This document shows, one piece after another, positions 1 to 64,000 of a stretch of DNA of 64,000 bases. How positions within the stretch are numbered: the first letter of the stretch is position 1; every line of letters starts with the position of its first letter. The stretch lies in NCBI GenBank assembly GCA_023379025.1, contig JAMCTH010000009.1:69092-133091 (forward strand), given 5' to 3'. The stretch is from Patescibacteria group bacterium. GTDB taxonomy: Bacteria; Patescibacteriota; Microgenomatia; UBA10105; UBA927. The position numbers and the translations under genes were made by a program. The notes beneath the pieces are model-generated. The model saw only the letters and a program-made list of their open reading frames with translations, had not been told where the DNA came from and searched no databases.

Positions 1-345
1 TCCGGCGCCGAATATCCTACGAAACACCCCCAATACAGACAAACCGAAAACAAAGATAAACAGACCCCCGATCCTGAGGAGATTTATCTTATGGAGGATA
101 AGGAAAGAGCCGATAAACGAACTTCCCATCCCGAGTGCGGTAAATACCACCGTAAACCCGGCGAGAAAAAGACCGGTATGGACAGCGACGGTGCGGATGT
201 ACGTTCTGCGCGTACTGTTTCTGCCGAATGCAGATACCGATGCACCGCTCAGATACCCGAGATAAATCGGCAGGAGCGGTATGACGCACGGGGAAAAGAA
301 CGAAAGAAGCCCTGCAGTAAAAGCGATGATAAACGTGATGTTCAT
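1..345 (-). CDS. ccdA: CcdA/DsbD-family transmembrane thiol-disulfide electron transporter (partial; runs off window start)
   Basis: Manual translation of the minus strand from ATG at 345 gives MNITFIIAFTAGLLSFFSPCVIPLLPIYLGYLSGASVSAF...FLAGFTVVFTALGMGSS... with the CcdA signature SPCV(I/L)PLLPxYL. There is no stop before position 1, so it is absent from the ORF track. The plus ORF 91..453 on the opposite strand is low-complexity and charged. Confidence 0.75.
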   Translation of the reverse strand, partial: MNITFIIAFTAGLLSFFSPCVIPLLPIYLGYLSGASVSAFGRNSTRRTYIRTVAVHTGLFLAGFTVVFTALGMGSSFIGSFLILHKINLLRIGGLFIFVFGLSVLGVFRRIFGAG

Positions 346-480
346 GCCGCTGCTCTCCCCGATCCTGATACAGGTATTATATGTCAGCGTTTAACTCCTG
401 CCTATGACAGCCATAGTCTGACGGGGTTCCACAGATACGGAAAGGTGTTATGATAAAAGAACGAGCGATCCGTTATTCTT

Positions 481-1236
481 ATGGTTACTATTGCCCTACA
501 ACCAGACTATGTCGCACGTCTTGCCGGCATCAGAATCACCAACACGTTCCTGACAAGCCTCGTTGTCACTGCCATTCTGAGTATTTTGGCTGTCATTCTG
601 ACCCCCGTCGGGAAACGGTCTTCCTCCCGTCTTACGGAAACGGAAACAATCATTGCCGATAAACTCATGGGCTTTATAGACGGGGTCACCGGTGACCACA
701 GGCAAACCGTCCAGATTTTCCCGGTCGTCGTTACGCTGTTTGTTTTTATCGTGACGGCCAACCTCCTCGGGCTCATCCCGGGGTTTCTCGGATCCCTCTA
801 TATTACCGCCGGGAGCGCTCACCTGCCGCTTCTGCGCGCGCCGAACAGCGATCTCACCACGACGCTCGCCCTTGCCCTCTATGCCATGTGTGCCGTGGAG
901 ACCTTTTCTTTCACCCAAGCCGGCATCAGGGGATTCGTTGCCCGCCTTTTCAATATCCGGAGCCCCCTCGAATTCATTATCTCTTTTTTTGAATCGCTGT
1001 CAGAACTCACAAAAATCATCTCATTTTCGTTCCGGTTATTCGGCAATATCTTTGCCGGTGAAGTACTCCTTCTCCTTGCGGCATTTTTCCTCCCGTATAT
1101 CCTTCCCCTGCCGTTTCTTGTCATGGAGCTGTTTGTCGGCGTCATTCAGGCATTCATTTTTGCCGTTCTGACGCTCGCGTTTGCCAAAGCCGGAAGCATC
1201 AGGAGTAAACAATTAGCAAAGGAGGTGACCATATGA
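481..1236 (+). CDS. atpB: F0F1 ATP synthase subunit a
   Basis: 251 aa polytopic membrane protein at the head of the a-c-b-alpha-gamma-beta-epsilon gene order. C-terminal region FRLFGNIFAGEVLL matches the conserved subunit-a R-containing helix. The exact start codon is uncertain. Confidence 0.85.
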   Translation: MVTIALQPDYVARLAGIRITNTFLTSLVVTAILSILAVILTPVGKRSSSRLTETETIIADKLMGFIDGVTGDHRQTVQIFPVVVTLFVFIVTANLLGLIPGFLGSLYITAGSAHLPLLRAPNSDLTTTLALALYAMCAVETFSFTQAGIRGFVARLFNIRSPLEFIISFFESLSELTKIISFSFRLFGNIFAGEVLLLLAAFFLPYILPLPFLVMELFVGVIQAFIFAVLTLAFAKAGSIRSKQLAKEVTI

Positions 1237-1451
1237 ACGCTACGTATCCGTCCGCATTTGTCATGGGTATCGGGACACTGGGGCCCGCACTCGGCATCGG
1301 CATGATCGGCGCCGCTGCCCTTCTTGCCATGGCCAGAAACCCTCAGAATTCCGAGCGCATCCAGGTTGCCATGATTATCGCAATCGCATTCGCTGAAGCG
1401 ATCGCAATCTATGCCCTGGTTGTTGCATTGCTGTTGAAATTTATTCCGTAA
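1233..1451 (+). CDS. atpE: F0F1 ATP synthase subunit c
   Basis: 72 aa two-helix proteolipid (GIGMIGAAA...RNPQ...AFAEAIAIYALVVALLL), overlapping atpB by 4 bp. Confidence 0.9.
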   Translation: MNATYPSAFVMGIGTLGPALGIGMIGAAALLAMARNPQNSERIQVAMIIAIAFAEAIAIYALVVALLLKFIP

Positions 1452-1462
1452 TTGTTCCGCGT

Positions 1463-2329
1463 ATGCAACTTTTGGGATCTCTCGGTATTGATTTCCGCCT
1501 CCTGGCTGCTCAGGTTGTCAATTTTGTGCTGCTCATGTGGATTCTAACGAAATTACTCTATACGCCGCTCATGAGCGCCATTGACCGGGAACGCCGCAGC
1601 CGGCTGAAGACCGAAGAAGACCGGAAAAAACTCGAGAACGAAAAAAATGCATCGGAGGCGATGAAACGGTCCCTCGTTACCGACGGCCGGAAGGAAGCAG
1701 AAAAACTCGTGGCGGATGCCGGACACATGACGGAACTCATCAAGCTCCAGGCGCTCCGGGACGCACAGCAAACCGGAACCAAACTGGTGACACAAACCAA
1801 AGCGGAACTCGCCGCGCGCAAAAAGGAACTTGAAGATGCTTTTTCCGCCAATAAAGCAACGCTTCTCACCACCCGCCTCACGGATATCTTCGGCACGCTT
1901 CTGTCTGACCGGACCCTGTCGGAAGAGATGGACCGCATGTATTTTGAGCGCCTTAAAACTTCGCTCGCCCGGCTTTCCCCGACCGCCATTTGGCCGGAAA
2001 CCGGACGGGCCGGAAAAACCGGGGCAGGAGCCGGCATGCCGGGTGAAACAAAACTCCGGGCAATCCTTGCCAAAAAGCAGGCCGGAGCAGCCGCATCCAA
2101 GTCCGGCAGACAGGACCGCGACCGGCTGACCGGTATTGTAGAAAGCACCCGGCCGCTCACGACAAAGGAAAAATCCGAACTCAACCGGATGCTCAGATCT
2201 GTCGCAAAAAAACCCGTGGCGCTTCGTGAGACAAAAAATCCGGCGCTTCTTGCCGGCTTTTCCTTCGAACTTGCTGGCGTACTCCTCGAACACAATCTTA
2301 TGAGCGATATCCGGAGGGTCCATGCCTGA
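1463..2329 (+). CDS. atpF: F0F1 ATP synthase subunit b fused to a short delta/OSCP-like C-terminal domain
   Basis: N-terminal TM helix plus a long charged coiled coil, typical of subunit b. C-terminal ...NPALLAGFSFELAGVLLEHNLMSDIRRV resembles the conserved C-terminus of subunit delta. No separate atpH lies between this gene and atpA, which overlaps it by 8 bp. Confidence 0.75.
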   Translation: MQLLGSLGIDFRLLAAQVVNFVLLMWILTKLLYTPLMSAIDRERRSRLKTEEDRKKLENEKNASEAMKRSLVTDGRKEAEKLVADAGHMTELIKLQALRDAQQTGTKLVTQTKAELAARKKELEDAFSANKATLLTTRLTDIFGTLLSDRTLSEEMDRMYFERLKTSLARLSPTAIWPETGRAGKTGAGAGMPGETKLRAILAKKQAGAAASKSGRQDRDRLTGIVESTRPLTTKEKSELNRMLRSVAKKPVALRETKNPALLAGFSFELAGVLLEHNLMSDIRRVHA

Positions 2330-3779
2330 ACTCCTGAAAAAAGAAACCGGTCACATCAACGCCTTGTTTTCCGGCGTTGCCATCTGCGGGGGATTCCCCT
2401 ATGCCAGGCTTCACGAGGTGATCCTCGACAGCGACGGCCGCCCCGGGGGCATCGTCGTAGGGTTTCGCGAGGACTATACCGAAGTTCTCCTCTTTTCCGA
2501 GAGGAAAAACGTCGGAAGACCCTTCTTCAGGAGCAACACGCTCATGAGCATACCCGTGAGCGAGCGCTATATCGGACGGGTTGTGGACGGCACCGGCACA
2601 CCCGTCGATAAACACGGCGCGATCACCGGCCAGCTCCGACCCCTCTTTACCAAAGCGCCCGCGATCTTTGACAGGAAACCCGTCTCCCGTCCGTTTGTCA
2701 CCGGCATAAAGATTATTGATACCGTCCTCCCGATCGGACGGGGTCAGCGGGAACTCATTATCGGCGACCGCAAACTCGGCAAAACGACGATCGCCGTCGA
2801 CACCATCCTCAATCAGGGACGGATGCATAAAAACCCTCCGGTCTGCATCTATGTTTCCTGCGGCAAAAAGGTGAGCGAACTTGAGGAAATCATCCGGCTC
2901 TTCACGAGAGAGGGTGCCATGACGTACACCGCCGTCGTTGCGGCAACGGCAGACAGTCCGTTTGCTTCCCAGTACCTTGCCCCGTTTACCGGGACGACCA
3001 TCGGCGAATACTTTCGTGATCTCGGATCGGATGTTCTGATCGTTTATGATGACCTCACCAAACACGCAGCCAGTTACCGCGATATCTCCCTCCTCCTCTC
3101 GAGGGCCCCCGGCCGTGAGGCATACCCCGGAGACGTGTTCTCCCTGCACGCGGGACTCCTTGAACGGGCCGGGCAACTTTCGGACAAGCGGAAAGGCGGC
3201 TCCCTGACGGCGCTCCCCATCGTCGAAACGCAGGAAGGGGACCTGACGTCATTTATCTCCACCAACATCATCTCAATAACGGACGGACAGATCTATCTTG
3301 AGCGCGGCTTGTTTCAGAAACGGTTTCTGCCCGCCATAAATGTCGGCCTTTCGGTGTCCCGTATCGGCTCCAAAGGTCAGCCGGACGCGCTCCGTGAGGT
3401 AACCGGAGGCCTCCGGCTTGCCCTTGCCCAACACCGGGAGCTCCAGAAACTGACGCAGATAGAAACGGTGTTAAGCCAGGCGGCGCGCCGGACGATTGAG
3501 CGCGGAGAGCTTATTCTCGAACTCCTGAAACAGGACAAACATATCCTGGTAGACTGGCCCGTACAGGTAGTCCTCTTTTATGCGGCAGAGCAGGGGTATT
3601 TTGACGATATAGAACTCGATACATGGAGGGGATTTGAAGACCTGGTCGTCAAGGCCATAACGACCAAAAACAAGCGGATCACGGAAACCATCTCCCGCGG
3701 CACGTTTGATGACAAAACGCGGGAGGATATACGGCTTTTTATCAGCAGCATGAAAAAGGACTTTGTCAGTCCGGTCTGA
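2322..3779 (+). CDS. atpA: F0F1 ATP synthase subunit alpha
   Basis: 485 aa; P-loop GDRKLGKTTIAVDTILNQ and overall alpha-subunit architecture. Confidence 0.95.
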   Translation: MPELLKKETGHINALFSGVAICGGFPYARLHEVILDSDGRPGGIVVGFREDYTEVLLFSERKNVGRPFFRSNTLMSIPVSERYIGRVVDGTGTPVDKHGAITGQLRPLFTKAPAIFDRKPVSRPFVTGIKIIDTVLPIGRGQRELIIGDRKLGKTTIAVDTILNQGRMHKNPPVCIYVSCGKKVSELEEIIRLFTREGAMTYTAVVAATADSPFASQYLAPFTGTTIGEYFRDLGSDVLIVYDDLTKHAASYRDISLLLSRAPGREAYPGDVFSLHAGLLERAGQLSDKRKGGSLTALPIVETQEGDLTSFISTNIISITDGQIYLERGLFQKRFLPAINVGLSVSRIGSKGQPDALREVTGGLRLALAQHRELQKLTQIETVLSQAARRTIERGELILELLKQDKHILVDWPVQVVLFYAAEQGYFDDIELDTWRGFEDLVVKAITTKNKRITETISRGTFDDKTREDIRLFISSMKKDFVSPV

Positions 3780-3785
3780 GGCAAT

Positions 3786-6275
<2,490 letters not shown>

Positions 6276-6279
<4 letters not shown>

Positions 6280-6842
6280 CGCGCGCTTCCTATCACCGGA
6301 AACATCTCTTTACCAATCTCCTTCTCATCACTCTGGGGGTAGCCGTCGCCGTCGCGCTTTCTCAAAATAGGGCATTTACAGGCTTTCTCCTCCACCTCGG
6401 CACCCTCGGCTACATCGGCGCCTTTGTGGCCGGCATCCTCTTTGTATCGACATTCACGGCGTCGGTCGGGATCCTCGTCCTTTTTCTTCTCGCGGAAACG
6501 CTTTCCCCTATAGAAATCGCGCTTCTTGCGGGGTTGGGCGCGGTGGTCGGCGATCTTCTCGTGTTCCGATATGTCCGCGACGATCTTCTCGAGGATATGC
6601 AGTATCTCTACAAAAAATTCGGTTCCCGCCACCTCCATCATCTTCTCCGTACCCGGTACTTCCGCTGGTCGCTTCCGGTCATCGGCGCCGTCATCATCGC
6701 CTCTCCCCTGCCGGATGAGCTTGGCGTGACGCTCATGGGTATTTCCAAAATGAAAACGCTCCGGTTTATCCCCGTTTCGTTTTTCCTCAATAGCCTGGGC
6801 ATCTTTACCGTCATATCCGCAGTTCACCTGATAGGGGGATAA
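6276..6842 (+). CDS. hypothetical polytopic membrane protein
   Basis: 188 aa with four or more hydrophobic helices, overlapping atpC by 4 bp. No family confidently recognised. Confidence 0.5.
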
Positions 6843-6845
6843 GCT

Positions 6846-7181
6846 ATGCATCTCGGCTACCACCACTGGCTCCACCACAGAAAACTGTCCGGTCGGCCGA
6901 AACGGAGGCAGGTTTCCGGAAGGGTTGCCCGGCTGTTTGACGAAAGTGTCTACGTGGCTGCGTTTATCTCCGTGGCTTCCAATCTTGCCCAGCTGGGGAA
7001 AATCATCGCGGCGCATTCCACCCAGGGCGTCTCCATCATCACCTGGGTTGGGTTTCTTTTGGGAACGATCTTCTGGCTCGGCTACGGCATCGTGCACCGG
7101 GAAAAGCCGATTATCTTCGCGAACGTCTGTCTGTTTTTCGTCCAGGGGGCAATCGTTGCCTGGCTTCTCTGGTTGGGCTAG
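6846..7181 (+). CDS. SemiSWEET/PQ-loop family sugar transporter homologue with AQ in place of the PQ motif
   Basis: Core YVAAFISVASNLAQLGKI...ITWVGFLLGTIFWLGYGIVHREKPIIFANVCLFF closely resembles bacterial SemiSWEETs (YVAAF..S.LPQ...W..YGI....PII.AN). Three predicted TM helices. The N-terminal about 30 aa of the ORF are probably not translated. Confidence 0.6.
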   Translation: MHLGYHHWLHHRKLSGRPKRRQVSGRVARLFDESVYVAAFISVASNLAQLGKIIAAHSTQGVSIITWVGFLLGTIFWLGYGIVHREKPIIFANVCLFFVQGAIVAWLLWLG

Positions 7182-7462
7182 CGGGACGTTTTCCCGAACG
7201 TTCGGCGCAGTTCGGTTTTGGCCGCTTCGAGAATGCGGCGGCGTGAGGCGGGAAGGTTTTTCCCGGCGCGGTTCACGGAACAATTGAGCATCGCCATGGC
7301 GGACTGAAAGGGCGCGGCTTTCCTGCGCGTGCTCGTATCCGCGGAATGTTTAAGGGAACGGGCAATGCGCTTGGGATCATCCCACGTAAATACCCCTTCT
7401 TCCAAATCGAGTGCAACGCTATGTTTGGTCACGTAGTCTGACCAGGAGTTCCTAGTTGGCAT
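7178..7462 (-). CDS. small conserved hypothetical protein, DUF3175-like
   Basis: 94 aa. The ...DLEEGVFTWDDPKRIARSLKHSADTS.RRKAAPFQSAMAMLN...NRAGKNL...RRRILEAAKTELRRTFG pattern resembles the DUF3175 family, recalled from memory and not verified. Confidence 0.45.
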   Translation of the reverse strand: MPTRNSWSDYVTKHSVALDLEEGVFTWDDPKRIARSLKHSADTSTRRKAAPFQSAMAMLNCSVNRAGKNLPASRRRILEAAKTELRRTFGKTSR

Positions 7463-7877
7463 AACTACCCAGAAAAATCTGAATAAACTCGGCGGGATCC
7501 AGAAGTAACATGTCTTTATATTTTTTGATTTTCAGAAGATGCTGGTCTCCCGTGATGATAAATTGGCTGTTTCCTGCCTCGCCTGCTTCTAAAACACGGT
7601 TATCTGATTCATCTCCGGCTAAATGAACTGACTTTTGCGGTTCAACAATTTGAAATTTTTTTCTAATCTCACGGTCTATATCCTTAAACGTGATTGCCAA
7701 CACCGAAAATCTTTTAGAGACAACATCTGCCAGTTCTGCCAGAAGAATAGGCGAAGTAACTGCGGTTAACTGATCGTTCAATGTTAATTCAAAAATGGTG
7801 TGCGGTTTGCCGCCAAAACCTACTGCGGAAATAAGTATATTTGTATCGAGAACAACTTTAACGCTTGGCTTTGCCAT
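7452..7877 (-). CDS. PIN-domain ribonuclease toxin (VapC-like)
   Basis: N-terminal VVLDTNILISA acidic PIN motif, 141 aa. Overlaps the upstream RHH antitoxin gene by 20 bp. Confidence 0.8.
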   Translation of the reverse strand: MAKPSVKVVLDTNILISAVGFGGKPHTIFELTLNDQLTAVTSPILLAELADVVSKRFSVLAITFKDIDREIRKKFQIVEPQKSVHLAGDESDNRVLEAGEAGNSQFIITGDQHLLKIKKYKDMLLLDPAEFIQIFLGSYAN

Positions 7878-8115
7878 GCCTGTATTCGGAAACTATTCTG
7901 ACGACATCTTCTTCACTTTTTATACCCATCTTTTTCATGGCTTTCCGGCCGTAGGCAAAAATGTCCTCCCATTTAGCTTTATCTGCCAGATACACTCTCA
8001 GGGCTTCACGGATAAGCTCGCTCCTGTTGCGGTATTCCTTCTTAGCTACCAGGTCGGCCTTTTTCACCAGGTCGCGAGGAAGAGCAATATTGAGGGTTTG
8101 TGTTTGCATATACAT
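7858..8115 (-). CDS. ribbon-helix-helix (CopG/RHH) antitoxin
   Basis: 85 aa. N-terminal beta-strand MQTQTLNIALPRDLVKKADLVAKKEYRNRSELIREALRVYL is a typical RHH fold signature. Lies upstream of, and overlaps, the PIN gene. Confidence 0.75.
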   Translation of the reverse strand: MYMQTQTLNIALPRDLVKKADLVAKKEYRNRSELIREALRVYLADKAKWEDIFAYGRKAMKKMGIKSEEDVVRIVSEYRHGKAKR

Positions 8116-8140
8116 ATATTGTATAGATATTGTATATATA
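8116..8140. promoter_or_regulatory. AT-rich tandem 10-bp repeat (ATATTGTATA x2, 11-bp register) immediately upstream of the RHH-PIN operon; candidate antitoxin operator
   Basis: ATATTGTATA at 8116-8125 and 8127-8136, with flanking TATACATATA. Tandem half-sites at one helical turn are typical of RHH operators. Confidence 0.4.
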
Positions 8141-8200
8141 CGTCAAGTCCTTCGTTTGCTTCGGACAGCCGGTCCCCCAGTTCAACGCTTAGCTTTGATT

Positions 8201-10045
8201 TTATTTGGAGCCCTGCTGTCGTCCGGCGCGGACGCGGTCCACGCGGGAGAGGTATCTTTTCCGGAGCCGGAGATTTGACGGCGTCACTTCGAGAAGCTCA
8301 TCTTCCTCGATAAAATCGAGGCACTGCTCAAGCGTCATCACGAGCGGCGGATCAAGCTGGATCGCGATATCGGCATCAGCCGAATGGATATTCGTAAGTT
8401 TTTTCGTTTTGCAGACATTGATCTCGATATCCTCCTGCCGGTGGTTGAGTCCGATGATCATCCCTTCATATACCGGGACGCCCGGTCCGATGAATGCCCG
8501 TCCCCGCTCCTGGACCGTGGTCAGCGCATACGCCGAGGATTTTCCGGTCTCAAGCGAGACAAGTACGCCGTTACGAAGTTTGGGAATATGCTGTGCCGCC
8601 GGAAAGTAGCCGATGACGCGCGTCGCGAATATCCCATTACCGCGTGTTTTTGTAAGGATGTCTCCCCGGAACCCCAGGAGATTCCTGCTTGAAACTTTAT
8701 AAACCATTTTCGTCACACGACGTTCATTTGTATGAGTGTCGAGAAGTTCAGCCCGACGTTTCCCCAAGTCCTCGACCACAATACCGACAAACGGCTCATC
8801 GATTTCGATGGTTACCTCTTCAAATGGCTCCTCCCTCGTCCCGTTAATCTCTCTAATAATAACCTCCGGTTTACCGACCTGAAATTCGTATCCTTCACGG
8901 CGGAGTGTCTCAAAAAGCACTGCAAGATGCAGCTCTCCCCGACCGGACACCACAAAGCTCGATCCTCCTGCGTTCTCTTCAATTTTGAGGCCGATATTCG
9001 TTTGCTTCTCTTTCATGAGCCGCTGATAGATCTGCCGGGCAGTACAAAACTTCCCTTCCCGGCCTGATAGCGGAGATGTATTTGCCGAAACGACAATTTT
9101 GAGCGTTGGTTCTTCCAGGGTAATCATAGGGAACCCAACAGGGTCGACGGGATCAGCAAGTGTCTCACCAATGGCGATATCGGGAATCCCGGTAATTGCG
9201 ATGATATCGCCCGGGAGTGACTCTTCAATAGGTATTCGCCTGAGGCCTCGGCTCGTAAACAGATCCTCTACCCGTGCGCTTCCTAACCGCTCCGTTTCAA
9301 TAACTCTAACAAGTGATTGTCCTTTCTGTACACTGCCTTGACTCACTTTCCCGATTGCATAGGTTCCTTTGTACGGATCAAAATCAAGCGTCGACACGAG
9401 CATTTTAAAGGGAAGGTCCGCAGTTGCTTCCGGAGCCGGAACGTGGGTGAGAATTGCGTCAAAGAGCGGCGCCAAATCTGCGGACCCCTCAGGATCCTCC
9501 GGATAGCTGTCCCATGCTTTGCCTTCACGGCCTATGGCATAGAGGACCGGGAATGACAAATGGTCTTCGTGATGAGCCAGATGTAAGAACAATTCTTCCG
9601 TTTCCCGCAACACCTCAGCCGGCCGGGCGTCTTTTCTGTCAATTTTATTTATGACCACAATAAGTTTAAGGTTGTTTTCCAGTGCCTTTTGAAGCACAAA
9701 TTGCGTCTGGGGAAGCGGCCCCTCTGCCGCATCGATGATGAGGAGCGCGCCGTCTGCCATATTTATGACGCGCTCAACCTCCCCGGAAAAATCCGCATGT
9801 CCCGGCGTATCGATGATATTTATTTTTGTGTCTTTATAGACGACCGAGGTATTTTTCGCAAGGATTGTAATCCCCTTCTCCCGCTCGAGCGCATTGCTGT
9901 CGAGAATGGTCGTCTCGCTCATGGCAGCCTCGTTTTCCCGGAACGTATGGGTCTGTTTGAGCATCCAGTCCACAAGCGTGGTCTTGCCGTGATCCACATG
10001 GGCTATGATTGCTATATTTCTTATATCCATAGACGTACCGGCCAT
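8201..10045 (-). CDS. typA: translational GTPase TypA/BipA
   Basis: 614 aa; G1 AIIAHVDHGKTTLVD, DTPGHADF, NKIDR motifs; length and domain order as BipA. Confidence 0.9.
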   Translation of the reverse strand: MAGTSMDIRNIAIIAHVDHGKTTLVDWMLKQTHTFRENEAAMSETTILDSNALEREKGITILAKNTSVVYKDTKINIIDTPGHADFSGEVERVINMADGALLIIDAAEGPLPQTQFVLQKALENNLKLIVVINKIDRKDARPAEVLRETEELFLHLAHHEDHLSFPVLYAIGREGKAWDSYPEDPEGSADLAPLFDAILTHVPAPEATADLPFKMLVSTLDFDPYKGTYAIGKVSQGSVQKGQSLVRVIETERLGSARVEDLFTSRGLRRIPIEESLPGDIIAITGIPDIAIGETLADPVDPVGFPMITLEEPTLKIVVSANTSPLSGREGKFCTARQIYQRLMKEKQTNIGLKIEENAGGSSFVVSGRGELHLAVLFETLRREGYEFQVGKPEVIIREINGTREEPFEEVTIEIDEPFVGIVVEDLGKRRAELLDTHTNERRVTKMVYKVSSRNLLGFRGDILTKTRGNGIFATRVIGYFPAAQHIPKLRNGVLVSLETGKSSAYALTTVQERGRAFIGPGVPVYEGMIIGLNHRQEDIEINVCKTKKLTNIHSADADIAIQLDPPLVMTLEQCLDFIEEDELLEVTPSNLRLRKRYLSRVDRVRAGRQQGSK

Positions 10046-10180
10046 GGGCCGTGACCAACATAGACATGCCTCTCATTTCGTGAACGGGAACGGGCCAAAG
10101 ACGGAGGGTCCGGCGGGCCTATTGCCGCCCTCGACGAATACCGGAGTATAGCAGACAATCTCCCTGCCGGTCAAACATGT

Positions 10181-11362
10181 TTATCGCGAAACGAGGCTTA
10201 TAAGCGCCCGGGCCATTTCTCCCGTTTCTCCCGTCGGAATCACCCACACACCAACGCGTGCTGTTCCTCCGGATATCATCCCCTCGCCTTCCGTCAACGC
10301 CTGGTTTCTCCCCTCATCAAGGTCTATGCCGAGAAACGATAAACCCTTGCAAACCCGCCCGCGGATAACCGGCGCATGTTCCCCGACCGCACCGGTAAAG
10401 ATAAGCGTATCCAGCCCCTCAAGGACCGCGGCATATGCCCCAAAAGAAGCCTTCAGCGCATTGACAAAATATCCGAGAGCCTCCGTTGCCCCGTTATCAC
10501 CCGCTTTCTCAAGCGACAGAAGCGACGCAACGTCTCCGGTCCTGCCGCTTAACCCGAGAAGCCCTGACTCTTTATTGAGGTATGCCTCCAACCCGTTGGT
10601 ATTCAGGTGTTTCCGGATGCCGATCGCGAGCGCCGCCGCGGGGTCGATCGTTCCTGACCTTGTCCCCATCGGAAGCCCCTCAAGCGGGCTAAACCCCATG
10701 GACATGGCAACCGGCTTCCTCCCGGAAAGAGCAACAACGCTGACTCCGCCCCCTATATGCGCTACAATCGTACGCCCCGGATCCCGATTCATGAGTTCCC
10801 CGGCGCGCCCAACAACCGACGCCACGGATAGGCCGTGATACCCGAACCGGTAGATGTCAAAACGTTTCGCATCACCGCGCGCTATGGCATACATCCTGGC
10901 CGTAAACGGCACACCACGGTAAAAGGCGCTGTCGGAAATACCCCAAAGCGGAAGCGCGGGCAGGAAGTCCGTCAGCGCAAAAATCTCGGAAAGCAGACTG
11001 TCAACGTGGAGCGGCGCGGTCTCCCGCACAGTGCGGAGCGCCTCCATGTAGGCGCGGTCGATTGCCGCATGCGTCTGAAACGCCGTACCGGGTGCAACGA
11101 CGCGGATGCCCGAGGCAGAAAATTCTTCTCGGGCACCAAGTAGTCCTTTGTTTTTTGCCCATTCCAGAAATTCCGGCAGGGCTTTGTCGTATGCTGCGGC
11201 CGGACCGGTTTTTGTCTCCGTGACGGAGCCGCTCCTGAAAACACATTCCATGCCCGCCGGCGCAGTCCCCGCGCGCATATCGGCAACCGGGCTCATCCCC
11301 CGGAAGAGGGCGTATTTCTTGGATGTGCTTCCGGGATTTACGATGAGGAAGATTTTTTCCAT
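10181..11362 (-). CDS. ackA: acetate kinase
   Basis: 393 aa; N-terminal ILVLNCGSSS-like motif (IFLIVNPGSTSKKYALF) and acetate/propionate kinase family features. Overlaps xfp. Confidence 0.85.
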   Translation of the reverse strand: MEKIFLIVNPGSTSKKYALFRGMSPVADMRAGTAPAGMECVFRSGSVTETKTGPAAAYDKALPEFLEWAKNKGLLGAREEFSASGIRVVAPGTAFQTHAAIDRAYMEALRTVRETAPLHVDSLLSEIFALTDFLPALPLWGISDSAFYRGVPFTARMYAIARGDAKRFDIYRFGYHGLSVASVVGRAGELMNRDPGRTIVAHIGGGVSVVALSGRKPVAMSMGFSPLEGLPMGTRSGTIDPAAALAIGIRKHLNTNGLEAYLNKESGLLGLSGRTGDVASLLSLEKAGDNGATEALGYFVNALKASFGAYAAVLEGLDTLIFTGAVGEHAPVIRGRVCKGLSFLGIDLDEGRNQALTEGEGMISGGTARVGVWVIPTGETGEMARALISLVSR

Positions 11363-13686
11363 ACCCAGTTAGCGATCTCCGGCGGATCCACGCCGTGTTC
11401 CTTGATGTACCCCCGGTGATCGGACAGAATGGTCCGACACGCTGCAATTTCCGCCTCTGCCCGCTTCCGGTCGATTTTCCCCTGCGCGAGGGCAAGGGAA
11501 ACTATTTCGATCGCCAGCTGATACCGGCTGGTATTGTTTCTGACCTGCATGTCAAACGGTGTCGTCAGGGAACCGTTTTCTATGTACCCGTGGACGGAAA
11601 ACCGCTCCGGGAGCTTATGTCCCAGGATGTAGGGCTTGAGAGTCTCCGGATTGCCGTGGAAATTGACGATGACCGGACGGTCCGCGGTCAGAAAGCCGTC
11701 AAAATCATGGTACGTCGTCCCGTAATCGGAAGATGCCGCAAGTGCCAGTACGTTTATGACATCGACGCACCGGAGGCGTATCCCGGGAATTCTCGATTTT
11801 ACATAATCGATCGTTGCCAGGACTTCTTTCATCATGTAGTCCCCGATACCGACGAGAACGATGTCGGGGTCGGGATCGCTCGCAAACTCCCATGTCATCA
11901 TGCCCCGGGAAAATTCCTGTTCCGCTTCCCCGATCGTGAGCCAGCGCGGTTCGTACGTTTTGCCGCAGACGATGACATTTATGCCGTTCGTGCGTTCAAG
12001 ACTGTGTTTAAGGCAGACCAGCGCCATGTTGCCGTCTGCCGGAAAATAGATATTGATGAACCCTCCCTGCTTCTCGAGAAGATCCCCGATGATCCCCGGG
12101 TTCTGGTGGGAAAACCCGTTATGCTCCTGCCGCCAGCCCGAGGACGTCAGGATGATGTTGAGGGAGGAAACTTCGCCTCTCCAGGGCGTTTCCCGGAGGA
12201 CTTTGATAAACTTTGCATACTGGTCCACCATGCTCCCGACGATCTGGACAAACGCCTCGTAAGACGCAAACAATCCGTGCCTGCCGCTTAAGATATACCC
12301 TTCAAGCATGCCGGTCAGAGCATGTTCACTGAGCATTTCTATGACGCGCCCGGTCGGCGCCAGATTTTTGTCCCAGCTCATGAGCGGCCAGACGAATTGT
12401 CTCGCCGTTGCCTCAAATACCCCGTCGAGCTTGTTTGAGTAGATTTCATCCGGTGAAAACAGCCGGAAATTTTTTTCTGCCTCGTTTTTCCGGAACACTT
12501 CCGTCAGGTATTTGCCGATCCTCCTCATGCTGCTTGATCCCAAAACGCCGGGGTGGGATACCTCCTCTGCGCAGCTTGCCGGGTCCGGCAGGACAAGCGG
12601 CGTTCTTATGGTGCCGCCGTTGCCGTGTCTGTTTTCTCCGATCCGCAGTCCTTCCGGCGGTACAAGGCCCAGGATATCGGGCACAAAGCCGTGCTCCGGG
12701 TCATACAGCTCAGGAAAATTATACGAACGCATCCACTTCTCAAGTGCCGCAAGTTCGACGGGATCGGATTTTGCCTTGGGTACGACAATCTGATGCGCGA
12801 GATTATTGCCTTCGATTTTCTCCCCGTGGAGCTCTTTAATGCCGGTCCATCCCTTCAGGGTCCGGAGTATGATCATGGGATATCTCGGGGCAACAAGCCT
12901 CCTTCCGGCCTTTGCCTGCTCTTTTACCCCGCGGATCTCCTCGTAACAGATGTCGAGGGCATCGATCATGGTTTCATAGATGGTCGTGTCGTCGCCGTCA
13001 ACGATGTGCGGGTTGTACCCATACCCGTAAAACAGCGAAATCAGCTCTTCGTCGCTCATCCGGCCGAAAATCGTCGGACCGGAAATTTTATACCCGTTCA
13101 GGTGGAGCATCGGCAGCACCGTGCCGCAGGTCGTCGGATCCATGAATTTATTAAGGTGCCACGATGTCGCCATCGGTCCGGTCTCCGCTTCTCCGTCGCC
13201 GACAAGAACAACCGTCAGAAGATCCGGGTTATCGAGTACCGTGCCGTATGCCGTAGAAAGGGAATAGCCGAGCTCCCCGCCTTCCAGAACGACTCCGGGA
13301 GTCGTCGGATTGCTGTGGCTCTGGAATCCATACGGCCAGCTGAAATTTTTGGATAAGTAGGCGATGCCTTCCGGCGTCCGGGTCGCCTGGGGATAGAATT
13401 TCTCAAGTGTCCCTTCAAGGAACAGGTTTGCCTGGATAGCGGCAAACCCGTGCCCCGGCCCCAGGATAAAAAGTACCTGCTGCCGGTATTTTTGGATAAG
13501 GTAGTTGAGATTGGCATAGACGAAATTGACGCCCGGGCACGTCCCCCAGTGCCCGATGAGCCTGGGTTTTATATCGTCAAACGTGAGGGGACGGGCAAGA
13601 AGATAATTATCCAGAAGATGTATCTGGGTAACCGTCAGGTAGTTTGCGGCACGGACATACTTCCGGATGATATCTGCGGGTGTCAT
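11338..13686 (-). CDS. xfp: xylulose-5-phosphate/fructose-6-phosphate phosphoketolase
   Basis: 782 aa. Regions RAANYLTVTQIHL, GHWGTCPGVNFVYANLN, EGGELGYSLSTAYG, GDGEAETGP, LHLNGYKISGPT align with phosphoketolase signature regions (TPP enzyme). Confidence 0.9.
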   Translation of the reverse strand: MTPADIIRKYVRAANYLTVTQIHLLDNYLLARPLTFDDIKPRLIGHWGTCPGVNFVYANLNYLIQKYRQQVLFILGPGHGFAAIQANLFLEGTLEKFYPQATRTPEGIAYLSKNFSWPYGFQSHSNPTTPGVVLEGGELGYSLSTAYGTVLDNPDLLTVVLVGDGEAETGPMATSWHLNKFMDPTTCGTVLPMLHLNGYKISGPTIFGRMSDEELISLFYGYGYNPHIVDGDDTTIYETMIDALDICYEEIRGVKEQAKAGRRLVAPRYPMIILRTLKGWTGIKELHGEKIEGNNLAHQIVVPKAKSDPVELAALEKWMRSYNFPELYDPEHGFVPDILGLVPPEGLRIGENRHGNGGTIRTPLVLPDPASCAEEVSHPGVLGSSSMRRIGKYLTEVFRKNEAEKNFRLFSPDEIYSNKLDGVFEATARQFVWPLMSWDKNLAPTGRVIEMLSEHALTGMLEGYILSGRHGLFASYEAFVQIVGSMVDQYAKFIKVLRETPWRGEVSSLNIILTSSGWRQEHNGFSHQNPGIIGDLLEKQGGFINIYFPADGNMALVCLKHSLERTNGINVIVCGKTYEPRWLTIGEAEQEFSRGMMTWEFASDPDPDIVLVGIGDYMMKEVLATIDYVKSRIPGIRLRCVDVINVLALAASSDYGTTYHDFDGFLTADRPVIVNFHGNPETLKPYILGHKLPERFSVHGYIENGSLTTPFDMQVRNNTSRYQLAIEIVSLALAQGKIDRKRAEAEIAACRTILSDHRGYIKEHGVDPPEIANWVWKKSSSS

Positions 13687-13756
13687 AAGCCGGTGAGGTA
13701 TAAAACGGTACTCTTCTTCTATACTATCACGTTTGCCCGGGTCAAAAAGGAAACAC

Positions 13757-14425
13757 TTACCCGGATGTCTTTTTCACTGCCGTTTCCAGCGCTTTTTTTA
13801 CCGCCGTCCGGAAATCATCAATGGCCGCGGGGTTATCCAGTTTCACGCCGTTGAGGTAAAATGTCGGGGTTGCGTCGACGCCGAGCGCTGTCGCGTCGGA
13901 TACGTCGCGGTCAATCATGGCGGAGACTGCCTGTGACGCGACATCTTTTTTATAGTGATCCATATTCAACCCGAGGGTTTTTGCATACCCTTCAAATATG
14001 GCCGCTGCGTCCGGACTGTCACTCCACTTTACCTGATTTGTGTAGATCAGGTCGTGCATCTGCCAGAATTTCCCCTGCCGTCCTGCGGCCTCGGCTGCAT
14101 ACGCCGCCGGTTTGGCATTGGGGTGCTGGTCGAGCGGGAAGTTCCGGAAAACGAAATTGAGTTTTCCGGTAAATTCGGAGACCACCTGTTTAACCACCGG
14201 ATAATATGCCCCGCATGCCGGACACTGATAATCGGCAAACTCAACCAGCGTCGCGCGCGCGGACGGCGAGGAAATCTTTTCGCTGTCGCTGCGGACGAGA
14301 AGCGTCCGGTCTGCCGCCGGAGTGGCGGATTGCCCGGCGGGACTGCTGAAGAAAAACACGGCGGCTCCGACGATCACGAGGATTGCGGCGACAAAACCCA
14401 GAAATAATTTTGTCTCTCCCTTCAT
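13757..14425 (-). CDS. DsbA-like thioredoxin-fold thiol-disulfide oxidoreductase (N-terminal membrane anchor)
   Basis: 222 aa; CPAC active site in FADYQCPACGAYYP; N-terminal hydrophobic segment. Confidence 0.8.
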   Translation of the reverse strand: MKGETKLFLGFVAAILVIVGAAVFFFSSPAGQSATPAADRTLLVRSDSEKISSPSARATLVEFADYQCPACGAYYPVVKQVVSEFTGKLNFVFRNFPLDQHPNAKPAAYAAEAAGRQGKFWQMHDLIYTNQVKWSDSPDAAAIFEGYAKTLGLNMDHYKKDVASQAVSAMIDRDVSDATALGVDATPTFYLNGVKLDNPAAIDDFRTAVKKALETAVKKTSG

Positions 14426-14526
14426 AGTCTCGCGGTCAATGCTTCGATACTACTACAAAAATCCCTTGGGTACCACCATGGAATTATTGCCCGAAAACCG
14501 CCGGTCCCGTATAATGGGCAACGTCT

Positions 14527-15252
14527 ATGCTTCCCATACTTTTCGCGTTCTGCACATTCTGTTCGACGTTTCTCGGCGGGCTCTTCAGTCTCCGGTACCG
14601 GAAGAAGATGCACCTCATCCTCGGGTTTACCTCGGGAGTGCTTCTGGCAGTCGTATCGTTCGACATCCTTCCGGAAATTATTTCGCTCGTCGGGCGGCTT
14701 CATATGGAGCCGATCCAACCCATGCTCGCGCTTGTCGTAGGATTTCTCCTCTTCCATATCCTCGAAAAACTTCTCCTCATCCATCACAGCCACGAGCAGG
14801 AATATGTTGCCCACACGCATCCCTCTGTCGGGAAACTCTCCGCCCTTGCCCTTTCGGCGCATTCATTTCTTGACGGCGTCGGCATAGGGCTTGGCTTCCA
14901 GGTGTCGGCTCCGATCGGCATACTGGTGGCGCTTGCCGTCATCTCCCATGACTTTTCCGACGGGCTCAATACCGTCTCCCTTGTCCTTGTCCATAAAAAT
15001 ACGGACCGGACAGCGCTGTATTTCCTGCTCCTGGACGCAGTGACGCCGACGCTCGGCGTCCTCTCCACCCTCCTCGTCCGCATCCCGGATACGGTACTTG
15101 TGCTCTATCTCGGTTTCTTCGCCGGGTTTCTTCTCTATATCGGCGCTTCGGACATCCTGCCGGAAGCACACAGCAAGCACTCCTCGGTCGGCACGATCCT
15201 CATGACTATTGCCGGGGTTCTCTTTATCTTTCTCGTGACGCGGGTGGTCTGA
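14527..15252 (+). CDS. ZIP family metal (zinc) transporter, ZupT-like
   Basis: 241 aa; HSFLDGVGIGLGF and His-rich loop HHSHEQEYVAHTH typical of ZIP permeases. Confidence 0.8.
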   Translation: MLPILFAFCTFCSTFLGGLFSLRYRKKMHLILGFTSGVLLAVVSFDILPEIISLVGRLHMEPIQPMLALVVGFLLFHILEKLLLIHHSHEQEYVAHTHPSVGKLSALALSAHSFLDGVGIGLGFQVSAPIGILVALAVISHDFSDGLNTVSLVLVHKNTDRTALYFLLLDAVTPTLGVLSTLLVRIPDTVLVLYLGFFAGFLLYIGASDILPEAHSKHSSVGTILMTIAGVLFIFLVTRVV

Positions 15253-15700
15253 GGACCATCGTGGCGGCATCAGGAAGCAGTAGCCGCCGATCCCGTCCAT
15301 CCCCTCTCCTGCCTCTGCTGCCCTGCCCGGAAAAAACGGCGAGATGGTCTTCCGGCGTCCAGCCCGGACGGGATTCACACCGGAACCGCGTTCCCTTGCC
15401 GCTTGCCCAATGCACAATACCCGGACGGATGGTCACAGACTCGCGCGGCCCCAGATGCCGCCGTTTTCCTCCGAGGTAGACATCCATTTCCCCTTTTTCT
15501 GCCGTATAGCGTTCCGTTGTCTTCCTGTGGATATGCGGCGCGCTTCTGTCAAGATATCCTATCACCACAGAGTATTCTGGATGTTCGGCGGCCGGTTCCG
15601 TCTCACAGAGGATTTCCGTCGGATTAGCCGCAGGGTTTTTGATAATCCGCTTACCCGGAAATCCTTTCGTCAATGCAGCGATAATTCGACCACTATCCAT
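15224..15700 (-). CDS. cupin-domain protein (C-terminal extent uncertain)
   Basis: HIHRKTTERYTAEKGEMDVYLGG...TIRPGIVHWA resembles the two-motif cupin fold (HxH...E ... H). The low-complexity C-terminal tail overlapping the ZIP gene may not be translated. Confidence 0.45.
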   Translation of the reverse strand: MDSGRIIAALTKGFPGKRIIKNPAANPTEILCETEPAAEHPEYSVVIGYLDRSAPHIHRKTTERYTAEKGEMDVYLGGKRRHLGPRESVTIRPGIVHWASGKGTRFRCESRPGWTPEDHLAVFSGQGSRGRRGDGRDRRLLLPDAATMVLRPPASRER

Positions 15701-15704
15701 AGTC

Positions 15705-16271
15705 TTATGATAGGGATTTCAAATAATACGCGATGTGGAGAAACGGCAGACCGAATGCACGATCGTTATAAAACCGTTTATCGTATATCCGTAGCTTCAT
15801 TCGACGGAATATTTGTTCCCATTCCACATCAGTTTTGTATGACCTCCAGAAGCACCGGAACCTACAATTCCCTATGGTATCAATTACAACCGTCCGGTAT
15901 TTTTCCCATCGCGTCCTATATGTCGTCTCTATGATAATCAGTTCTCTGGAGACTCTTACTGCTTCTCCCAGCACGCTGTCGGGATATTGAGCATGATGGA
16001 GAACAGTGCAGAGGATCGCCTGATCAAATGACTTATCGGCAAACGGCAGAGTTTTTCCGTCGTAGATCGTTATATCGGAAATTATTCTTCCCAACCGATA
16101 ATCAGAAACATCCACAGGTGTCAAGCGGAACCCGATATCCCGAAGAAGGAGTGTCATTCCGCCTCTGCCGCAACCGACATCAATAATGTTCGAGCCTGAA
16201 TGGAGGAACCTTCGTATTCGAGCCGCCATGAGTCGGTCGCGTGACGTTACTCCTCGCATCATGTGGGTCAT
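15705..16271 (-). CDS. class I SAM-dependent methyltransferase
   Basis: 188 aa; motif I IIDVGCGRGGMT, followed by post-I acidic residue PVDVS and motif II/III hydrophobic stretches. Confidence 0.75.
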   Translation of the reverse strand: MTHMMRGVTSRDRLMAARIRRFLHSGSNIIDVGCGRGGMTLLLRDIGFRLTPVDVSDYRLGRIISDITIYDGKTLPFADKSFDQAILCTVLHHAQYPDSVLGEAVRVSRELIIIETTYRTRWEKYRTVVIDTIGNCRFRCFWRSYKTDVEWEQIFRRMKLRIYDKRFYNDRAFGLPFLHIAYYLKSLS

Positions 16272-16334
16272 TGTACCATAAAAAAAGAGCGCTCCCGGGC
16301 GCGCTCTTATATATGATGTATGGAGAGGCTATCC

Positions 16335-16838
16335 CTACTGCACGGTTCCGTCGGCGCCGACGATCACGCAGTAATCATCGCGGTAATTGAGGTCTTTATC
16401 CGTATCCGGCTGATCGTCGCCGCGCGTCTGCTCTATATAATATAAGGTTTGTCCCGGAGTGATGGTATAGTCCTGCTTCTCGTTTTCCGAATCCTTCGGA
16501 GTAAGCATCACGGTCTCTGAGCCATCACTTCCGGTTGCCGTCGTCATGGTGAATCCGGTCATCGCCGCGGCTGCCGCAGCTGTCATGGTGCCCGGGGCTA
16601 TCGCATATGCATAGCGCAAAAGCGGCGACGTTTTAAATTCCATCCCTTTCGTAAGTATCATCTGCCGTCCGCCCCTGGAATTTGGCCCTGCCGGAGGGAG
16701 CGCGGAGGAAGCACCATGACGCTCGGCCGTTTCTTCAGGCGGCAGACGGCCGGCAATTTTCCCGCGGAAAATAGACGCAGTCTCAAGGACAACAATAACG
16801 ACAAGGACCAGAAGAGCAAACGATTGGATATTTTTCAT
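16335..16838 (-). CDS. secreted hypothetical protein (signal peptide)
   Basis: N-terminal MKNIQSFALLVLVVIVVLETASIFRG signal-like segment; no recognised domain. Confidence 0.5.
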   Translation of the reverse strand: MKNIQSFALLVLVVIVVLETASIFRGKIAGRLPPEETAERHGASSALPPAGPNSRGGRQMILTKGMEFKTSPLLRYAYAIAPGTMTAAAAAAMTGFTMTTATGSDGSETVMLTPKDSENEKQDYTITPGQTLYYIEQTRGDDQPDTDKDLNYRDDYCVIVGADGTVQ

Positions 16839-16860
16839 AGAATCCCATTCTATCCCTGTT

Positions 16861-17460
16861 GTGAAATGTAAGCAAGATTACATTTCATCCCGCTTTCCCG
16901 TTCTCATCTCACTCTTTGGAAGTACCGCGTATAATACCTATATGAAGCTATCCGAAACGGAACAGGTGGAAGTATCCTGGATCATCGTCGCCTATAAACT
17001 CATCTCCGGCGCGTTCGAGCTTATCCTCGGAACCGGCATCGTCTTCTTCGGCAACCGGATGCTCGGGATGTATACCCGGTTCCGTAATGAAGAGCTTCTC
17101 GAGGATCCGCATGACCTCCTTGTGCGGGTTCTCGGATCCGTCGTCCCCATGCTGGTCGAATACCGTACGGCGATTACTATATTCCTTTTTATTCTCGGAG
17201 CGACCAAAATAATCGGCGCAATCGGACTCCTGAAAAAGAAAGAGTGGGGACTCGATCTTCTTATAGCCCTGTTTCTCATCCTTCTTCCCTTTGATCTTTA
17301 CAGTCTTGCTTTCCATTTTACCGTCGTCAAACTCCTGTATTTCATCGTCAATACGCTGATTGCCCTCTTTCTTATGGAATTCCGGCCGCACAAATATGTC
17401 GCGCGTCTCAAAAAGTATGTTCACAAACCGAAACGTGATGCTATAATGGAGGACATATGA
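16861..17460 (+). CDS. hypothetical membrane protein (4 predicted TM helices)
   Basis: Hydrophobic helices WIIVAYKLISGAFELILGTGIVFFG etc. The true start may be the internal Met at MKLSETEQ. Confidence 0.45.
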   Translation: MKCKQDYISSRFPVLISLFGSTAYNTYMKLSETEQVEVSWIIVAYKLISGAFELILGTGIVFFGNRMLGMYTRFRNEELLEDPHDLLVRVLGSVVPMLVEYRTAITIFLFILGATKIIGAIGLLKKKEWGLDLLIALFLILLPFDLYSLAFHFTVVKLLYFIVNTLIALFLMEFRPHKYVARLKKYVHKPKRDAIMEDI

Positions 17461-18179
17461 AACATATATTCGGTAAAGACGGCGTTATCGTTCCTGTTTT
17501 GGTTACTCTTCTCGTGGCGGGCGCATTTTTCCTGGGGTCTCTCTATACCAAGGTGCAGATGCTGGAAAAAGGAACTCCGCAGGGGACGGCACAGGCGCCA
17601 ACTGCACCCGGACAGCCGGTTCCTTCCGCCGCACCGGCCAAAGTGTCCGTCGATATCGGCAAACTTCCGATCAAAGGAAACAAAAACGCCAAAGTCACCC
17701 TGATCGAATTCGCGGATTTCCGCTGCCCCTTCTGCGAACGGTTCTATACCCAGACCGAATCCCAGATCATGAAAGAATACGTGGATACCGGCAAGGTCAA
17801 ATTTGCCTTCCGCAACTATGCATTTCTGGGTCCGGCGTCGACGGTTGCCGCCAATGCAGCCGAATGCGCCAACGAGCAGAACAAATTCTGGGATATGTAT
17901 GAGTATTTTTACAAGAACCAGCCGCCGGAAACGGATACATCCATGTACACGACGGATACGCTTACAAAGGCAGCCGGGACGCTCGGCATGGATACGGCAA
18001 AATTCCGGTCCTGCCTGTCAGGGAACAAGTTTGACGCAAACGTCAACGGAGACTTTACCGCAGGGCAAAACGCCGGAGTGACCGGTACGCCCACGTTTTT
18101 CGTCAACGGCACCATGCTCGTGGGTGCACAGCCGTATTCCGCATTCAAGGCCGCAATCGACGCGGAACTGGCCAGGTGA
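17457..18179 (+). CDS. DsbA-like thiol-disulfide oxidoreductase (membrane-anchored)
   Basis: 240 aa; N-terminal TM; CPFC active site in FADFRCPFCERFY; overlaps the upstream gene by 4 bp. Confidence 0.8.
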   Translation: MKHIFGKDGVIVPVLVTLLVAGAFFLGSLYTKVQMLEKGTPQGTAQAPTAPGQPVPSAAPAKVSVDIGKLPIKGNKNAKVTLIEFADFRCPFCERFYTQTESQIMKEYVDTGKVKFAFRNYAFLGPASTVAANAAECANEQNKFWDMYEYFYKNQPPETDTSMYTTDTLTKAAGTLGMDTAKFRSCLSGNKFDANVNGDFTAGQNAGVTGTPTFFVNGTMLVGAQPYSAFKAAIDAELAR

Positions 18180-18186
18180 AGCGCGG

Positions 18187-20667
18187 TCATTCGGAACGCC
18201 GGACGGCACTCCGCACCGGTACAGGGAGGTGTATACGCCGGTAGATACACGGTACCTGATAGAGCAGTTTGCACGCTTCGACCACAAAAAACATCACGAC
18301 AGACAATGAAGCGGCGAGCACCCAGTAGAACGGCGGCAATGCCGTAACCCCGAAAAACGCCCTGAGTTCCGGCAGGAGAAACGGTACTACCTGAAGAATG
18401 AGCCCCGCCGCAACCGCACCGATGAGCCACCGGTTTTCGAACAGCTTTCCGCGCCAGAACGGCCGCATGAGAAGCCGGACGGAAAAGACATAGGAAAGCG
18501 AATTTAATCCGAGTATGATGAATGTCACGGAACGCGCCAGCTCCCGGTTTCCGGTCATGGACAAAACGGCGATAAATGATCCGAGCGCGAGTAGCCCTGC
18601 CACGACACTCACCAGGGAAATAAGCGTAAGCATGGCGTGGTTCACGATCGGCTCGCCCGTCGGTCGCGGATGTTCGCGCATGATACCGCCACGCGCGGGG
18701 TCAACGGTCAGCGAGAGTCCCGGAAACCCGTCAGAAACCAGATTGACCCACAGGATCTGAACGGCCGTCACGGGAAGCGGCAGCCCCAGAAGGATCCCTC
18801 CCAGAACGACGGCAATCTCCGCAAATGCATCGCTCATAAGGTACAGGATGACTTTCCGGATGTTTTCAAACATGGCGCGCCCTTCCTCCACCGCAGCGAT
18901 AATCGTCGCGAAGTTGGAGTCAAGGAGTACAAGGTCCGCGGATTCTTTGGCCACATCCGTCGCTTCTCCGACCACAATTCCGATATCCGCGCTATGAAGA
19001 GCCGGCGCATCGTTAACGCCGTCCCCCGTCATGGCGACGACTTCTCCGCGCTGTTTCAGCGCTTCGACGATACGCAGTTTCTGGTCCGGCGTCGTCCTGG
19101 CAAACAGCCGTACTGAATCGATCGTTTCGGCAAGCGCCTCTCCCGAGAGTTTCGCAAGTTCCGTGCCGGTTAGGAGTTCATCCTGCCGGACCGGGAGCCC
19201 CAGCTCCCGAAGAATATGGACCGATGTCGCCGGATAATCCCCGGTGATGACGACGGTCCTGATCCCTGCGGCATGGGCTTCTGCCAGGGCATCCTTTACC
19301 CCACCGCGGACCCGGTCCGAAAACGCGAGAAGCCCGACCCAGATTAAGCCGTTTTTGGCGTCATCCGGTCCGATATGCGTTGTATCCCCGCGGCATTCTT
19401 TCCGCGCAAAACCGATGGCGCGTTTTCCCGACTGCGTCAGCGCCTCTATCGTCCCGCGGATCTCCTCCTGCTCTTTCTGGGAAAGCGTCGTCCATCCGAG
19501 AAGCATTTCCGGAGCGCCGTTGACAAACAGCATGGTTTTTCCGTTTGTCCAGGTGTGGAGACTCGCAAAATAGCGGTTTTTTGACGTAAAGGGTATGCTG
19601 TCAAGCCGGTGGTTTCCCGTGGACGCGTCCGTCCTTTCTTTTCTTGCCCATTCGTAAGCGGCGATCACAATGGGATCATCAAGGTCATTGGCGAGTACCG
19701 CCTGAAGCGCCAGATGCCGAACATTTCCGACCGCATCAACGACCTGCATGGTCCCTTCGGTAAGCGTGCCCGTCTTATCTACACAGATGACGGTAACGGA
19801 TCCGAGCGTTTCTGCTGCAGTAAGACGCCGTACCAGTCCCCGGCGGGCCAATATTTTCTGCATTCCGATGGCAAGGATCACGGTCAGGGATACGAGTAAG
19901 CCTTCCGGGATAGCAGATACCGCAAGAGCGACCGACGTCACGAAGATGTCCGCGATGTTCACGCGGTGCAGGAGTCCCACCGCAAAAACCAGGACAGTCA
20001 GCCCGATGATGATCGTCACGAGCTGTCTGCTGAATCCCCGAAGCTGCCGCTCAAGCGGTGTCTCCGCTTCTTCCGTCTGGATTTCCCGGGCAATCGAACC
20101 CATTCTGGTCGCCGGCCCGATCGCACTTATCTTCATCGTCCCCTGCCCCGCCGACACCGTCGTGCCCATAAACACCTGTCCGTTCGCGTGCTTCTCCGCC
20201 GGCATGCTTTCGCCCGTCAGGACGGATTCTTCGATATACAGCCGGTTTACCTTCATGAGTATCCCGTCCGCCGGCACGCGTTCGCCGGGGTTCAGGAGTA
20301 CGATGTCTCCCGGCACGAGATGCCGTGCCGGAACCGTCTCCCGGCGACCTCCCCGGATGACGGTAACCGAATGCGTCAGGTAATGTTTGAGGGCGGCAAG
20401 GGCACGGCCCGCTTTCTGTTCCTGAAAAACGCCGAGGGCCGTATTGATGACCACGGCAACCAGGATTATGACCGCATCGGATAGGTGACCGATAAGGATG
20501 GTCACGCATGCGGCAGCAAGCAGGACATACACCAGGGGATTTTTCAGCTGGCCGAAGGCAAGTGCGATACTGCCCGGAGGTTTTTTTTCCGGGAATTCGT
20601 TTGCCCCGTAGAGCTGGCGAAACCTCCTGACATCATCATCGGACAAACCGGTGAATGTGTCGTTCAT
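18187..20667 (-). CDS. P-type cation-transporting ATPase (type IIA/SERCA-like, Ca2+/Mg2+ class)
   Basis: 826 aa; phosphorylation motif DKTGTLT, TGES-like TGESMP, hinge MTGDGVNDAPAL, 8-10 TM segments. Confidence 0.9.
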   Translation of the reverse strand: MNDTFTGLSDDDVRRFRQLYGANEFPEKKPPGSIALAFGQLKNPLVYVLLAAACVTILIGHLSDAVIILVAVVINTALGVFQEQKAGRALAALKHYLTHSVTVIRGGRRETVPARHLVPGDIVLLNPGERVPADGILMKVNRLYIEESVLTGESMPAEKHANGQVFMGTTVSAGQGTMKISAIGPATRMGSIAREIQTEEAETPLERQLRGFSRQLVTIIIGLTVLVFAVGLLHRVNIADIFVTSVALAVSAIPEGLLVSLTVILAIGMQKILARRGLVRRLTAAETLGSVTVICVDKTGTLTEGTMQVVDAVGNVRHLALQAVLANDLDDPIVIAAYEWARKERTDASTGNHRLDSIPFTSKNRYFASLHTWTNGKTMLFVNGAPEMLLGWTTLSQKEQEEIRGTIEALTQSGKRAIGFARKECRGDTTHIGPDDAKNGLIWVGLLAFSDRVRGGVKDALAEAHAAGIRTVVITGDYPATSVHILRELGLPVRQDELLTGTELAKLSGEALAETIDSVRLFARTTPDQKLRIVEALKQRGEVVAMTGDGVNDAPALHSADIGIVVGEATDVAKESADLVLLDSNFATIIAAVEEGRAMFENIRKVILYLMSDAFAEIAVVLGGILLGLPLPVTAVQILWVNLVSDGFPGLSLTVDPARGGIMREHPRPTGEPIVNHAMLTLISLVSVVAGLLALGSFIAVLSMTGNRELARSVTFIILGLNSLSYVFSVRLLMRPFWRGKLFENRWLIGAVAAGLILQVVPFLLPELRAFFGVTALPPFYWVLAASLSVVMFFVVEACKLLYQVPCIYRRIHLPVPVRSAVRRSE

Positions 20668-20738
20668 AGCAGAAAAAGAACCGGCTTCCGATCAATATCC
20701 GACCGGCAGAGAGAGAATCGTCCGGCAATCCTACCGGA

Positions 20739-20984
20739 TTACTTCGTCAGGTTCTGATACACCCAGACCACGATATAGGTGCCGACCGCCGCATCCAGAA
20801 ACCCGTACATAAGCCCTATGACACTGCCTCCGGGTGTCAGTTGATATCCCGGATAGATACTTGTAAATACGCTGAAAAACGCAGTACCGTACCCGATAAA
20901 TACGGACGCAAGCGTCCCGAGAAATACCGTCAACCCCCATACGATACCCGCAGTCAGTGCCGCGCGCCGAATAGATTTCTTCAC
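20739..20984 (-). CDS. small membrane protein, hypothetical
   Basis: 81 aa, two hydrophobic helices. Confidence 0.4.
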   Translation of the reverse strand: MKKSIRRAALTAGIVWGLTVFLGTLASVFIGYGTAFFSVFTSIYPGYQLTPGGSVIGLMYGFLDAAVGTYIVVWVYQNLTK

Positions 20985-21048
20985 ACTGCCTCACCTCCCC
21001 TCCTTCCAGCCTACCGCGGAAGGAACACCCGGGTCAACCACCCCGCCT

Positions 21049-21915
21049 TTAGATACTTACGGCAGAAAGCGCCGCAATACCGGCAATCGTGAGGAGGATG
21101 CCAATAATCTGCCGTTTCCCGAGCGGATCTTTCAGGAAAAGAAACGCGAGAAGGATGAAAAGGGTTGGGTTGGCGCCGGCTATGGGCGCAACCACGGCAA
21201 CCGCTCCGTGGCTGATACCGAAGTTATAGGCAAATTCCGCGATCCGGACAAGGACGGTCGAGATAAGAAACGGCACGAAAAACCCCCTACTCGTCAGCGG
21301 TTCCAGCCGTTCGTGCCGCCTCCGCATCACAAGAAAAATGACCGGAAATGTCAGGAACGAAAGGTAGTTCGGCCAGAACCAGCCGACCCGGACGACCAAT
21401 ATTTTTATGAGCGCGTACCACGTTCCCCACACCATCATGGTCAGGAATGCAAGGGCCACGCCGCGGGTCAGAAACGCCTTTCTTCTCCCAAGCGCCTCCG
21501 GTTCCACCGTGGAAATGAAGATGCCGGAAAATACCAGGCCTATGGCCAGAAGCTGCATGCCGGTAATCCGCTCCCCGAACAGCAGCACCGACAGGAGAAC
21601 CGTCACGATCGGAAACGAGGAAGCGATCGTTCCGACGAGTGCACGGTTTTCTATCTGGAGTGCTTCGTAATAGGATATAATCCCGAAAAGCATGCCGCCT
21701 GCTCCAAGCGCGATATTCAGTGCAAGGAGCGGGACGGTATAGGCAAAAAGGTCTTTCCACGCAAACGGGATATACCACCCGGTCAGGATGAGGCTTGCCG
21801 CAAAGCCCCACACCGCAAACGACAGCGGCTTGATACGCCGGGCGGCAATCGTCTCGGCAAAAACCCCGGACCCCCAACCAAAATACGCAATGATGGCAAA
21901 CATTATGGCTTCCAT
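21049..21915 (-). CDS. EamA/DMT family transporter
   Basis: 288 aa, 10 predicted TM helices; duplicated EamA-like halves. Confidence 0.75.
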   Translation of the reverse strand: MEAIMFAIIAYFGWGSGVFAETIAARRIKPLSFAVWGFAASLILTGWYIPFAWKDLFAYTVPLLALNIALGAGGMLFGIISYYEALQIENRALVGTIASSFPIVTVLLSVLLFGERITGMQLLAIGLVFSGIFISTVEPEALGRRKAFLTRGVALAFLTMMVWGTWYALIKILVVRVGWFWPNYLSFLTFPVIFLVMRRRHERLEPLTSRGFFVPFLISTVLVRIAEFAYNFGISHGAVAVVAPIAGANPTLFILLAFLFLKDPLGKRQIIGILLTIAGIAALSAVSI

Positions 21916-22787
21916 AACTCTCCCTTTTTCATAGTTCCCGCGACTTCCTTATGCAGGAGACGAAAAAACGCCCTCGTGGCCTGCCGTTCAAGCCACGGCG
22001 TATGGCCCGAGTGCTTCAGGAGGAGAAAGCGGAAATCAGGGAGCGTACGGGATAAGGGTTTTTCCACACCCCGAACCGGATGGGGATCCCAATCCCCATG
22101 GATAGCTACGACCGGACACGTAAGGGTTTTGGCGGCTTTGAGGAGTGCGCCGCTTTCCCGGAGCCGGTCCGCTTCCGGCCAGACCGATGCATACACCCGG
22201 GGATCAGCAGGCAGGTCCCCGGCATGCGGATCCGGAAGCGCGTCATACCTGTCCGCGAGATCCATATATCTGCCGAATTCGGAAAAATCCGACTTCCCCG
22301 CTTTGCCGTTTTGCAGTTTGCGGGATAGCTTTTCCGCTGATTTTCTTTGAGCGGGGGATAACCGTTTCAGCCTCGTCGCCATAATGCCCTTGGCATACTG
22401 CGCTTCAAACGGGCCGCTTGAGACGAGGATAAGTTTGGCAACCTCCCTGGGATACCGCGCGGCGTAATAAACCCCGAGCCATGCGCCCCAGGACCACCCG
22501 ATGAGCGCAACCGGAAATGCGGCGTGGGCGGTCAGCACCCCGTGAAGCTCCTCAATCTGTCCGTCCACGGAATACGCCGTTCCGAATGGTTCGATAACGC
22601 CGTAGGTTTTCCCAAGCTCGAAAGCCACGGGCTGCATACCTCCAGGTGCACCCGGACCGCCATGAAGCACTGCCACACGGTACGGCGGCAGACCATATAA
22701 CCGAAATGCATCACTACTACTCTCCACTCCCTTAAGGATACCAGAATGCAAAGATGAAAAAATACTTACTGTTCTACAATCTCCCAT
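21903..22787 (-). CDS. alpha/beta hydrolase (proline iminopeptidase-like, S33)
   Basis: HGGPG motif and nucleophile elbow GWSWGAWLG. Start set at the Met preceding the HGGPG block; the ORF track extends to 22937, so the start is uncertain. Confidence 0.65.
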   Translation of the reverse strand: MGDCRTVSIFSSLHSGILKGVESSSDAFRLYGLPPYRVAVLHGGPGAPGGMQPVAFELGKTYGVIEPFGTAYSVDGQIEELHGVLTAHAAFPVALIGWSWGAWLGVYYAARYPREVAKLILVSSGPFEAQYAKGIMATRLKRLSPAQRKSAEKLSRKLQNGKAGKSDFSEFGRYMDLADRYDALPDPHAGDLPADPRVYASVWPEADRLRESGALLKAAKTLTCPVVAIHGDWDPHPVRGVEKPLSRTLPDFRFLLLKHSGHTPWLERQATRAFFRLLHKEVAGTMKKGELWKP

Positions 22788-22806
22788 CCATGGTATAGTA
22801 GAGACT

Positions 22807-23295
22807 ATGCCAGACGCCGCCGCACCATCCAACACCTGCCCCAAATGCGGCAGTCCCCTGGGAGACATAACGGCCACGCCGACCGGAAGAAAACTAAGGC
22901 GCTGCAGCGCCGGACGCTGGAATCCCGAAACCCGCAAGGTCGAGGGGTGCGACTATGTCCTTTGGCTCGCCGTCGAACCCGAAACGCTCGGCGAACCCTG
23001 TCCCAAATGCGGCGCGCCGCTCGTTTTGGCCGTTACCCGCTTCGGGAAAAAGATGAAGAAGTGTTCAACCAACAGCTGGGACAGTGCCGCCAAAAAAGCC
23101 ACCGGGTGCGATTATGTTGCGTGGATAAACGGTACGACCGAACCGCTTGAAGAAAACTGCCCGGAATGCGGGGCCAAACTGGTCCTCTATACGACTGCGG
23201 CCGGCAAACGCATGAAAAAATGCTCGACCGCCGGATGGGACAAGGCAAAAAAAGAAGCCACCGGCTGCACCTACGTTGAGTGGCTCCGGGCGTAA
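22807..23295 (+). CDS. YrdD-like protein with three tandem topoisomerase-I-type C4 zinc ribbons
   Basis: Three about 50-aa repeats: CP(K/E)CG-x10-12-GKKMKKCS-x2-W(D/N)-x6-GC(D/T)YV(x)WL. Each has 4 Cys and matches the CPxCG...GCSxY pattern of topo I C-terminal zinc ribbons. Confidence 0.6.
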   Translation: MPDAAAPSNTCPKCGSPLGDITATPTGRKLRRCSAGRWNPETRKVEGCDYVLWLAVEPETLGEPCPKCGAPLVLAVTRFGKKMKKCSTNSWDSAAKKATGCDYVAWINGTTEPLEENCPECGAKLVLYTTAAGKRMKKCSTAGWDKAKKEATGCTYVEWLRA

Positions 23296-23960
23296 GCGCT
23301 ATGACCGTTTCGGATGCGTACGCGCGCTATCGTATCCCCTCGAACCTTCAGGACCATCAGCTCCGTGTTGCGGCCCTCGCCGCAATCATCGCCGGAAACT
23401 GGACCGGCCCCGCCATAGACCAGCCGTCGCTCGTTACCGCATGCCTTCTCCATGATATGGCCAATATCATCAAATTCGATTTCACCAATTCCCTCATGGA
23501 TCCTGCCGAACACGGCCGTCTCGGTTACTGGAAAACGGTGCAGCATGAGACAGTAGAGCGTTACGGCAACGATGTCCACGCAGGAACGCTTACTATCTGC
23601 CGGGAACTCGGCGCACCGGATGCCGTCTGCCGCATCGTTTCTGCCATAGAATGGAACGACACGGAAAAAGTACTGGACGGAGGGGAGTACGAAACAGCCA
23701 TCGGTATCTATAGCGATATGAGGGTGGGCCCGCACGGCATCCTGTCCCTTGCAGACCGGCTTAGCGACCTCCGGACACGGAACACAAAGCACGACCCCGC
23801 CTGGCTCATCCCTGCCCAGGCACGTCTTGAACAAACTATCCGGGGATCTGTTTCCCGGGATCCGGGATCTGTCACGGACCAAGATCTTGAAGCACGGTTT
23901 TCTTCCCTCCTCACGCGCTCCGTCTCCGGTGCCGGAGCGGTTTGCCTCCGGTCTTCCTGA
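23280..23960 (+). CDS. HD-domain phosphohydrolase
   Basis: H...HD motif (ACLLHDMANIIKF) and downstream conserved Asp residues. The start may be the internal Met at 23301. Confidence 0.65.
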   Translation: MAPGVSAMTVSDAYARYRIPSNLQDHQLRVAALAAIIAGNWTGPAIDQPSLVTACLLHDMANIIKFDFTNSLMDPAEHGRLGYWKTVQHETVERYGNDVHAGTLTICRELGAPDAVCRIVSAIEWNDTEKVLDGGEYETAIGIYSDMRVGPHGILSLADRLSDLRTRNTKHDPAWLIPAQARLEQTIRGSVSRDPGSVTDQDLEARFSSLLTRSVSGAGAVCLRSS

Positions 23961-24236
23961 TTCCCACGAGAACGGGAAGCAGAAACACCAGAAGATAGGA
24001 GAGGTACACGTCTGCCTTGTAGTACCCGGCCGCGCTTGTTCCCCAATGTAGGCACCGGTAAACTCGCCGTCCACCCGTAGGACAAACACGTTTCCGAAGT
24101 TCCGCCAACCCGAAGCATCGATCCACCCGACATGAGGAACCATATGGAGCTCATGGACAAGGACGGCAATTTCCTCTTCCCGAAGTCTCCTCTTTTCAAA
24201 CTCCACCTTCATGCAAGAAGTATATACCACGCAGTT

Positions 24237-24788
24237 TTAAAAAATTCCTTCCAGACAAAAAATATTTAGCTTCTCTGCTTTTTGTGCCTTCTCACAAAGC
24301 GGACGCAAATCACAGTGTCGGCAGAGTGAATCATGAAGATCGTCTTTATGGACACCCAGTGTTCCCCGTTTCTGGTGAAGATCAAATAAAAGTTTCAAAT
24401 ATTTTCCTTCTGCTATCCTTGGAATCTCATCTCTGCGTTCATATCCGTACCATTCGTACAGCCGTTTATCGCCCTTACTCAAATTGCAATGTTTGCATAC
24501 CCGTATGGCGTTTTCCGGCGTATCTGGGCCATTGTGTTTTTTTGGAAGTATATGCTCTGTGGTTAGTTCGATTTGCTTTTCGCAATAGATACACTCATCC
24601 AAATGTTCCCGCTCCTTTTCCCATTCACGGAGTGTTGTAGACCATTCTATCTCGCCATCCCGCAATGCGAGAAACCGGTTCATCTGAAATCCTCGCCCCT
24701 GATTCCCGATGCAGGCGGATTTGGATATCAGCTTAGCATACTGCCAATAAATCGTATCCCGAATCGTTTGTGCGATAGGCGGAGGCAT
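24237..24788 (-). CDS. HNH endonuclease
   Basis: 183 aa; CIYCEKQ...EHILPKKHNGPDTPENAIRVCKHCNLSKG is a classic HNH/His-Me finger with a CxxC...CxxC zinc site. Low-GC DNA. Confidence 0.8.
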   Translation of the reverse strand: MPPPIAQTIRDTIYWQYAKLISKSACIGNQGRGFQMNRFLALRDGEIEWSTTLREWEKEREHLDECIYCEKQIELTTEHILPKKHNGPDTPENAIRVCKHCNLSKGDKRLYEWYGYERRDEIPRIAEGKYLKLLFDLHQKRGTLGVHKDDLHDSLCRHCDLRPLCEKAQKAEKLNIFCLEGIF

Positions 24789-24794
24789 AAGTAA

Positions 24795-25025
24795 CTAAAT
24801 TTTCCCTTGTTTCCTTCTATTTTTATGAATACGAACATGCTTGCCTATACTGATGACTCGTACATTTCGTTTTGTAGTTTTCCCACCTAGCGCTACTGGT
24901 TTAACATGGTGCGCTATGTTCCCCTTAGGCGCTCTTCCTTTCGGATAACCCTTTGCCTTCAAAACTCTTTTAAGTTTACCGGGGTTCCGCCCCTTCCTTA
25001 TCTGAGTCTTAGTTGGTTTTCTCAT
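24795..25025 (-). CDS. 76-aa highly basic mini-protein with HNH-like core (HH-x-P-x-ALGG...N...H..IH)
   Basis: MRKPTKTQIRKGRNPGKLKR... then IAHHVKPVALGGKTTKRNVRVISIGKHVRIH. Overlaps the hsdS stop by 17 nt and lies 6 nt from the HNH gene. Confidence 0.45.
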   Translation of the reverse strand: MRKPTKTQIRKGRNPGKLKRVLKAKGYPKGRAPKGNIAHHVKPVALGGKTTKRNVRVISIGKHVRIHKNRRKQGKI

Positions 25026-26391
25026 TTTCCTGGCCTCCCTTCTCTATCATCTCTTCAACTTTGCGTTTTGCTTCCTCCAATAATTCCTTCGATTTCTTCC
25101 GTGCCTCGTGCGACTGACGTACCAAGTCTGCAATTTTTTGTTGAGTGGATTCCGCCAAAACGGGAATAAGCATATTATCAATTGATTCTTGCGGGACTGC
25201 GGTCAAAATAGTTCCTGCGCATCGTTTTTTTAATTGCTTTTGCATTATCAAACTTCTGGCCATCACCAATAATACCTCCGGTAATACTTCATCACTTCGA
25301 AATTGAAAAAATCCTGTCGATGCAATATATCCATCTTGTTCTTCGTCGATAAGTGCGACTTTTTCTAACGATCCTTCGACGCTGGAAACGATAACATCAC
25401 CGGCTTTCAATAATCGTTTCGCTCTGCCCGGCGCCTCCTTACCCGATACTTCCTCATATCCATCAACAACGCCAATTGATGCATTTATGTTTGCAAGCTC
25501 GACGTACTTAAATGTCTCATCCGGTTTCTCGCCTGGTTTAAAATTTGCAGGTACGTCAAAAATAGTTTTCTTTAATGTTTTCGCTCCCCGCTTTTTTAAT
25601 TCTGACTCTAATACTTCATATTTCGGTTGAAAATAATCCGCATCTATCCTATTCGTTTTTGTAGAATCAGAAAAATTAATGACGTAACTCAAGTCATCGG
25701 AAAATTGTAAATTTTTTAACTCTAGCTCATCCAACAGCAAATTTTCTGCATCTGCATAGCTTTTTTTTGAGACATCAGTCATTCTAAGTGATTCTTTATA
25801 TAACGACTCAACCTCTTTGACTTCATTCTCTAAAAACGTAGGGATCAATATTGTTTTTGTTTGCCAAAGAAAAATATGTTGTTGAACGCTTCCTACTGGC
25901 AATCGTAACACCTGTTTTTTCCCATACTTCGAATTTAGAAACATAGCAATCATTAGGGCCGAATAGTTTGGTTTTAACGAAATCTTCACAATGTCTTGAT
26001 TGGAATTTAGCTTTTGCGGAATATTGAGAGCCATTGCGGCATTTCCAACAGATCCAGACATTGCCAATAAAACCTGTCCCTCATAAACGCGGGATTTCTT
26101 TAATATTTCATCAGATCTATTATCAATAAATTTAACGTCGTTATAATCTATATAACCTTCCTTAATATTATTGGCTTCAATAAATGGAATCCCATCTTCG
26201 ACCCATTCAATGTAATTTGTTAAGTCGTATGCACCAAAACTAATTAAGCTTTCAGATATATCCTCAAGTGTTTGATGGGGTATAGATTGGAGTTTTTTTG
26301 CTATCTCTAAATATTCCGGCTGGTAATATTCAGAGTCTATCCGTTGCGCCCCTTCAAGTTGAGATTTTTTAATAATTGAATATGTGGTCAT
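25009..26391 (-). CDS. hsdS: type I restriction-modification specificity subunit HsdS (two TRDs)
   Basis: 460 aa; N-terminal ...RIDSEYYQPEY, duplicated TRD architecture with a central conserved region; 4-bp ATGA overlap with the upstream gene. Confidence 0.85.
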   Translation of the reverse strand: MTTYSIIKKSQLEGAQRIDSEYYQPEYLEIAKKLQSIPHQTLEDISESLISFGAYDLTNYIEWVEDGIPFIEANNIKEGYIDYNDVKFIDNRSDEILKKSRVYEGQVLLAMSGSVGNAAMALNIPQKLNSNQDIVKISLKPNYSALMIAMFLNSKYGKKQVLRLPVGSVQQHIFLWQTKTILIPTFLENEVKEVESLYKESLRMTDVSKKSYADAENLLLDELELKNLQFSDDLSYVINFSDSTKTNRIDADYFQPKYEVLESELKKRGAKTLKKTIFDVPANFKPGEKPDETFKYVELANINASIGVVDGYEEVSGKEAPGRAKRLLKAGDVIVSSVEGSLEKVALIDEEQDGYIASTGFFQFRSDEVLPEVLLVMARSLIMQKQLKKRCAGTILTAVPQESIDNMLIPVLAESTQQKIADLVRQSHEARKKSKELLEEAKRKVEEMIEKGGQENEKTN

Positions 26392-26969
26392 AACGTCTTA
26401 TTCGGAAAGTTGAGAAATTCGATATATGAAAGAAATGCCTTTCCCTTATCGGTAATTAAATAGTGATCATTCCTCGAATGGATTAACCCTGCATCAAAAA
26501 GGAATTTTAAATAGAAATCGAAAGTCCAATTTTTTAATAGAGGAAATATATTTTGAGTGAAAACAAAAAATAATATTGTATCTTTTGATTGTTCGCCGTT
26601 TCTAGTCTCTTGCGCTCTTAATCTCTTTAGCAATTCTATTTGGCTTCCAAAAATAAACCGATAGATTCTTTCAAAATCTAAATATATTTGTGTGTAGCTT
26701 AAATCTTTTTTAATTTTTTCTATCTCTGATGTTTTAGGATTATTTTCTGCTAATTTCTCATACTGCGGAGGGGGTGATAAATTCACTCTAGTTCCGCCCG
26801 GTAAATCTGCGCTTTGAATCCGATTCAATAAATTTTTAATCTCTTGGTTAAATTTTATAATTAAAAATATAACTATAGAAGGCCAAATCAATACCTTTAC
26901 ATATTCAAGGATCAAAACCCAATCTATTCGCGAAACTGACCGTATGGTAGTTGACGTTGTTGCTATCAT
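26388..26969 (-). CDS. hypothetical membrane-anchored protein embedded between hsdM and hsdS
   Basis: 193 aa; one N-terminal TM helix (WVLILEYVKVLIWPSIVIFLIIKF) and a soluble C-terminal domain with winged-helix-like LLKRL...GLI...YLITDKGKAFLSYI. No recognised family. Translationally coupled on both sides. Confidence 0.55.
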   Translation of the reverse strand: MIATTSTTIRSVSRIDWVLILEYVKVLIWPSIVIFLIIKFNQEIKNLLNRIQSADLPGGTRVNLSPPPQYEKLAENNPKTSEIEKIKKDLSYTQIYLDFERIYRFIFGSQIELLKRLRAQETRNGEQSKDTILFFVFTQNIFPLLKNWTFDFYLKFLFDAGLIHSRNDHYLITDKGKAFLSYIEFLNFPNKTL

Positions 26970-26971
26970 CT

Positions 26972-28912
26972 CTACCTCCGAAAACTAAATTTCTGCTCTT
27001 TCGCAAATTCGATAAATTTATCTGCTATCTCATCCAAATCGTGGTCGAGGACTTTGCGACCGCGGGAATCGTACACATAGTTTCCCGAGGAATCTTTTTT
27101 ATAGACGTATTCGCCGGAGTTATCTTTGCCGCCGCGCTTGGAGACCGCCATAAAAATGGGATAATCGGCAAGCGGCTCACTCTCCCATTTTTGCAAAAAC
27201 AATACTGATGTCTTGGTTCCCGTGTGCGGTTTAAACGTATTTCCGTGCAGCCCGACGACGGCGAGAATACGCGCCTTGTCAAACAGCCACTGCCGGATAT
27301 ATTCCATATTGGTATTGTTAAATACTCCCTGCGGCAACACAATGGCGATTCTGCCGCCGGGTTTAACGAATTCAAGCACCCGCTCGATAAAGAGAACGTG
27401 CCGCTCTACCGTATTCACCAGCTTTCCGTTTTTCTTTCCGAACTCGTACTGACGGAGTAACCCAGGATCTTTGAGCTCACCCGCAAACGGCGGATTCGTA
27501 AGCACGAGGTCAAACGAAAAATTTTTAAACGTCTTTTCATTTTCTTCCTGCTCGCCGTAATCCTGACATTTCAAAAGCCGTTGACGTAGCTCCCGCCGCG
27601 CCTGCAATTTTTCGTCGTCTTCCCCCTGCCATTCGCGCGGATCAAGCGAGTTGAGCTTAAACAAATGCGACCGTCCATCACCTGCTATTAGCATAAGAGC
27701 GCGTGAAACTTTCGCCGTTTCATCGGCAAAATCAATGCCGTACAAATATTGTTTTGAATATTCCTGTTTCGCGTGTTCAGTCGATAAATACTGTTCTTTC
27801 ACCCAATTCATTGCACCAATAAGGAATCCTCCGGAGCCGGCCGCGGGATCCAACACATACTCGCCCGATTTCGGATTGAGCATTTTGACTGCCATCGCGA
27901 TGACATGGCGCGGGGTAAAATATTGCCCCTTCTTCCCCTTGGCCACTTCCGGAATCAGATATTCAAACGCTTCGTCGATGATAGATAAATCAGCGCCGAA
28001 AAGCCTAGCGGTTTCCATTTCTCCCACAACCACGGACAAATGCTCGGGAGACAATCGGATGAGTTCCTGTTCATAAAACGTCCCGGGCCATTTATATATT
28101 GCCTTTCGGAATAAATCGTTGATCGCCGTATACGTTTTTGCGGGATCTTTATATTTACGGAAATAGATTTCATTATCCGGCCGGCTTTCTGCTTCCATTT
28201 CGTCGTACAGCTTTGCGTAAATGAGTTTGAATACCTCGTTAAATACATCAACGCCGGCATTGGCGAGCACCAATTCCTCCATGATCTCTATCGCCCGCTT
28301 CAAATCAAATTTTGGATTGGTATCGCCAAGTGTCTTTTTTTCGCTCAATAAATCATCAATGGTTTTGTTGGCAGATGGAATATCCGGAAGCGTATCTTCA
28401 AATTGATTCGGATAATTCCGATACAAGATCACGCGGTCAATCCCATTTGACCATACGCCGATTTCGCATCCTTCCGCGTTTAAATAACTCTTGAGTTGAT
28501 CAATACCTTTTTCCTCCGTTGGGCTTTTTACTTCGACAATGATATACGGCGTCACCTTGTCGGTTTTGTACACAACAATATCCGCCGCCTTTTTATGGAT
28601 TTCCCGCCCGAAATGAATGCTTTTTTCCGTCTCCAACCGGTCATATGGATACCCAAGAAGCGCATGAAGCTTGTGAAGCCACAACTGCCGCACAATTTCT
28701 TCCGGACGACCGAGTTTTTTCTGTTCGTCGTATACTACGCGTGGATTTCCCGTTTTGAGATCTTTGATAAAAAACTTTTTTTCTTCTTCCCAGATGTAGA
28801 GTACCGAGTTGATATCAATACCCTCAAATTCCTTTAACCCATAGACGATGGAGGCATCTTTAAAAATTCTGTCAATAATTTCTCCGGCTTTATTCGGTTT
28901 TATGGTTGGCAT
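26972..28912 (-). CDS. hsdM: type I RM N6-adenine DNA methyltransferase HsdM with N-terminal HsdR_N-like PD-(D/E)xK domain
   Basis: 646 aa; motif I VLDPAAGSGGFL, motif IV TNPPFAG. N-terminal 150 aa contain ADIVVY...IIVEVKSP (D...ExK), resembling the N-terminal nuclease-fold domain of HsdR. Confidence 0.85.
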   Translation of the reverse strand: MPTIKPNKAGEIIDRIFKDASIVYGLKEFEGIDINSVLYIWEEEKKFFIKDLKTGNPRVVYDEQKKLGRPEEIVRQLWLHKLHALLGYPYDRLETEKSIHFGREIHKKAADIVVYKTDKVTPYIIVEVKSPTEEKGIDQLKSYLNAEGCEIGVWSNGIDRVILYRNYPNQFEDTLPDIPSANKTIDDLLSEKKTLGDTNPKFDLKRAIEIMEELVLANAGVDVFNEVFKLIYAKLYDEMEAESRPDNEIYFRKYKDPAKTYTAINDLFRKAIYKWPGTFYEQELIRLSPEHLSVVVGEMETARLFGADLSIIDEAFEYLIPEVAKGKKGQYFTPRHVIAMAVKMLNPKSGEYVLDPAAGSGGFLIGAMNWVKEQYLSTEHAKQEYSKQYLYGIDFADETAKVSRALMLIAGDGRSHLFKLNSLDPREWQGEDDEKLQARRELRQRLLKCQDYGEQEENEKTFKNFSFDLVLTNPPFAGELKDPGLLRQYEFGKKNGKLVNTVERHVLFIERVLEFVKPGGRIAIVLPQGVFNNTNMEYIRQWLFDKARILAVVGLHGNTFKPHTGTKTSVLFLQKWESEPLADYPIFMAVSKRGGKDNSGEYVYKKDSSGNYVYDSRGRKVLDHDLDEIADKFIEFAKEQKFSFRR

Positions 28913-28913
28913 A

Positions 28914-29552
28914 TTAGCTTACAGTCCTCCACTGTCCGGCTTTCAGGATGGAAATGACTTTTCCCTTCATTTCGACCAAGCTGGTAAAAAATATTGGCGG
29001 ATAATTCGGATTTTCCGGCTTCAAATAATGATACGGAGGCTTATCTTGGGAAATAAATCGCTTGATCGTTGATTCCTCGCCGATCTGTGCATACACAATA
29101 TCACCGGAGGCGAATTCTTTTTGACTTTTCACCAACACGTTGTCGCCATCATTAATACCCGCATTGATCATCGAATCTCCAGAAATCTTCAGGAGAAAAA
29201 CTTCGGCATCTAGCTTCGAAATATCTTTTGAAACCGGCTTCCAGTCTCCGTCGATAACGATTGATTGAAGTGGTGCCCCTGCATGACTCACGCCTAAAAA
29301 AGGAACAAGCGGATCTCTGCCTAAGGCTTCATATCCGTATGGCAATATCGCAAGACTGCGCGCTGCGGATCCATTGCGCTTGATGATCCGTTTTTGTGCT
29401 AATTTCCCGAGAAGATCTATCACTGACTGATTCGAAGAAACGCCGAGGCGCTCCCGCATTTCTTCAAACGTCGGCGGGTACCCCGTATCTTTTATATAAT
29501 CGTAGAGGATAGACAACATTTCCAATTGACGCTTCGTTAACGGCAGATTCAT
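28914..29552 (-). CDS. lexA: LexA-like repressor (N-terminal wHTH plus C-terminal S24 self-cleaving peptidase)
   Basis: 212 aa. N-terminus LTKRQLEMLSILYDYIKDTGYPPTFEEMRERLGVSS...IIKR aligns with the LexA DNA-binding domain. C-terminus GDSMINAGINDGD...TIKRF carries the Ser/Lys dyad. Stop lies 1 nt before the hsdM start. Encoded in low-GC island DNA. Confidence 0.8.
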   Translation of the reverse strand: MNLPLTKRQLEMLSILYDYIKDTGYPPTFEEMRERLGVSSNQSVIDLLGKLAQKRIIKRNGSAARSLAILPYGYEALGRDPLVPFLGVSHAGAPLQSIVIDGDWKPVSKDISKLDAEVFLLKISGDSMINAGINDGDNVLVKSQKEFASGDIVYAQIGEESTIKRFISQDKPPYHYLKPENPNYPPIFFTSLVEMKGKVISILKAGQWRTVS

Positions 29553-29700
29553 AATACTGCCATACTACCCGACTAAATATTCTGGGTCAACTGGAAATCT
29601 ATATATCAAATAGCATCATTATCCATAAAACCCTGCGGGTATAAAAGCGCGATCAGAAATACCTAAATGTAAAGTGTCTCGGGCCGAAAGTTTATTCGAT

Positions 29701-31407
29701 TTATGACAATTTCCCCAAAAAATCGTTTATCTTTTGTTCTATTGCCGAACGACGGTATGCGAGAAATTCTTGAAAATTATCCATCTCCCAAAGCCGTTTA
29801 TCTGCCGGAATAAGTTGGGACGTAAGCGCTGTCTCACCGCGTTTTGGAATAATTTCATTTGTAAAGTAATCGATTGGCTCTCTGTCTAGTATGTGCCTGT
29901 TCGTTTTCCCTCCGATAAATGCAAGGTTAGCAATTTCGTTTATATCCTTGGAGTCAATGTTCCGTTTGGTTAGCTGGGCTTTAGGAAATATATGATGCCA
30001 TTGAATTTTATGCGTATCCCCTAGCGTTTTATCCGAAAGCTGCAGCCCAGTCAGCCAATCCTTTGCGCCATTTGCCTTTAGTACAAAATACAGCATGGTA
30101 AATATAGGACTAACTGTCGTCTTACCCGCAAGCTCGCCGGGTTCAAGTTCAAATCGCCGTACGTGCTCCTTGAGCTTGGCAATCAAATCATCGAGCGTAC
30201 CTCCACGAAACAATACTGCTAAATCCGCATCCAAAATAGATTCCGAAGATCCCATTCCATAGTGTCCGCGTATGTGAGCCAGGAAAAACCATCGCAACAG
30301 CTTCTTTTCCTCATCCATGCTCAATTGCTCATTGTGAAGGTACGCAAAAACGGCGATTGGAACGACAAGCATGGGTGACGATAAATATTCCAGATTGTCA
30401 ATTCCAGCGTTTTTCCGAAGGAAGTTCACGGCAAACCGCAGGCTGTTTTGAGCAATATCCCATGCTTCCGCCAACTTTTCTTTGGAATACCGACCAATGG
30501 TCTTGAATTTGCTTTGTTTTGTCGCAAACACGGTCATGAAGCGCACGAGTAACCAATCAAACACATAATCTGAATCGTCCCCAAATGTCTCAGCAAAGTC
30601 ATCCATGAGATTCATAAATCCGCGCCATTTGGCTGTGATTTGTGCTAATGCCAGATCAGAACCCCGTAGTTTCACCCCAAGTGAATTTACGCGGACAAAT
30701 ATCTCCGTTACCTCCTCATACGACATTTCGCTCTCGAGGAGTTGTATGTCATACATATATTTTTCAATATCTTTTACTTTCTGCAGCCGATCGGAGTAAC
30801 GGAGGTAGTTGGGGTCCTCAAACGAGGTGACGCCCGCGCGCTTGAGAATTTCCGCATGGTTTTTATTGAATATATCCGATACGGATACCCATGTGGGTAT
30901 GTTTTTCAGCGCCCGGGACGTAACTACAAACGTCCGTTTTTTCAGTTCCTCCTGGATATCCCGGTCATCACCGTCATTTTCCATTTGTTCGTCAATATCA
31001 GCGGTTTCCGCTTCTTCATCCACTTCCAGGACTTCTATTGGCGGCCCTTCCGGATGCTCAAGATTAAAAAGGATTTCAATGGGCCGTTTTCTGTTCCTCA
31101 CAATAATCGGTTGCCCGGTTAATATTGCGGCAAGCGAGGTGATTCTCTGTTGGCCGTCCAACAACAACCATCTGCTGAGCGGTAAATTCGGTTTCGTGGC
31201 ATCCACGGACAAGCCGTGCGTTACCACATTTTCGGACGTTTGCCACACTAAAATACTTCCGGAAGGATAATTGCGATACAGGGAATCAAGGAGGTCGCGG
31301 ACCCGAGTTGCAGTCCACACGTATTTGCGCTGCATCTCCGGAAGCTGTAGCTCATCGTTCTGAACTTTATTAACCAAATCCCGAACGGAAATATCGCTTT
31401 TCTGCAT
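29701..31407 (-). CDS. GmrSD-family type IV (modification-dependent) restriction endonuclease, DUF262-DUF1524
   Basis: 568 aa. N-terminal ParB-like DUF262 with (L)LDGQQRITSL motif; C-terminal DUF1524 His-Me finger QWHHIFPKAQL...N...N. Confidence 0.8.
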   Translation of the reverse strand: MQKSDISVRDLVNKVQNDELQLPEMQRKYVWTATRVRDLLDSLYRNYPSGSILVWQTSENVVTHGLSVDATKPNLPLSRWLLLDGQQRITSLAAILTGQPIIVRNRKRPIEILFNLEHPEGPPIEVLEVDEEAETADIDEQMENDGDDRDIQEELKKRTFVVTSRALKNIPTWVSVSDIFNKNHAEILKRAGVTSFEDPNYLRYSDRLQKVKDIEKYMYDIQLLESEMSYEEVTEIFVRVNSLGVKLRGSDLALAQITAKWRGFMNLMDDFAETFGDDSDYVFDWLLVRFMTVFATKQSKFKTIGRYSKEKLAEAWDIAQNSLRFAVNFLRKNAGIDNLEYLSSPMLVVPIAVFAYLHNEQLSMDEEKKLLRWFFLAHIRGHYGMGSSESILDADLAVLFRGGTLDDLIAKLKEHVRRFELEPGELAGKTTVSPIFTMLYFVLKANGAKDWLTGLQLSDKTLGDTHKIQWHHIFPKAQLTKRNIDSKDINEIANLAFIGGKTNRHILDREPIDYFTNEIIPKRGETALTSQLIPADKRLWEMDNFQEFLAYRRSAIEQKINDFLGKLS

Positions 31408-31470
31408 ACTTCTGCCCTATTTTACACCCACCCCGCCCTTTTCGCGATGATAACAAATTTAAAAATCTCA

Positions 31471-32658
31471 TTACCTTTTATTCACTCGGTGGCGCGCTAT
31501 GCGGTAGCTGTCATCAAATAATTCGTAATAATCGCCGTAGATATATTTTTGTCCGTATACCGCAGTTCCGAGCGGCTCAAGTATATCCAGACGCATAAGG
31601 CGTTCGATCACGTTATATGCGCCCGGCGCCGTAAAACCTGTCCATTTCATAATTTCCGCGACTCCCACAATCGGCTGGCCAAACAGTTTCCGAACGAGCC
31701 CTAAGGTTAATGCTGCAGATTTTTTGCCGAGCATTTGCATTTTTGCAAAATCGCGGTCACGAAGTGCTGTAATCCGGGCACAGGTTTCTATAGACGATTC
31801 CGCTGTTTCCGCAACCCCATCCAAAAAAAACTCCAACCATCCGTCAACATCAGATTCGTCATCGTGATATGTTTGCAACTTCTCATAATAAAGCTTGCGG
31901 TACTTTTTAAAGTAACCCGACAGATAGAGAACCGGCAATTCCAAAAGCTTCGCATGCTGCATGTACATCGCGACCAGCATACGGCCCGTACGTCCGTTTC
32001 CGTCCGTGAACGGATGAATCGTCTCAAATTGTGCATGGATGAGTCCGGCTTTCACAAGCGACGGGTACTCATCTTCGGCATGCATAAACAATTCCAAGTC
32101 TTGAAGACTTGCGACCATATCTTCTGGCGCAGGCGGCACAAAAGATGCATCCATCGGCGTCTTGCCTCCGATCCAATTTTGACTCCTCCGGAATTCACCC
32201 GGGTACGCATGCTGCGTTGCCCGTGCGCCAGTCATGAGTTTCTTATGCAGCTCCCGGATCAAACGAAGAGAAATCGGTAATATTTCCGATCTCTTCATAC
32301 CGTAATTCATTGCCTCCACGTAGTGGATAATGTCATCCACGTCCGGCTCCAAACGCGATTTTTCTTCGGTCACTGGCGCTGCCACGGCATCTTGCAGTGT
32401 TGCTCTAGTCCCTTCGATTTGGCTGGAATAGGTAGCGTCTTTTTTGACAAACATCAAAAGAAAAAAATCTTTGTCCGGCAGTAACCGGGTGATGCCGTCC
32501 AGCTTGCCGACCAAACGGATCGCACGTTCATGTTTTTTATGGAGGAACGCTCGTATAGGGAATCCGCTCTTCGGTGGGAACGGGAAGGGCGTAAACGACG
32601 AGTATCCGTCTTTCTGTGCTATATACCGACCAATGCGTGGTTTGTTTATATTGCTCAT
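31471..32658 (-). CDS. Fic family protein (AMPylase-type; Fic_N plus Fic plus C-terminal wHTH)
   Basis: 395 aa; canonical Fic motif HPFTDGNGRTGR. Confidence 0.85.
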   Translation of the reverse strand: MSNINKPRIGRYIAQKDGYSSFTPFPFPPKSGFPIRAFLHKKHERAIRLVGKLDGITRLLPDKDFFLLMFVKKDATYSSQIEGTRATLQDAVAAPVTEEKSRLEPDVDDIIHYVEAMNYGMKRSEILPISLRLIRELHKKLMTGARATQHAYPGEFRRSQNWIGGKTPMDASFVPPAPEDMVASLQDLELFMHAEDEYPSLVKAGLIHAQFETIHPFTDGNGRTGRMLVAMYMQHAKLLELPVLYLSGYFKKYRKLYYEKLQTYHDDESDVDGWLEFFLDGVAETAESSIETCARITALRDRDFAKMQMLGKKSAALTLGLVRKLFGQPIVGVAEIMKWTGFTAPGAYNVIERLMRLDILEPLGTAVYGQKYIYGDYYELFDDSYRIARHRVNKR

Positions 32659-32699
32659 ACGAATATAAACATATTATACTATTTTGTTTATATTTGCAA
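32643..32699 (-). promoter_or_regulatory. sigma70-like promoter (TTGCAA-N15-TATAAT) with three TGTTTATAT/ATATAAACA half-sites straddling the fic start codon; candidate operator
   Basis: TGTTTATAT at 32643-32651, ATATAAACA at 32663-32671, TGTTTATAT at 32685-32693. -35 TTGCAA at 32694-32699 and -10 TATAAT (minus strand) at 32673-32678. Confidence 0.4.
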
Positions 32700-33767
32700 C
32701 ACCAATGTAAACGAACCGTGTAACCCTTTTCTATCCCCGGAGTGGGGAAAAATAGTTTCTGACACATGTAATTGCACCGTCCGGAACATATTTCCGCGAC
32801 CATCCCTCTTCACTCAATTTTGTCAATTTATCGTGAATTTGGCTAAAAAATCGGCGGTATTCACGTTATTTCATCGTCATTGCGCCGTAGACCAATCCTA
32901 TGGGAATCACAAAGATGCAGAGGGGGCTACCGGTCCGCCCACGATAAACCCGACTGCTACGATTCCGTCCCATCAACCCTCTCTCCCCCGTTGACAAAAC
33001 GCGCGCAGAAATCCCGATGCTTCAGATCACTGTTTGCACCGAAAGCACCCGGAGTGGAAGAGTGGAAAACGAAACGATGTCAGAAACAAACACCATCACC
33101 CGCAAACTCGTCCGGATCCGCAAGACCATCGGACACCTCCGCATACCGCCTGCATCGTTTTATGTCATCGCCTGCAGTCACCAAACGCTCCGCATCCTGG
33201 AGCGCACCGGTGATACCACGAAACTCCACACCCATGTGCTCCGTCATATGGCGGCGCCGGAACAGATTACACGTCTCGTCCGTTCGGCCATTGCCGGAAC
33301 CGACACAAAACCCCTCGCCGCGGCCTATGCCGGACCGCGCTCCGGATTGTTCCATACGGTTGCGTCCCTCTTGTGGTTTGGGGATGACGTCATTCCGGCC
33401 GTCATCTTCCCCGAACACAAAGGTCGAGGGAACGGACACGCCCTTCAGGAACTGGTCCCGGACGGCCCGGATGTTTTCCGATACCCACGACCTCCTTCAG
33501 ACGCTTTCGCCCGACAACGAAGTAGCGGTCCGGCCGCTCGTGACCATCGGGGGCTATCGCGACACTACTTCGGAGGACGGCATGAGTACGCTTCTAAACC
33601 TCGCTTCCCGCGTCAAAAAGATACGCATACTCTTCATCAGTGCAACTCCTCGGTGAGGCGGGGTTGCCCTCATGCGGCATGCCCTCATCCCCAAGCAGGA
33701 AATTTTGAAATCACCAAAACCAAATTCTTCAACGTCCTCCAGGGAATAAACGGTCCTGACATCGTCC

Positions 33768-34274
33768 TCACCTCCGGGGAGAAAAACTGTATGAAGCATG
33801 GATCGGGGATAATCTCCGCCTTCTGGCGCCGGCCAGGCACGCGTTAGGAAGGGCGAGTGCGCGTGTGGCTACAATGGAAGGCATATCCCCTTCCCGTCCC
33901 GGGTATCTGTCGAGGATCTGCGTGAACCGATCGGAAAATGCCGCGTCACTGAACGCGCCGCCGTGACAGATGACCGCCGTGTCTCCCGGCGGCAGGCCAA
34001 ATGCATGGAAGAGTCCCCGGGCGGCAACGGCAGTCACAAGCACCGCAGTGTCCATGAGCTGTTGTGCGTCACGGTCACCGCCCCTCGCCCGAGCGGCTTT
34101 CAGGGCTGTCCCGCCGATATCCACTGCCCAGACCAAACGCGCTCCCACTCCGCGCGCGTCAGACGGAAACAGGTCCTGCATCCGTCCGACACACTCTGCC
34201 GGAAGCGATTCCTGGATAAACAAGCGTGCCGCGTACGCAACTCGTTCTGCTACGGGAACATCTGTATGAAACAT
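33768..34274 (-). pseudogene. possible remnant of a ROK/BadF-type sugar kinase (N-terminal DIGGT motif only)
   Basis: LVWAVDIGGTALKAARARGGD resembles the N-terminal phosphate-1 motif of ROK/glucokinase or BadF ATPases. The ORF is far too short and surrounded by overlapping junk ORFs. Weak. Confidence 0.25.
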
Positions 34275-34442
34275 GACACAATTTCTTTGTATTGCGTCTC
34301 TTTCCTATGTCACGGTAATTCTGTTCGCCAGACGGACCGGCCCCCGCACCGAATACGCAGCGGATGTTTTCGTTCCCGGAATGCCAATCCTCCCGCGGTC
34401 GTTCGGGCAGGAGTTTCGTCTTCTGCCGGTGCAATCCGGGCA

Positions 34443-34643
34443 TTATTTCCTCTTTTTCGAAAACTGATACGCTACGTAACTCAGGTACCACAGGAATAAA
34501 CCGGCAACAAAGCTGAGCCACGCCGGGACGCTCCATGTATCATATATCAGTACATATCCCGTAAAAATACGGATAATGTGCAGGAGCCCTACAACGCAGA
34601 ATATCACGCTGGTCAGCTGAAAAAAGGTTTTGGCAGAAAGCAT
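34443..34643 (-). CDS. small two-helix membrane protein, hypothetical
   Basis: MLSAKTFFQLTSVIFCVVGLLHIIRIF...WLSFVAGLFLWYLSYVAYQF; start taken at the internal Met of the 104-aa ORF. Confidence 0.4.
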   Translation of the reverse strand: MLSAKTFFQLTSVIFCVVGLLHIIRIFTGYVLIYDTWSVPAWLSFVAGLFLWYLSYVAYQFSKKRK

Positions 34644-34931
34644 ACGGTTCACCTCCTTTCTGACAGGCGCTTGGAAACGTCCTCCTAAATCCCGACAAAA
34701 ACTGCCGGATTTAAGATAAACAGACAAAACAGCGTCATTACCCCGATGAGACCCCATGCGATAAACGGATTCACCTCCCGGTGCCAGACGGACTGTTTGC
34801 GCGGTGCGTGCCGCAGCGCATGGGCGTGCTTTTTCTTCTCTTTCTTTTTCACGGGCAGCTCACCTCCCTTTAACGGTACCTCTTCTATCGAACCACTCAG
34901 GACCCCCGCCTGTCAACCGTACCGCCTTTAC

Positions 34932-35144
34932 TCATACGGTAATACTGCGCGGCGCGTCCTCAGCGACCCGGCCGCCGGCCGCATCATCAATGAAAACGCT
35001 CTCGCTAAAACCGAGTCGCGTTGCGATGTTCTGACGCGTCTTGCCGGAAAAACGTTTATCCGCGTCAGACACGATCCCTACCGGATTGCCAAAGTTTCCT
35101 CCCGGGTCGGTAAACACACGCAGAATCGTAAGCAGGACACGCAT
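34932..35144 (-). pseudogene. PhzF-family (phenazine biosynthesis-like isomerase) N-terminal fragment, truncated after about 70 aa
   Basis: RVFTDPGGNFGNPVGIVSDADKRFSGKTRQNIATRLGFSESVFI matches the PhzF/YddE N-terminus (FT..PF.GN.AGVV...L....MQ.IA.E...SETAFL). The remaining about 200 aa are absent. Confidence 0.55.
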
Positions 35145-35219
35145 ACTTCTTCCATCATATCAAATACGACGTTTCTTTCCCTCCCCACCTTTTCTTGACG
35201 GATACCGTACAATGAGAGC

Positions 35220-35729
35220 ATGGAACCTATCCTGGGAATCGTCCTTCGCTCGGTGGCGGTCTACATTTTCATCGTCCTCGCAATCCGGTTTTTCGGAAAA
35301 AAGGAAATCGCGCAGCTGTCGGTTGTCGACCTGGTCTTCATCCTCCTTATCAGCAACTCAGTCCAGAACGCCATGGTCGGCGACAACAGCACGCTCCTCG
35401 GGGGCTTAGTTGCCGCGACCGCCCTTTTCCTCATCAACGCCCTCTTCAAAATCCTCCTGTTCCGGTCCAAAAAACTCAACGAGTTCATCCAGGGATCACC
35501 GCTAATGCTTATTTACCGGGGACGGGTTATGGTCCGGCACCTCAAAGAAGCGCAAATTTCTATGGACGAGCTTGAAGCGGCGGTCCGCGAGCACGGCGCG
35601 GCAAAAATCAGCGATGTGGACCTTGCCGTCCTTGAAGTCGACGGCAATATCAGCGTCCTTTCAGAAAACTTCCGCAGGGAAACCGTCCGCCGCAGACGCG
35701 CCCACAAAGTCATAGCAAAAAACCAGTAA
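35220..35729 (+). CDS. DUF421 (YetF-like) membrane protein
   Basis: 169 aa; N-terminal TM helices and conserved ...QLSVVDLVFILLISNSVQNAM... and C-terminal ...LAVLEVDGNISV segments, typical of the YetF/YdfS family. Confidence 0.65.
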   Translation: MEPILGIVLRSVAVYIFIVLAIRFFGKKEIAQLSVVDLVFILLISNSVQNAMVGDNSTLLGGLVAATALFLINALFKILLFRSKKLNEFIQGSPLMLIYRGRVMVRHLKEAQISMDELEAAVREHGAAKISDVDLAVLEVDGNISVLSENFRRETVRRRRAHKVIAKNQ

Positions 35730-35745
35730 TATCTGCTGCCCGGGC

Positions 35746-36279
35746 ATGGTGAAGCCAGAACTCGGATTTATCGGCTGCGGACGGCATGCCGCCATGTGCA
35801 TCTATCCCTCTCTTGAAGCTCTCGGTATCAAACTCTCAGCGGTTTGCGCACTCCATAAAGACCATGCGGATGCGGTCGCACGGAAATATGATATCCCCCA
35901 TAGTTATGATACGTACCGGGAAATGCTCGGCAAAGAAAAGCCTGACGCCGTCTTTGTTGCTGCCGGAGAAAACGCGCATATAAAAATCGTTGCCGACATG
36001 CTCTCCGCGGGTGTTCATGTCTTTGTGGAAAAACCACTTGGCTTAACTGTTGCGGATGCCAAGCGTATTGCCCTCTTATCACAAAAAACCGGCAAACACA
36101 TACAGGTTGGGTTTATGAAACGCTTCTCACCGATCTACCAAAAAGCCAAACGCCTTATGGGTGACAAGACGCGCTTCGGTTCGCCGGTTTGCCTCCACGG
36201 GATATTCACCTGCCGGAACTTCGGTTTCGGAACGGATGACCGAAAATTTCTCCTAAACGCCGCGGTGGCAGATCATTGA
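35746..36279 (+). CDS. Gfo/Idh/MocA-family NAD(P)-dependent oxidoreductase (N-terminal Rossmann part; apparently frameshifted from the 36296..36481 continuation)
   Basis: ELGFIGCGRHA...VFVAAGENAHIKIVADMLSAGVHVFVEKPL is the Gfo/Idh/MocA N-terminal signature. A stop at 36277-36279 is followed by a 61-aa ORF in another frame, so the gene is probably disrupted. Confidence 0.55.
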   Translation: MVKPELGFIGCGRHAAMCIYPSLEALGIKLSAVCALHKDHADAVARKYDIPHSYDTYREMLGKEKPDAVFVAAGENAHIKIVADMLSAGVHVFVEKPLGLTVADAKRIALLSQKTGKHIQVGFMKRFSPIYQKAKRLMGDKTRFGSPVCLHGIFTCRNFGFGTDDRKFLLNAAVADH

Positions 36280-36483
36280 AGAAGAGGAAACGCACATGAG
36301 TTCCGTGGATTCGACAAGCTCCGGCGGACTCCAACCGCTCTACCTTACCGGATTTGTCGGGGAACTTCGGGAATTTGTAGCCTCTGTCGGCAATAACACC
36401 TGGAGGGAAAATTCAGCGGAGGAAAACGTCAAAACCATGAAACTCTGCGAAAAACTTCTGTCTTCCCTTGAAGCGGTCTAATG

Positions 36484-36969
36484 TCAGAGGATGCTCCGGA
36501 TAACGCGTTTGGTATTTTCAAACATCCGAAGGCGAAGCGCTTCGTCTTTGGTAAACCACCCGATGCCTTCGGCTTCACCGGGAGCATGCCGGACCATCTG
36601 CTCCGGCAACGCGACACGGTAATTGAGATCCAGATGAAAATGCGCGGGTTCCGTACCCACACGGGGAATTGCCTGTTCCATAAAAAAATCCGGCAACGGA
36701 AGATATGACGCAACAGCATCTATCTGCTCAAGCCGGGGCAGAAGTGAACGTATGTCCAGTCCCGTCTCTTCCTTCGCCTCGCGCGCAGCCGCTTCGACCG
36801 GGTTTTCCCAGGACTCTATATGGCCGCCGGGCTGCATCCACGTGCCGAGTTTTTTGTGATGAATGAGAAGGATTTTTTTGGAAGCGCCATCCGTGACCAT
36901 CCACACGGAAACGGTAAAATGTTTATCCCCTTCATGGGCCGCTTTTCTCATACATACCCCTATAATCAA
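36484..36969 (-). CDS. NUDIX hydrolase
   Basis: Nudix box GGHIESWENPVEAAAREAKEETGL. Confidence 0.8.
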   Translation of the reverse strand: MIIGVCMRKAAHEGDKHFTVSVWMVTDGASKKILLIHHKKLGTWMQPGGHIESWENPVEAAAREAKEETGLDIRSLLPRLEQIDAVASYLPLPDFFMEQAIPRVGTEPAHFHLDLNYRVALPEQMVRHAPGEAEGIGWFTKDEALRLRMFENTKRVIRSIL

Positions 36970-37027
36970 TCACAGAGACTCCATGATGTAACCAATGCCG
37001 TATCCAATACCGTAGGACTTCCTCATG

Positions 37028-37525
37028 TTACCGTCTGGAGGTGCCTTCCGCGGACTGATGTCCAGCCAAGGCGAGTTGTGTCAAAAACGATCCTATTACT
37101 CTGATGTTCAACAGGGGTAATGTCGGCTTGGGGAGGATTATGTCCTTCTGTTTTGCCGCCGCATGGAATTCCAAAGCCTGTTTTGTACGCAGTGCTGCAA
37201 GTTCTAACTGCGCTCTCATGAGATCCGGGTATTTGCTGTCAACCCAGGTGGAACGCATCAGCATGCCGCTTGCAACCGCAGGCAACGCCTCAACACCCAG
37301 TGTTTCAATAAAATCTGCAACGTCATTCGGAGAAGGACCATGCTCAGGGGTAACATGTTTTACAGCGAATACTGTTACCTGATCATCGATATGCCGGGGC
37401 AATGGTCTTGCGGGATACATCAAATCAACCGGGCTCGGATTTGGTTCTTGAACTGCCGGATAGGCAACCATTTCGGCCAGCGCTAATATTGAATTTCTCG
37501 CACCTTCCGTCTCAAGCGGATCCAT
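37028..37525 (-). CDS. hypothetical protein
   Basis: 165-aa ORF without recognisable motifs; coding-like composition. Confidence 0.35.
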   Translation of the reverse strand: MDPLETEGARNSILALAEMVAYPAVQEPNPSPVDLMYPARPLPRHIDDQVTVFAVKHVTPEHGPSPNDVADFIETLGVEALPAVASGMLMRSTWVDSKYPDLMRAQLELAALRTKQALEFHAAAKQKDIILPKPTLPLLNIRVIGSFLTQLALAGHQSAEGTSRR

Positions 37526-37754
37526 AGTTTTTATGCTACCGGGTTTCCCTACTCAATGCAAATACTGACTCGAAAAAAGCATTTTGCTCATCAGGGCAGA
37601 ATGATATACCCCATTTCCCATCTTATCAGCCGGCGGGAAACAAGCATACGTTCGGGGAGTGGTAATGCGGATTACCGATGCGCGAAGATGGGTATGGTAC
37701 ACTGATGAATATCATCCGTTTTTCCGTGTATCCTGTTGCAGGATACACAATCAT

Positions 37755-38981
37755 ATGGGACCTATTGCGTCTGTTTTCAGAAAAATCTCTGCCTTTCCCC
37801 GCGCGGTGAAGCTCAGTATCATCGTGATCCTTCTTATCGTCGGAGGATTTGCTGTCTATCGCGTTCGTTCATCCGGCGGTACAAACGGCTATATCATGGA
37901 GCCGGTCAAACGCGGAACGGTCGTTGAAGTTGTCAACGATTCCGGAACGATTGTTTCGGGTGGATATGTAGATATTGCATCCCCAAGCGATGGGATCATC
38001 GATGCCATCTATGTTCAGAACGGACAACCGGTCAAACCCGGAGACAAACTCTTTACCGTCATAAGCAGCGCGACAAAAGAGGAACAGGAATCGGCATATT
38101 CCACATATCTCGCCGCCGTATCCGCGCTCAAAGCATCTCAGGGGACGGCACACTCACTGCGCTCGGCCATGTATACCAAATGGAAAACGTATTTTGACCT
38201 TGCGACAAACGATACATACGAAAAAAGTAATGGTGTTCCTGATGAAACCAACAGAAACGCCGCGGAATTTCAATCCGCCAAAGAAACCTGGCTCGGGGCG
38301 GAGCAGCAGGTGATCAATCAGGATGCAGTCGTTTCTGCCAATCAGGCGGCTGTCACGGCTGCATGGACTGCCTACCAGGCGACACAAACGACAACGGTCA
38401 CGGCCGAGATTCCGGGTATCGTCGAAAACCTCGCTGTTGCCTCCGGCAGTGCCGTACAGGCGGTAACGGCTCTCAATCCGAACGTTCTGCCGGTCCTCAT
38501 GATCAGCTCCGGCGGCACACCGGAAACCGACCTTGCCGTAAGCCAGACGAATATCGCGGGGGTCAAACCCGGACAAAAAGCCGTCATCTATCCGGACGCG
38601 TATACGGACCGGAATTTCCCGGGCACGGTCGCCCGGGTGGATACGGTCGGACATACCACCGCCGGTGTCGTGAGCTACAACGTCTATATCCGGATGAATG
38701 ATTCCCGGGGCCTTCTCAAACCCGGTATGACGGTAGACGGGGACATCATGACAAACGAAAAAAAGAACGTGCTCACGGTCCCCAATTCTGCGGTCGTCCT
38801 CTACAAAAACGGGAAAGCGGTCCGCGTGCTCGCGGGCGGCACCATGACCTACATCCCCGTTGAGACCGGCATCAAAGGGGAAACCACGACGGAAATTGTC
38901 CGGGGTCTTCGTGAAGGCCAACAGGTTATCACCGCACTGACGAACGAAAAAGTAGAGCGCAAGGGCCTTCTGGGATTATGA
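37755..38981 (+). CDS. efflux transporter periplasmic adaptor subunit (HlyD/MacA family)
   Basis: N-terminal TM anchor (LSIIVILLIVGGFAVY), then coiled-coil and beta-barrel regions typical of membrane fusion proteins. Followed by ABC ATPase and FtsX permease genes with 4-bp overlap. Start chosen at the internal Met. Confidence 0.7.
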   Translation: MGPIASVFRKISAFPRAVKLSIIVILLIVGGFAVYRVRSSGGTNGYIMEPVKRGTVVEVVNDSGTIVSGGYVDIASPSDGIIDAIYVQNGQPVKPGDKLFTVISSATKEEQESAYSTYLAAVSALKASQGTAHSLRSAMYTKWKTYFDLATNDTYEKSNGVPDETNRNAAEFQSAKETWLGAEQQVINQDAVVSANQAAVTAAWTAYQATQTTTVTAEIPGIVENLAVASGSAVQAVTALNPNVLPVLMISSGGTPETDLAVSQTNIAGVKPGQKAVIYPDAYTDRNFPGTVARVDTVGHTTAGVVSYNVYIRMNDSRGLLKPGMTVDGDIMTNEKKNVLTVPNSAVVLYKNGKAVRVLAGGTMTYIPVETGIKGETTTEIVRGLREGQQVITALTNEKVERKGLLGL

Positions 38982-39676
38982 CACGGGGAGACGTTCTCAT
39001 AGAGCTTATCGGCGTCACCAAGAGCTATCCCATTGACGACGGCAAGTCATACCAGGCAATCCGGGGCATTTCCCTGAAAATCAGGAAGGGTGAATTTGTT
39101 TCCGTTATGGGTCCGTCCGGCTCCGGCAAATCCACCCTCATGCATATCCTTGGGGCGCTCGATACCGTCACGACGGGTACCTATACGTTCCAGGGGAAAG
39201 AAATTTCCCGCTACAGTCCCGATGAAATAGCCAGAATCCGAAATAAAGAAATCGGGTTTGTGTTTCAGTCGTTTAACCTCCTTCCCCGCACGACCGTTTT
39301 CAAAAACGTGGAACGCCCCATGATATACGGCGGTGTCCCGAGGCAGGAACGGAAAACCCGGGCTATGGATGCGCTCCGGGTGGTCGGGATCGCCGGCAAA
39401 GCGGATAACCTGTCCAACAAAATCTCGGGAGGAGAAGCGCAGCGCGTCGCGATAGCCCGCGCACTCATCATGAACCCCTCGGTCATCCTGACAGACGAAC
39501 CTACCGGCAACCTCGACTCGGCAACTTCCCGCGACATCATGCATCTTCTCACCGCGCTCCACGAAAAAGGCAGTACGGTCGTCGTCATCACCCATGACCC
39601 GACCGTTGCGGCCTACGCTCACCGGAGAATCCGCATCGTCGACGGCAAAATCATAGAAGACAAAACATCACGCTAA
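38978..39676 (+). CDS. macB: ABC transporter ATP-binding protein (MacB/LolD-type)
   Basis: Walker A GPSGSGKST, signature SGGEAQRVAIARAL, Walker B ILTDEPTGNLD. Confidence 0.9.
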   Translation: MTRGDVLIELIGVTKSYPIDDGKSYQAIRGISLKIRKGEFVSVMGPSGSGKSTLMHILGALDTVTTGTYTFQGKEISRYSPDEIARIRNKEIGFVFQSFNLLPRTTVFKNVERPMIYGGVPRQERKTRAMDALRVVGIAGKADNLSNKISGGEAQRVAIARALIMNPSVILTDEPTGNLDSATSRDIMHLLTALHEKGSTVVVITHDPTVAAYAHRRIRIVDGKIIEDKTSR

Positions 39677-39677
39677 T

Positions 39678-40892
39678 ATGGACATACAGGAACTCATTCT
39701 CTCGGCAATCCAGGCTCTCCGCACCAATCTTTCGCGGACACTTCTCACGATGCTCGGGATTATCATCGGCATATCATCCGTTATCCTCATTTTTTCCATC
39801 GGTCAGGGAGCGGTTGCCTACGTCACACATGAGCTTTCCTCCTTCGGCACCAACTTTTTCCAGATCAATCCGGGCACGAGCGCCATCGGAAGTATTTCCG
39901 GAGGTGCCAATTCGCTGACGCTTGACGACGTCGACGCGATCAGGAACGATACCTCCCTCACCAACATCGAAAGTGTCGGCGCATTTGCCATGGTGTCGGC
40001 CGTCGTCTCGGCAAACGACACGGATAAAACACTGCTTATCTATGGTATGACGCCCGAAATCCTTGAGATGCTCAAGCCGGAACCGGTGGACGGCCGCTTT
40101 ATTACGGCGGATGATAACGAAAATATGCAGAGGGTCGCGGTGATCGGCGATAAAGTGACGGAGACTTTTTTCGGCAAAGACGCAGACCCGGTGGGACAAA
40201 AAATCAAAATCGACAAGCGGACGTTCAAAATCATCGGCATCGCGAGATCGGGATCGGTACTGTTCGGCAGCTTTTTTGACAATACCGTCTTTATCCCCTT
40301 GAACGTCGCGCTTCACGAAATCGAAGGAAACGTACGCATCAACGAAATCGACATCAGCGTCAAAGACACGAACCTCATCAATGACACCATGGAGAGCGTC
40401 ACCACACTTCTCCGGGACCGCCACAATCTGAAACCGACGGATGAAAACGATTTCATCATGTCAAGCGCCACCGATGCCATTTCAACCATTCAGACGATCA
40501 CAAACCTCCTGACCCTTATGGTTGCGGCAATTTCCGCGATCTCGCTCATCGTCGGCGGAGTCGGCGTCATGAACATCATGCTCGTGTCCGTGACGGAACG
40601 GACCCGGGAGATCGGCCTTCTCAAAGCTATCGGTGCTCTGGAGCGGGATATCCTCATGCAGTTTCTCATCGAATCCATGGTGATGACGGGGATAGGCGGT
40701 ATCCTCGGAATACTTCTCGGTATCACATTCGCGTTTGTGGTGACGCTTATCGTGGGCATTCCCCTCGTCATTGTCCCCGAAGCAATCGTCGCTGCGGTTC
40801 TCGTATCTATGACGGTTGGTGTAGTATTCGGTCTTTACCCTGCCCGGCGTGCTGCACGCCTTTCCCCGATCGATGCGTTGCGCTATGAATAG
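39678..40892 (+). CDS. ABC transporter permease (FtsX/MacB-type)
   Basis: 404 aa; N-terminal TM, large periplasmic domain, C-terminal FtsX-like four-helix bundle. Confidence 0.8.
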   Translation: MDIQELILSAIQALRTNLSRTLLTMLGIIIGISSVILIFSIGQGAVAYVTHELSSFGTNFFQINPGTSAIGSISGGANSLTLDDVDAIRNDTSLTNIESVGAFAMVSAVVSANDTDKTLLIYGMTPEILEMLKPEPVDGRFITADDNENMQRVAVIGDKVTETFFGKDADPVGQKIKIDKRTFKIIGIARSGSVLFGSFFDNTVFIPLNVALHEIEGNVRINEIDISVKDTNLINDTMESVTTLLRDRHNLKPTDENDFIMSSATDAISTIQTITNLLTLMVAAISAISLIVGGVGVMNIMLVSVTERTREIGLLKAIGALERDILMQFLIESMVMTGIGGILGILLGITFAFVVTLIVGIPLVIVPEAIVAAVLVSMTVGVVFGLYPARRAARLSPIDALRYE

Positions 40893-40915
40893 AAAAAATT
40901 CTCAAAAGGGGGCTA

Positions 40916-41344
40916 TCAGAGCATCTTCGCGTAGATGACAAAATCGCGCTTGAAGTAATGCAGGGGTAACTTCCCGGCTTCTTTGTACCCCAGTTGCTCG
41001 TAAAGCTGCCGGGCACCCCACGCTTCCCCGGTAAACAAATATACTTTATGAGCACCTAAGGATTTACCGAATTTTTCCGCTTCTGTCACGAGCAGTGTCC
41101 CCACCCCCTGGCGCCTCGCTCCTTTGGCAACGATCAGATTGTCGATGAAGAGCACTCCCCCGCCAAAACGGCCATCAATCTTTCCGACGATGGTACCATC
41201 CTTGGTTGCCTTAAAGAGAAAGGGTTTTTCAACCCACCGGATGGGTTTGCCGTAAAGCTCGAGATCGGCTTCACGCCATGCGCGCTCGCCGAATTTCCCA
41301 AGTTCCTTTTTCGTTGCTTTGGATATGACAATGCCCATAGGCAT
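40916..41344 (-). CDS. GNAT family N-acetyltransferase
   Basis: Acetyl-CoA binding motif RRQGVGTLLV...; start placed at the internal Met (MPMGIV). The Cys-rich N-terminal extension of the ORF is unlikely to be translated. Confidence 0.7.
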   Translation of the reverse strand: MPMGIVISKATKKELGKFGERAWREADLELYGKPIRWVEKPFLFKATKDGTIVGKIDGRFGGGVLFIDNLIVAKGARRQGVGTLLVTEAEKFGKSLGAHKVYLFTGEAWGARQLYEQLGYKEAGKLPLHYFKRDFVIYAKML

Positions 41345-41399
41345 GGTATAGCAAATCGGACACTCATGCCATAACAAAGGATGACGCGGAAAATGTGCT

Positions 41400-41645
41400 T
41401 CACAACACACCAGAAGCGTACAACACGTAATTCTGGATGCGCGTGCTGTACAGCAGCGCGTCTTCTGCCTGCGCTTCCCTGCCTTCCGTATCGAGATGAT
41501 CAATGGCGGCCACCATCTTCTGCATATACGGTGGAAGCGTGCTCATATCCACTTCCGCTTTCCGTTTTTTCGCTTCTTTCAAAAATATTTCAGCCGTGCG
41601 ATACGATTTCCCGTGCAACCCCAGCGCAACACGCTTTAAATCCAT
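41400..41645 (-). CDS. hypothetical small protein
   Basis: 81-aa ORF upstream of the GNAT gene; no motifs. Confidence 0.25.
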   Translation of the reverse strand: MDLKRVALGLHGKSYRTAEIFLKEAKKRKAEVDMSTLPPYMQKMVAAIDHLDTEGREAQAEDALLYSTRIQNYVLYASGVL

Positions 41646-41907
41646 CGCAAGCGCCGACAGAATATCTTTATTTCACATAGATATTCCGGAAAAAATACCG
41701 GGACAGATCTTCAAAAATTTTCCTGCGCGGAGAGTCCTGTATTTCATTACCCGAATCTCCCTGAGCGGGGATAATCATGAAAGCATTATAGCAAAAGAAG
41801 CGCCTTCTGATCTCTCGCTCCCGGCCAAGAGACTGATCTTTCGTATATGTACTGCAGTCTATTTTCCCGACATCAGGAACAGTCGCAGCAGCTGCGTTTG
41901 TAACCGG

Positions 41908-42219
41908 TTACGCTTTGTTGGCCCGTTTACTGAGTATGTATTGCACCGAAGGGCTTACTGATTTATCCGTCCGGTGGATACAGCCTATCCAGCAACACGG
42001 ACGGCGCATGCCGTCTTTGAGCTCGGTGCATACCCGCTCCACATGTTCTTTTCTGGTTTTCGGCATTTTAACGGAGATCGTCCAGCAAATCCATTCATTA
42101 CGCGCAAGCGGGGTAAGGCTTTCCCAAAGCGCAGACGCTTTCGGATCAGACAGTAAGGCCTCCCGCAAATCCGGAGGAACGTCATGGACGACGCCTCCTG
42201 ACATATCTTTTTTGGTCAT
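41908..42219 (-). CDS. YdeI/OmpD-associated family protein
   Basis: PPDLREALLSDPKASALWESLTPLARNEWICWTISVKMPKTRKEHVERVCTEL matches the P.DL..AL...P.A...F..L.P..R.E...W...AK...TR..R pattern of this family. Confidence 0.6.
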   Translation of the reverse strand: MTKKDMSGGVVHDVPPDLREALLSDPKASALWESLTPLARNEWICWTISVKMPKTRKEHVERVCTELKDGMRRPCCWIGCIHRTDKSVSPSVQYILSKRANKA

Positions 42220-42505
42220 AGCGTCATTCTAACAAATGTTCGGGTGTCCGACAAAAAAAGTGTTGAAGTAACGGGATAGGAAAAACTTCTTTCATGCAGA
42301 CACTTTTTTGTGTATCATAAAAGTAATGATACGGGGAAACTTTATCGGTGCGGCGGTTGTTGCGATAATCTATACGGTTTATATTTTGATTAAGCCGCTT
42401 CCGTCAAAACCGCAGGAAGTAGTTGCGCTCGTCGTTCTCAATGCCCTGACCATCGTGCTCCTGTCGCAAGCTTTCAAATAAATTTTTTACCTAATAAAAA
42501 GGGGC

Positions 42506-42991
42506 TTATTTCACCGCAATACATTCCTCATCTTCTCCCGGCGGTTGCCAATATTCTACATAACTATCAAACGTCTCTCCGCTTATTTCAAATGAATCTC
42601 TAGGCGGATTTTTACTTCTGGAGATCACCCGCTCCCTCATTTTCTCCATCGAACATGCGACGTAATACAGAATCGGCTTTGCGCCTATTTCATATATTTT
42701 TTTCTTTATATCGTCTCTTTGTGACTTAACCCAAAAACCTTCGTCCAGTATCACATCTTTACCTGCTTTTAGGATTTTGAATGCTGTCTCTGTTGCGAGA
42801 TCAGTAATTTTATTGTCATAGGCTGCAAAATTCTTATCTGCGGTTATCTTGTTTCCGAAAATTTTGATTATCCATTCGTCTTTGGTTATACGTACGGCTC
42901 CTGTTTCTTCCTCCAGTTTCCTGGCAACCGTCGTCTTCCCCGAACCGATGAACCCGCAGATAAGATAAGCAATAGGCTGTTTCTTATTCAT
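42506..42991 (-). CDS. P-loop NTPase / predicted small-molecule or polynucleotide kinase (AAA_33-like)
   Basis: Walker A ICGFIGSGKTT at the N-terminus, 161 aa; low-GC DNA. Confidence 0.55.
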   Translation of the reverse strand: MNKKQPIAYLICGFIGSGKTTVARKLEEETGAVRITKDEWIIKIFGNKITADKNFAAYDNKITDLATETAFKILKAGKDVILDEGFWVKSQRDDIKKKIYEIGAKPILYYVACSMEKMRERVISRSKNPPRDSFEISGETFDSYVEYWQPPGEDEECIAVK

Positions 42992-43135
42992 GAGTCAATT
43001 ATATCAGAAGGATCGAACTGTCCAGCGAAGGGTCCTTGAGGCTAAAATAGCTAACTTCCCCTAAACGACCCATCCATCAACGAAAGAGTGGAGTTCGGAC
43101 ACAGACTTGGACTAAGAAAGATACTTGCGGAGAGC

Positions 43136-44236
43136 TTAAACTTTAAAATATGCGAAAACCTCGTTCATCGCTTCAAATCCTCGCTTTATATTCCTTTGTA
43201 GTCCTGGTGAGTTGTGGACAGTGGCCATTTTCACTCGTAATTTCAGTTTTGAGACTAAGTATCTGAGTTTGAAGATCTGAAACTTATTATTGAAATTAGT
43301 GGGGAACGTATTTGTGAGAGAATAGCCTTCTTTAAACCATGTCATTCTGGGCTCCCCAAAAAACAGGCTGTATGCAGAAAATTCCATGACGGGATCACCT
43401 GAAATGCACTCATCCCAGTCAACAATACCTGTTATATGCTTCCCATCTGACAGCGTATTCCAGTCTGCAACGTCGTTATGGATTAAAGCTGGTTCATCGC
43501 AATTGATGAGATCTGCGTTTTTATTAAGGAGTGCCAATATCTTTTCTTGCTGTGAATGAGTGATCTTATGGTCATTATCAAGGTATTCAAGGTCTTCATG
43601 AAGCGAGGCAAAAAAATGCTCACGGAGAGAATTGTACTGTCCTTCCAACGTGCCTTTGCTCTTTGCTATTTTATTGTCAAAAAAACCGAAACCCCTTGTT
43701 TTCACCCGATGAATCAGGCCGATTTGTCGACCCGTTTCCCTAATTAGTTGTTCTTCATAAGCGTATTTGATTTCACCTGAATGGGTAAAATTTCGCATTG
43801 TTTCTCCCGGCAAAGCTTCCATGATTATGAAATCAAAATCAAATTTTTTCCTGTCATTGACGATGATATACGTTGAATAAGTAAGAACCCCGTACGCTTT
43901 TGCCTTTTCTGCAGCGACTTTTTCAACCCAAAAATATCCATTTTTTACATCTTTTGGATGCATTCTGATTACTATATTTGTACCATCCGCCAATTTTGCT
44001 TTCAGAACGTTATTAACCAAACCATCGGTTATCAACTCTCCAACCTGAACTACTTTAGCATCCTGAGGCTTTTTCCCTGTTTTAATCATTCCATATTCAA
44101 TTGCTGGTACTGCATCACTCTTATCAAAACTTTCAGATCGATCTAAGAAGATTTTTTTCATGTCTTCGGCAGAAATATTACGGTTAGTCTGCCAATAAAA
44201 CATATTGTGGCGGTTTGAAAGGTCAAGAATAGGCAT
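43136..44236 (-). CDS. aminoglycoside phosphotransferase (APH) / choline-kinase-like family kinase
   Basis: Brenner motif LIHNDVADWN and downstream IVDWDE; 366 aa; low-GC DNA. Confidence 0.7.
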   Translation of the reverse strand: MPILDLSNRHNMFYWQTNRNISAEDMKKIFLDRSESFDKSDAVPAIEYGMIKTGKKPQDAKVVQVGELITDGLVNNVLKAKLADGTNIVIRMHPKDVKNGYFWVEKVAAEKAKAYGVLTYSTYIIVNDRKKFDFDFIIMEALPGETMRNFTHSGEIKYAYEEQLIRETGRQIGLIHRVKTRGFGFFDNKIAKSKGTLEGQYNSLREHFFASLHEDLEYLDNDHKITHSQQEKILALLNKNADLINCDEPALIHNDVADWNTLSDGKHITGIVDWDECISGDPVMEFSAYSLFFGEPRMTWFKEGYSLTNTFPTNFNNKFQIFKLRYLVSKLKLRVKMATVHNSPGLQRNIKRGFEAMNEVFAYFKV

Positions 44237-44457
44237 GGAGGAATTATATCAAATCCCTGAAATTGAACTTATAGATTATCTTAACTATATTTTTAGATTG
44301 TTTTCATGCCCTAGATCAAAATTTGCTCGAGAAATGGGCTTCGCAAAGCTAAGCTTTGATTTTCTATGGCGCGTTTTGACAATCTAACATTTTAGCTCGC
44401 TTACTGGGACGATTTTAGAGCGGTGGATTGCTCCCCGTTCTTGACCTAACTCGAACT

Positions 44458-44694
44458 TTAGCCATCCTTTTTCTTCCAGGGTAGTTTATCCTTTTCATGC
44501 TTTTTGGTTATTCTTCTGTCTAGATAATTAAAATATGATGGTAGTAAAAAGAAAGTAAGAACAAATCCAAGTATTACTACCCCTTTAACGTCAAGAAAAC
44601 TAGCAAAAAATACTAATAAGGTAATCGCGAAAAAAGAGAATTTCAACGGATCACTGTAAATATTATCTATGAAATTATTGAAGATACTTTTCAT
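44458..44694 (-). CDS. small membrane protein, hypothetical
   Basis: 78 aa, two hydrophobic helices. Confidence 0.35.
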   Translation of the reverse strand: MKSIFNNFIDNIYSDPLKFSFFAITLLVFFASFLDVKGVVILGFVLTFFLLPSYFNYLDRRITKKHEKDKLPWKKKDG

Positions 44695-44729
44695 AAAACT
44701 ATTAATTTGTTGCTATTTAATGTATATAA

Positions 44730-45320
44730 TTAAAGTGATGGTTTTATAACTTCACTTGGAAGTCCATACATATCCTTCGTTGATACTTCAGTACAAACCA
44801 AATCAAATATACTTGTTCCGTTGTTTTCATCCCTAACCTGATAGTACCTTCTATCTTGACCAGCATAAACTGGCTCAAATATTACTACATTACTATTTAC
44901 GCTAATATCACCTAAATGATAACCACCCTCACCTTTACTAAAGGCAATTATATTTCCACTAGTCACGTCAATTACTGCATAGCCAAAACAATCTGTACCA
45001 CACCCCCAAGAAACAAAAGTATAGTGTCCAGCGAAATTAACTCCCTTTGCAACGACCTCTTTAATTCTTGTATCAAATGTTTTTGCTTCGGGAAAATTGG
45101 AAAAATTGACCGGACTAGGACTTCCTTCAAATTTCGGCCGTGTATTTAATTGATTTTTTGCTAATTGCTCCTTACATGTCCCTGCAGTAGAAGTTTTTGT
45201 AATACTTTTACCCACACCAATATCTTTCTGTTTAACTTTTATGTAGCCTGATAAGGCTATCCCAGTCAAACATAAAACACTAATAGAAATTAATAATTTA
45301 CGATTAATTTTCCTTCTCAT
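44730..45320 (-). CDS. secreted/lipoprotein-like hypothetical protein
   Basis: N-terminal signal-like LLISISVLCLTGIALSG; Cys-containing mature domain; no known family. Confidence 0.45.
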   Translation of the reverse strand: MRRKINRKLLISISVLCLTGIALSGYIKVKQKDIGVGKSITKTSTAGTCKEQLAKNQLNTRPKFEGSPSPVNFSNFPEAKTFDTRIKEVVAKGVNFAGHYTFVSWGCGTDCFGYAVIDVTSGNIIAFSKGEGGYHLGDISVNSNVVIFEPVYAGQDRRYYQVRDENNGTSIFDLVCTEVSTKDMYGLPSEVIKPSL

Positions 45321-45513
45321 CTACTACTCCCAAAGAACTGAAAGAGCTTAAAAGTAAAAATCAGTAAATTCTGAACCAATAATTCCAATACTTAGCATTT
45401 TCAGTTTCATAGGAAATATAATAAAAAGCACCAGTAAAACCAAGCTCCGTAATCCTAGTATTAATCTGACTGAAAGTCTAGCACAAGTTATCAAGGCTTT
45501 CCAAAATCCGATT

Positions 45514-46285
45514 ACACACCCCCGGGGTGTGGGCAGACCTACCCAATGTCGTGATATAAATGTGATTCAAGAAATAGGAACCGCTGATATTCTGCCTGAT
45601 CAAACGTACTCCTTTGCAGACTCTCCGCATTCCGATAATATCCCATAAGCAATGTTTTATCCAACATCGCCATATCTGCACGTGATGCATATGACGCGAA
45701 CGAACTCCACCGATACTGAATAAGTTCGTTCTGTGAATGCAGGATGCCGGCGCTTAAGGGATTGAGGTGAATGTATCTGGCCACATGTACAAGCTGCTCA
45801 TCCGTTTCTATCCGCACCGCCTTAAACATGGATTGAAACAGAGCTCCAAACCTCTTTGTTTTGATATTAAAGTACTTCGCATACCCATTTTGAATTTGAG
45901 AAACGAATGTGGCTATTCCTCCATTTCTCAGTTGAGTAAGAAGCATATGAAAATGATTTGGCATCCAGCAAAATGCGAGTATATTCACCAACTTCAGATG
46001 CTGGTGTGCAAACTGTTCGAAGTAGTGTTGTTTTGCAGCCAAGGATAGCCTGTTATATTCAGAGAAACGTACCGGAGGATGTTCAAAGCGATAATACTCG
46101 GCAAGATCTAAAAAACGCTGGTAATCACGACTATTAATGAAAATTATCTGATTCGCGACGCTGCGATTAAAAATATGATACGTCTCTGACGTTTGACAAG
46201 GAACATAACGATATGGCATCACGCATACTATACGCCCCTCAATTAGAATATTCAGTAAGATGACCCACACCCCGGGGGTGTGGGT
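45514..46285 (-). mobile_element. IS200/RAYT-like element: HUH-Y1 transposase gene flanked by CACACCCC-GGGGTGTG hairpin palindromes
   Basis: Imperfect palindromes at 45514-45533 (ACACACCCCCGGGGTGTGGG) and 46265-46285 (CCCACACCCCGGGGGTGTGGG) bracket the transposase ORF. The element abuts the 3' end of tRNA-Asn. Confidence 0.6.
45539..46219 (-). CDS. IS200/RAYT-family tyrosine (HUH/Y1) transposase
   Basis: HUH motif MPNHFHMLL and catalytic Tyr region VARYIHLNP. Start placed at the Met after the upstream hairpin; the ORF track extends to 46315 through the palindrome. Confidence 0.7.
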   Translation of the reverse strand: MPYRYVPCQTSETYHIFNRSVANQIIFINSRDYQRFLDLAEYYRFEHPPVRFSEYNRLSLAAKQHYFEQFAHQHLKLVNILAFCWMPNHFHMLLTQLRNGGIATFVSQIQNGYAKYFNIKTKRFGALFQSMFKAVRIETDEQLVHVARYIHLNPLSAGILHSQNELIQYRWSSFASYASRADMAMLDKTLLMGYYRNAESLQRSTFDQAEYQRFLFLESHLYHDIG

Positions 46286-46322
46286 GGACACAATAAGAAG
46301 GCATAATTGTTTCAAAACTCAG

Positions 46323-46394
46323 CTCCCCCGGCTGGATTCGAACCAGCAACCTTCTTCTTAACAGGAAGCCGCTCTACCGTTGAGCTACAGGGGA
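46323..46394 (-). tRNA. tRNA-Asn(GTT)
   Basis: Manual cloverleaf: TCCCCTG-TA-GCTC-AACGGTA-GAGC-G-GCTTC-CTGTTAA-GAAGA-AGGTT-GCTGG-TTCGAAT-CCAGC-CGGGGGA-G, 72 nt. U1-A72 and G73 as in E. coli tRNA-Asn. CCA not encoded. Confidence 0.85.
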
Positions 46395-46528
46395 GCGGAG
46401 TTTTGAAACGGTATGCTCCAAACCATTTTTCTCTACTATCCAACTGGTCTAGAGAACGTTGATATTATACCATGAGAACTTTCTGTCTCAATAGCGTTAG
46501 AGTCTTCTGAAAGGTTTTGGAAAAAGTC

Positions 46529-47617
46529 TTATTCGAGGTAATCTTTGAGCTTTTTGGAACGAGATGGATGGCGTAATTTTCGTAAGGCCTTGGCTTCTAT
46601 CTGCCGTATACGCTCGCGGGTGACGCCGAACTGTGCGCCCACTTCCTCAAGCGTCCGGGGTCTGCCGTCCTCGAGGCCAAAGCGGAGGATAAGCACTTTT
46701 TTCTCGCGGTCGGATAGGGTCGCCAGGACTTCTTCCATATGCTCCTTGAGGAGTTGCCGCGAGGTCTGGTCATACGGGGAAGGACCCGGATCGGAGATAA
46801 AGTCTCCCAAGTGGCTGTCTTCCTCGTCGCCGACCGGCGTCTCAAGGCTTGTCGGCTCCTGGGATACTTTCATAATTTCCCGGACTTTGGCCACATCGAT
46901 CTCCATGACCTTGGCCACTTCTTCGGGAGTCGGCTCCCGCCCCAGGTCCTGCATGAGCCGGCGCGAGGTCCGGACAAACCGGTTGATCGTCTCGACCATA
47001 TGGACGGGGATGCGGATCGTCCGCGCCTGGTCGGCTATCGCGCGGGTAATGGCCTGGCGTATCCACCAGGTTGCGTACGTCGAAAACTTGAAACCTTTGT
47101 TCCAGTCGTACTTTTCGACCGCACGGATCAGTCCCTGGTTACCTTCCTGGATAAGGTCCAGGAGGCTCATGCCGCGGCCGATGTATTTTTTGGCGATCGA
47201 TACGACGAGACGGAGGTTACTTTCGATGAGCTTTTTCTTGGCGCGCTTGTCGCCTTTTTCGTACCGTTTGGCGAGCGAAATCTCATCGGCAAAAGTGAGA
47301 AGCGGGATCCTGCCGATTTCCTTAAGGTACATGCGGACCGGATCGGACACACCTTCGTCGCTGGCCCGTGCCAGAGCTTCAATCTCGCGCTCGAGGTCCT
47401 GAATGCTCTTGGATGCTTCCTTTTCGATGTCCTGCGAAGTCGTCTCAAATACATCCACCCCGGAACGGATCAGTTTGTTGTAGAGGGTGTCGAGCTCCTT
47501 GATATGTTCTTCGGGCTTCGGAAAAAGCTGGAGGATATCGTCCTGCGCCACAAAGCCGTTGTCGCGGCCCTCGCGCAGCAAATCATCGATGGTGGTAACG
47601 GTTTTCGTGCGTGGCAT
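46529..47617 (-). CDS. rpoD: RNA polymerase sigma-70 factor RpoD (short form)
   Basis: 362 aa; regions 2-4 conserved (e.g. [40 protein letters not shown] and the region 4.2 HTH). Confidence 0.9.
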
Positions 47618-47713
47618 AGCGTACCGACGGTGTTTGCCGATAGTCGCATACAGGAAGCGCGGACCTCCGTACCGGATAAAGGCAAACCACCTCGCTTGAA
47701 CGGCCCTATTGTA

Positions 47714-49546
47714 TCAGGTGTTCATGGAGTTTTCCAGGGTTTTGAGTTCCCGGGTATAGGTACGAAGCTGTTCCTGGGCTTCACGGATCGGGGGGGTATC
47801 CGCATCACCGTTTTCCCCGGCCTCTTCCCGGACTTTTGCCGAGAGCGCCCGGATACGGCTCCGGAGGAGAAGGTAGCGGTGCGCGGTCATTGCTTTATTC
47901 CAGACTGCTGCCCGGCGTTCTTCTTCTTCGGCGCCGGCACCAAGATCCCAGAGAAATGCTTCATCAAGCGTCGGGACCAGCTCGTTCGGCAGCTTATCGG
48001 CAAAATCCTTGATGAGAAACACGCGCTCCTGCCCGGCAAACGCGAGAAGCGCTTCCAGGATCCGCCGGATTGGTTGTGAGGTGAAATCCGGCAACGGAAT
48101 GCCGTCCCTCAGCTCTTCCAGAAGCTCGTACGTTTTCCCCTGGAGCATGAGGGAAAGGATAAGGAGCTCTACCCGGTCCAGCCTGGTCAGCGCGGTTTCC
48201 TTGCGCTTTTCCTGTGTCTCCGGGCCGCGGAGCGGAAGTTCGGACGCTTTCCTGCTTCGCCGCAGGCTTTCCGCCACGACCTCTTCGGAGACGCCGAGGA
48301 CGCCTGAGAGGATCTTGACATAGTGCCCCTGGACGATCGAGTTTTCTATCCTGCTAAGGACCGGCAGCAGTTCGTCGCCTATCTTTTTCTTTCCGTACGC
48401 GCTCTCCGTCCCGAACCGGCGGACTGCCGAGGAGATGAGGTAGTCGTATACGGGCACGGCATCTTTGATGGCTTTCGTAAAAAGTAACGGATTCTCCCGC
48501 ACTGCCTCATCCGGGTCTTTGCCGCTCGGCATCACAGCCACCCTCATCTCGAGCCCCGCATGATCGGCTATTTCTATACCCCGGCGGCTTGCCGCATCTC
48601 CGGCCAGGTCACTGTCGAGGGCAAATACCACCTCCCCAGCAAACCGGCGGATAAGCCGGACATGCCCTTCGGTAAGTGCCGACCCTTTGATAGCTACGGC
48701 ATTTCCCACTCCCGCCTGAAACGAGGAAATGACGTCAAATTCTCCCTCCATGAGGATCGCCTGATTTTTTTCGCGGATGGTGTCATGCGTCACGTCCAGA
48801 CCATAGAGCATGTTGCTTTTGCTGTAGACCGGCGTCTCCGTGGTATTGATGTACTTTGCCTCTTTGGCGTCCGGATCCAGAAGTCTGCCGGAAAACCCTG
48901 CCACCTGACCGCGGTGATCCCGGAGCGGAAACATCACCCTGCCGCGGAAGCGGTCATACCCGCCCTGCCGCGACGGGACCAGAAGCCCAGCCTCGGCAAG
49001 GACTCCGGTATCGTAATTTTTTTTCCTGAGATAGTTGGTCAGCGCGTCCCAACTGTTCGGGCTGTATCCGATCCCGAAGGTTACGATGGTTTTGTCCGAA
49101 AGCCCCCGGGTTTTGAGGTATTGGCGGGCGCGCTCTCCCAGCCGGTGACGGGTCAGAATGAAATGGTAAAACTCGCCCGCCATGTGGTTGACCTCGTAGA
49201 GTTTTTCCTTTTTCTTTCCTTCCGGCGTATCTGCGACCCGCCGCTCGAGTTTGACACCGGCGCGCACGGCTAGTTCCTCGAGCGCTTCAGGAAAGTCGAC
49301 ATGGTCATACTCCATGACAAAGTCTATGACCGAGCCGCCCTTACCGCACCCGAAACACTTCCAGATATTCCTTTCCGGCGAGACGATAAATGAGGGGGTT
49401 TTTTCCGAATGAAACGGGCAAAGGGCGGTGAAGTGACGACCGGACTTTTTGAGCTTCACCCGCTCGCCGATCACTTCGACGATATTGATCCGTGATTTGA
49501 CGTCATCGATATCACCCATAGGCACCAGAACTATACCATGAAGCAC
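47714..49546 (-). CDS. dnaG: DNA primase DnaG
   Basis: 610 aa; zinc ribbon CPFHSEKTPSF...CFGCGKGG, TOPRIM domain (EGEFDVIS), C-terminal helicase-interaction region. Confidence 0.9.
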   Translation of the reverse strand: MLHGIVLVPMGDIDDVKSRINIVEVIGERVKLKKSGRHFTALCPFHSEKTPSFIVSPERNIWKCFGCGKGGSVIDFVMEYDHVDFPEALEELAVRAGVKLERRVADTPEGKKKEKLYEVNHMAGEFYHFILTRHRLGERARQYLKTRGLSDKTIVTFGIGYSPNSWDALTNYLRKKNYDTGVLAEAGLLVPSRQGGYDRFRGRVMFPLRDHRGQVAGFSGRLLDPDAKEAKYINTTETPVYSKSNMLYGLDVTHDTIREKNQAILMEGEFDVISSFQAGVGNAVAIKGSALTEGHVRLIRRFAGEVVFALDSDLAGDAASRRGIEIADHAGLEMRVAVMPSGKDPDEAVRENPLLFTKAIKDAVPVYDYLISSAVRRFGTESAYGKKKIGDELLPVLSRIENSIVQGHYVKILSGVLGVSEEVVAESLRRSRKASELPLRGPETQEKRKETALTRLDRVELLILSLMLQGKTYELLEELRDGIPLPDFTSQPIRRILEALLAFAGQERVFLIKDFADKLPNELVPTLDEAFLWDLGAGAEEEERRAAVWNKAMTAHRYLLLRSRIRALSAKVREEAGENGDADTPPIREAQEQLRTYTRELKTLENSMNT

Positions 49547-49648
49547 CCGCGTGGTCTAACAGAAGGAAGGGTATTCGTTCGTTCACTACAATGCTGGGGA
49601 TAAAGACGTTTTGCCGATACCGCGATGGAGCACTATGGCAATGCCAAT

Positions 49649-50116
49649 TTATACCATGATCGGCAGCGGAAACGGTGCGTTCCGGTATGTGCGGTAGAGT
49701 TCGATGGTTTCTTTATGATCAAACGCAAACGTCTTGCCGGACAATTCTTCAAAGGGCATCCAGAGGACCTCGGTCGATTCCCCGTCCGGTTTGCCGGACT
49801 GCCTGATCGGACTGATAATATATTCTAGCACGACGTTTTGCCTGTCCTCTCCCGGCCGCTCGGGGTTGCTGTTAATCCGCAAGAGCGAAACGACTGCCCC
49901 CTCCCAGCCCGTTTCTTCCCTCAGCTCACGGAGCACTCCCTGGGCTGCTGTCTCATCCCGGTTGAGAAATCCTCCGGGAAACGCAAGCTTCCCGCCCTCG
50001 ACGAGAGCGTTTGAACGCCGCACCAGCAGAAGCTTCCCCCTGTCTTCGACGATGGCATGGACGACCACATGCCGGAGGCTGGCAGTATATCCTTTTTCAA
50101 AGGTGCAGGTGATCAT
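49649..50116 (-). CDS. NUDIX hydrolase
   Basis: Nudix box GGFLNRDETAAQGVLRELREETGWEG. Confidence 0.8.
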   Translation of the reverse strand: MITCTFEKGYTASLRHVVVHAIVEDRGKLLLVRRSNALVEGGKLAFPGGFLNRDETAAQGVLRELREETGWEGAVVSLLRINSNPERPGEDRQNVVLEYIISPIRQSGKPDGESTEVLWMPFEELSGKTFAFDHKETIELYRTYRNAPFPLPIMV

Positions 50117-50120
50117 AGGT

Positions 50121-50414
50121 CTAACTGATGGTCACCCCGACGAAGTCGATTTTCGGGAATGTTTTGCGGATCTCGTCCCAAAATTTCTGCGAAAGATTCT
50201 GCGAAAACCGGCCGTAGACGCCGGTTGCCATGTTGGCGCAGAGGCGCCGTTCGTACTCCCGCATGATCTCCACGACCTCCCCGCCGTAGGAATTGAATAT
50301 CTTCTGCCACTTTACCGGGTCAAGCGCGTACTCGTCGTGGATTTCCCTGAAGTTGTCAAACAATTCCTTGTTTTCTTCGGTCATTTTGATCACCATCTTT
50401 TTATATTCGTTCAT
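50121..50414 (-). CDS. hypothetical protein
   Basis: 97-aa ORF between NUDIX and cyclase genes; no motifs. Confidence 0.35.
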   Translation of the reverse strand: MNEYKKMVIKMTEENKELFDNFREIHDEYALDPVKWQKIFNSYGGEVVEIMREYERRLCANMATGVYGRFSQNLSQKFWDEIRKTFPKIDFVGVTIS

Positions 50415-50441
50415 GTGACTATGGTACCAGCGGCATGGCGA

Positions 50442-50975
50442 TTATTCTACTACGGCATAGGCCCTGACCGGACTGCCGTCGCCGGCGCGGATCCTGAGAG
50501 GAACACCAACGAACTGAAACGGTTTATCCGAAAGATTCCGGGTATTGGCGAGGTTTTCGTACGTGATGATACCGTGGGAGAGAAGTGTCTTTTCCACTTC
50601 CTCTATGATGACAAATTCTGCGGCAAGTCCCACAAATCGTGGTTTTATTTTAACTATAAATTGTACGACGTCTAAGGTAATCTGCATATCTGGGAAAATT
50701 ACACCGGCATCACGCTTCATCGCCTCCGGCGCCGTATAAACGACGGCTTTCCCCATAAAATCCCCAATCGTATACGCATCAAGCGTATTTCCCCCGGTAA
50801 TGCCATGAACGGGTACGTTTACATGCGTGCCATCGTGGGTATTCATATGGAGGCGCGCCATATTCCACCCGACCGTCGGGATCGTCTGCACCGGTTCGAG
50901 TACGAACTCCGGATCACCCGGATAGACCGGCATGTGATCGTAGATTGGCAGTGAAAGATCGACGATCCTGCTCAT
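50442..50975 (-). CDS. cyclase family protein (kynurenine formamidase-like)
   Basis: HMNTHDGTHVNVPVH resembles the HxGTHxDxPxH zinc motif of the putative cyclase family. Confidence 0.65.
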   Translation of the reverse strand: MSRIVDLSLPIYDHMPVYPGDPEFVLEPVQTIPTVGWNMARLHMNTHDGTHVNVPVHGITGGNTLDAYTIGDFMGKAVVYTAPEAMKRDAGVIFPDMQITLDVVQFIVKIKPRFVGLAAEFVIIEEVEKTLLSHGIITYENLANTRNLSDKPFQFVGVPLRIRAGDGSPVRAYAVVE

Positions 50976-51166
50976 TGGACTATATGCAACGATATCCGGG
51001 TACAGATCACTCAGTCAACACCGCAAATTTAAAATGCAGAAAACCATTGACAGTGAAAAAGCCGGAACAAAAAAAGAACCTCCCGGGGCTACAATGGTCG
51101 TGTAGCTTCAGTACTCTGGTCCGGAATGGATAGAAACCGGAACTATCCCTTTCATAATAGCAGCCC

Positions 51167-51195
51167 TTGCGCTATAGGACAATAACTGCTATACT
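51167..51195 (+). promoter_or_regulatory. candidate sigma70 promoter (TTGCGC-N17-TATACT) about 160 nt upstream of the DEAD-box helicase gene
   Basis: Hexamers and spacing read directly; AT-rich 350-bp leader region. Confidence 0.25.
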
Positions 51196-51352
51196 ATGCG
51201 GGCAGTTGTATTAAAACGATACATCTGCTTAAGAAAGTTAAGTTTAAGAAGTGTAAGAGAAAAAACGCCCCATCTCCTTTATTATCAGCGTCTTTTCCCC
51301 ATTTCAACGATTTTTCCGACGTAAGCAGTTATATATTTTTAATCCCTTTGTT

Positions 51353-52546
51353 ATGCGGACTACCACAAAATATTTTCATACACAACGATCTGCCCAAGGC
51401 GGAAGAAAGGGGCGGATAAAAACCGTGGCCAAAAGCATACTGCTTGAAACAATCGCCCGAAGTAAACGGGTTATTCCGGAAACACCGGGTACACATGCTT
51501 CACCGGCAGCACCTCATTCATTTGGGGAATTCCCGTTAGATCCGATGTTACAGAAGAATATCAGGGAAAAAGGATATATAACGCCTACCCCCATCCAACA
51601 GCATGTCATCCCTGCCATTCTTTCAAAAAAGGATGTAATCGGTACGGCAAATACGGGAACCGGAAAAACTGCGGCCTTTCTCATCCCTCTCATCCAAAAG
51701 GTTTTACTGGACCGGGCGCAGCGGGTTTTGGTCGTGGCGCCAACAAGAGAGCTGGCAGTTCAAATTACGAAAGAATTGCGGGATCTTTCCCTCGGGTTAT
51801 CCCTGCGCACGGCTATGCTTATCGGCGGTTCGAGTGAATGGAGGCAGACGCGGGACATCCAGCGTGATCCGCATGTTGTCACAGCAACCCCCGGACGGTT
51901 AAAAGAATTTATTGAGAGCAGACGCATCAGACTCTCGGGGTTCCGCAATGTCGTCCTCGACGAGGCAGACCGGATGGTTGATATAGGTTTTATAAACGAT
52001 ATTAACTATTTCATTTCTCTTCTGCCTAAGGAACGGCAGTCATTATTTTTTTCCGCGACAATCTCCGGCAGTGTCGAAGAGATTATGAAGCAATTTGTGA
52101 GAGATCCTGTCCGGATATCCGTGGCCTCTCAGCCGATCGCGACGACCATTATCCAGGACGTCATACATGTTTCTGACAATAAATCAAAGCTGGACACGCT
52201 TCACGATTTGCTGAAAAACAAGGAATTTGAGAAAGTACTGGTCTTCGGAAGAACAAAATATAGCGTTCAGAGGCTTTCTGATGAACTGGTAAAACGCGGG
52301 GTCAAATCCGGCGCCATCCACGGAAATAAGCGGCAAAATCAACGTCGGTATGTGCTCGAACAATTTGCCCGGAGTGAAATCCAGATATTATTCGCTACGG
52401 ATATAGCGAGTCGCGGACTGGATATCCCGAACGTCTCACACGTCATAAACTATGATCTTCCGGAAACGATAGAGGACTACACCCACCGTATCGGTCGGAC
52501 AGGACGGGCCGACAAACAGGGTGTTGCGCTTACCTTCATCGATTAG
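51353..52546 (+). CDS. DEAD-box ATP-dependent RNA helicase
   Basis: Q motif TPTPIQ, motif I ANTGTGKTAAF, motif II VLDEADRM, motif III SAT, motif VI HRIGRTGRA. Confidence 0.9.
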   Translation: MRTTTKYFHTQRSAQGGRKGRIKTVAKSILLETIARSKRVIPETPGTHASPAAPHSFGEFPLDPMLQKNIREKGYITPTPIQQHVIPAILSKKDVIGTANTGTGKTAAFLIPLIQKVLLDRAQRVLVVAPTRELAVQITKELRDLSLGLSLRTAMLIGGSSEWRQTRDIQRDPHVVTATPGRLKEFIESRRIRLSGFRNVVLDEADRMVDIGFINDINYFISLLPKERQSLFFSATISGSVEEIMKQFVRDPVRISVASQPIATTIIQDVIHVSDNKSKLDTLHDLLKNKEFEKVLVFGRTKYSVQRLSDELVKRGVKSGAIHGNKRQNQRRYVLEQFARSEIQILFATDIASRGLDIPNVSHVINYDLPETIEDYTHRIGRTGRADKQGVALTFID

Positions 52547-52735
52547 CCATCTCCACCGTCATAAAGGACGAAACTCGTTTGTTGTACACACATAACAGAA
52601 ATGACCTCTAGCTTCACCTCTCCATGGCACCGGAAAGAACAGGGGTCGCTCTCCCTTATGCGGCACTGAAGGATGGATGATACTGCCTCAGACACGGCGT
52701 AAAACACGCAGTGCCCTCCTATATCCGGAAGGCCA

Positions 52736-52766
52736 TAAAAAACTCCGTGAAACCGGAGTTTTTTAT
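52736..52766. terminator. bidirectional rho-independent terminator between the convergent helicase and cspA genes
   Basis: TAAAAAACTCCG-TGAAAC-CGGAGTTTTTTAT: 7-bp GC-containing stem, with a T-run on the plus strand and an A-run (T-run on minus) upstream. Confidence 0.6.
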
Positions 52767-52788
52767 ATGTACCTTACGCTACTGAGCG

Positions 52789-52989
52789 TTATGCTGCACG
52801 TTTTACATTTTTCGCGTTCGGGCCTTTCGGTCCGTCTACCACGTCAAACGTAACCTTTTCACCGACTTGAAGCTCGTCAAATGTGACGCCTACCAAATCT
52901 TTCGAATGAAAAAAAAGGTCTTTCGATTCGCCCTCACGGGAAATAAAACCAAATCCACGATCCGTTTTCGTTTTAATGGTTCCATTCAT
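52789..52989 (-). CDS. cold-shock protein (CspA family)
   Basis: 66 aa from MNGTIK...; RNP1-like GFGFI and RNP2-like DLFFHSK motifs. The ORF-track N-terminal extension is discarded. Confidence 0.85.
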   Translation of the reverse strand: MNGTIKTKTDRGFGFISREGESKDLFFHSKDLVGVTFDELQVGEKVTFDVVDGPKGPNAKNVKRAA

Positions 52990-53026
52990 AGTGTGTTGTC
53001 TCCTTTCAGTAACCGTAGTATAGCAC

Positions 53027-53287
53027 TTATTGTAGTGAAATATATCGTCGGTTCTCATCCTGCTTCTCTTCAGGGGTTAGAGGAATTGCCCCGGCTCGTG
53101 TATCAACAACGGGTTTATTTCCAGTTAATAAAATCGCTGTTTCTACGACCCGCGGTTTATCAGAAGAATAAATACAATCGAAGTGACCTAAGCGTCTCCT
53201 TTGTTCTGCGGCGGTAACTTTGCCTCTCTTAGTTAACTCTCCCGTCACGTCTTTTTCTGCATGTCTCAAAATGTATATTTCTTTCAT
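53027..53287 (-). pseudogene. truncated histidine-phosphatase (SixA/PGAM-like) fragment
   Basis: MKEIYILRHAEK... carries the N-terminal RHG-type motif (RHA here) but the ORF is only 86 aa and lacks the C-terminal catalytic His. The 3' end overlaps the cspA upstream region. Confidence 0.4.
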
Positions 53288-53319
53288 ATGCGGAAAACTA
53301 TTTACAAAGTTATAACTTA

Positions 53320-53964
53320 CTATAAAACCAATTTTTTAACTTCATCAAGATTAGAGACGATAAAGTCAGGATTAGTCTTTTTTAATTCTTCAAATGAATA
53401 AAATAGATCATATTCTTTTCGTGTAAATAGAACTGTTTTACTTCCAGCCGCTTTTCCCATCAATATATCACTCTTGGAATCTCCAACAACTAACGTCTCT
53501 TTGGCTGTGATTTTCAATTTTTCAATGGCTTTTAGCACGGCTTCCGGGTGAGGTTTGGGGCTGACCACATCATCGGTGCTGATAACAAAATCAAAATAGG
53601 GTTCCAATTTATATTGACCCATCATTTGATCGATATACCATCGATATGCGAAGGTGATTACAATAATTTTGGTGTTACGATCTTTTAGGAAATTCAAAAC
53701 TTCAATGGTGTCGTTGAAAAGTGGAGCATGCTTAAACAAATCTTTTACAGCTGAAAAATATGCTTGAGCAAATAATTCTGTTTTTTCCGGAATCCCGAGA
53801 CTATTACAAATAACATATTCGCTTTTGCCAAAACATTTTTGAGCTATTTCTTTTTCGTCCAACACAAAACCAACGGATCGTAGAGCTACATCGTATGCCT
53901 TAATGTAAAAAGGAAGTGTGTCGGCGAGGGTTCCGTCAAAATCAAAAAGTACTGCCTTAATCAT
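53320..53964 (-). CDS. HAD-family hydrolase (phosphoglycolate phosphatase-like)
   Basis: Motif I VLFDFDGTLADT, motif II/III lysine and GDSKSDI at the C-terminus. Confidence 0.8.
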   Translation of the reverse strand: MIKAVLFDFDGTLADTLPFYIKAYDVALRSVGFVLDEKEIAQKCFGKSEYVICNSLGIPEKTELFAQAYFSAVKDLFKHAPLFNDTIEVLNFLKDRNTKIIVITFAYRWYIDQMMGQYKLEPYFDFVISTDDVVSPKPHPEAVLKAIEKLKITAKETLVVGDSKSDILMGKAAGSKTVLFTRKEYDLFYSFEELKKTNPDFIVSNLDEVKKLVL

Positions 53965-54170
53965 AAAAAATCTTTAGGTTCTACTCCCGCTTCATCTCAG
54001 CTTCAAGCTAAAACACAATTTGAACCTGCGGTGTCTGTTTGAAAATATCCGAACGGAACTCTCTGGGCTCGGCGGGCGGAATTCCCCCCACACCCCCCTT
54101 CCGCCCGCCTCGCCTGCCCGACCGAAACTCTTGAGTGAAGGCGGGAACCGGAGCGGAAAGGACGATTTCA

Positions 54171-54192
54171 AGTTTTTCTTTGGCGGCAAATT
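54171..54192. repeat. 22-bp direct repeat AGTTTTTCTTTGGCGGCAAATT, copy 1 (just 3' of the membrane-protein gene stop)
   Basis: Exact match to 54744-54765; followed in both copies by ...TTCCAAAAG. Confidence 0.7.
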
Positions 54193-54194
54193 TT

Positions 54195-54605
54195 TTACTT
54201 CCAAAAAGTCAAAATCAAAACCATCGCAAAAAGACAGATGACATTTATGAGGTTATTGAAAAACCACCACTTCACAGATTTACCTTCCCACAACACGGGC
54301 CCGATGGTGAGTGGGCCGACAAACGCTATGAATGACCAAAATGTAAACCAGAGCGCATTTGAAACCGCGCTCGTGCCAAGTGCATTAACAAAATATGCGA
54401 GCCCAAATGCCATAAATAAATTCGCAAAGAAAATCCCAACAAGTACTTTCGGATTAGGTTTCTGTTTCGCTTGCGCCTCGGCATCAGCAGAGCCATTGAG
54501 CGTCGCTAACTGCTTTTTGAAAAGAGCCGTATACGCACCGCCGAGAATAAAGCTCATAACGGCTGCGGAAATAATAGCGAGATAATTGAAGGTTATAGTT
54601 TCCAT
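54195..54605 (-). CDS. hypothetical membrane protein (4 TM helices)
   Basis: 136 aa; low-GC DNA; flanked by the 22-bp direct repeats. Confidence 0.5.
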   Translation of the reverse strand: METITFNYLAIISAAVMSFILGGAYTALFKKQLATLNGSADAEAQAKQKPNPKVLVGIFFANLFMAFGLAYFVNALGTSAVSNALWFTFWSFIAFVGPLTIGPVLWEGKSVKWWFFNNLINVICLFAMVLILTFWK

Positions 54606-54743
54606 ATTGATTAAAAATTATTTTGTCTTCTTTATGCTTCGTCTCTTTTGACTTCCTGGCCAGCAGATAGGGCACGACCCGCTCCCCTGATACTTATGCC
54701 CTCGACTGCATATTTTCAATTTTCCTTTTGCGATTCTCATAGT

Positions 54744-54765
54744 AGTTTTTCTTTGGCGGCAAATT
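54744..54765. repeat. 22-bp direct repeat AGTTTTTCTTTGGCGGCAAATT, copy 2 (just 3' of the SRPBCC gene stop)
   Basis: Exact match to 54171-54192. Confidence 0.7.
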
Positions 54766-54773
54766 CTTTTGGC

Positions 54774-55202
54774 TTATTTTTCCAAAAGATTCTTTAGGAC
54801 ATCGAGCATCATTTGCCAATTTTTTTTGGAATGCTCACGGGCTTCTTCGGTTGCATTGTTGTCCTGCGAGAGTGTGACGATTGTTTGCGCTTCGTCACCG
54901 GAAAGCTCTATTGTGACGATGTGATAATTTTCCGGTACATCGGGCTTGCCTGAAAGCGGACTGAAATGACTATATTGCAGTATTCGCTCTTTTTCAAATT
55001 TAAGGATTTTGCCTTTGTCCTCATACGATTTTCCCTGCCATTCTCCCTTCCAGACGATGGAGCTTCCTACCTGCCAATCTGAAACAACATTTGTCCCGAA
55101 CATATATTGTTTGATAATTTCCGGCTTCGTTAATGCTTCCCAAACCTTTGTAGGTGAAGCGTTGATGGCAGTTGATACTTGTGCGATGAGGTTATTGTTC
55201 AT
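54774..55202 (-). CDS. SRPBCC-superfamily protein (AHSA1/activator of Hsp90 ATPase-like)
   Basis: N-terminus ...INASPTKVWEALTKPEIIKQYMFG... and overall about 140-aa length typical of AHSA1-type SRPBCC proteins. Confidence 0.65.
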   Translation of the reverse strand: MNNNLIAQVSTAINASPTKVWEALTKPEIIKQYMFGTNVVSDWQVGSSIVWKGEWQGKSYEDKGKILKFEKERILQYSHFSPLSGKPDVPENYHIVTIELSGDEAQTIVTLSQDNNATEEAREHSKKNWQMMLDVLKNLLEK

Positions 55203-55234
55203 ATTGGTAAATTTACTTCTAGATTTAATCGTTA

Positions 55235-55432
55235 TTATTTTACTAAATCTTCCATTGGAACGCCCAACGCCTTGGCGATCTTGGCGACCGTTTGCACACT
55301 TGGCTTGATGACCACATCGCTCTCAATTTTAGTAAGGGTAGTGTGCTTTACGCCGGATTTTCTCACTAAGTCGTCTTGGGTCAAGCCAAGCTTATTTCGT
55401 GCCCTTTTGATATTCTTGCCAATCGTTGCCAT
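55235..55432 (-). CDS. XRE-family helix-turn-helix transcriptional regulator
   Basis: IKRARNKLGLTQDDLVRKSGVKHTTLTKIESD is a canonical XRE HTH. Confidence 0.75.
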   Translation of the reverse strand: MATIGKNIKRARNKLGLTQDDLVRKSGVKHTTLTKIESDVVIKPSVQTVAKIAKALGVPMEDLVK

Positions 55433-55616
55433 AGTTTCAATACTTTGATATCATTACTTATGTTATATTTATTACAATACTATGATAGCAAAATTATTTC
55501 TTTCTTTCAAGAAAAGCCCGCTTCTGGCCTTACTGAATTCAAAACGGCTTGAAATTTCTCCGAAAAACGGCTGGCGAGCCCGCGTAGCGGGCGAGCCGAG
55601 ACTCTCATTTCCCAAC

Positions 55617-55707
55617 TGGCGGAGAGGGCGGGATTCGAACCCGCGATCACCTTGCGGCGATATGCGCCCTCCAAGCGCACGCACTAGACCAACTATGCGA
55701 CCTCTCC
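55617..55707 (-). tRNA. tRNA-Ser(GGA), CCA encoded
   Basis: GGAGAGG-TC-GCA...TGC-G-TGCGC-TTGGAGG-GCGCA- long variable arm -GCGGG-TTCGAAT-CCCGC-CCTCTCC-G-CCA; type II tRNA with a 3-bp D stem. Confidence 0.85.
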
Positions 55708-55751
55708 AATAAGCCTGATTATACCATCTCTCCGGCATCACCGATGCTATA

Positions 55752-56678
55752 ATGAGCTGTATGTCCCTCCGTACCAAAGCTCTTCTTGCCGTCTTTGCCG
55801 CGGCACTTCTCTGGTCCGGGGCAAACTCGGTCGGGAAAATCCTCGTGACCCATACTAATCCGTTCGTCATCGCGTTCTACCGCTTTACTCTGGCTTCTCT
55901 CATCATCCTTCCCTGGTTTTGGAAAGCCAAAAAGCCCAAAAACTTTGCGTTCCGCCTCTTGCCGCTTGGCATATTCAACGGCGGAAATATCCTTTTTTTC
56001 TATTCAGGCCTCGCGCGGACGACCGCAAATACCTCATCCATCCTCGGCGCGACCGTACCGATCGTGACACTACTCCTCTCCGCCCTCATCATTCACGAAA
56101 CGATCACCGGGAAACGGATTCTCGGAGTGCTCATAGGACTTCTCGGCGCCCTCTTTATCATCATTCTGCCGGAATTGAAACACGGAGCGCCAATCTATGG
56201 AAATTTCTCCGGAAACATCCTGCTTCTCGGAAGCATCCTGAGCTGGACGCTCTATATTATTTCCTCACGGAAAATACTTTCAAAAGATACTTTTGATCCA
56301 GTTCTTGCGCTTGCCATGAACTTCTTTGTGACTTCTGCCATGACCGGACTTGCCGCTCTTCTCACCCATCAGTCGTTTCTGGTGCCGGCATTTTCCGATG
56401 GGAACTATATAGTAGTCTTTCTTTATGCCGTCCTCGGTATCACTATTACGACGTTTTTCCTTTTCCAATGGGCGGTCCAGTATCTTTCGGCAACTACCGT
56501 ATCGCTTAAAGAGTATTTGCAGCTGGTCATTGGAATCGGACTCAATATCCTTATCCTCGGCGAACGGATGACCGTGGAATACGTCCTTGGCAGCATCCTG
56601 GTCGTCATCGGACTCATCGTCGCAACCGGATTGTACACGCCGCACGAGACACTCCGGAAAACCATGGGACGGCAGTAG
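55752..56678 (+). CDS. EamA/DMT family transporter
   Basis: 308 aa, 10 TM helices, duplicated EamA halves. Confidence 0.75.
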   Translation: MSCMSLRTKALLAVFAAALLWSGANSVGKILVTHTNPFVIAFYRFTLASLIILPWFWKAKKPKNFAFRLLPLGIFNGGNILFFYSGLARTTANTSSILGATVPIVTLLLSALIIHETITGKRILGVLIGLLGALFIIILPELKHGAPIYGNFSGNILLLGSILSWTLYIISSRKILSKDTFDPVLALAMNFFVTSAMTGLAALLTHQSFLVPAFSDGNYIVVFLYAVLGITITTFFLFQWAVQYLSATTVSLKEYLQLVIGIGLNILILGERMTVEYVLGSILVVIGLIVATGLYTPHETLRKTMGRQ

Positions 56679-56681
56679 GGA

Positions 56682-57254
56682 TTATTTCGCAAATTCCCTG
56701 TGCAGGGTATCACGGAGGTGCTTCCACCATTCATGAGAATCCGTTTCAGCCAGACTTCCGGCCAGTTCAACGGCTTCGGGGATCCGCAGCCGCTTTGCAT
56801 TGGCGTCCAGCCATTCCCGCGCATGCGTGTTTCCTTTTTCTTCCAGAAGCTTGAGTTCTGCCAGAAATGCGATGACGTTGGCCTCATACACAATCTTGGC
56901 CTCCCGGGTTTCCTGCTTCTCATACGTATTGAGTGTAGCGAGGAGTTCGTCATCCACTCCGGCAAAAATATCGCGGTTTGCTTTGTCCTGATCGCGCGTC
57001 ATATAGAAATGCGCGATTTTGTCAAGGTCGCCGGTCCTGGCTTCATGGAAATCATGAAATACGGCCATGGTCAGAACGGTCTCCAGATGTGCGCCGAGTT
57101 CCTTCCCTAAAAAATATGCGATGACCGCGGTCATAAACGAGTGCTCGCCCACCCCTTCTTCGTTATCCCCAAGGATCTGCCAGCCGGTCCGTTTGAGACG
57201 TTTGACGACCGCTGCCTCATAGATAATATTGGTCACGTGTTTGAGTATTTTCAT
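56682..57254 (-). CDS. HD-domain phosphohydrolase (YfbR-like 5'-deoxynucleotidase type)
   Basis: ...GEHSFMTAVIAYFL...VFHDFHEARTGDL matches the HD motif arrangement of YfbR-type nucleotidases. Confidence 0.65.
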   Translation of the reverse strand: MKILKHVTNIIYEAAVVKRLKRTGWQILGDNEEGVGEHSFMTAVIAYFLGKELGAHLETVLTMAVFHDFHEARTGDLDKIAHFYMTRDQDKANRDIFAGVDDELLATLNTYEKQETREAKIVYEANVIAFLAELKLLEEKGNTHAREWLDANAKRLRIPEAVELAGSLAETDSHEWWKHLRDTLHREFAK

Positions 57255-57283
57255 ACATTCAGGATCACGAACATTTTTCGATG

Positions 57284-57356
57284 CGCTCCCTGGCAGACTT
57301 GAACTGCCATATCAGCCTCCGGAGGGCCGCGCTCTATCCAGTTAAGCTAAGGGAGC
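57284..57356 (-). tRNA. tRNA-Arg(CCG)
   Basis: GCTCCCT-TA-GCTT-AACTGGATA-GAGC-G-CGGCC-CTCCGGA-GGCTG-ATAT-GGCAG-TTCAAGT-CTGCC-AGGGAGC-G; 73 nt; no CCA. Confidence 0.85.
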
Positions 57357-57372
57357 ATTCATCCCGGGCTCA

Positions 57373-57807
57373 TTATACCGCAGCGCGGGTTTCTGCGGCT
57401 ATTGTAGTCAGATCCCCGTCGAGGATAACGGGCTGCATGGCGTGCATTTCAGTGAGGTAATCCATTTTCGGAACAGGATACAACAGGAAAATTTTTTTAC
57501 CGAGCCAAAAGGCAATACCCATTTCGAGAAACGTGTTGCCGCCGATATACCCGGCTATTCCATTTTTTTCGTAATTAAGGACCACGATGGCATCGGCTCC
57601 CTGTATGGCCCGGAAGTGTTCACGGATAAAATCGTGCTCGATTTTAACGTTGATCTTTTCTTCGTCCGTCGTCATATACGATTCGTTCAGTTCATCGTGA
57701 TACGCGCCGGAAGGTATGACGACGAGGTGTCCGGCCTTTTCGAGTGTAGCCTTGGCCGCAATCATCTCCCTATGAAACTGCATACTGCCGCAGATCGTGA
57801 TATTCAT
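57373..57807 (-). CDS. nucleoside 2-deoxyribosyltransferase-like protein
   Basis: MNITICGSMQF...AGHLVVIPS...DAIVVLNYEKNGIAGYIGGNTFLEMGIAFWLGKKIF matches the PF05014-type fold with the conserved Glu in ...FLEMG. Start trimmed so as not to run through tRNA-Ser(CGA). AGGAG RBS upstream of the chosen ATG. Confidence 0.6.
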   Translation of the reverse strand: MNITICGSMQFHREMIAAKATLEKAGHLVVIPSGAYHDELNESYMTTDEEKINVKIEHDFIREHFRAIQGADAIVVLNYEKNGIAGYIGGNTFLEMGIAFWLGKKIFLLYPVPKMDYLTEMHAMQPVILDGDLTTIAAETRAAV

Positions 57808-57941
57808 AATTATTACTCCTCTTTCCGGTAGACAACCGTTGTGACAAATTACGCACACTACAGATAACACAACCTGCCTGCCGGAAGACCGGGATTCGTC
57901 TCGCACTCTTCGGTAGCGGCGGGATCTGCCCCGTAACAGCG

Positions 57942-58027
57942 CGGAGGGTACAGGATTCGAACCTGTGCCTCCCGAATGGGAGAACGGTTTTCGAGACCGT
58001 CGCTTTGAACCGCTCAGCCAACCCTCC
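57942..58027 (-). tRNA. tRNA-Ser(CGA)
   Basis: GGAGGGT-TG-GCT...AGC-G-ACGGT-CTCGAAA-ACCGT- long variable arm (CTCCC/GGGAG stem) -ACAGG-TTCGAAT-CCTGT-ACCCTCC-G; 86 nt. Confidence 0.8.
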
Positions 58028-58152
58028 GCGCTTGTACGGGATTCGAGATCAGCCAATAAAACCGCTCTTGCACACCTCCCGAATCAATTAAGAATTATTC
58101 CGGGTAAACCACACAGCGTTTACGCAGAAATTTCTTCCGAGAAATTATTCTG

Positions 58153-58226
58153 CGTCCCCGGTGAGAGTTGAACTCACAATCTCAGCCTCCGCAGGGCCGC
58201 GCTCTATCCAGTTAAGCTACGGGGAC
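58153..58226 (-). tRNA. tRNA-Arg(GCG) (near-duplicate of tRNA-Arg(CCG) in its 5' half)
   Basis: GTCCCCG-TA-GCTT-AACTGGATA-GAGC-G-CGGCC-CTGCGGA-GGCTG-AGATT-GTGAG-TTCAACT-CTCAC-CGGGGAC-G; 74 nt; anticodon read directly as GCG. Confidence 0.8.
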
Positions 58227-58907
58227 ATGTATACTTCCGGTCAGATGTTCTCCCAGAGCTAATGAAAAATGTACAATTTGCTCTCTGAGATAGTCATTAT
58301 TATAGCGCAGAAAGCAGATACCACCAAAATTTCGTCTGAAGGTTTTCTCTTTACTCCTATCCTTCCGATATGTTTTCATAAACTGAGTCTCAGGTATGCT
58401 AAGTAAAGCCGACCAAAATTTTTTTACCTTTGCCTCGTTGTGGTACCAATGGAGGTGAAGCCTTACTCGGAGTCTACATTCATCAATATGATAACAGTGT
58501 CTCAACAATGTTATGAATAATTTCATACGTCTCGGATCTGTATTTACAAAAACAAGTGGTCCTCTTCCCTTACATCCTTCTGACCAATACAGCATAGCGA
58601 GCATTGCTTTTTTCGTTGTGCTACCAATATCCAACGAATTGATCTCTTGCTTTGTCTCTGTGACGATTTTCTGTATCTTTTCCTCTCTCTTTCTCTTTTG
58701 TGCAAGAGCACCCAAAGGTTGAATTTCCCGTATCCATTTTTGCCTACCCATAAGAGCATATTTTCTCTCGTTGGACATCGACCTTACCCATTCATAAACT
58801 GTGCTCTTGGCGACCAACACATCATTTGCAATTTGTCCGATTGATCGTCCTTGCCTTCTTAACGTGCGGGCTCTCTGTTTCGTCCTCTCGGGAATATACC
58901 TTCTCAT
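58212..58907 (-). CDS. HTH-domain protein with possible LAGLIDADG-like endonuclease region (low-GC insertion in the tRNA cluster)
   Basis: N-terminal resolvase/IS630-type HTH (RSIGQIANDVLVAKSTVYEWVR). Downstream ...KKAMLAMLYWSEGCKG...LVFVNTD loosely resembles a LAGLIDADG motif with an acidic residue. The 3' end overlaps the 5' end of tRNA-Arg(GCG) by 15 nt. Confidence 0.4.
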   Translation of the reverse strand: MRRYIPERTKQRARTLRRQGRSIGQIANDVLVAKSTVYEWVRSMSNERKYALMGRQKWIREIQPLGALAQKRKREEKIQKIVTETKQEINSLDIGSTTKKAMLAMLYWSEGCKGRGPLVFVNTDPRRMKLFITLLRHCYHIDECRLRVRLHLHWYHNEAKVKKFWSALLSIPETQFMKTYRKDRSKEKTFRRNFGGICFLRYNNDYLREQIVHFSLALGEHLTGSIHVPVA

Positions 58908-58970
58908 ATCGAACGAGAAATATAGGGATAAATTAATTATGCTTCAATCCGATCTAATTGTTTCGAGGTA

Positions 58971-59489
58971 TTATGAAGGTTTGTCCAGAGGTATTTTTTC
59001 CGTAATCCAGGAAGCGGCGTTATCCACCCAGTTTTTTTGCGGTTCTTCCTGAAACTCTATATACCGGCCAACTATACTTTTGACTTTTTCCTTGCTTTGA
59101 CCGGCAAGAAGGATGATCTCCCGTGGTGCCCGGAATGGTCGGATGACGAGCATTGTCTGCCCCCACTGCTCCTCAAACCAGAAATCCCCCAATTCTTCCC
59201 AACGATACGTATGTGCACCGGTCATGATGCCCAGACTACTGATCCGGTGCCGTATTTCCTCCGGCGGGACGGTAGAAAGGACGTAGATAAGAAATACTAT
59301 GGACACTACGGCTGCGATAAGGACAAACTCACGCGCAAAGACAAGGATGATGAGAAGCAGCACCACGATCGCGCCGACATTGGTAAAATATTCCTTGTCG
59401 CGCCGCTTAAAAAGTCGGGATGGAGATGACCACTCGAGATAGACATCTTCTTTTTTCTTTTCGGAGTCCGGTTGTTGTTTGCCTTCCAT
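58971..59489 (-). CDS. hypothetical membrane protein (2 TM helices plus cytoplasmic domain)
   Basis: Start placed at MEGKQQ... to avoid reading through tRNA-Ser(TGA); ...VGAIVVLLLIILVFAREFVLIAAVVSIVFLIYVLS... Confidence 0.45.
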   Translation of the reverse strand: MEGKQQPDSEKKKEDVYLEWSSPSRLFKRRDKEYFTNVGAIVVLLLIILVFAREFVLIAAVVSIVFLIYVLSTVPPEEIRHRISSLGIMTGAHTYRWEELGDFWFEEQWGQTMLVIRPFRAPREIILLAGQSKEKVKSIVGRYIEFQEEPQKNWVDNAASWITEKIPLDKPS

Positions 59490-59549
59490 GTCTCCAGTAT
59501 ATACTATACAAAAACCTCGCGTGCAATTGCCGGCAGGATAAACTTGATG

Positions 59550-59636
59550 CGGAAGGGGGGAGATTCGAACTCCCGCTGGGCTTACACCCACCACGGTTTT
59601 CAAGACCGGGCCGTTAAACCGCTCCGGCACCCTTCC
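59550..59636 (-). tRNA. tRNA-Ser(TGA)
   Basis: GGAAGGG-TG-CCG...CGG-C-CCGGT-CTTGAAA-ACCGT- long variable arm -GGGAG-TTCGAAT-CTCCC-CCCTTCC-G; 87 nt. Confidence 0.8.
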
Positions 59637-59714
59637 TCAGAACGAATTAGGAAATTTTTCTGAGTAGACCCATACTGATTTACCCCGCCTATTATACCAA
59701 GCAGCACACGCTTC

Positions 59715-60350
59715 GTGGTACCATACCCCATGCCACATATGATTTTTGAGGCTGTTTTTGATATCGAAACGAAAAAGCTTTTCAGTGAAACGGAAACAGG
59801 CGACCCTGCGGAGCTCGGTGTCTCCATCGTGTCGGTATATTCAAGAAGCCTTGATGAATCACGGCGACTCATCTCGGACAATCTCCGATCGTTCTGGGAA
59901 CAGGACTTTTCCGACATGTGGGAAGTCTTCAGTAAGGCAGACCGCATCATCGGATTTAACAGCCTGAACTTTGACGTACCGGCTCTGGCCCCATACGCTC
60001 CCAATGGTTTTGAGGGATACAAGCATTTTGATCTCCTTGATGTCATAAAAAAGAAAACCGGCAGGCGCTTCAGCCTCAACTCGCTGGCGCGCGACACCCT
60101 GAGCCATGAAAAAACAGACGTCGGCACCAACGCAGTGTACTACTGGAACCAGGGGGACCACGAAAGCCTCCGGAAGCTCAGGGAATACTGTGAGGCAGAC
60201 GTCCTCATCACCCGGGACCTCTATGATTACGGGTTTACCCACGGACAACTCAAATATACGGATAAGTGGAACTACCAGAGGACCATGGATATAGATTTTT
60301 CTTACCCCAAAAAAGACTCTGAGCGCCCAAAACAGGGTTCACTCTTCTGA
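59715..60350 (+). CDS. DEDDy-type 3'-5' exonuclease domain protein
   Basis: Exo I FDIETKK, Exo II IGFNSLNFDVPAL, Exo III YCEADVLITRDLY; about 200 aa. The start may be the internal Met at 59739. Confidence 0.7.
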   Translation: MVPYPMPHMIFEAVFDIETKKLFSETETGDPAELGVSIVSVYSRSLDESRRLISDNLRSFWEQDFSDMWEVFSKADRIIGFNSLNFDVPALAPYAPNGFEGYKHFDLLDVIKKKTGRRFSLNSLARDTLSHEKTDVGTNAVYYWNQGDHESLRKLREYCEADVLITRDLYDYGFTHGQLKYTDKWNYQRTMDIDFSYPKKDSERPKQGSLF

Positions 60351-60423
60351 CATGTGACCGCCCCACCGCACACCTCCTATTCATGGTTTGTCCGAGTATT
60401 CTTTGTTATAATGCAACCTGTCA

Positions 60424-60514
60424 GGAGGAGTCGCATAGCCCGGTCCATTGCGAGGGTTTGCTAAACCCTTGAGCCGCAAGGCTCGCGTGGGTTCGAATCC
60501 CACCTCCTCCGCCA
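60424..60514 (+). tRNA. tRNA-Ser(GCT), CCA encoded
   Basis: GGAGGAG-TC-GCA...TGC-G-AGGGT-TTGCTAA-ACCCT- long variable arm -GTGGG-TTCGAAT-CCCAC-CTCCTCC-G-CCA. Confidence 0.85.
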
Positions 60515-60664
60515 TCACGGACAAAATAAATATCGGGTTATCCGGACAATCCGGAGCATTAGAAAAACACGTTCTAACTGAAAAGTGAGTTTAGCCTGAC
60601 AGGGGGCGGGATTAGAACCTAAAGTGGTATAATCCGTTTTATATAACGCTATAACAAAATTTTT

Positions 60665-61114
60665 ATGCAAAAAAGCAATAAATTAACAACACAGACAGTT
60701 AAAAAATGGGGAATGGATTTTATGACGCTGGATAGGAAATTTCCGTCTGAGAAGTATAAGAAATACTTAGATGATTTTGGAGTCAAAAAAGACGAAGAGC
60801 TTGATGCAAAAAGTATTGAAGAGATGTTTTTTGCTCTTCGTCAAGATTTTATCAATGGGAAATTAGATCTTGATGAATTTGCACTTATATGCAATTCTTT
60901 GCATTTGGTGATGAGAAAAAAACATTTTGATGACGATAACCCTGCATTGGCACGCGCATTAGATGAGGGAAATGAGTTAAGTTTTGATATTAGAAGTGTT
61001 CCAAAACATTATCGTAACGTAGCAGATACATTACAAACTATTTATGACTATAAACAGGAATCGGATTCCGCGCTTCATGGTTCATCTGCTCCTCCCAAAG
61101 ATTTTTATAAATAA
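60665..61114 (+). CDS. hypothetical protein (low-GC orphan ORF downstream of tRNA-Ser)
   Basis: 149 aa, charged and helical; no recognised motifs; GC markedly lower than flanks. Confidence 0.4.
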   Translation: MQKSNKLTTQTVKKWGMDFMTLDRKFPSEKYKKYLDDFGVKKDEELDAKSIEEMFFALRQDFINGKLDLDEFALICNSLHLVMRKKHFDDDNPALARALDEGNELSFDIRSVPKHYRNVADTLQTIYDYKQESDSALHGSSAPPKDFYK

Positions 61115-61240
61115 ATCGGATCTTAAAAACAAAACCGGCATGAATTCTGTGAAGTACGCAGAAATCCCTGCCGGTTTTAGTAGATATCAAGTGTGTTCGG
61201 GCATCCAGCTAGTTGCATGCTGATCGCACATGATATTCAT

Positions 61241-61531
61241 CTAGTCCCAGAGACATTCGGGATCAAACACAACACGAACTCCCGGTTTTTTTGGGCTAGG
61301 AGGATTGACAGAAGTGATTTCACCACCGATGGATTCGGGGGGTGTGCGGTGTCCGTCAACGACATTGCCGGCGGCATCAGTGTCAAAACTGTAATGTTCG
61401 CCTTCAACGCCGGTGAATATGGAATGGTGCATTCCACCGATTTTGTTCGGACCGCCAACGGTGTAACCAGCATCATCGCCCAATACGCCCAAATCCACAT
61501 CAAGATCTCGTACATTCACTTTGCCGGTCAT
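61241..61531 (-). CDS. hypothetical Gly-rich protein (downstream part of the stop-interrupted frame)
   Basis: 96 aa; GxxG-rich; in frame with 61544..61951. Confidence 0.4.
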   Translation of the reverse strand: MTGKVNVRDLDVDLGVLGDDAGYTVGGPNKIGGMHHSIFTGVEGEHYSFDTDAAGNVVDGHRTPPESIGGEITSVNPPSPKKPGVRVVFDPECLWD

Positions 61532-61543
61532 GCCATATCTCCT

Positions 61544-61951
61544 TTACGATACACCTGGCTGTTCCCAGCGGTGAGCGTCCCAGTTGTATACCGCGGGTGC
61601 CGCGAGCTTGGGGGATGTGATGCGCCAGTCGTGTAGGTCGCCGTTTTCGTCCATTTCCAGCGTACCTTGACCGTTATCCTTGCCCCCGTTGTTCCACCAC
61701 GAAACGATCTTGTATGTCTGGCCGTTTCGTTCAACCGTAAATCCCCACTTTGTCGTCCCTGGATGCGGAATGACGAATTCGGTTTTCCCTTCGGGGACCG
61801 TAATTTCACCGTCCGAAATCCCTTTGCAGAAGTACGGGAGCGTTGTGAACGCGATGTAGCCGTTTTCAGCGCGTTGATCCATGGCGCAGAAAATGCCGTT
61901 AGTCAGTCCGATGTGTTGCAGAATCCAGTTGTTCCGCTCTTCGGTTGACAT
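61544..61951 (-). CDS. hypothetical protein (upstream part of a stop-interrupted reading frame)
   Basis: 135 aa, Trp/Gly-rich (WGFTVERNGQTYKIVSWWNNGGKDNGQG). It is in the same frame as ORF 61241..61531, separated from it only by a single TAA and 4 sense codons. Confidence 0.45.
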   Translation of the reverse strand: MSTEERNNWILQHIGLTNGIFCAMDQRAENGYIAFTTLPYFCKGISDGEITVPEGKTEFVIPHPGTTKWGFTVERNGQTYKIVSWWNNGGKDNGQGTLEMDENGDLHDWRITSPKLAAPAVYNWDAHRWEQPGVS

Positions 61952-62096
61952 CTGCTTGAACTTCTCGCGCTCCTCTGCAGTTGTCGGTCTGTGGTAGACC
62001 GCCTTGAAAAGATCCTCGTACCCGATGTAACAGTGTCTATGGTCCTCCGCAAGACGTCCCCATCGCCAACCTCATATATATTGTTAGAATAGGAGC

Positions 62097-62438
62097 ATGG
62101 ATATTCATACGGGTGTTGATGTCGTATCCATCGATGAGTTTACGGAATCGCTTCATTCCGGTGGTGAATCTTTCCTCCGTCGCCTCTTCCTTCCGCAGGA
62201 GCTTACCGATCGGTCTCCCGAACACCTCGCAGGTCTTTTTGCGGCAAAGGAGGCGGTCATGAAAGCGCTTCCCCTTCCCGCGGCCGCCTGGCATGCTGTC
62301 AGCATTACGGTTTCCGATATGGGAAAACCAACCGCCCTGATTACAGACAAACACGCCGCGGCGTCGCTTGTCTCCCATGACCTGTCCATAACGCACGCAG
62401 CAGGCGTCGCCGTTGCCGTATTTGTGGCCATCACGTAG
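62097..62438 (+). CDS. acpS: holo-[acyl-carrier-protein] synthase (4'-phosphopantetheinyl transferase)
   Basis: 113 aa; GVDVVSIDEF...FAAKEAVMKAL...ITVSDMGKPTAL...LSITHAAGVAVAVF matches AcpS; AGGAG RBS 7 nt upstream. Confidence 0.85.
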   Translation: MDIHTGVDVVSIDEFTESLHSGGESFLRRLFLPQELTDRSPEHLAGLFAAKEAVMKALPLPAAAWHAVSITVSDMGKPTALITDKHAAASLVSHDLSITHAAGVAVAVFVAIT

Positions 62439-62483
62439 TATAAAAGAGTGCCTCGTAACATCGGGGGCGCCGGACTCATCTAT

Positions 62484-64000
62484 GTACGACACGGTACCAG
62501 AATTTCTTTCCTCGATTGCGGATCAATACGGAAACAAGACGGCGCTCCATATCCGGCGGCTCTTCCAAACCGCTAAATATAGCTATCGCGATCTCGAAAC
62601 GTTTTCCAGAAAAACTGCCCGGTTTTTAGCCAAACACCATGTCCGTCCGGGAGACAGAGTCATGATCTGGGCTCCCAATATGCCGGAGTGGGTGATCGTA
62701 CTCATGGGGAGTCTGACTGCCGGCGCCACGGTCGTCCCTGCCATGATCCACTCATCAGGAGAGGTTGTGGAGAAATACATACGCCGCACGAAACCGAAAC
62801 TTCTGTTTACTTCCCGCTTCTATCCGCTCGGGCTTTCCAAAAACCAAACCGTCAATACGTTATTTCTGGAAGACCTTCCGGATCTTCTGAGGGAGGTGGA
62901 TGACGGACCCCTGCCGACTCCGCATCCGGACGAGCTCGCAGAGATCGTGTTTACGTCAGGAACCACAGGCGAGCCTAAGGGGGTCATGATCACCCAACGA
63001 AATATTCTCTATGAGATAGAGAAGCTCCTTGCAACGATCCCGAGTTACAAAGAGTACCGGCTTCTGTCTATCCTTCCCCTCTCCCACGTCATGGAACAGA
63101 TCGTCGGACTGTTTGCTCCGCTTGCGCGGGGTGCCACCATTTATTACATCCCCCGCATCAACACCCTGACCATACGCAAAGCGCTCAGGAAATACCATAT
63201 TACGGATCTTGGGGTGGTTCCGCAGATGCTCCGGATGTTTCTTGATACCATAGAGTTCGAGATATCCGAGAAAAAACTCATGCCTCTCTTTCGTATTCTC
63301 CGTTTCCTGACTCTCCGGACACCATTTCCCGTTCGCCGGACAATCTTCCGCTCCATACACGCATCCCTGGGAGGAAAACTCTATGTTTTCGGTGTCGGCA
63401 GCGCACCGCTTCCCGTTCACCTTGCGGAGGCATGGGAAGCCATCGGGATCCGCGTCGTTGAAGGGTATGGGGCATCCGAACTCACCGGAGGCATCACGGC
63501 AAATTTCATCGATCACCGGCGACTCGGTTCCGTCGGAAAAATTATTCCCGGCATGGACGTCAAACTGTCTTCTGAAGGTGAAGTGCTTGCTCGGGGCCCG
63601 AATGTCACGCCCGGATATTTCGAGAACCCGGAAAAGACCGGGGAAGCATTTGCGCCCGACGGCTATTTTCGGACCGGAGATATCGGATATTTTGACCGTA
63701 ACGGATATCTCTATATCACCGGACGGGAAAAATTTAAAATCGTCACTGCGGCAGGAGACAAAGTATACCCCGAGGACATAGAAAAAATACTCAACGGTAA
63801 TCCGTATGTCTGGGATAGTTGTGCCGTCGGACTTCCGGACGGAGACGGAGAATCCCTGACTGTTGCGGTCATTCTGCATCCTGACAGTCATACATCCCTT
63901 GAGGGTATCATCCGCTGGGCAAATAGCCGGCTGGAGTCCCACCAGCAAATCCGGGCGTCAATCCTCTGGCCGGACAAAGATTTCCCAAGGCTTTCAACCC
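62484..64000 (+). CDS. AMP-dependent synthetase/ligase (long-chain fatty-acid-CoA ligase-like), partial at window end
   Basis: Manual translation from ATG 62484 gives an open frame to the window end containing the AMP-binding motif TSGTTGEPKGVMITQRN and YGASE...GEVLARGPNVTPGYF. Absent from the ORF track because there is no stop in the window. Confidence 0.85.

Follow-up and report, generated by a model that had tools for sequence, protein, structure and literature searches.

Gene content and composition of the island

An array of eight co-directional minus-strand genes occupies positions 24,237-32,658 of the window (the whole 64-kb stretch of DNA that was analysed), where each had been placed by an earlier, sequence-only reading and was confirmed as an open reading frame. 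In order, these genes encode a Fic-family protein, a GmrSD-family enzyme, a LexA-like repressor, a restriction-modification (RM) subunit in which a nuclease is fused to a methyltransferase, a 193-aa protein, a specificity (S) subunit, a 76-aa mini-HNH protein and a 183-aa HNH endonuclease. All of the domain assignments made by that reading were upheld by Pfam, PADLOC and NCBIfam profiles, including that of the mini-HNH protein, which scores below the Pfam cut-off yet belongs to a real family. Likewise, the low GC content ascribed to the array was verified: individual genes range from 31 to 49% GC versus 55-57% in the 3-kb flanks, with the window as a whole having a GC content of only 50% and containing further low-GC patches.

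The intergenic gaps, from Fic to the 183-aa HNH gene, measure 63, 148, 1, 2, -4, -17 and 6 nt. The tight packing described for most of the array is thus confined to its last six genes (LexA-like through 183-aa HNH), whereas Fic and GmrSD are set off from these by true intergenic regions. At the island borders, neither an integrase nor a flanking tRNA was found, and no direct repeats were convincing. As had been claimed, no HsdR is encoded within the 64-kb window, whose large ORFs belong to housekeeping genes and whose sole helicase is a 397-aa DEAD-box protein.

A lexA-RM-S module is conserved around a variable cargo slot

Comparison with related loci revealed a consistent association between the LexA-like and RM genes. 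The former lies upstream of the latter in 70/70 loci with enough upstream sequence, at a distance of no more than 40 nt in 61 of them, bearing out the significance that had been attached to its position 1 nt upstream of the methyltransferase gene. The link is reciprocal, as two LexA-like homologues were likewise found directly upstream of RM. Furthermore, the pairwise identities of the two proteins co-vary (Mantel r = 0.68, a value reached in 0 of 2000 permutations), and the two co-occur in MAGs labelled as other phyla.

The S subunit (25,009-26,391, minus strand) possesses two target-recognition domains, matches Pfam Methylase_S and the PADLOC Specificity_I models, and aligns with the S subunits 5ybb_D and 3okg_A in the PDB (E = 5e-21). 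It has a counterpart downstream of RM in 67 loci, with an identity of only 26-64%, which is compatible with diversification of the recognition domains.

Between RM and S, the window carries a cargo gene (26,388-26,969, minus strand) which, at 31%, has the lowest GC content in the island. Its 193-aa product, a putative membrane and winged-helix protein, combines a hydrophobic helix at the N-terminus with a winged-helix-like C-terminal region that weakly matches HTH_45 (E = 1.7e-6); it has no PADLOC match and a poor AlphaFold 2 model (pLDDT 55), and is a singleton among the cargo clusters. Across related loci the RM-S gap varies from 21 to 2081 nt and houses more than 40 unrelated ORF families, including NYN, PIN, PemK/MazF, PBECR3, an RnlA-like domain, Trypsin_2, DUF3800, AAA_21, KAP NTPase, Schlafen/AlbA_2 and DUF4145. 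The slot is a hot spot that holds a differing gene in almost every relative, many of them toxin- or Abi-like. Accessory defence genes, such as PrrC, are also harboured inside the operons of Type I hsd loci.

The sequence-only reading had raised the possibility that the eight genes act as one system and had suggested that the conservation of their order be checked. In relatives, the order lexA-RM-S is conserved. The other five genes (Fic, GmrSD, the 193-aa gene and the HNH pair) were encountered solely on this organism's own contigs: none of about 90 related loci has them, not even that of the closest relative, L218, whose RM is 89% identical. It follows that they are not partners of RM and S. 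The conserved unit consists of the lexA-like gene, RM, a variable cargo slot and S, and the lexA-RM-S module has spread mainly through Patescibacteria.

The fall in GC content across the island, together with the presence of RM proteins 89% and 86% identical in MAGs labelled as other taxa (Candidatus Wunengus and Gammaproteobacteria, respectively), points to horizontal acquisition. In our assessment the segment, which lies in a chromosome labelled Patescibacteria by NCBI, is probably a horizontally acquired composite defence island of at least four independent modules, one of which is a lexA-like/Type IIB-like RM/cargo/S operon. Stacked here are a SoFic-like Fic gene, a GmrSD-family Type IV enzyme, the lexA-like-RM-cargo-S operon and two locally added HNH genes; the eight genes are a mosaic of separate and mostly known defence modules.

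A LexA-like repressor heads the operon

The first gene of the operon (28,914-29,552, minus strand) encodes a LexA-family repressor with a winged-helix DNA-binding domain and an S24 self-cleaving domain (Pfam LexA_DNA_bind and Peptidase_S24), which scores 146 bits against TIGR00498, above the cut-off of 111. Between 53 and 55 of the 55 homologues retain the residues A91-G92, S127 and K164, which correspond to the Ala-Gly cleavage site and the Ser/Lys dyad. A promoter scan placed the operon promoter at 29,562-29,590 on the minus strand (TTGACC, 17 nt, TAGTAT), and since the ATG follows the -10 hexamer by about 9 nt, the transcript would be nearly leaderless. A predicted operator, CCCAGAATATTTAGTCGGG, at about 29,568-29,586 (motif match 29,566-29,578), lies between and overlaps both promoter hexamers. 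This arrangement of promoter and operator is conserved in 51/53 non-identical upstream regions of related loci. The operator consensus approximates to GAMYAAATAGTCGGG and forms perfect palindromes in some loci (CCCGACYN4RGTCGGG), while its left half is degenerate in many, the window included. A DnaA-box-like element is usually found upstream of the operon.

This conservation indicates that a single strong promoter, with a palindromic operator in its -35 to -10 region, drives the operon; the LexA-like protein would bind that operator and hold expression low. The intact cleavage site and dyad imply RecA-stimulated self-cleavage, in which case DNA damage or phage-induced single-stranded DNA might raise the expression of both enzyme and cargo. 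A rise in restriction enzyme during DNA damage seems risky for the host, so it is uncertain which way the benefit would run.

In its pair of domains, its above-cut-off TIGR00498 score, its cleavage site and dyad, and the palindromic operator on its own promoter, the protein resembles general LexA/SOS repressors; it differs from them in forming a mobile unit together with a restriction enzyme and in having an operator seen, within the DNA examined, only at the lexA-RM-S operon. Damage-responsive regulators are also known from other defence systems, such as CapH/CapP of CBASS and the WYL-type BrxR/CapW. By analogy, the proposed logic would be the same, a defence-operon repressor being released by a DNA-damage signal, but here the regulator is a predicted LexA-type self-cleaving repressor and its client is a restriction-modification enzyme with variable cargo.

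It is conceivable, if on balance doubtful, that the LexA-like protein instead serves these small genomes as their general SOS repressor, with RM, cargo and S riding in its operon as members of the SOS regulon. NCBI names its homologues LexA, in keeping with the match to the LexA equivalog model; the module of locus L003 sits between recA and recX; and the DnaA-box-like element hints at a connection with the core control of replication. A study of the Patescibacteria SOS network was published in 2017 and may already describe part of the lexA-RM-S module. Against this, the LexA-like gene of the window is part of the low-GC island and came in with it, and LexA both co-varies with RM, as described above, and occurs together with it in MAGs labelled as other phyla. 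In addition, the operator was not found upstream of recA in L003, nor at other places in 0.9 Mb of flanking sequence, and RM relatives at 43-52% identity occur without LexA. This reading overlaps the one that we prefer, the two differing only in the purpose given to LexA.

A role as an establishment or dosage controller akin to the C proteins of Type II systems, permitting a burst of expression on entry followed by a low level, with damage sensing irrelevant, appears unlikely to us. The position of the gene at the head of the operon, the overlap of the operator with the gene's own promoter (which suggests autoregulation) and the clear mobility of the module would all suit such a controller. 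However, near-universal retention of the Ala-Gly site and Ser/Lys dyad would be unexpected if self-cleavage were unused, and with nuclease and methylase in one polypeptide, differential expression cannot delay restriction.

The RM and S subunits have a Type IIB-like architecture

Type IIB enzymes such as BcgI and BsaXI are defined by the fusion of a nuclease to a methyltransferase, with the S subunit on a polypeptide of its own. The RM gene (26,972-28,912, minus strand) encodes such a fusion, in which an N-terminal PD-(D/E)xK nuclease (HSDR_N_2, E = 2.6e-22) is joined through a helical connector to a gamma-class N6-adenine methyltransferase (N6_Mtase, E = 1e-40; motif I at residues 355-363, NPPF at 473-476). 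Among PDB sequences, RM.BsaXI (8w0p) was the top match (E = 1e-35), collinear over all three regions, and it was also the best match in a Foldseek fold search, with E = 2e-27 across 673 columns, where Type I HsdM reached about 1e-16. The predicted nuclease residues of the N-terminal domain, E96, D111, E127 and K129, align with E73, D90, E105 and K107 of BsaXI, which are essential by mutagenesis (PMC11997821), and an alignment of 35 homologues showed these four residues and NPPF to be invariant. We conclude that RM and S constitute a Type IIB-like restriction-modification enzyme, with architecture, homology and catalytic residues established and cleavage predicted. This architecture, with the nuclease fused to the methyltransferase, accounts for the missing HsdR, and while the suggestion that an HsdR_N-like domain stands in for HsdR is borne out by the conserved BsaXI-type tetrad, the idea of an undescribed system is not.

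The likeness to BsaXI, in sequence and fold, and to BcgI, by architecture, thus covers the nuclease-connector-methyltransferase chain, the two recognition domains of a Type I-like S subunit and the lack of HsdR. Nevertheless, RM is only about 23% identical to BsaXI, is shorter (646 versus 916 aa) and is without the C-terminal knob and paddle, the latter also being required for cleavage by BsaXI (PMC11997821). Moreover, unlike in BsaXI and BcgI, RM and S here belong to a LexA-headed operon with a cargo gene placed between them. By comparison with these enzymes, the S subunit would read a bipartite site, while RM would methylate adenine in host DNA and cut unmodified DNA through its own N-terminal PD-(D/E)xK domain with no HsdR motor, perhaps on both sides of the recognition site.

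There is only a small chance, in our view, that the pair is a classical Type I M+S or an orphan epigenetic methylase, with HsdR elsewhere and the PD-(D/E)xK domain inactive or otherwise employed. The methyltransferase and S subunits are indeed homologous to those of Type I systems, the best PADLOC model for RM is MTase_I (574 bits), source annotations of the family read Type I restriction enzyme M protein or N-6 DNA methylase, and the visible genome is limited to 64 kb. Yet the family keeps its four nuclease residues invariant, its sequence and fold are much nearer to BsaXI than to HsdM, and no ORF of at least 550 aa with both Walker A and DExx motifs was found flanking any of about 60 related loci. 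In the same vein, HsdR is missing from plasmid-borne relatives in cultured bacteria (43-47% identity), which consist of nothing but an RM+S pair or of RMS fused into one chain. These comparisons all favour the Type IIB-like assignment.

The best NCBIfam matches for RM and S are MAD2 and MAD5 of MADS (methylation-associated defence system), which indicates a kinship of the methyltransferase and S components with their counterparts in that system. An identity with MADS was rejected, as the scores fall far under the cut-offs (297 versus 720 bits and 154 versus 400 bits, respectively) and no other mad model of PADLOC is among the matches listed for the eight proteins.

Locally added HNH genes and independent modules

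Downstream of S, and overlapping its end by 17 nt, lies the gene for the 76-aa mini-HNH protein (24,795-25,025, minus strand). Its Pfam HNH score of 14.9 bits is under the cut-off of 21.4, but it belongs to a small real family with 20 representative homologues, in which H39/H40, N54 and H63 are conserved. It is followed by the gene for the 183-aa protein (24,237-24,788, minus strand), a zinc-finger HNH endonuclease of an McrA-like family (Pfam HNH, E = 4e-9, and HNH_5), whose homologues, 55-73% identical, occur in DPANN archaea, methanogenic archaea and CPR bacteria, in mutually unrelated neighbourhoods. The mini-HNH gene is a local addition outside the conserved module, and the 183-aa protein, to judge from these contexts, is a locally added member of a widespread stand-alone family. 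Neither protein is degenerate, a point raised by the sequence-only reading, as both retain their catalytic motifs; the role of HsdR replacement offered for them there is nonetheless contradicted by the absence of both genes from the roughly 90 related loci.

That all eight genes make up one new system, in which the HNH nuclease(s), perhaps with the 193-aa protein, replace HsdR cleavage for M+S, is thus highly improbable despite the tight or overlapping packing of the last six genes, the intact HNH motifs and the lack of HsdR in the window, given that five of the genes are missing even from the relative with 89% RM identity, that the 183-aa HNH family is stand-alone and that RM already has an intact, invariant nuclease tetrad.

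The remaining two genes of the composite island are separate defence modules. The GmrSD-family (DUF262-type) protein (29,701-31,407, minus strand) is a modification-dependent Type IV restriction enzyme (Pfam GmrSD_N, E = 3e-29) that matches the PADLOC model HEC-05 over its full length with 163 bits, and is an independent module. The Fic-family protein (31,471-32,658, minus strand) contains Fic_N and Fic domains with a HPFTDGNGRTGR motif, and matches PADLOC SoFic over its full length (336 bits), although it reaches just 133 bits against the NCBIfam SoFic equivalog, for which the cut-off is 550. On these profile matches it is a candidate SoFic-like single-gene defence system; like GmrSD, it is an independent module. 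Its start and promoter region is spanned by a repeat (32,639-32,717) that was scored both as an imperfect inverted repeat of 38 nt and as a direct repeat of 30 nt, and that is possibly a regulator site for Fic.

A conserved lexA-RM-S unit among the genes of the island

The sequence-only reading had taken eight minus-strand genes (24237-32658), coding in order of transcription for a Fic protein, a GmrSD protein, a LexA-like protein, an HSDR_N_2::N6_Mtase fusion (RM), an unknown 193-aa protein, a specificity subunit (S), a 76-aa mini-HNH and a 183-aa HNH protein, as a candidate for one novel system. The positions of the eight open reading frames agreed with that account, and its domain assignments were all upheld by Pfam, PADLOC and NCBIfam searches, the mini-HNH falling below the Pfam cut-off. 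The intergenic gaps, 63 nt between Fic and GmrSD and 148 nt between GmrSD and the LexA-like gene, followed by 1, 2, -4, -17 and 6 nt, divide the array into a tight six-gene block and two upstream genes, Fic and GmrSD, with intergenic regions of their own. Co-directional tight packing need not mean a single system, and it was conservation across relatives that set the true unit apart from its neighbours.

Homologues of RM (28912-26972) were very numerous, were 71-89% identical and came nearly all from candidate-phyla-radiation (CPR) bacteria. We gathered 91 related loci, which were then searched with the eight window proteins. Among those in which the start of RM is present with 660 nt or more of sequence before it, the LexA-like gene (29552-28914 in the window) was found upstream of RM in 70/70, at a distance of 40 nt or less in 61. 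A reciprocal search likewise found two LexA-like homologues directly upstream of RM, and the identities of the two proteins co-vary (Mantel r = 0.68; 0/2000 permutations as high). S was found downstream of RM in 67 loci at an identity of only 26-64%, a range that fits exchange of recognition domains. More distant relatives of RM, 43-52% identical, were found without LexA.

The Fic, GmrSD, unknown and both HNH genes were absent from about 90 related loci and were seen only in the window's own contigs, two public contigs with an identical island and the NCBI organism label "Patescibacteria group bacterium". The closest relative, locus L218 (LexA 85%, RM 89% identical), carries a different gene between RM and S and lacks HNH, Fic and GmrSD. 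Gene order is thus kept for lexA-RM-S and not for the other five genes. None of the individual parts is new in kind, the restriction enzyme being Type IIB-like and the others belonging to the LexA, Fic, GmrSD and HNH types. The proposal of an eight-gene novel system was not supported.

In the remaining nine of the 70 loci, a gene for a conserved small membrane protein with two helices lies between the LexA-like gene and RM. In eight of the nine (L017 6020-6463, L021 2021-2434, L029 6608-6988, L037 2349-2720, L041 820-1233, L044 6550-6999, L076 6597-6998 and L079 6591-6995) the encoded protein has 123-149 aa, the motif HDNTExDLILVPPSVLExKL and a pair of predicted membrane helices. The one member scanned against Pfam, that of L021, gave no match. 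This spacer protein is an optional fourth component of the module, and the window lacks it.

RM and S fit a Type IIB-like architecture

Pfam assigns residues 70-179 of the 646-aa RM protein to HSDR_N_2 and residues 311-644 to N6_Mtase, an N-terminal PD-(D/E)xK nuclease and an N6-adenine methyltransferase in one polypeptide. The top sequence match among solved structures was RM.BsaXI (E = 1e-35, versus ~1e-17 for Type I HsdM), in an alignment that is collinear through nuclease, connector and methyltransferase. In BsaXI, E73, D90, E105 and K107 are essential by mutagenesis and are reported to be conserved across Type IIB enzymes (PMC11997821). Their alignment partners in RM, E96, D111, E127 and K129, do not vary in 35 homologues, and the same holds for NPPF and motif I of the methyltransferase. 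When an AlphaFold model of RM (pLDDT 71) was searched with Foldseek, the top three matches were all BsaXI (best 8w0p, E = 2e-27, 673 columns), with HsdM ten orders of magnitude behind. The S protein (26391-25009) has two target-recognition domains, with Methylase_S (Pfam) and Specificity_I (PADLOC) models covering both halves, and matches S subunits in the PDB at E = 5e-21. Judged by sequence alignment and predicted fold, RM and S together fit the architecture of Type IIB (BcgI/BsaXI-like) restriction-modification enzymes.

Within this architecture, the C-terminal knob and paddle of BsaXI (D816, E823) are absent from RM, the alignment stopping at BsaXI residue 627 of 916, and the missing paddle places RM outside the BsaXI subfamily. 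In Type I systems the locus also encodes HsdR, a helicase-nuclease subunit of its own, and none is present here or in plasmid relatives. The absence of HsdR, already remarked upon from the sequence, was confirmed for the 64-kb window by a survey of open reading frames and domains, and the flanks of ~60 related loci held no HsdR-like gene and no open reading frame of at least 550 aa with both Walker A and DExx motifs. A known architecture, in which the nuclease is fused to the methyltransferase, explains the lack of HsdR at these loci. The idea that the HsdR_N domain stands in for HsdR therefore gains support from the invariant nuclease residues aligned with BsaXI, while the idea that the result is an undescribed system gives way to the known Type IIB architecture. 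Membership of MADS was rejected: although MAD2 and MAD5 provide the best NCBIfam names for RM and S, the scores lie far below the cut-offs (297 vs 720 bits for MAD2, 154 vs 400 bits for MAD5), and no other mad models were found among the listed PADLOC matches.

RM relatives at 43-47% identity, all without LexA and HsdR, are found on plasmids of cultured organisms and are suitable for experiments. In Picosynechococcus PCC 7002 (pAQ6; L226) the relative is a 1179-aa single-chain fusion, Trichormus plasmid D (L228) carries a bare RM+S pair, and so does a K. pneumoniae plasmid (NZ_LR890357; L227), where two DUF262 (GmrSD-like) genes come after S and recall the GmrSD gene near the module in the window. 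In a 2026 preprint on CPR methyltransferases, methylases are described as outnumbering nucleases. Many CPR "HsdM-like" genes seem to be without a restriction partner; the methylase itself carries the nuclease.

A LexA-like repressor with a conserved promoter and predicted operator

The LexA-like protein scored 146.2 bits against TIGR00498 (curated cut-off 110.95) and has an N-terminal LexA_DNA_bind and a C-terminal Peptidase_S24 domain in Pfam. Both the Ala-Gly cleavage site (A91 in 53/55 and G92 in 55/55 homologues) and the Ser/Lys catalytic dyad (S127 and K164, each in 55/55) are conserved. Upstream of the gene, 51 of 53 non-identical loci share a common promoter layout (29562-29590 in the window), in which a TTGAC -35 element is followed by an operator element, a TATAAT-like -10 hexamer and, about 7-9 nt further on, the ATG. 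The conserved operator element between the hexamers ends in AAATAGTCGGG. Some loci carry it as a perfect palindrome of the form CCCGACYN4RGTCGGG, such as ACCCGACCAATTGGTCGGGT, and a half-degenerate form exists as well. The location of this predicted operator between the two hexamers, together with the conserved A91-G92, S127 and K164, supports an autoregulated, self-cleaving repressor. From the position of the ATG in nearly all loci (29553-29590 in the window), the transcript of the operon probably has no leader or almost none.

At 10-30 nt upstream of the -35 element, a DnaA-box-like TTATCCACA was found in 42/53 non-identical promoters when up to one mismatch was allowed, 23 of them exact (L016, L040 and L050 are examples); ~2 were expected in shuffles, and 3.8% of background windows have one. 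In the window and its closest relatives a degenerate TTTCCAG takes its place, near 29592-29600. The element hints that the operon has a second input into its control.

An alternative to a repressor dedicated to this operon is that the LexA-like protein acts as the general SOS repressor, with the restriction enzyme as a passenger. No second operator was found in 0.9 Mb of DNA flanking the loci, and none upstream of recA in L003, where one was looked for. In another alternative the LexA-like protein would exert establishment control over the restriction enzyme, as a C protein does; the residues conserved in its homologues are those of LexA self-cleavage.

At L003 (8051-15013; same contig as L013) the entire lexA-RM-cargo-S module separates recA from recX, two genes that usually adjoin, and the cargo is a GIY-YIG protein with a membrane protein. 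Matches to the operator 14-mer in viral contigs were attributed to chance, there being no LexA-like or RM gene there.

A hypervariable cargo slot between RM and S

The distance from RM to S ranges from 21 to 2081 nt among related loci, and the open reading frames in this gap fall into more than 40 unrelated clusters. Pfam matches of these cargo proteins include NYN, PIN, PemK/MazF, PBECR3, an RnlA-like domain and Trypsin_2 with Trypco2, as well as DUF3800, AAA_21, KAP NTPase, Schlafen/AlbA_2, DUF4145 and CHAP; many small membrane proteins are also present. The dozens of genes in this slot are candidates for a role in defence or as toxins. The 193-aa cargo protein of the window (26969-26388) is a singleton among the clusters, and its single-sequence structure prediction reached a pLDDT of 55.

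Together with the adjacent half of S, the cargo gene is the lowest-GC part of the island, which fits a recent swap. Across 25701-26969, the cargo gene and the N-terminal half of S have 31-34% GC, compared with 45% for RM and LexA, and this shared low GC suggests that a single exchange brought in the cargo along with one recognition domain.

A possible link between DNA damage and immunity

The enzyme would act as an (RM)2S complex that protects host sites by methylation and, needing no motor, cuts out foreign DNA that is unmodified. The LexA-like protein would keep expression of the operon low, and its RecA-stimulated cleavage would raise the enzyme and its cargo during DNA damage or infection.

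A more far-reaching reading, which we hold to be doubtful, makes the lexA-RM-cargo-S operon a damage-triggered, two-layer immune platform of Patescibacteria and a few acquiring lineages. Phage-induced single-stranded DNA, or breaks made by first-line restriction, would trigger LexA self-cleavage; this would yield more of the motor-less Type IIB-like enzyme, and the same event would turn on the hypervariable abortive-infection or toxin cargo between RM and S. These reduced genomes might have this repressor as their main or sole LexA, in which case their SOS circuit would serve mostly immunity, with an extra DnaA input. On this reading, the cargo slot would also supply a ready list of new CPR defence genes. 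Independently of this platform, the strict, conserved link of a LexA-type repressor to a restriction-modification enzyme, with a defined predicted operator, offers a way, open to testing, in which DNA damage could adjust the immunity of organisms most of which cannot be cultured.

The SOS network of Patescibacteria was reportedly the subject of a comparative study by Sanchez-Osuna, Barbe and Erill in 2017 (Environ Microbiol 19:3465), which may already cover the LexA motif or operon. Our literature search found no description of a LexA-restriction-modification link in these bacteria, and as far as it reached, the strict link, the operator and the hypervariable slot are undescribed; the 2026 preprint on CPR methyltransferases is silent on all three.

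Fic, GmrSD and HNH neighbours and the borders of the island

The Fic protein has Fic_N and Fic domains and the Fic motif HPFTDGNGRTGR; it matched the PADLOC SoFic model over its full length (336 bits) and scored 133 vs 550 bits for the NCBIfam SoFic equivalog. A 38-nt imperfect inverted repeat, which can also be read as two 30-nt direct repeats, covers the Fic start codon and promoter region (32639-32717) and may be a regulator site for this gene. The GmrSD protein matched GmrSD_N (E = 3e-29) and, over its full length, PADLOC HEC-05. Its C-terminal domain (DUF1524 His-Me nuclease) gave no Pfam match at E <= 0.01, and a WHHIFP...N motif was seen by eye.

The 183-aa protein (24237-24788) matched Pfam HNH (E = 4e-9) and has a His-Asn-His motif, and for the mini-HNH 20 representative homologues were found, with the H, N and H columns conserved in 14 members of the family. 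An HNH nuclease as the partner of RM and S, the other replacement for HsdR that had been suggested, was rejected, since the HNH genes are not conserved with the module in the related loci. Relatives of the 183-aa protein are widespread, stand-alone genes in unrelated neighbourhoods, with identities of 55-73% in archaea and CPR bacteria. When CPR proteins are compared with those of DPANN or methanogenic archaea (L219-L225), the identity is 55-64%, which points to transfer between domains. The Methanolacinia copy lies between genes for a P-type ATPase and an alpha/beta hydrolase, the same gene types that border the island; this is probably a coincidence.

GC content within the island ranges from 31% (unknown gene) to 49% (Fic), compared with 55-57% in the 3-kb flanks. 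Its borders in the window show no integrase gene, no adjoining tRNA and no direct repeats that are att-like or convincing, and an Rfam search of the island gave no matches. The flanks and remainder of the window hold chromosomal genes (P-type ATPase, EamA transporter, hydrolase, ATP synthase, phosphoketolase, dnaG-rpoD and tRNAs). A second low-GC patch (42000-46400; 36-42% GC) ends at a tRNA-Asn (46322-46394) and contains genes for an AAA_33/zeta-toxin-like kinase (42506-42991), an APH-family kinase (43136-44236) and an IS200-like Y1 transposase (45539-46315); it is probably another acquired islet.

Follow-up and report, generated by a model that had tools for sequence, protein, structure and literature searches.

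A predicted minimal His-Me finger nuclease at the 3′ end of a LexA-linked restriction–modification operon in Patescibacteria

What do two consecutive HNH-type nuclease genes contribute behind the specificity gene of a restriction–modification (R-M) operon, and is the smaller of them, with only 76 codons, part of the restriction enzyme? The question is raised by a 64,000-nucleotide stretch of a Patescibacteria contig (the window), on whose reverse strand six genes are closely packed. The operon's first gene encodes a 212-aa LexA-like repressor (28914–29552; LexA_DNA_bind and Peptidase_S24), with a promoter-like site, TTGACC-17-TAGTAT (29562–29590), about 9 nt ahead of its ATG. Downstream lie an M/R restriction/methylase fusion gene (26972–28912; 646 aa, an N-terminal HSDR_N_2 PD..ExK domain joined to a gamma-class N6-adenine methyltransferase), a gene in a variable slot (26388–26969) whose 193-aa product has a hydrophobic N-terminus and, at its other end, a winged helix (HTH_45), and the S (specificity) subunit gene with two target-recognition domains, or TRDs (25009–26391). 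The last two are the gene of the 76-aa mini-HNH, a predicted His-Me finger of the colicin/pyocin type with key residues H39, H40, N54, H63 and H67 (24795–25025), and that of a 183-aa Cys4-zinc HNH endonuclease (24237–24788). Successive spacings are 1, 2, −4, −17 and 6 nt: the lexA-like gene is 1 nt from M/R, the mini-HNH ATG (25023–25025) lies 17 nt inside S, and the 183-aa gene starts 6 nt past the mini-HNH stop. The whole arrangement sits in a low-GC island (24237–32700; GC 0.31–0.49 versus 0.55–0.60 in the flanks) that holds Fic, GmrSD, the lexA–R-M operon and the two HNH genes, with no HsdR gene on it. The left edge of the island is sharp and coincides with the stop of the 183-aa gene, and both HNH genes have an island-like GC of 0.42–0.44.

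An ORF this short, overlapping its upstream neighbour, might not be translated, a doubt that the initial annotation had itself raised. A Shine–Dalgarno sequence, GGGAGG (25034–25039, read off the sequence), is present 8 nt 5′ of the mini-HNH ATG, within the 3′ end of S. A protein search returned 20 homologues of the same length, and genome and metagenome scans found 133 loci, representing 99 distinct contexts; the 43 genome loci span more than 15 phyla and include one archaeon. The median dN/dS of the family is about 0.2, and between the window copy and its nearest relatives synonymous sites are saturated (pS 0.8–0.95) at a pN of about 0.2. These values indicate that the 76-aa ORF is a genuine gene under purifying selection.

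The protein, which includes IAHHVKPVALGGKTTKRNVRVISIGKHVRIH just as quoted earlier, has a pI of 12.0, with 16 K, 10 R and not a single D, E or C; its N-terminus, earlier described as Lys/Arg-rich, is predicted to form two basic helices. Its assignment as a minimal His-Me finger also stood, albeit not on the window copy alone, which scores 14.9 bits against PF01844 (E 0.03) and falls under the gathering cut-off of 21.4 bits. It is therefore the profile of the family, together with the fold predicted for the protein, that supports the assignment. All 20 aligned members match PF01844 (E ≤ 1, best 7.8e-5) and 17 of the 20 match PF21431 (Col-Pyo_DNase). Compared with the PDB, the family profile matches the colicin E7/E9 DNase with an E of 4e-5 over residues 7–70, through ELHHEKPIS.NGG..DNISVVTPKRHIDIH, and Cas8f-HNH with an E of 9e-5. 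The AF2 model (pLDDT 87) runs helix, helix, beta, beta, alpha, the last three elements (E36–40, E55–59 and H60–73) forming a beta-beta-alpha-metal fold, with neither a helix-turn-helix nor a DNA recognition domain in the model. Its Foldseek matches are exclusively HNH domains, with Cas8f-HNH at the top (query-normalised TM 0.57–0.62, probability ~1). H39, H40, H63 and H67 are invariant in all 97 intact copies and N54 is kept in 96, and H40, N54, H63 and H67 line up with the colicin motif in the profile alignment. Profile and model together point to the mini-HNH being a free-standing minimal His-Me finger nuclease from the clade that unites colicin/pyocin DNases with Cas8f-HNH, although the conserved histidines could in part mark a structural metal site instead of catalysis. 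Judged from the model, it would be one of the smallest HNH DNA-cutting modules known as a free protein; such smallness has precedents, since phage HNH proteins of 70–106 aa occur among its fold matches. Those in BFVD are weak and generically HNH.

The 183-aa neighbour is a different protein. It scores 36.9 bits against PF01844 (E 4e-9), exceeding the 21.4-bit cut-off, and its motif, C66xxC69..H79..N93..C98xxC101-N102, bears out the complete zinc-binding HNH attributed to it. Across 22 sequences of its family C66, C69, H79, C98, C101 and N102 are invariant, as is a second Cys4 cluster (C156, C159, C165 and C178). Gmet_0936 (PDB 4h9d; phmmer E 2e-4) has the same CxxC..H..N..CxxC zinc-finger core, IscB and Cas9d appear as domain-level NCBIfam matches, and Cas9 HNH domains are the top Foldseek matches. 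The N-terminal ~60 aa and C-terminal ~70 aa, the latter with the second Cys4, are unlike any solved structure (query-normalised TM ~0.3) and, unlike Cas9 and IscB, the protein comes without a RuvC domain or a guide RNA context. By motif and profile, it is a Cys4-zinc HNH of the Cas9/IscB/Gmet_0936 type with no relation to the mini-HNH. Members of its family occur in DPANN archaea, methanogens and CPR bacteria, free-standing and in unrelated contexts. The 172-aa gene found 3′ of the closest Patescibacteria mini-HNH homologue is not related to it either.

The M/R protein carries HSDR_N_2, N6_Mtase and Eco57I domains with a nuclease motif of D111 and E126-V-K128. This PD..EVK signature is kept in at least 95% of 120 homologues. 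With a PD..ExK nuclease and a gamma-class N6A methyltransferase in one chain, and a separate two-TRD S, the pair has the layout of type IIB (presumably BcgI-like) or type IIG systems. Membership of the MADS system was considered for M and S and rejected, as the NCBIfam scores for MAD2 (297 versus 720 bits) and MAD5 (154 versus 400 bits) are far under the cut-offs. Sister operons in other Patescibacteria have the order lexA-like, M/R, variable insert and S, with M 74–82% identical, and their slot between M/R and S is either empty or occupied by a GIY-YIG or PBECR3 gene; both HNH genes are missing there, as seen in three sister operons. Taken by gene content, the operon of lexA-like, M/R, 193-aa protein and S genes would be self-sufficient; it is widespread in Patescibacteria.

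The LexA-like protein retains the Ala-Gly site (HAG), the GDSM serine and the IKRF lysine. Its promoter is conserved in two sister loci (L146 and L149), and the promoter spacer AGAATATTTAGTCGGG, kept in the sister operons, is a candidate operator; L149 has a GACTAAATAGTC palindrome. The window lacks the TTATCCACA motif that other LexA-linked loci show, and a Gram-positive-type LexA box (GAAC-N4-GTTC) was not seen by eye 5′ of the lexA-like gene. Elsewhere, one lexA-like gene fused or coupled to an R-M methyltransferase lies between recA and recX.

We then asked what accompanies the mini-HNH in other genomes. Up to 1 kb from the mini-HNH, the density of methyltransferase genes is 1.14 per 10 kb, compared with at most 0.15 per 10 kb past 4 kb, an enrichment of about 8-fold. 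Among the 51 contexts whose flanks reach 1 kb or more, a methyltransferase lies within 3 kb in 23 and a LexA-like gene within 1.5 kb in 13, and about half of them have neither. The mini-HNH preferentially lodges beside DNA methyltransferase or R-M modules and LexA-like repressors. The choice of module is broad: copies more than 55% identical adjoin C5, N4/N6-beta, D12 and gamma-class methyltransferases. Several of the R-M systems nearby are complete in themselves, including a D12 methyltransferase with an AlwI-family endonuclease (L039), a type III Mod with Res (L006) and Eco57I-like type IIG enzymes. Special coupling to HsdS, as initially proposed, is not borne out, given that an S/TRD gene is the neighbour in 2 of the 99 distinct contexts and that sister operons lack both HNH genes. 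Nor does pairing with the larger HNH recur, which is seen in 1 of the 99, the window itself, while the 183-aa family stands alone elsewhere. The mini-HNH often heads a co-directional block, and the genes directly 3′ of it vary by locus (the 183-aa HNH, the 172-aa protein, DUF4238, methyltransferases and others), most of them without a PADLOC match. No conserved neighbour family or immunity gene was found across the 99 contexts. One candidate partner came from the PanA antitoxins; the possibility that the mini-HNH is the toxin was rejected, as the HTH-Panacea gene stays paired with a RelE/ParE-like gene (113–128 aa, assigned by eye from sequence), with the mini-HNH on either side, and the main text of the PanA papers makes no mention of a mini-HNH-like toxin.

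The gene also appears to travel. Its DNA is 90–96% identical across MAGs assigned to different phyla, the shared segment beginning about 40 nt 5′ of the gene and mostly stopping near its stop codon, with homology extending into a common downstream gene in some pairs. At four loci (L026, L022, L036 and L027), convincing attC-like hairpins found by hand end at GTTATGT, exactly where mini-HNH homology starts. An initial strict scan returned zero attC sites, and a crude, relaxed one gave 30 versus about 20 in shuffles, not clearly higher. No cassette boundary adjoins the copy in the window. Some contexts are clearly no defence loci, such as that of L001, a Patescibacteria genome in which the gene lies between rplO and secY. 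Searches of the IMG/VR viral contigs, the INPHARED phages and the PLSDB plasmids found no relatives, and a phage or plasmid origin was rejected on that basis. A P1 Ref-like, RecA-dependent nuclease, a likeness that we presumed from the basic N-terminus and the LexA link, was likewise discarded, there being no Ref structure among the sequence or fold matches. From the distribution of its DNA, the mini-HNH is best described as a horizontally mobile accessory gene.

How, then, should the tandem HNH genes be read? Our best reading, which we hold tentatively and at a little short of even confidence, is that the mini-HNH is a minimal colicin-type nuclease and a mobile accessory gene riding on R-M modules. 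The operon would be self-sufficient, and both HNH genes would be optional add-ons appended behind its last gene, S. The six genes would be co-transcribed from the conserved promoter ahead of lexA, with the mini-HNH translationally coupled to S. Its basic N-terminus would bind DNA non-specifically, and it would nick or cut via one His-bound metal ion with H40 as the general base. Made together with the R-M enzyme once the LexA-like repressor is inactivated, it would act as an auxiliary, sequence-independent nuclease and not as a restriction subunit. Any role in restriction would be dispensable, because the sister operons do without the gene. A point against this reading is that a non-specific cytoplasmic DNase would be expected to be toxic, as there is no conserved immunity gene. 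The well-flanked contexts with neither a methyltransferase nor a LexA-like gene, the non-defence loci among the contexts and the lack of the TTATCCACA motif in the window also speak against it. A bolder version, which we think unlikely, makes the mini-HNH the portable effector of an R-M layer in uncultured lineages that has not been described before. LexA-like repressors, at the head of or fused to all methyltransferase classes, would silence it until RecA-triggered self-cleavage upon DNA damage or phage attack frees the DNase and the R-M enzyme, for a damage-coupled second strike or as a suicide nuclease. The missing immunity or docking partner might then be the LexA-like domain.

The strongest competitor to the accessory reading, somewhat unlikely yet to be taken seriously, is that both HNH genes are selfish mobile nucleases, free-standing and homing-endonuclease-like or cassette-borne, that inserted at operon junctions, are maintained by spreading horizontally on their own and take no part in defence or restriction. 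Presence/absence polymorphism at equivalent operon positions is consistent with this, as are the GIY-YIG gene, a classic free-standing nuclease, in a sister operon, the near-identical and mostly gene-sized mini-HNH homology in differing contexts, the insertion into a ribosomal-protein operon and the solitary occurrence of the 183-aa HNH in unrelated contexts. In one mini-HNH subgroup the homology begins at GTTATGT, just behind attC-like hairpins, which suggests cassettes of the integron type, and the last ~8 residues of the S protein, which overlap the mini-HNH start, overrun the end of the homologue alignment, as with DNA inserted at the 3′ end. However, 76 aa are too short for the sequence-specific recognition domain that homing normally requires, random insertion would not lead one to expect methyltransferase and LexA-like genes to be enriched in a way that depends on distance, the viral and plasmid collections gave no match, and the attC count does not clearly exceed that of shuffled sequence. 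Decidedly less probable is a nuclease or nicking subunit acting in trans, recruited by M–S or partnered with the 183-aa HNH, that gives an HsdR-less system its cleavage, although the gene spacing at the end of the operon and the island without HsdR would fit, as would an N6_Mtase+S fusion ending 18 nt 5′ of the mini-HNH (L037), an Eco57I-like enzyme 5′ of another copy (L024) and the precedent of Cas8f-HNH, where an HNH of the same type stands in for a dedicated nuclease. The nicking subunit of the initial annotation is countered by the M protein, whose own conserved PD..EVK nuclease means that no such subunit is needed in trans; the closely related M/R and S operons work without either HNH gene, and the rarity of S-type and 183-aa HNH neighbours argues against it as well. 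A single docking partner is implausible because such similar copies adjoin every one of the four methyltransferase classes. The reading that we consider most unlikely is a non-catalytic one, a small basic DNA-binding regulator analogous to C proteins, or the decoy suggested earlier, in which the HNH fold is a metal-stabilised scaffold. The mini-HNH is often first in its block, as C proteins are, its basicity is extreme, and the metal in colicin HNH motifs also stabilises the fold. Against this, the colicin equivalent of H40 is the general base and not a metal ligand, yet H40 is kept in all 97 copies and N54 in 96; this invariance of the catalytic His also makes a decoy unlikely. The model has no helix-turn-helix, and LexA-like or HTH regulators already occur at many of the loci.

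For annotation, the system should not be taken for an HsdR-less one whose missing restriction subunit is encoded by the tandem HNH genes: a nuclease is already part of the M protein, and the two HNH genes are cargo of an optional kind. With 76 residues and no cysteines, the mini-HNH is close to a minimal folded HNH nuclease, of the structural type that is grafted onto Cas8f. If active, it could serve in fusions as a nuclease or nickase of very small size, and as a clean model of the colicin-type active site free of the remaining DNase domain and of an immunity protein. The more interesting lead is the lexA-like gene fused or translationally coupled to R-M methyltransferases, widespread in Patescibacteria; this linkage, together with the copy beside recA, suggests that these bacteria have tied restriction to their response to DNA damage.

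Among known systems, C controller proteins and Vsr next to Dcm are also small R-M-associated proteins. Like that of the mini-HNH, their genes are small and closely tied to those of methyltransferases, and many overlap these or stand first in the operon, but C proteins have an HTH fold and Vsr a PD-(D/E)xK-like one, both unlike the mini-HNH, and a Vsr-like 5mC-specific repair role misfits a protein that accompanies all methyltransferase classes. Free-standing homing endonucleases of the HNH and GIY-YIG types share with the HNH genes a patchy presence at equivalent intergenic slots and, with integron cassettes, the near-identical copies in differing contexts, whereas the mini-HNH lacks a DNA-recognition domain and target-site evidence. 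Integron gene cassettes, among whose reported cargo are defence genes (bioRxiv 10.1101/2024.07.02.601686), resemble one subgroup in the preceding attC-like hairpins, for which attC support is weak. The closest sequence relatives are the DNase domains of colicins E7/E9 and pyocins S2/AP41 (PF21431), which have the HH..N..H..H motif in common with the mini-HNH and likewise lack a structural Cys4 zinc finger; residues 39/40-54-63-67 would correspond to what we take to be 102/103-118-127-131 in colicin E9. Of the ~130-aa colicin domain, roughly the C-terminal half is present (in colicin E7, just chain residues ~65–130 align), and two poly-basic helices stand where the rest of the domain would be. 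Unlike colicins, the mini-HNH has no receptor-binding or translocation domains and no conserved adjoining immunity gene; it would be a cytoplasmic, chromosomally encoded protein of uncultured lineages and not a secreted bacteriocin. Structurally, the closest matches are the HNH domains of Cas8f in the type I-F HNH Cascade (PDB 8ydb, 8w1p and 9siu), and the Cas8 HNH domain in turn is reported to superpose closely on colicin E9 (PMC12848945). In Cas8f the HNH is covalently built into a guided effector complex, whereas the mini-HNH is a protein of its own, 76 aa long and without a known targeting partner; Cas8f nonetheless shows that this compact HNH type can be used as a plug-in nuclease.

Six genes are packed operon-like on the minus strand of the window: a lexA-like gene (29552–28914), the 646-aa methylase gene annotated as hsdM (28912–26972), a gene for a 193-aa protein (26969–26388), the gene of the two-TRD specificity subunit S (26391–25009), the 76-aa ORF (25025–24795) and the 183-aa ORF (24788–24237), with successive spacings of 1, 2, −4, −17 and 6 nt. 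Every element that the initial annotation described for the last two ORFs is present at its place. The 76-aa ORF (mini-HNH) starts 17 nt within the S gene, and the last ~8 residues of S run past the end of the homologue alignment, which fits an addition of DNA at the 3′ end of that gene. Both HNH genes share the GC content of the low-GC island around them (0.42–0.44, against 0.55–0.59 in the host). The island (~24.2–32.7 kb), with neither integrase nor tRNA at its edges, also encodes at 29701–32658 a 568-aa GmrSD-type modification-dependent endonuclease (GmrSD_N; PADLOC HEC-05 at E 3e-48) and a 395-aa Fic-domain protein. Elsewhere in the window, a second low-GC patch (42506–46394, GC 0.34–0.43) adjoins a tRNA-Asn (46322–46394); its products are a 161-aa zeta-toxin/AAA_33-like kinase, a 366-aa phosphotransferase of the APH family, a 196-aa unknown protein and a 258-aa protein bearing an IS200-like Y1 transposase domain. 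Six tRNA genes (four Ser, two Arg) cluster in 5 kb at 55617–60514.

Because it carries an N-terminal HSDR_N_2 domain (E 2.6e-22) and a PD..ExK signature (PEEI, D111, E126-V-K128) conserved to ≥95% across 120 homologues, the 646-aa protein (M/R) is predicted to be a nuclease–methylase fusion working with a separate S subunit. The window system is not an HsdR-less type I system, and M/R with S presumably resembles the BcgI-like type IIB enzymes. M/R homologues abound in Patescibacteria (7,395 matches at E≤1e-50). In three independent sister contexts (L146, L149 and L152; M 74–82% and LexA 63–70% identical), the gene order lexA-like, M/R, S is kept while the content between M/R and S varies. This arrangement spans 25009–29590 (minus strand) in the window, 3222–10013 in L146, 4388–8300 in L149 and 4259–9424 in L152, and the lexA-like and M/R genes are separated by 1–4 nt or overlap. 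Between M/R and S lies a hotspot of variable small genes: L146 (7020–7373) has a 117-aa GIY-YIG nuclease and a 187-aa membrane-like protein, L152 (6944–7495) a 183-aa PBECR3 nuclease-like protein and a 160-aa protein, L149 nothing, and the window (26388–26969) the 193-aa protein, whose N-terminus is hydrophobic and whose C-terminal part is a winged helix (HTH_45). In L146 the whole unit is flanked by recA-lexA and recX, as though restriction belonged to an SOS operon. A promoter 5′ of lexA (TTGACa, AGAaTAaATAGTCGGG, TAgTAT) is common to the window, L146 and L149, its spacer in L149 being the palindrome GACTAAATAGTC, and the window LexA-like repressor has, as read from its sequence, an Ala-Gly site, the GDSM serine and the IKRF lysine. 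A tblastn search of the three sister contexts found neither mini-HNH nor the 183-aa HNH; both are dispensable for these operons.

The initial annotation had allowed that the 76-aa ORF might be untranslated, with no ribosome binding site and no conservation. We found GGGAGG 8 nt 5′ of its ATG and a median dN/dS of ~0.2 for the family (unsaturated pairs), showing purifying selection; between the window copy and its nearest relatives synonymous sites are saturated (pS 0.8–0.95, pN ~0.2). H39, H40, H63 and H67 are invariant in 97/97 intact copies, and N54 in 96. On this sequence evidence we regard the ORF as a real gene. The protein contains 16 Lys and 10 Arg but no Asp, Glu or Cys (pI 12.0). Taken alone, the window copy scores below the Pfam HNH threshold (PF01844, 14.9 bits, E 0.03) and has one weak PHROG HNH match (E 0.002); its identity is settled by the family as a whole. 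Twenty homologues of equal length (51–78% identity) share invariant H39, H40, P43, G48, N54, H63 and H67; all 20 members match PF01844 (best E 7.8e-5) and 17 match PF21431, the colicin/pyocin DNase domain. Searched against the PDB, the alignment profile matched the colicin E7 and E9 DNases (E 4e-5), with ELHHEKPIS.NGG..DNISVVTPKRHIDIH aligned to the family consensus, and the Cas8f HNH domain of type I-F HNH Cascade (E 9e-5). AlphaFold2 with the alignment gave a confident model (pLDDT 87) of two helices at the N-terminus and then a strand–strand–helix unit, for which the top Foldseek hits were Cas8f-HNH structures (query-normalised TM 0.57–0.62, probability ~1), with colicin E7 next. The Cas8 HNH domain itself is reported to superpose closely on colicin E9 (2026 structural paper, PMC12848945). 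Together, family evidence, profile match and predicted fold show that mini-HNH is a minimal colicin-type His-Me finger, bearing out its initial assignment as HNH-type. The match covers roughly the C-terminal half of the colicin DNase domain; the structural zinc finger is absent, and a poly-basic helical N-terminus replaces the rest.

Mini-HNH is rare, with 18 profile matches at E<1e-10 among 1.84 billion representative proteins. A genome scan gave 43 loci, all from MAGs, whose hosts include Patescibacteria, SAR324, Thermotogota, Acidobacteriota, Planctomycetota, Clostridia, Bacteroidota, Gammaproteobacteria and one Methanomicrobia archaeon; a metagenome scan added 144 matches, 80 of them retained, and the two scans together comprise 133 loci in 99 distinct contexts. 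No relatives occur in IMG/VR, INPHARED phages or PLSDB plasmids. Mobility is shown by one subgroup in which the gene is 90–96% identical in DNA across MAGs assigned to different phyla, with homology starting ~40 nt 5′ of the gene, exactly at GTTATGT behind attC-like hairpins, and mostly stopping near the stop codon, although in some pairs it runs on into a common downstream gene. Just 5′ of mini-HNH in four loci (L026:2490–2549, L022, L027 and L036) are imperfect hairpins of at least 56–60 nt with RYYYAAC-like and GTTATGT ends, stopping exactly where inter-locus homology begins, which suggests that these loci are integron-type gene cassettes. A crude attC scan was not clearly above shuffled controls. 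In some hairpin-bounded loci, genes for a membrane protein (143 aa) and a TIR-like protein (146 aa) follow downstream. In a patescibacterial genome (GCA_009772335.1; L001:8001–8234), mini-HNH interrupts the ribosomal-protein cluster between rplO and secY, together with sigma-70 region 4, NUDIX, dCMP deaminase and TPR genes; an insertion here is unusual, since the make-up of this operon does not normally vary.

The direct neighbours of mini-HNH are highly varied, and two associations are real, with methyltransferases and with LexA-like proteins. Methyltransferases of all classes (Eco57I-like type IIG, N6_Mtase+S, C5, N6_N4, D12) are present within 3 kb in 23 of the 51 contexts flanked by ≥1 kb on each side. 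Their density per 10 kb is 1.14 genes in the first 1 kb from mini-HNH and at most 0.15 farther out than 4 kb, a decay that provides an internal control. A LexA-like protein (LexA_DNA_bind + S24) is the direct neighbour in 17/99 contexts (13 of the 51 with such flanks), just upstream or divergent. In L046, L049/50, L054, L071, L130 and L140 it is fused N-terminally to a methyltransferase of the C5 or N6_N4 class, usually divergent from mini-HNH, giving single proteins with LexA DNA-binding, self-cleaving S24 peptidase and methyltransferase domains (minus strand, L046:69–1610, L049:1363–2808, L054:795–2258); the literature searched did not describe such fusions. The perfect DnaA-box consensus TTATCCACA lies 17–121 nt 5′ of mini-HNH in 8/19 LexA-linked loci, occurs between the lexA-like gene and mini-HNH in L029, L050, L054, L071, L075, L102, L104 and L125 and immediately 5′ of the lexA-like gene in L130, and is present in 23 copies in 635 kb versus ~5 expected. 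The window lacks this motif, which could serve as operator for the mini-HNH-linked LexA-like proteins or be a true DnaA site. A pairing of mini-HNH with an HTH-Panacea antitoxin was rejected: the antitoxin's constant partner is a 113–128-aa protein, labelled RelE/ParE-like by eye, and mini-HNH can precede or follow the two genes.

The 183-aa protein is a clear HNH (PF01844, 36.9 bits, E 4e-9) with, as initially annotated, a zinc-binding core, of the Cys4 type (4h9d, E 2e-4), which has domain-level matches to IscB and Cas9d and, by fold, to Cas9 HNH domains. No solved structure matches its second invariant Cys4 cluster (C156, C159, C165, C178) or its helical N-terminus. The HNH clade of the 183-aa protein is not that of mini-HNH, so the tandem proposed at the outset holds as adjacency, 6 nt apart, and is a juxtaposition rather than a duplication. 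More than 270 homologues (55–73% identity) occur in DPANN archaea, Methanolacinia, Gracilibacteria and other CPR bacteria, an unusual conservation across DPANN archaea, methanogens and CPR (homologues P0021–P0140). The protein stands alone in most contexts examined, lying between unrelated genes in Methanolacinia and one Aenigmarchaeota MAG; other contexts are beside HerA-like and SIR2 genes.

We tentatively favour, from sequence, a reading in which mini-HNH is a LexA-controlled, DNA-cutting auxiliary nuclease produced with the restriction–modification enzyme. All six genes would be transcribed from the lexA promoter, with mini-HNH translationally coupled to S; once the LexA-like repressor is inactivated, mini-HNH would appear alongside the enzyme, bind DNA via its basic helices and nick or cut it irrespective of sequence, with a single His-bound metal ion and H40 as general base. 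That both HNH genes are purely selfish mobile nuclease genes is rather unlikely; the mobility of mini-HNH and the solitary 183-aa homologues speak for it, and the methyltransferase and LexA-like linkage shown for mini-HNH speaks against it.

The initial proposal that mini-HNH is a trans nuclease subunit of M–S is improbable. It drew on a special coupling to HsdS or the larger HNH, and the overlap with S is real, but an S-type TRD adjoins mini-HNH in only two of the 99 contexts (the window and L037), the 183-aa HNH in the window alone, and the sister operons do without both. Adjoining systems are also self-sufficient, as with the D12 methylase and AlwI-family endonuclease of L039 and the type III Mod and Res of L006. 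Slightly less probable still is a non-catalytic DNA-binding or regulatory protein, which the basic composition would suit and the invariant histidines would not.

Mini-HNH is a new member of an already familiar HNH type: two members already bear the NCBI label 'HNH endonuclease', small phage HNH proteins of 70–106 aa exist, and the literature searched contained no description of the family or of a LexA–methyltransferase–HNH module. The lexA-coupled operon and the LexA–methyltransferase fusions are probably the more novel lead. Mini-HNH does not qualify as a colicin toxin and, unlike one, comes without a full DNase domain, an immunity gene or delivery domains; its active site probably works like that of the colicin/pyocin DNases, and the protein may be likened to the plug-in HNH of Cas8f.

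Follow-up and report, generated by a model that had tools for sequence, protein, structure and literature searches.

The gene that is the subject of this analysis, termed X, is a 193-codon ORF on the minus strand (26388..26969) of a 64-kb window, by which is meant the whole stretch of DNA that was analyzed, and it encodes a membrane-anchored winged-helix protein. It belongs to an operon with the order lexA-RM-X-S-miniHNH-HNH, which lies behind a conserved promoter/operator and in which RM and S are the genes that the initial annotation termed hsdM and hsdS. The ATG of X (26969-26967) is separated by two bases (AG) from the TAG stop codon of the upstream RM gene (26974-26972), and a GGAGG Shine-Dalgarno sequence, read directly from the DNA (26975..26979, minus strand), lies 5 nt upstream of this ATG within the 3′ end of the RM gene. 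The position of the GGAGG favors the 193-residue start over the 175-residue start of the NCBI entry P0001 (99% identical). At the other end, the TGA stop of X (26390-26388) overlaps the ATG of S (26391-26389) as ATGA. The tight coupling on both sides that the initial annotation described is thus borne out; the strand, which it left unstated, is minus. X is a real gene rather than a chance ORF, since it is kept in 12 close or medium homologues and in thousands of distant ones. Judged from the sequence, X is spaced such that it could be co-translated with its two neighbors, RM and S, and it is most likely transcribed together with them from a single LexA-operated promoter. A sequence scan for an internal promoter or terminator that would isolate X gave nothing above chance.

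The Operon and Its Surroundings

The first gene of the operon, lexA (28914..29552, minus strand), encodes the LexA DNA-binding domain and S24 peptidase (Pfam) and scores 146 bits against the NCBIfam lexA model TIGR00498 (cut-off 111). The features needed for self-cleavage are intact in the translation, namely the AG cleavage site, the Ser of GDSM and the Lys of KRF. The promoter (29562..29590, minus strand) consists of TTGACC, a 17-nt spacer CAGAATATTTAGTCGGG and TAGTAT, with a palindromic operator embedded in it, and the lexA ATG lies 9 nt past the −10 box, which predicts a near-leaderless mRNA. The putative LexA operator reads CCAGAATATTTAGTCGGG. The promoter/operator block is conserved 5′ of lexA in the window and in loci L001, L008, L010, L060, L061, and L062, and a consensus scan also recovers it. 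The operon ends with two genes on the minus strand: one for a very basic mini-HNH-like protein of 76 residues (24795..25025), which overlaps the end of S and gives weak Pfam HNH and PHROG HNH matches, and one for an HNH endonuclease of 183 residues (24237..24788; Pfam HNH 4e-9, PADLOC PtuB-like, PHROG HNH). A similar 72-residue gene follows S in L060.

The locus lies within a 9-kb low-GC island, alongside SoFic and a GmrSD/HEC-05-type gene, no mobility gene flanks X, and a repeat search around X and the island gave no att-like direct or flanking inverted repeats. The LexA-RM pair is extremely common in Patescibacteria, and no literature linking LexA with the restriction systems of these bacteria was found.

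The Flanking RM and S Genes

The RM gene (26972..28912, minus strand) encodes 646 residues, in which a nuclease-like HSDR_N_2 PD-(D/E)xK domain is joined to an N6-adenine methyltransferase (Pfam; PADLOC MTase_I 574 bits). Its best match in the PDB is the Type IIB enzyme RM.BsaXI (1.1e-35), and the D112/E127-V-K129 motif is conserved in all aligned relatives. The S gene (25009..26391, minus strand) encodes a specificity subunit of 460 residues with two target-recognition domains, as indicated by two stretches of Pfam Methylase_S, PADLOC Specificity_I, and the internal repeat D1. The initial annotation had read these two as hsdM and hsdS. They do not form a classical Type I system: the methylase carries its own PD-(D/E)xK domain and is closest to RM.BsaXI, LexA heads the operon, and the separate HsdR subunit is absent from the window, where no HsdR-sized helicase ORF occurs and the only ORFs of at least 600 residues are BipA, phosphoketolase, a P-type ATPase, DnaG, and the RM gene itself. 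The two genes have instead the subunit make-up of Type IIB systems such as BsaXI and BcgI, a type whose enzymes cut on either side of a bipartite site and in which nuclease and N6-adenine methylase form one polypeptide and a separate S subunit has two target-recognition domains. The RM-S pair is therefore Type IIB-like, and from its domains and motifs it is probably restriction-competent rather than a decoy. To our knowledge, no Type IIB system has a LexA gene in front of it or a membrane protein between RM and S.

Architecture of Protein X

Protein X has one hydrophobic segment by Kyte-Doolittle hydropathy (about residues 17-44), and the codons of the transmembrane helix proper (about residues 17-38; 26856..26921, minus strand) include W29-P30, a pair conserved across the alignments of the X family. 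The AlphaFold2 model consists of a helix (17-52), a disordered stretch (52-77), a second helix (79-105), and a winged helix (108-185) at pLDDT about 90, such that a linker of roughly 25 flexible residues separates the membrane from the winged helix. Across 142 family members K+R averages 3.1 on the C-side of the transmembrane segment vs. 1.2 on the N-side, and this excess predicts, by the positive-inside rule, an N-out/C-in topology. There is strong support for X being bitopic in the inner membrane, with a short N-terminal tail outside, a single transmembrane helix, a linker, and a cytoplasmic part in which the long helix is followed by the winged-helix domain. Hence the description in the initial annotation, a 193-residue ORF with a single N-terminal transmembrane helix and a winged-helix C-domain, agrees with the ORF list, hydropathy, model, and Pfam.

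The cytoplasmic winged-helix domain (about residues 96-185; 26415..26684, minus strand) contains a near-invariant motif, FERIYRFIFGSQ (residues 99-110; 26640..26675, minus strand). This motif is placed where the long helix meets the winged helix, and its residues E100, I106, F107, G108, S109, and Q110 are conserved at 90-100% in alignments A1 and A3 and in a 158-sequence family alignment. The strongest conservation in the family alignments falls outside the recognition helix. Pfam HTH_45 matches partially (28.4 bits, cut-off 25.5; residues 149-184, profile 35-70 of 77), and the winged-helix fold was confirmed in the model. Its structural neighbors are mostly MarR-type repressors, and the closest folds also include TubR, JetA, and MukF, which are winged helices of the DNA-partition/kleisin type. 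The net charge of the domain is about zero, and DNA binding is consequently not obvious. When the family profile was run against the sequences of solved structures, Sso10a was the sole match (E 0.011). Membership of X in the NCBIfam Sso10a family was rejected (27.3 bits, cut-off 60): only about 35 residues match Sso10a/HTH_45, and Sso10a is a soluble archaeal chromatin protein, whereas X has a transmembrane anchor and the family-specific FERIYxxIFGSQ motif. The sequence and Pfam contain no P-loop (GxxxxGK[ST]) or ABC motif, PADLOC gives no match, and PHROG families give nothing or at most a marginal winged-helix match.

Family and Genomic Distribution

The family of X is large and unnamed, comprising about 2,250 clusters at E ≤ 1e-10. 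The close homologues of X (at least 34% identity, with readable flanks) always adjoin the same methylase and/or S gene, and X lies directly after RM and/or before S, with gaps of at most 8 nt, in the window and in L001, L002, L007, L008, L013, L014, and L015, while in L006 an NYN gene separates RM from X. In L009 an intact X adjoins an S gene that has shrunk to a 61-residue stub. The X proteins of the RM-S gap group in one part of the family neighbor-joining tree. The wider family behaves differently. Among 75 of its neighbors Pfam and PADLOC revealed no recurrent family, about five having any defense match, and tblastn and phmmer with RM, S, LexA, and HNH revealed no recurrent partner; stand-alone members adjoin, for example, gyrA, the dcw cluster, or secA. 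That the family is mostly stand-alone and that only one clade occupies the RM-S gap is strongly supported, and since most members have no RM neighbor, a core function independent of RM is likely. According to the initial annotation, homologues that are never associated with hsd genes would speak against a restriction-linked role; the wider family does stand alone, which goes against such a role, while the close clade is always found beside the methylase or S gene, which goes in its favor. No match to X was found in phages by tblastn, and there were three weak tblastn matches in plasmids, all within accessory regions.

Seen from the RM side, X is rare, with 12 close or medium homologues vs. more than 7,395 homologues of RM, and it is missing beside the RM genes closest to that of the window (74-89% identity). 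It must therefore be dispensable for the RM enzyme. It is also compositionally foreign to LexA-RM in every locus examined: GC3 in the window is 0.28 for X vs. 0.51 for RM, and in the other loci the GC of X is 0.30-0.34 vs. 0.35-0.47 for LexA-RM.

The RM-S Gap as a Variable Slot

The contents of the RM-S gap were sampled by way of the RM gene in about 10 loci of more than 7,000 RM homologues. The gap is empty in L062 and on a Klebsiella plasmid, and elsewhere it contains GIY-YIG and a multi-transmembrane protein of 187 residues (L010), a PBECR3 toxin-type nuclease and a C-terminally anchored protein of 160 residues (L065), a 203-residue protein with an N-terminal hydrophobic helix (L060), a ClpP-like gene (L061), or a 291-residue protein without an assigned family (L012). 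These contents are unrelated between loci and incongruent with RM similarity. Four of the proteins were considered as divergent forms of X and rejected, those of 187 and 291 residues by hhalign (probability below 1%) and those of 203 and 160 residues by the lack of a blastp match. It is strongly supported that one clade of the X family was captured as cargo in a hypervariable slot between RM and S of a LexA-headed operon typical of Patescibacteria. Taken together, the anatomical and genomic statements about X (its architecture, its family, its place as slot cargo, and its packing with RM and S) are held with high confidence.

Comparison with Known Systems

The PrrC anticodon nuclease is the accessory protein to which the initial annotation likened X. 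In terms of hsd genes, prrA, prrB, and prrD are hsdM, hsdS, and hsdR, which places prrC between hsdS and hsdR. Like X, PrrC is encoded by an accessory gene inside a restriction-modification operon, that of the Type IC system EcoprrI, by which it is masked (PMC3025547; PMC12707154). The two do not occupy exactly the same position within the hsd genes, as had been claimed: prrC follows the restriction-modification ORFs prrA and prrB and precedes the third, prrD (PMC3025547), whereas X lies between the methylase and S. The accompanying statement that X is not itself PrrC was correct, as X has no Walker or ABC motif, matches HTH_45 only in Pfam, and has no counterpart in PADLOC. PrrC is a soluble protein of about 400 residues that combines an ABC-NTPase with an anticodon-nuclease domain, and X, with its 193 residues, winged-helix C-domain, and different operon position, has neither domain and was rejected as a PrrC.

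Another parallel is offered by Ronin of E. coli ECOR55, which consists of HsdM-HsdS without HsdR and of RonA, a transmembrane protein of 61 residues. RonA by itself is toxic; HsdMS masks it, and Ocr/ArdA set it free (Silas et al., bioRxiv 10.1101/2023.04.06.535777). The notion of a membrane effector masked by an RM complex derives from this system. As in the window, the gene for a protein with a single predicted transmembrane helix lies close beside those for methylase and specificity subunit, and the HsdR motor is absent; this linkage is true of the close X clade, not of the wider family. The likeness concerns the transmembrane helix and the gene context, no sequence relationship to RonA being known, and there are differences: RonA has no soluble domain, whereas X is three times longer and has a folded winged helix, the methylase in the window bears its own conserved PD-(D/E)xK domain, and gene order and LexA control differ. 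In the MADS system the order is mad2 (methylase), mad3, mad4, and mad5 (S subunit), and mad3 and mad4 are required for defense. The nearest NCBIfam and PADLOC relatives of RM and S in the window are MAD2 and MAD5, with scores far under the cut-offs (297 vs. 720 for RM and 154 vs. 400 for S). X was rejected as a Mad3 or Mad4, since it matches no MADS model in PADLOC or NCBIfam and the mandatory mad6-8 genes are absent.

Possible Roles of X

The reading preferred here is a tentative one, possible but short of probable: by analogy with Ronin and PrrC, X would be a membrane accessory that forms a second-line module of the RM complex. Three other explanations compete with it. X may be hitch-hiking cargo, a member of a stand-alone family with a membrane role unrelated to restriction that gains expression from a recombination-permissive gap. 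This is a live alternative, though somewhat less likely. Against it stand the near-zero distances that X keeps from both of its neighbors in eight loci whose X proteins have diverged by 43-68%, a coherent slot clade in the tree, and the absence of a flanking mobility gene or repeat. In its favor are the stand-alone occurrence of the wider family in housekeeping and miscellaneous contexts, unrelated slot contents that do not follow RM similarity, the foreign composition of X relative to LexA-RM at every locus, the presence of GIY-YIG and HNH, classic families of selfish endonucleases, in or beside the same operon, and L009, where X outlasts S. X might also serve as a tether, its winged helix binding RM-S or DNA such that restriction and modification are held at the inner membrane where phage or transforming DNA enters; Patescibacteria depend on DNA uptake. 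The predicted topology and flexible linker, gene spacing that fits co-translation with RM and S, and the presence of TubR, JetA, and MukF among the closest folds all point this way, and the idea is likewise a live alternative, if a fairly unlikely one. Against it, the domain lacks a basic character, X is missing from most LexA-RM-S operons, which work nonetheless, and family members outside RM loci would require a different client. C proteins of restriction-modification systems are small and soluble, have an XRE-type HTH, and are encoded upstream of the restriction gene. That X plays such a role as a membrane-sequestered winged-helix controller of the operon is highly improbable: a winged helix-turn-helix with mostly MarR-type neighbors and an HTH_45 match suggests transcriptional control, but the operon is already headed by an autoregulatory LexA with a conserved operator, X is about neutral, and its most conserved residues lie outside the recognition helix. 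As a C protein in the strict sense X was rejected: its fold is that of a winged helix and not of an XRE HTH, it has a transmembrane anchor, and its gene is mid-operon.

To return to the membrane accessory of the RM complex, the cytoplasmic winged helix would bind to the complex of RM and S or to the DNA in its grip, and the trigger would be either the disabling of that complex by a phage anti-restriction factor or de-repression of the operon by DNA damage. The transmembrane/helix part of X would then act on the membrane and so either arrest growth or exclude the invader. The position of the X clade, its coupling to RM and S, and its coherence in the tree count for such an accessory, as do the nucleases and small membrane proteins that the slot carries elsewhere, the precedents of Ronin, PrrC, and MADS, the low-GC island with SoFic and the GmrSD/HEC-05-type gene, and the LexA promoter/operator with the intact self-cleavage motif. 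Several observations count against it: most of the family has no RM neighbor and X is dispensable for RM, a lone transmembrane helix is not in itself a pore, the near-zero charge of the winged helix makes DNA docking not obvious, and the intact X beside the S stub of L009 argues against a toxin masked by S. X may be a defense accessory. Effectors of abortive infection are usually nucleases and small membrane proteins, and the proposal of the initial annotation that X is an RM-associated abortive-infection or sensor component stays plausible; in relatives this slot is occupied by toxin-like nucleases and by other small proteins of the membrane. A bolder version is distinctly unlikely. According to this, X would be the founder of a new class of RM-guard effectors, held by the Type IIB-like RM-S and released by phage anti-restriction proteins or LexA-cleaving DNA damage to arrest the cell, the stand-alone family of roughly 2,000 clusters would be single-gene membrane proteins of abortive infection or exclusion, and the RM-S gap of the Patescibacteria operon would be set aside for docking second-line effectors that can replace one another.

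Significance

Patescibacteria largely lack CRISPR and presumably depend on restriction systems. Accessory genes of restriction operons, such as those for PrrC, RonA, and Mad3/4, have repeatedly proved to be second-line immune effectors, and in Patescibacteria the two core genes of a LexA-headed, Type IIB-like operon that is very widespread are separated by a slot with exchangeable contents, among them nucleases and small membrane proteins. X, one of these contents, offers an initial genomic entry to a large and unnamed family of winged-helix proteins with a membrane anchor. Should the slot genes guard the RM enzyme, they would constitute a compact natural library of such effectors, and if they do not, the slot would still be useful for marking where recombination exchanges cassettes in reduced genomes.

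Results

Gene Organization and the Restriction Enzyme

The operon under study comprises six minus-strand genes joined throughout by overlaps or gaps of no more than 6 nt. It begins with lexA (28914-29552), which scores over the cut-off of NCBIfam TIGR00498 and in which the AG cleavage site and the GDSM and KRF motifs are seen, followed by a 646-aa restriction-modification gene (RM, 26972-28912), the 193-codon gene X (26388..26969), a two-TRD specificity subunit (S, 25009-26391), a basic 76-aa mini-HNH protein (24795-25025) and, last, a 183-aa HNH endonuclease (24237-24788). The RM stop codon (TAG, 26974-26972) is followed after 2 nt by the ATG of X (26969-26967), which is preceded at a distance of 5 nt by a Shine-Dalgarno sequence (GGAGG, 26979-26975), while the TGA of X overlaps the ATG of S in an ATGA. 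This tight packing is consistent with co-translation of X with RM and S, and since the ORF, start and junctions are as read from the sequence, the physical description in the initial annotation, a 193-aa ORF coupled on both sides, is correct. An NCBI entry with 99% identity to X (P0001), named 'hypothetical protein, Patescibacteria group bacterium', starts 18 codons further downstream (175 aa) and leaves out the N-terminal tail encoded at 26916-26969. The Shine-Dalgarno site, together with homologs that align over the full length, favors the 193-aa form, and the tail is probably mis-annotated in that entry.

The label 'hsdM' and the Type I assignment did not survive closer analysis of RM. Its N-terminus is an HSDR_N_2 (PD-(D/E)xK) domain, the residues D112 and E127-V-K129 are kept in Patescibacteria and in relatives as far as Klebsiella and cyanobacteria, and among solved structures the Type IIB enzyme RM.BsaXI is the closest (1.1e-35), with Type I M subunits at ∼1e-17. 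No HsdR candidate was found among the ORFs of the 64-kb window, where those of at least 600 aa are BipA, phosphoketolase, a P-type ATPase, DnaG and RM itself. Because of the PD-(D/E)xK domain, the relationship to RM.BsaXI and the lack of HsdR, the genes flanking X are read as a Type IIB-like RM and S pair rather than as hsdM and hsdS. On plasmid pAQ6 of Picosynechococcus, the RM homolog is annotated as one 1,179-aa product, which, judged by length alone, is read as RM fused to an S-like part. Very basic mini-HNH-like genes of 72-76 aa overlap the end of S in two loci, the window (24795-25025, minus strand) and the related locus L060 (5508-5726); the two proteins are 34% identical over 50 aa with a common H..P..GG..N..H spacing, and mini-HNH could serve the RM system as a small nuclease subunit.

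The operon lies inside a low-GC island of ∼9 kb (24.0-33.0 kb, GC 0.31-0.50, in a genome of 55-60% GC) that also holds a GmrSD_N/HEC-05-type gene (29701-31407) and SoFic (31471-32658); a repeat search found no att-like repeats flanking it (24000-33000). The DUF262/GmrSD-type gene adjoins the operon, and on a Klebsiella pneumoniae plasmid (NZ_LR890357.1, L057) an RM homolog of 44% identity precedes S, a hypothetical gene and a pair of DUF262 genes, which may reflect a recurrent pairing of RM with a Type IV system. Elsewhere in the window, a gene at 59549-59636 (minus strand), within a tRNA cluster at 55.6-60.5 kb (four Ser and two Arg genes), is called tRNA-Ser (anticodon tga) by ARAGORN and tRNA-Sec by Rfam (50.6 against a gathering score of 47).

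The lexA Promoter

Seven loci (the window, L001, L008, L010, L060, L061, and L062) share a conserved stretch of 45 nt directly before lexA, which includes a promoter with an embedded operator (29562-29600, minus strand, in the window). Its elements are TTGAC(C/A), a 17-nt spacer and TAGTAT/TAATAT, with an imperfect palindrome in the spacer, CCAGAATAnATAGTCGGG, that is perfect in L008, ACTGACTAAATAGTCAGT; the window reads TTGACC, CAGAATATTTAGTCGGG and TAGTAT, and the lexA ATG is ∼9 nt past the −10 box. This block looks like a near-leaderless promoter operated by LexA through a Patescibacteria LexA box. Internal promoters or terminators that would set X apart from its neighbors did not exceed chance, and the whole operon, X included, would by inference be under SOS control. 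In all Patescibacteria loci read (e.g., L001, L007, L008, L010, L060-L066), lexA is directly upstream of RM, and the order recA-lexA-RM-..-S-recX-rny in L010 is the reason that the operon lexA may be the housekeeping LexA of the cell. A search of a paper library found no description of this LexA-headed operon or of the coupling of lexA to RM.

A Membrane-Anchored Winged-Helix Protein Family

X is a membrane-anchored winged-helix protein according to hydropathy, which gives a single TM segment (about residues 17-44), and to an AlphaFold2 model from a 13-sequence alignment (mean pLDDT 74), in agreement with the TM helix and winged-helix C-terminal domain described initially. The model predicts a helix (17-52), disorder (52-77), a long helix (79-105) and a winged helix (108-185, pLDDT ∼90). 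Residues 149-184 match Pfam HTH_45 just over its cut-off, with a fold that agrees only partially with that winged helix; X falls far under the cut-off of NCBIfam Sso10a, and a profile search of PDB sequences returned Sso10a alone (E 0.011). Among 158 family members, conservation peaks at W29-P30 within the TM helix and at FERIYxxIFGSQIxLL (residues 98-114), where the long helix meets the winged helix, and the putative recognition helix is conserved less than both. DNA binding is not self-evident because the net charge of the C-domain is ∼0 (+2 in X, family median +0.5). Basic residues flanking the TM helix are enriched on its C-side (3.1 vs. 1.2 on the N-side; C>N in 110 of 142 members), which by the positive-inside rule places the winged helix in the cytoplasm.

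A word-indexed search with X returned only 12 proteins, and an exhaustive profile search returned 3,536 clusters (50% identity) at E ≤ 1e-3 and 2,253 at E ≤ 1e-10. Given these thousands of full-length matches, with members of ∼200-250 aa for which any source name is without exception 'hypothetical protein', X belongs to a large unnamed family of TM plus winged-helix proteins. The association with RM proposed earlier holds for relatives at least 34% identical to X, which adjoin the same RM and/or S gene (the window, L001, L002, L006, L007, L008, L013, L014, and L015) and occupy one region of a neighbor-joining tree built without support values, but it fails for most of the family. Searches with tblastn and phmmer found no RM or S neighbor for distant members, and 75 proteins encoded beside them include no recurrent family; such members lie, for example, near gyrA/GGDEF, the dcw cluster or, in a Minisyncoccales genome, secA/BipA, and within accessory regions of plasmids from Legionella and Bacteroides. 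Among the relatives at 34% identity or more, L009 has an intact X homolog followed by an in-frame S stub (807-989) and then a mannosyltransferase gene; the stub is the conserved N-terminus of S fused to its C-terminal helix, with both TRDs lost.

The Gap Between RM and S as a Cargo Site

RM has more than 7,395 homologs at E ≤ 1e-50, and at 71-89% identity there are more than 120 clusters from many Patescibacteria lineages and candidate phyla. In loci sampled through RM, the slot between RM and S is empty (L062-64 and the Klebsiella plasmid) or holds a GIY-YIG protein and a multi-TM 187-aa protein (L010), a PBECR3-type nuclease and a 160-aa protein with a C-terminal TM anchor (L065/66), a 203-aa protein with an N-terminal hydrophobic helix (L060), a ClpP-like gene (L061), a 291-aa protein of no assigned family (L012), or NYN together with X (L006). 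The slot is a cargo site of variable content, filled in relatives by toxin-type nucleases and by small proteins of the membrane; no kinship of the other slot proteins to X was found. X has moved between loci, because it is missing beside the RM genes nearest to that of the window (74-89% identity), and where it is present RM is only 59-64% identical, or ∼74% when measured on short C-terminal fragments. In each locus the composition of X is foreign (GC 0.30-0.34 elsewhere, vs. 0.35-0.47 for lexA/RM), and its low GC is shared by S, above all the 5′ half; GC3 in the window is 0.28 for X, 0.34 for S, 0.51 for RM and 0.48 for lexA. In the window (25700-26969), L001, L006, L007, and L008, X and the 5′ half of S are far lower in GC than lexA and RM. 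The pattern fits cassette exchange by recombination and suggests that the X/TRD part is a circulating cassette that stems from a gene pool of low GC.

Discussion

The genes prrA, prrB and prrD correspond to hsdM, hsdS and hsdR. PrrC is masked by EcoprrI (PMC3025547, PMC12707154), and prrC comes after prrA and prrB and before prrD (PMC3025547). X lies between RM and S, so the PrrC-like position originally assigned to it is mistaken. X was rightly distinguished from PrrC, an identity ruled out by its lack of NTPase and nuclease domains as well as by its position. Closest in concept is RonA of Ronin, a 61-aa TM effector that is toxic by itself, is kept masked by HsdMS and has Ocr/ArdA as its trigger (bioRxiv 10.1101/2023.04.06.535777), although X has three times the length of RonA and a folded domain, and its partner enzyme is probably restriction-competent. 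The NCBIfam/PADLOC models nearest to RM and S of the window are Mad2/Mad5 of MADS, far under cut-off, and mad6-8 are absent beside these genes; X was rejected as a MADS component, and also as a C protein.

By analogy with RonA and PrrC, X would most likely, though with low confidence, be a second-line accessory that works with the RM complex; the winged helix would dock on RM-S and the TM part would act on the membrane once the complex is disturbed or the operon de-repressed. The variable slot supports such an RM-embedded accessory, whereas most of the family occurs independently of RM, X is rare and the RM enzyme can do without it, and in L009 an intact X stands next to an S stub of 61 aa. 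That X is hitch-hiking cargo with an unrelated membrane function is rather doubtful, and that it is a tether localizing RM-S at the membrane is unlikely. A transcriptional controller is highly improbable, as the operon already has a lexA gene, the C-domain is neutral in charge and the conservation pattern argues against it. Of the initial proposal of an RM-associated accessory, the variable slot lends support to the general idea, while the positional analogy to PrrC and the Type I label fall away and most of the family is not linked to RM. Accessory genes within RM operons are a kind already known, to which X adds one from an uncharacterized family.
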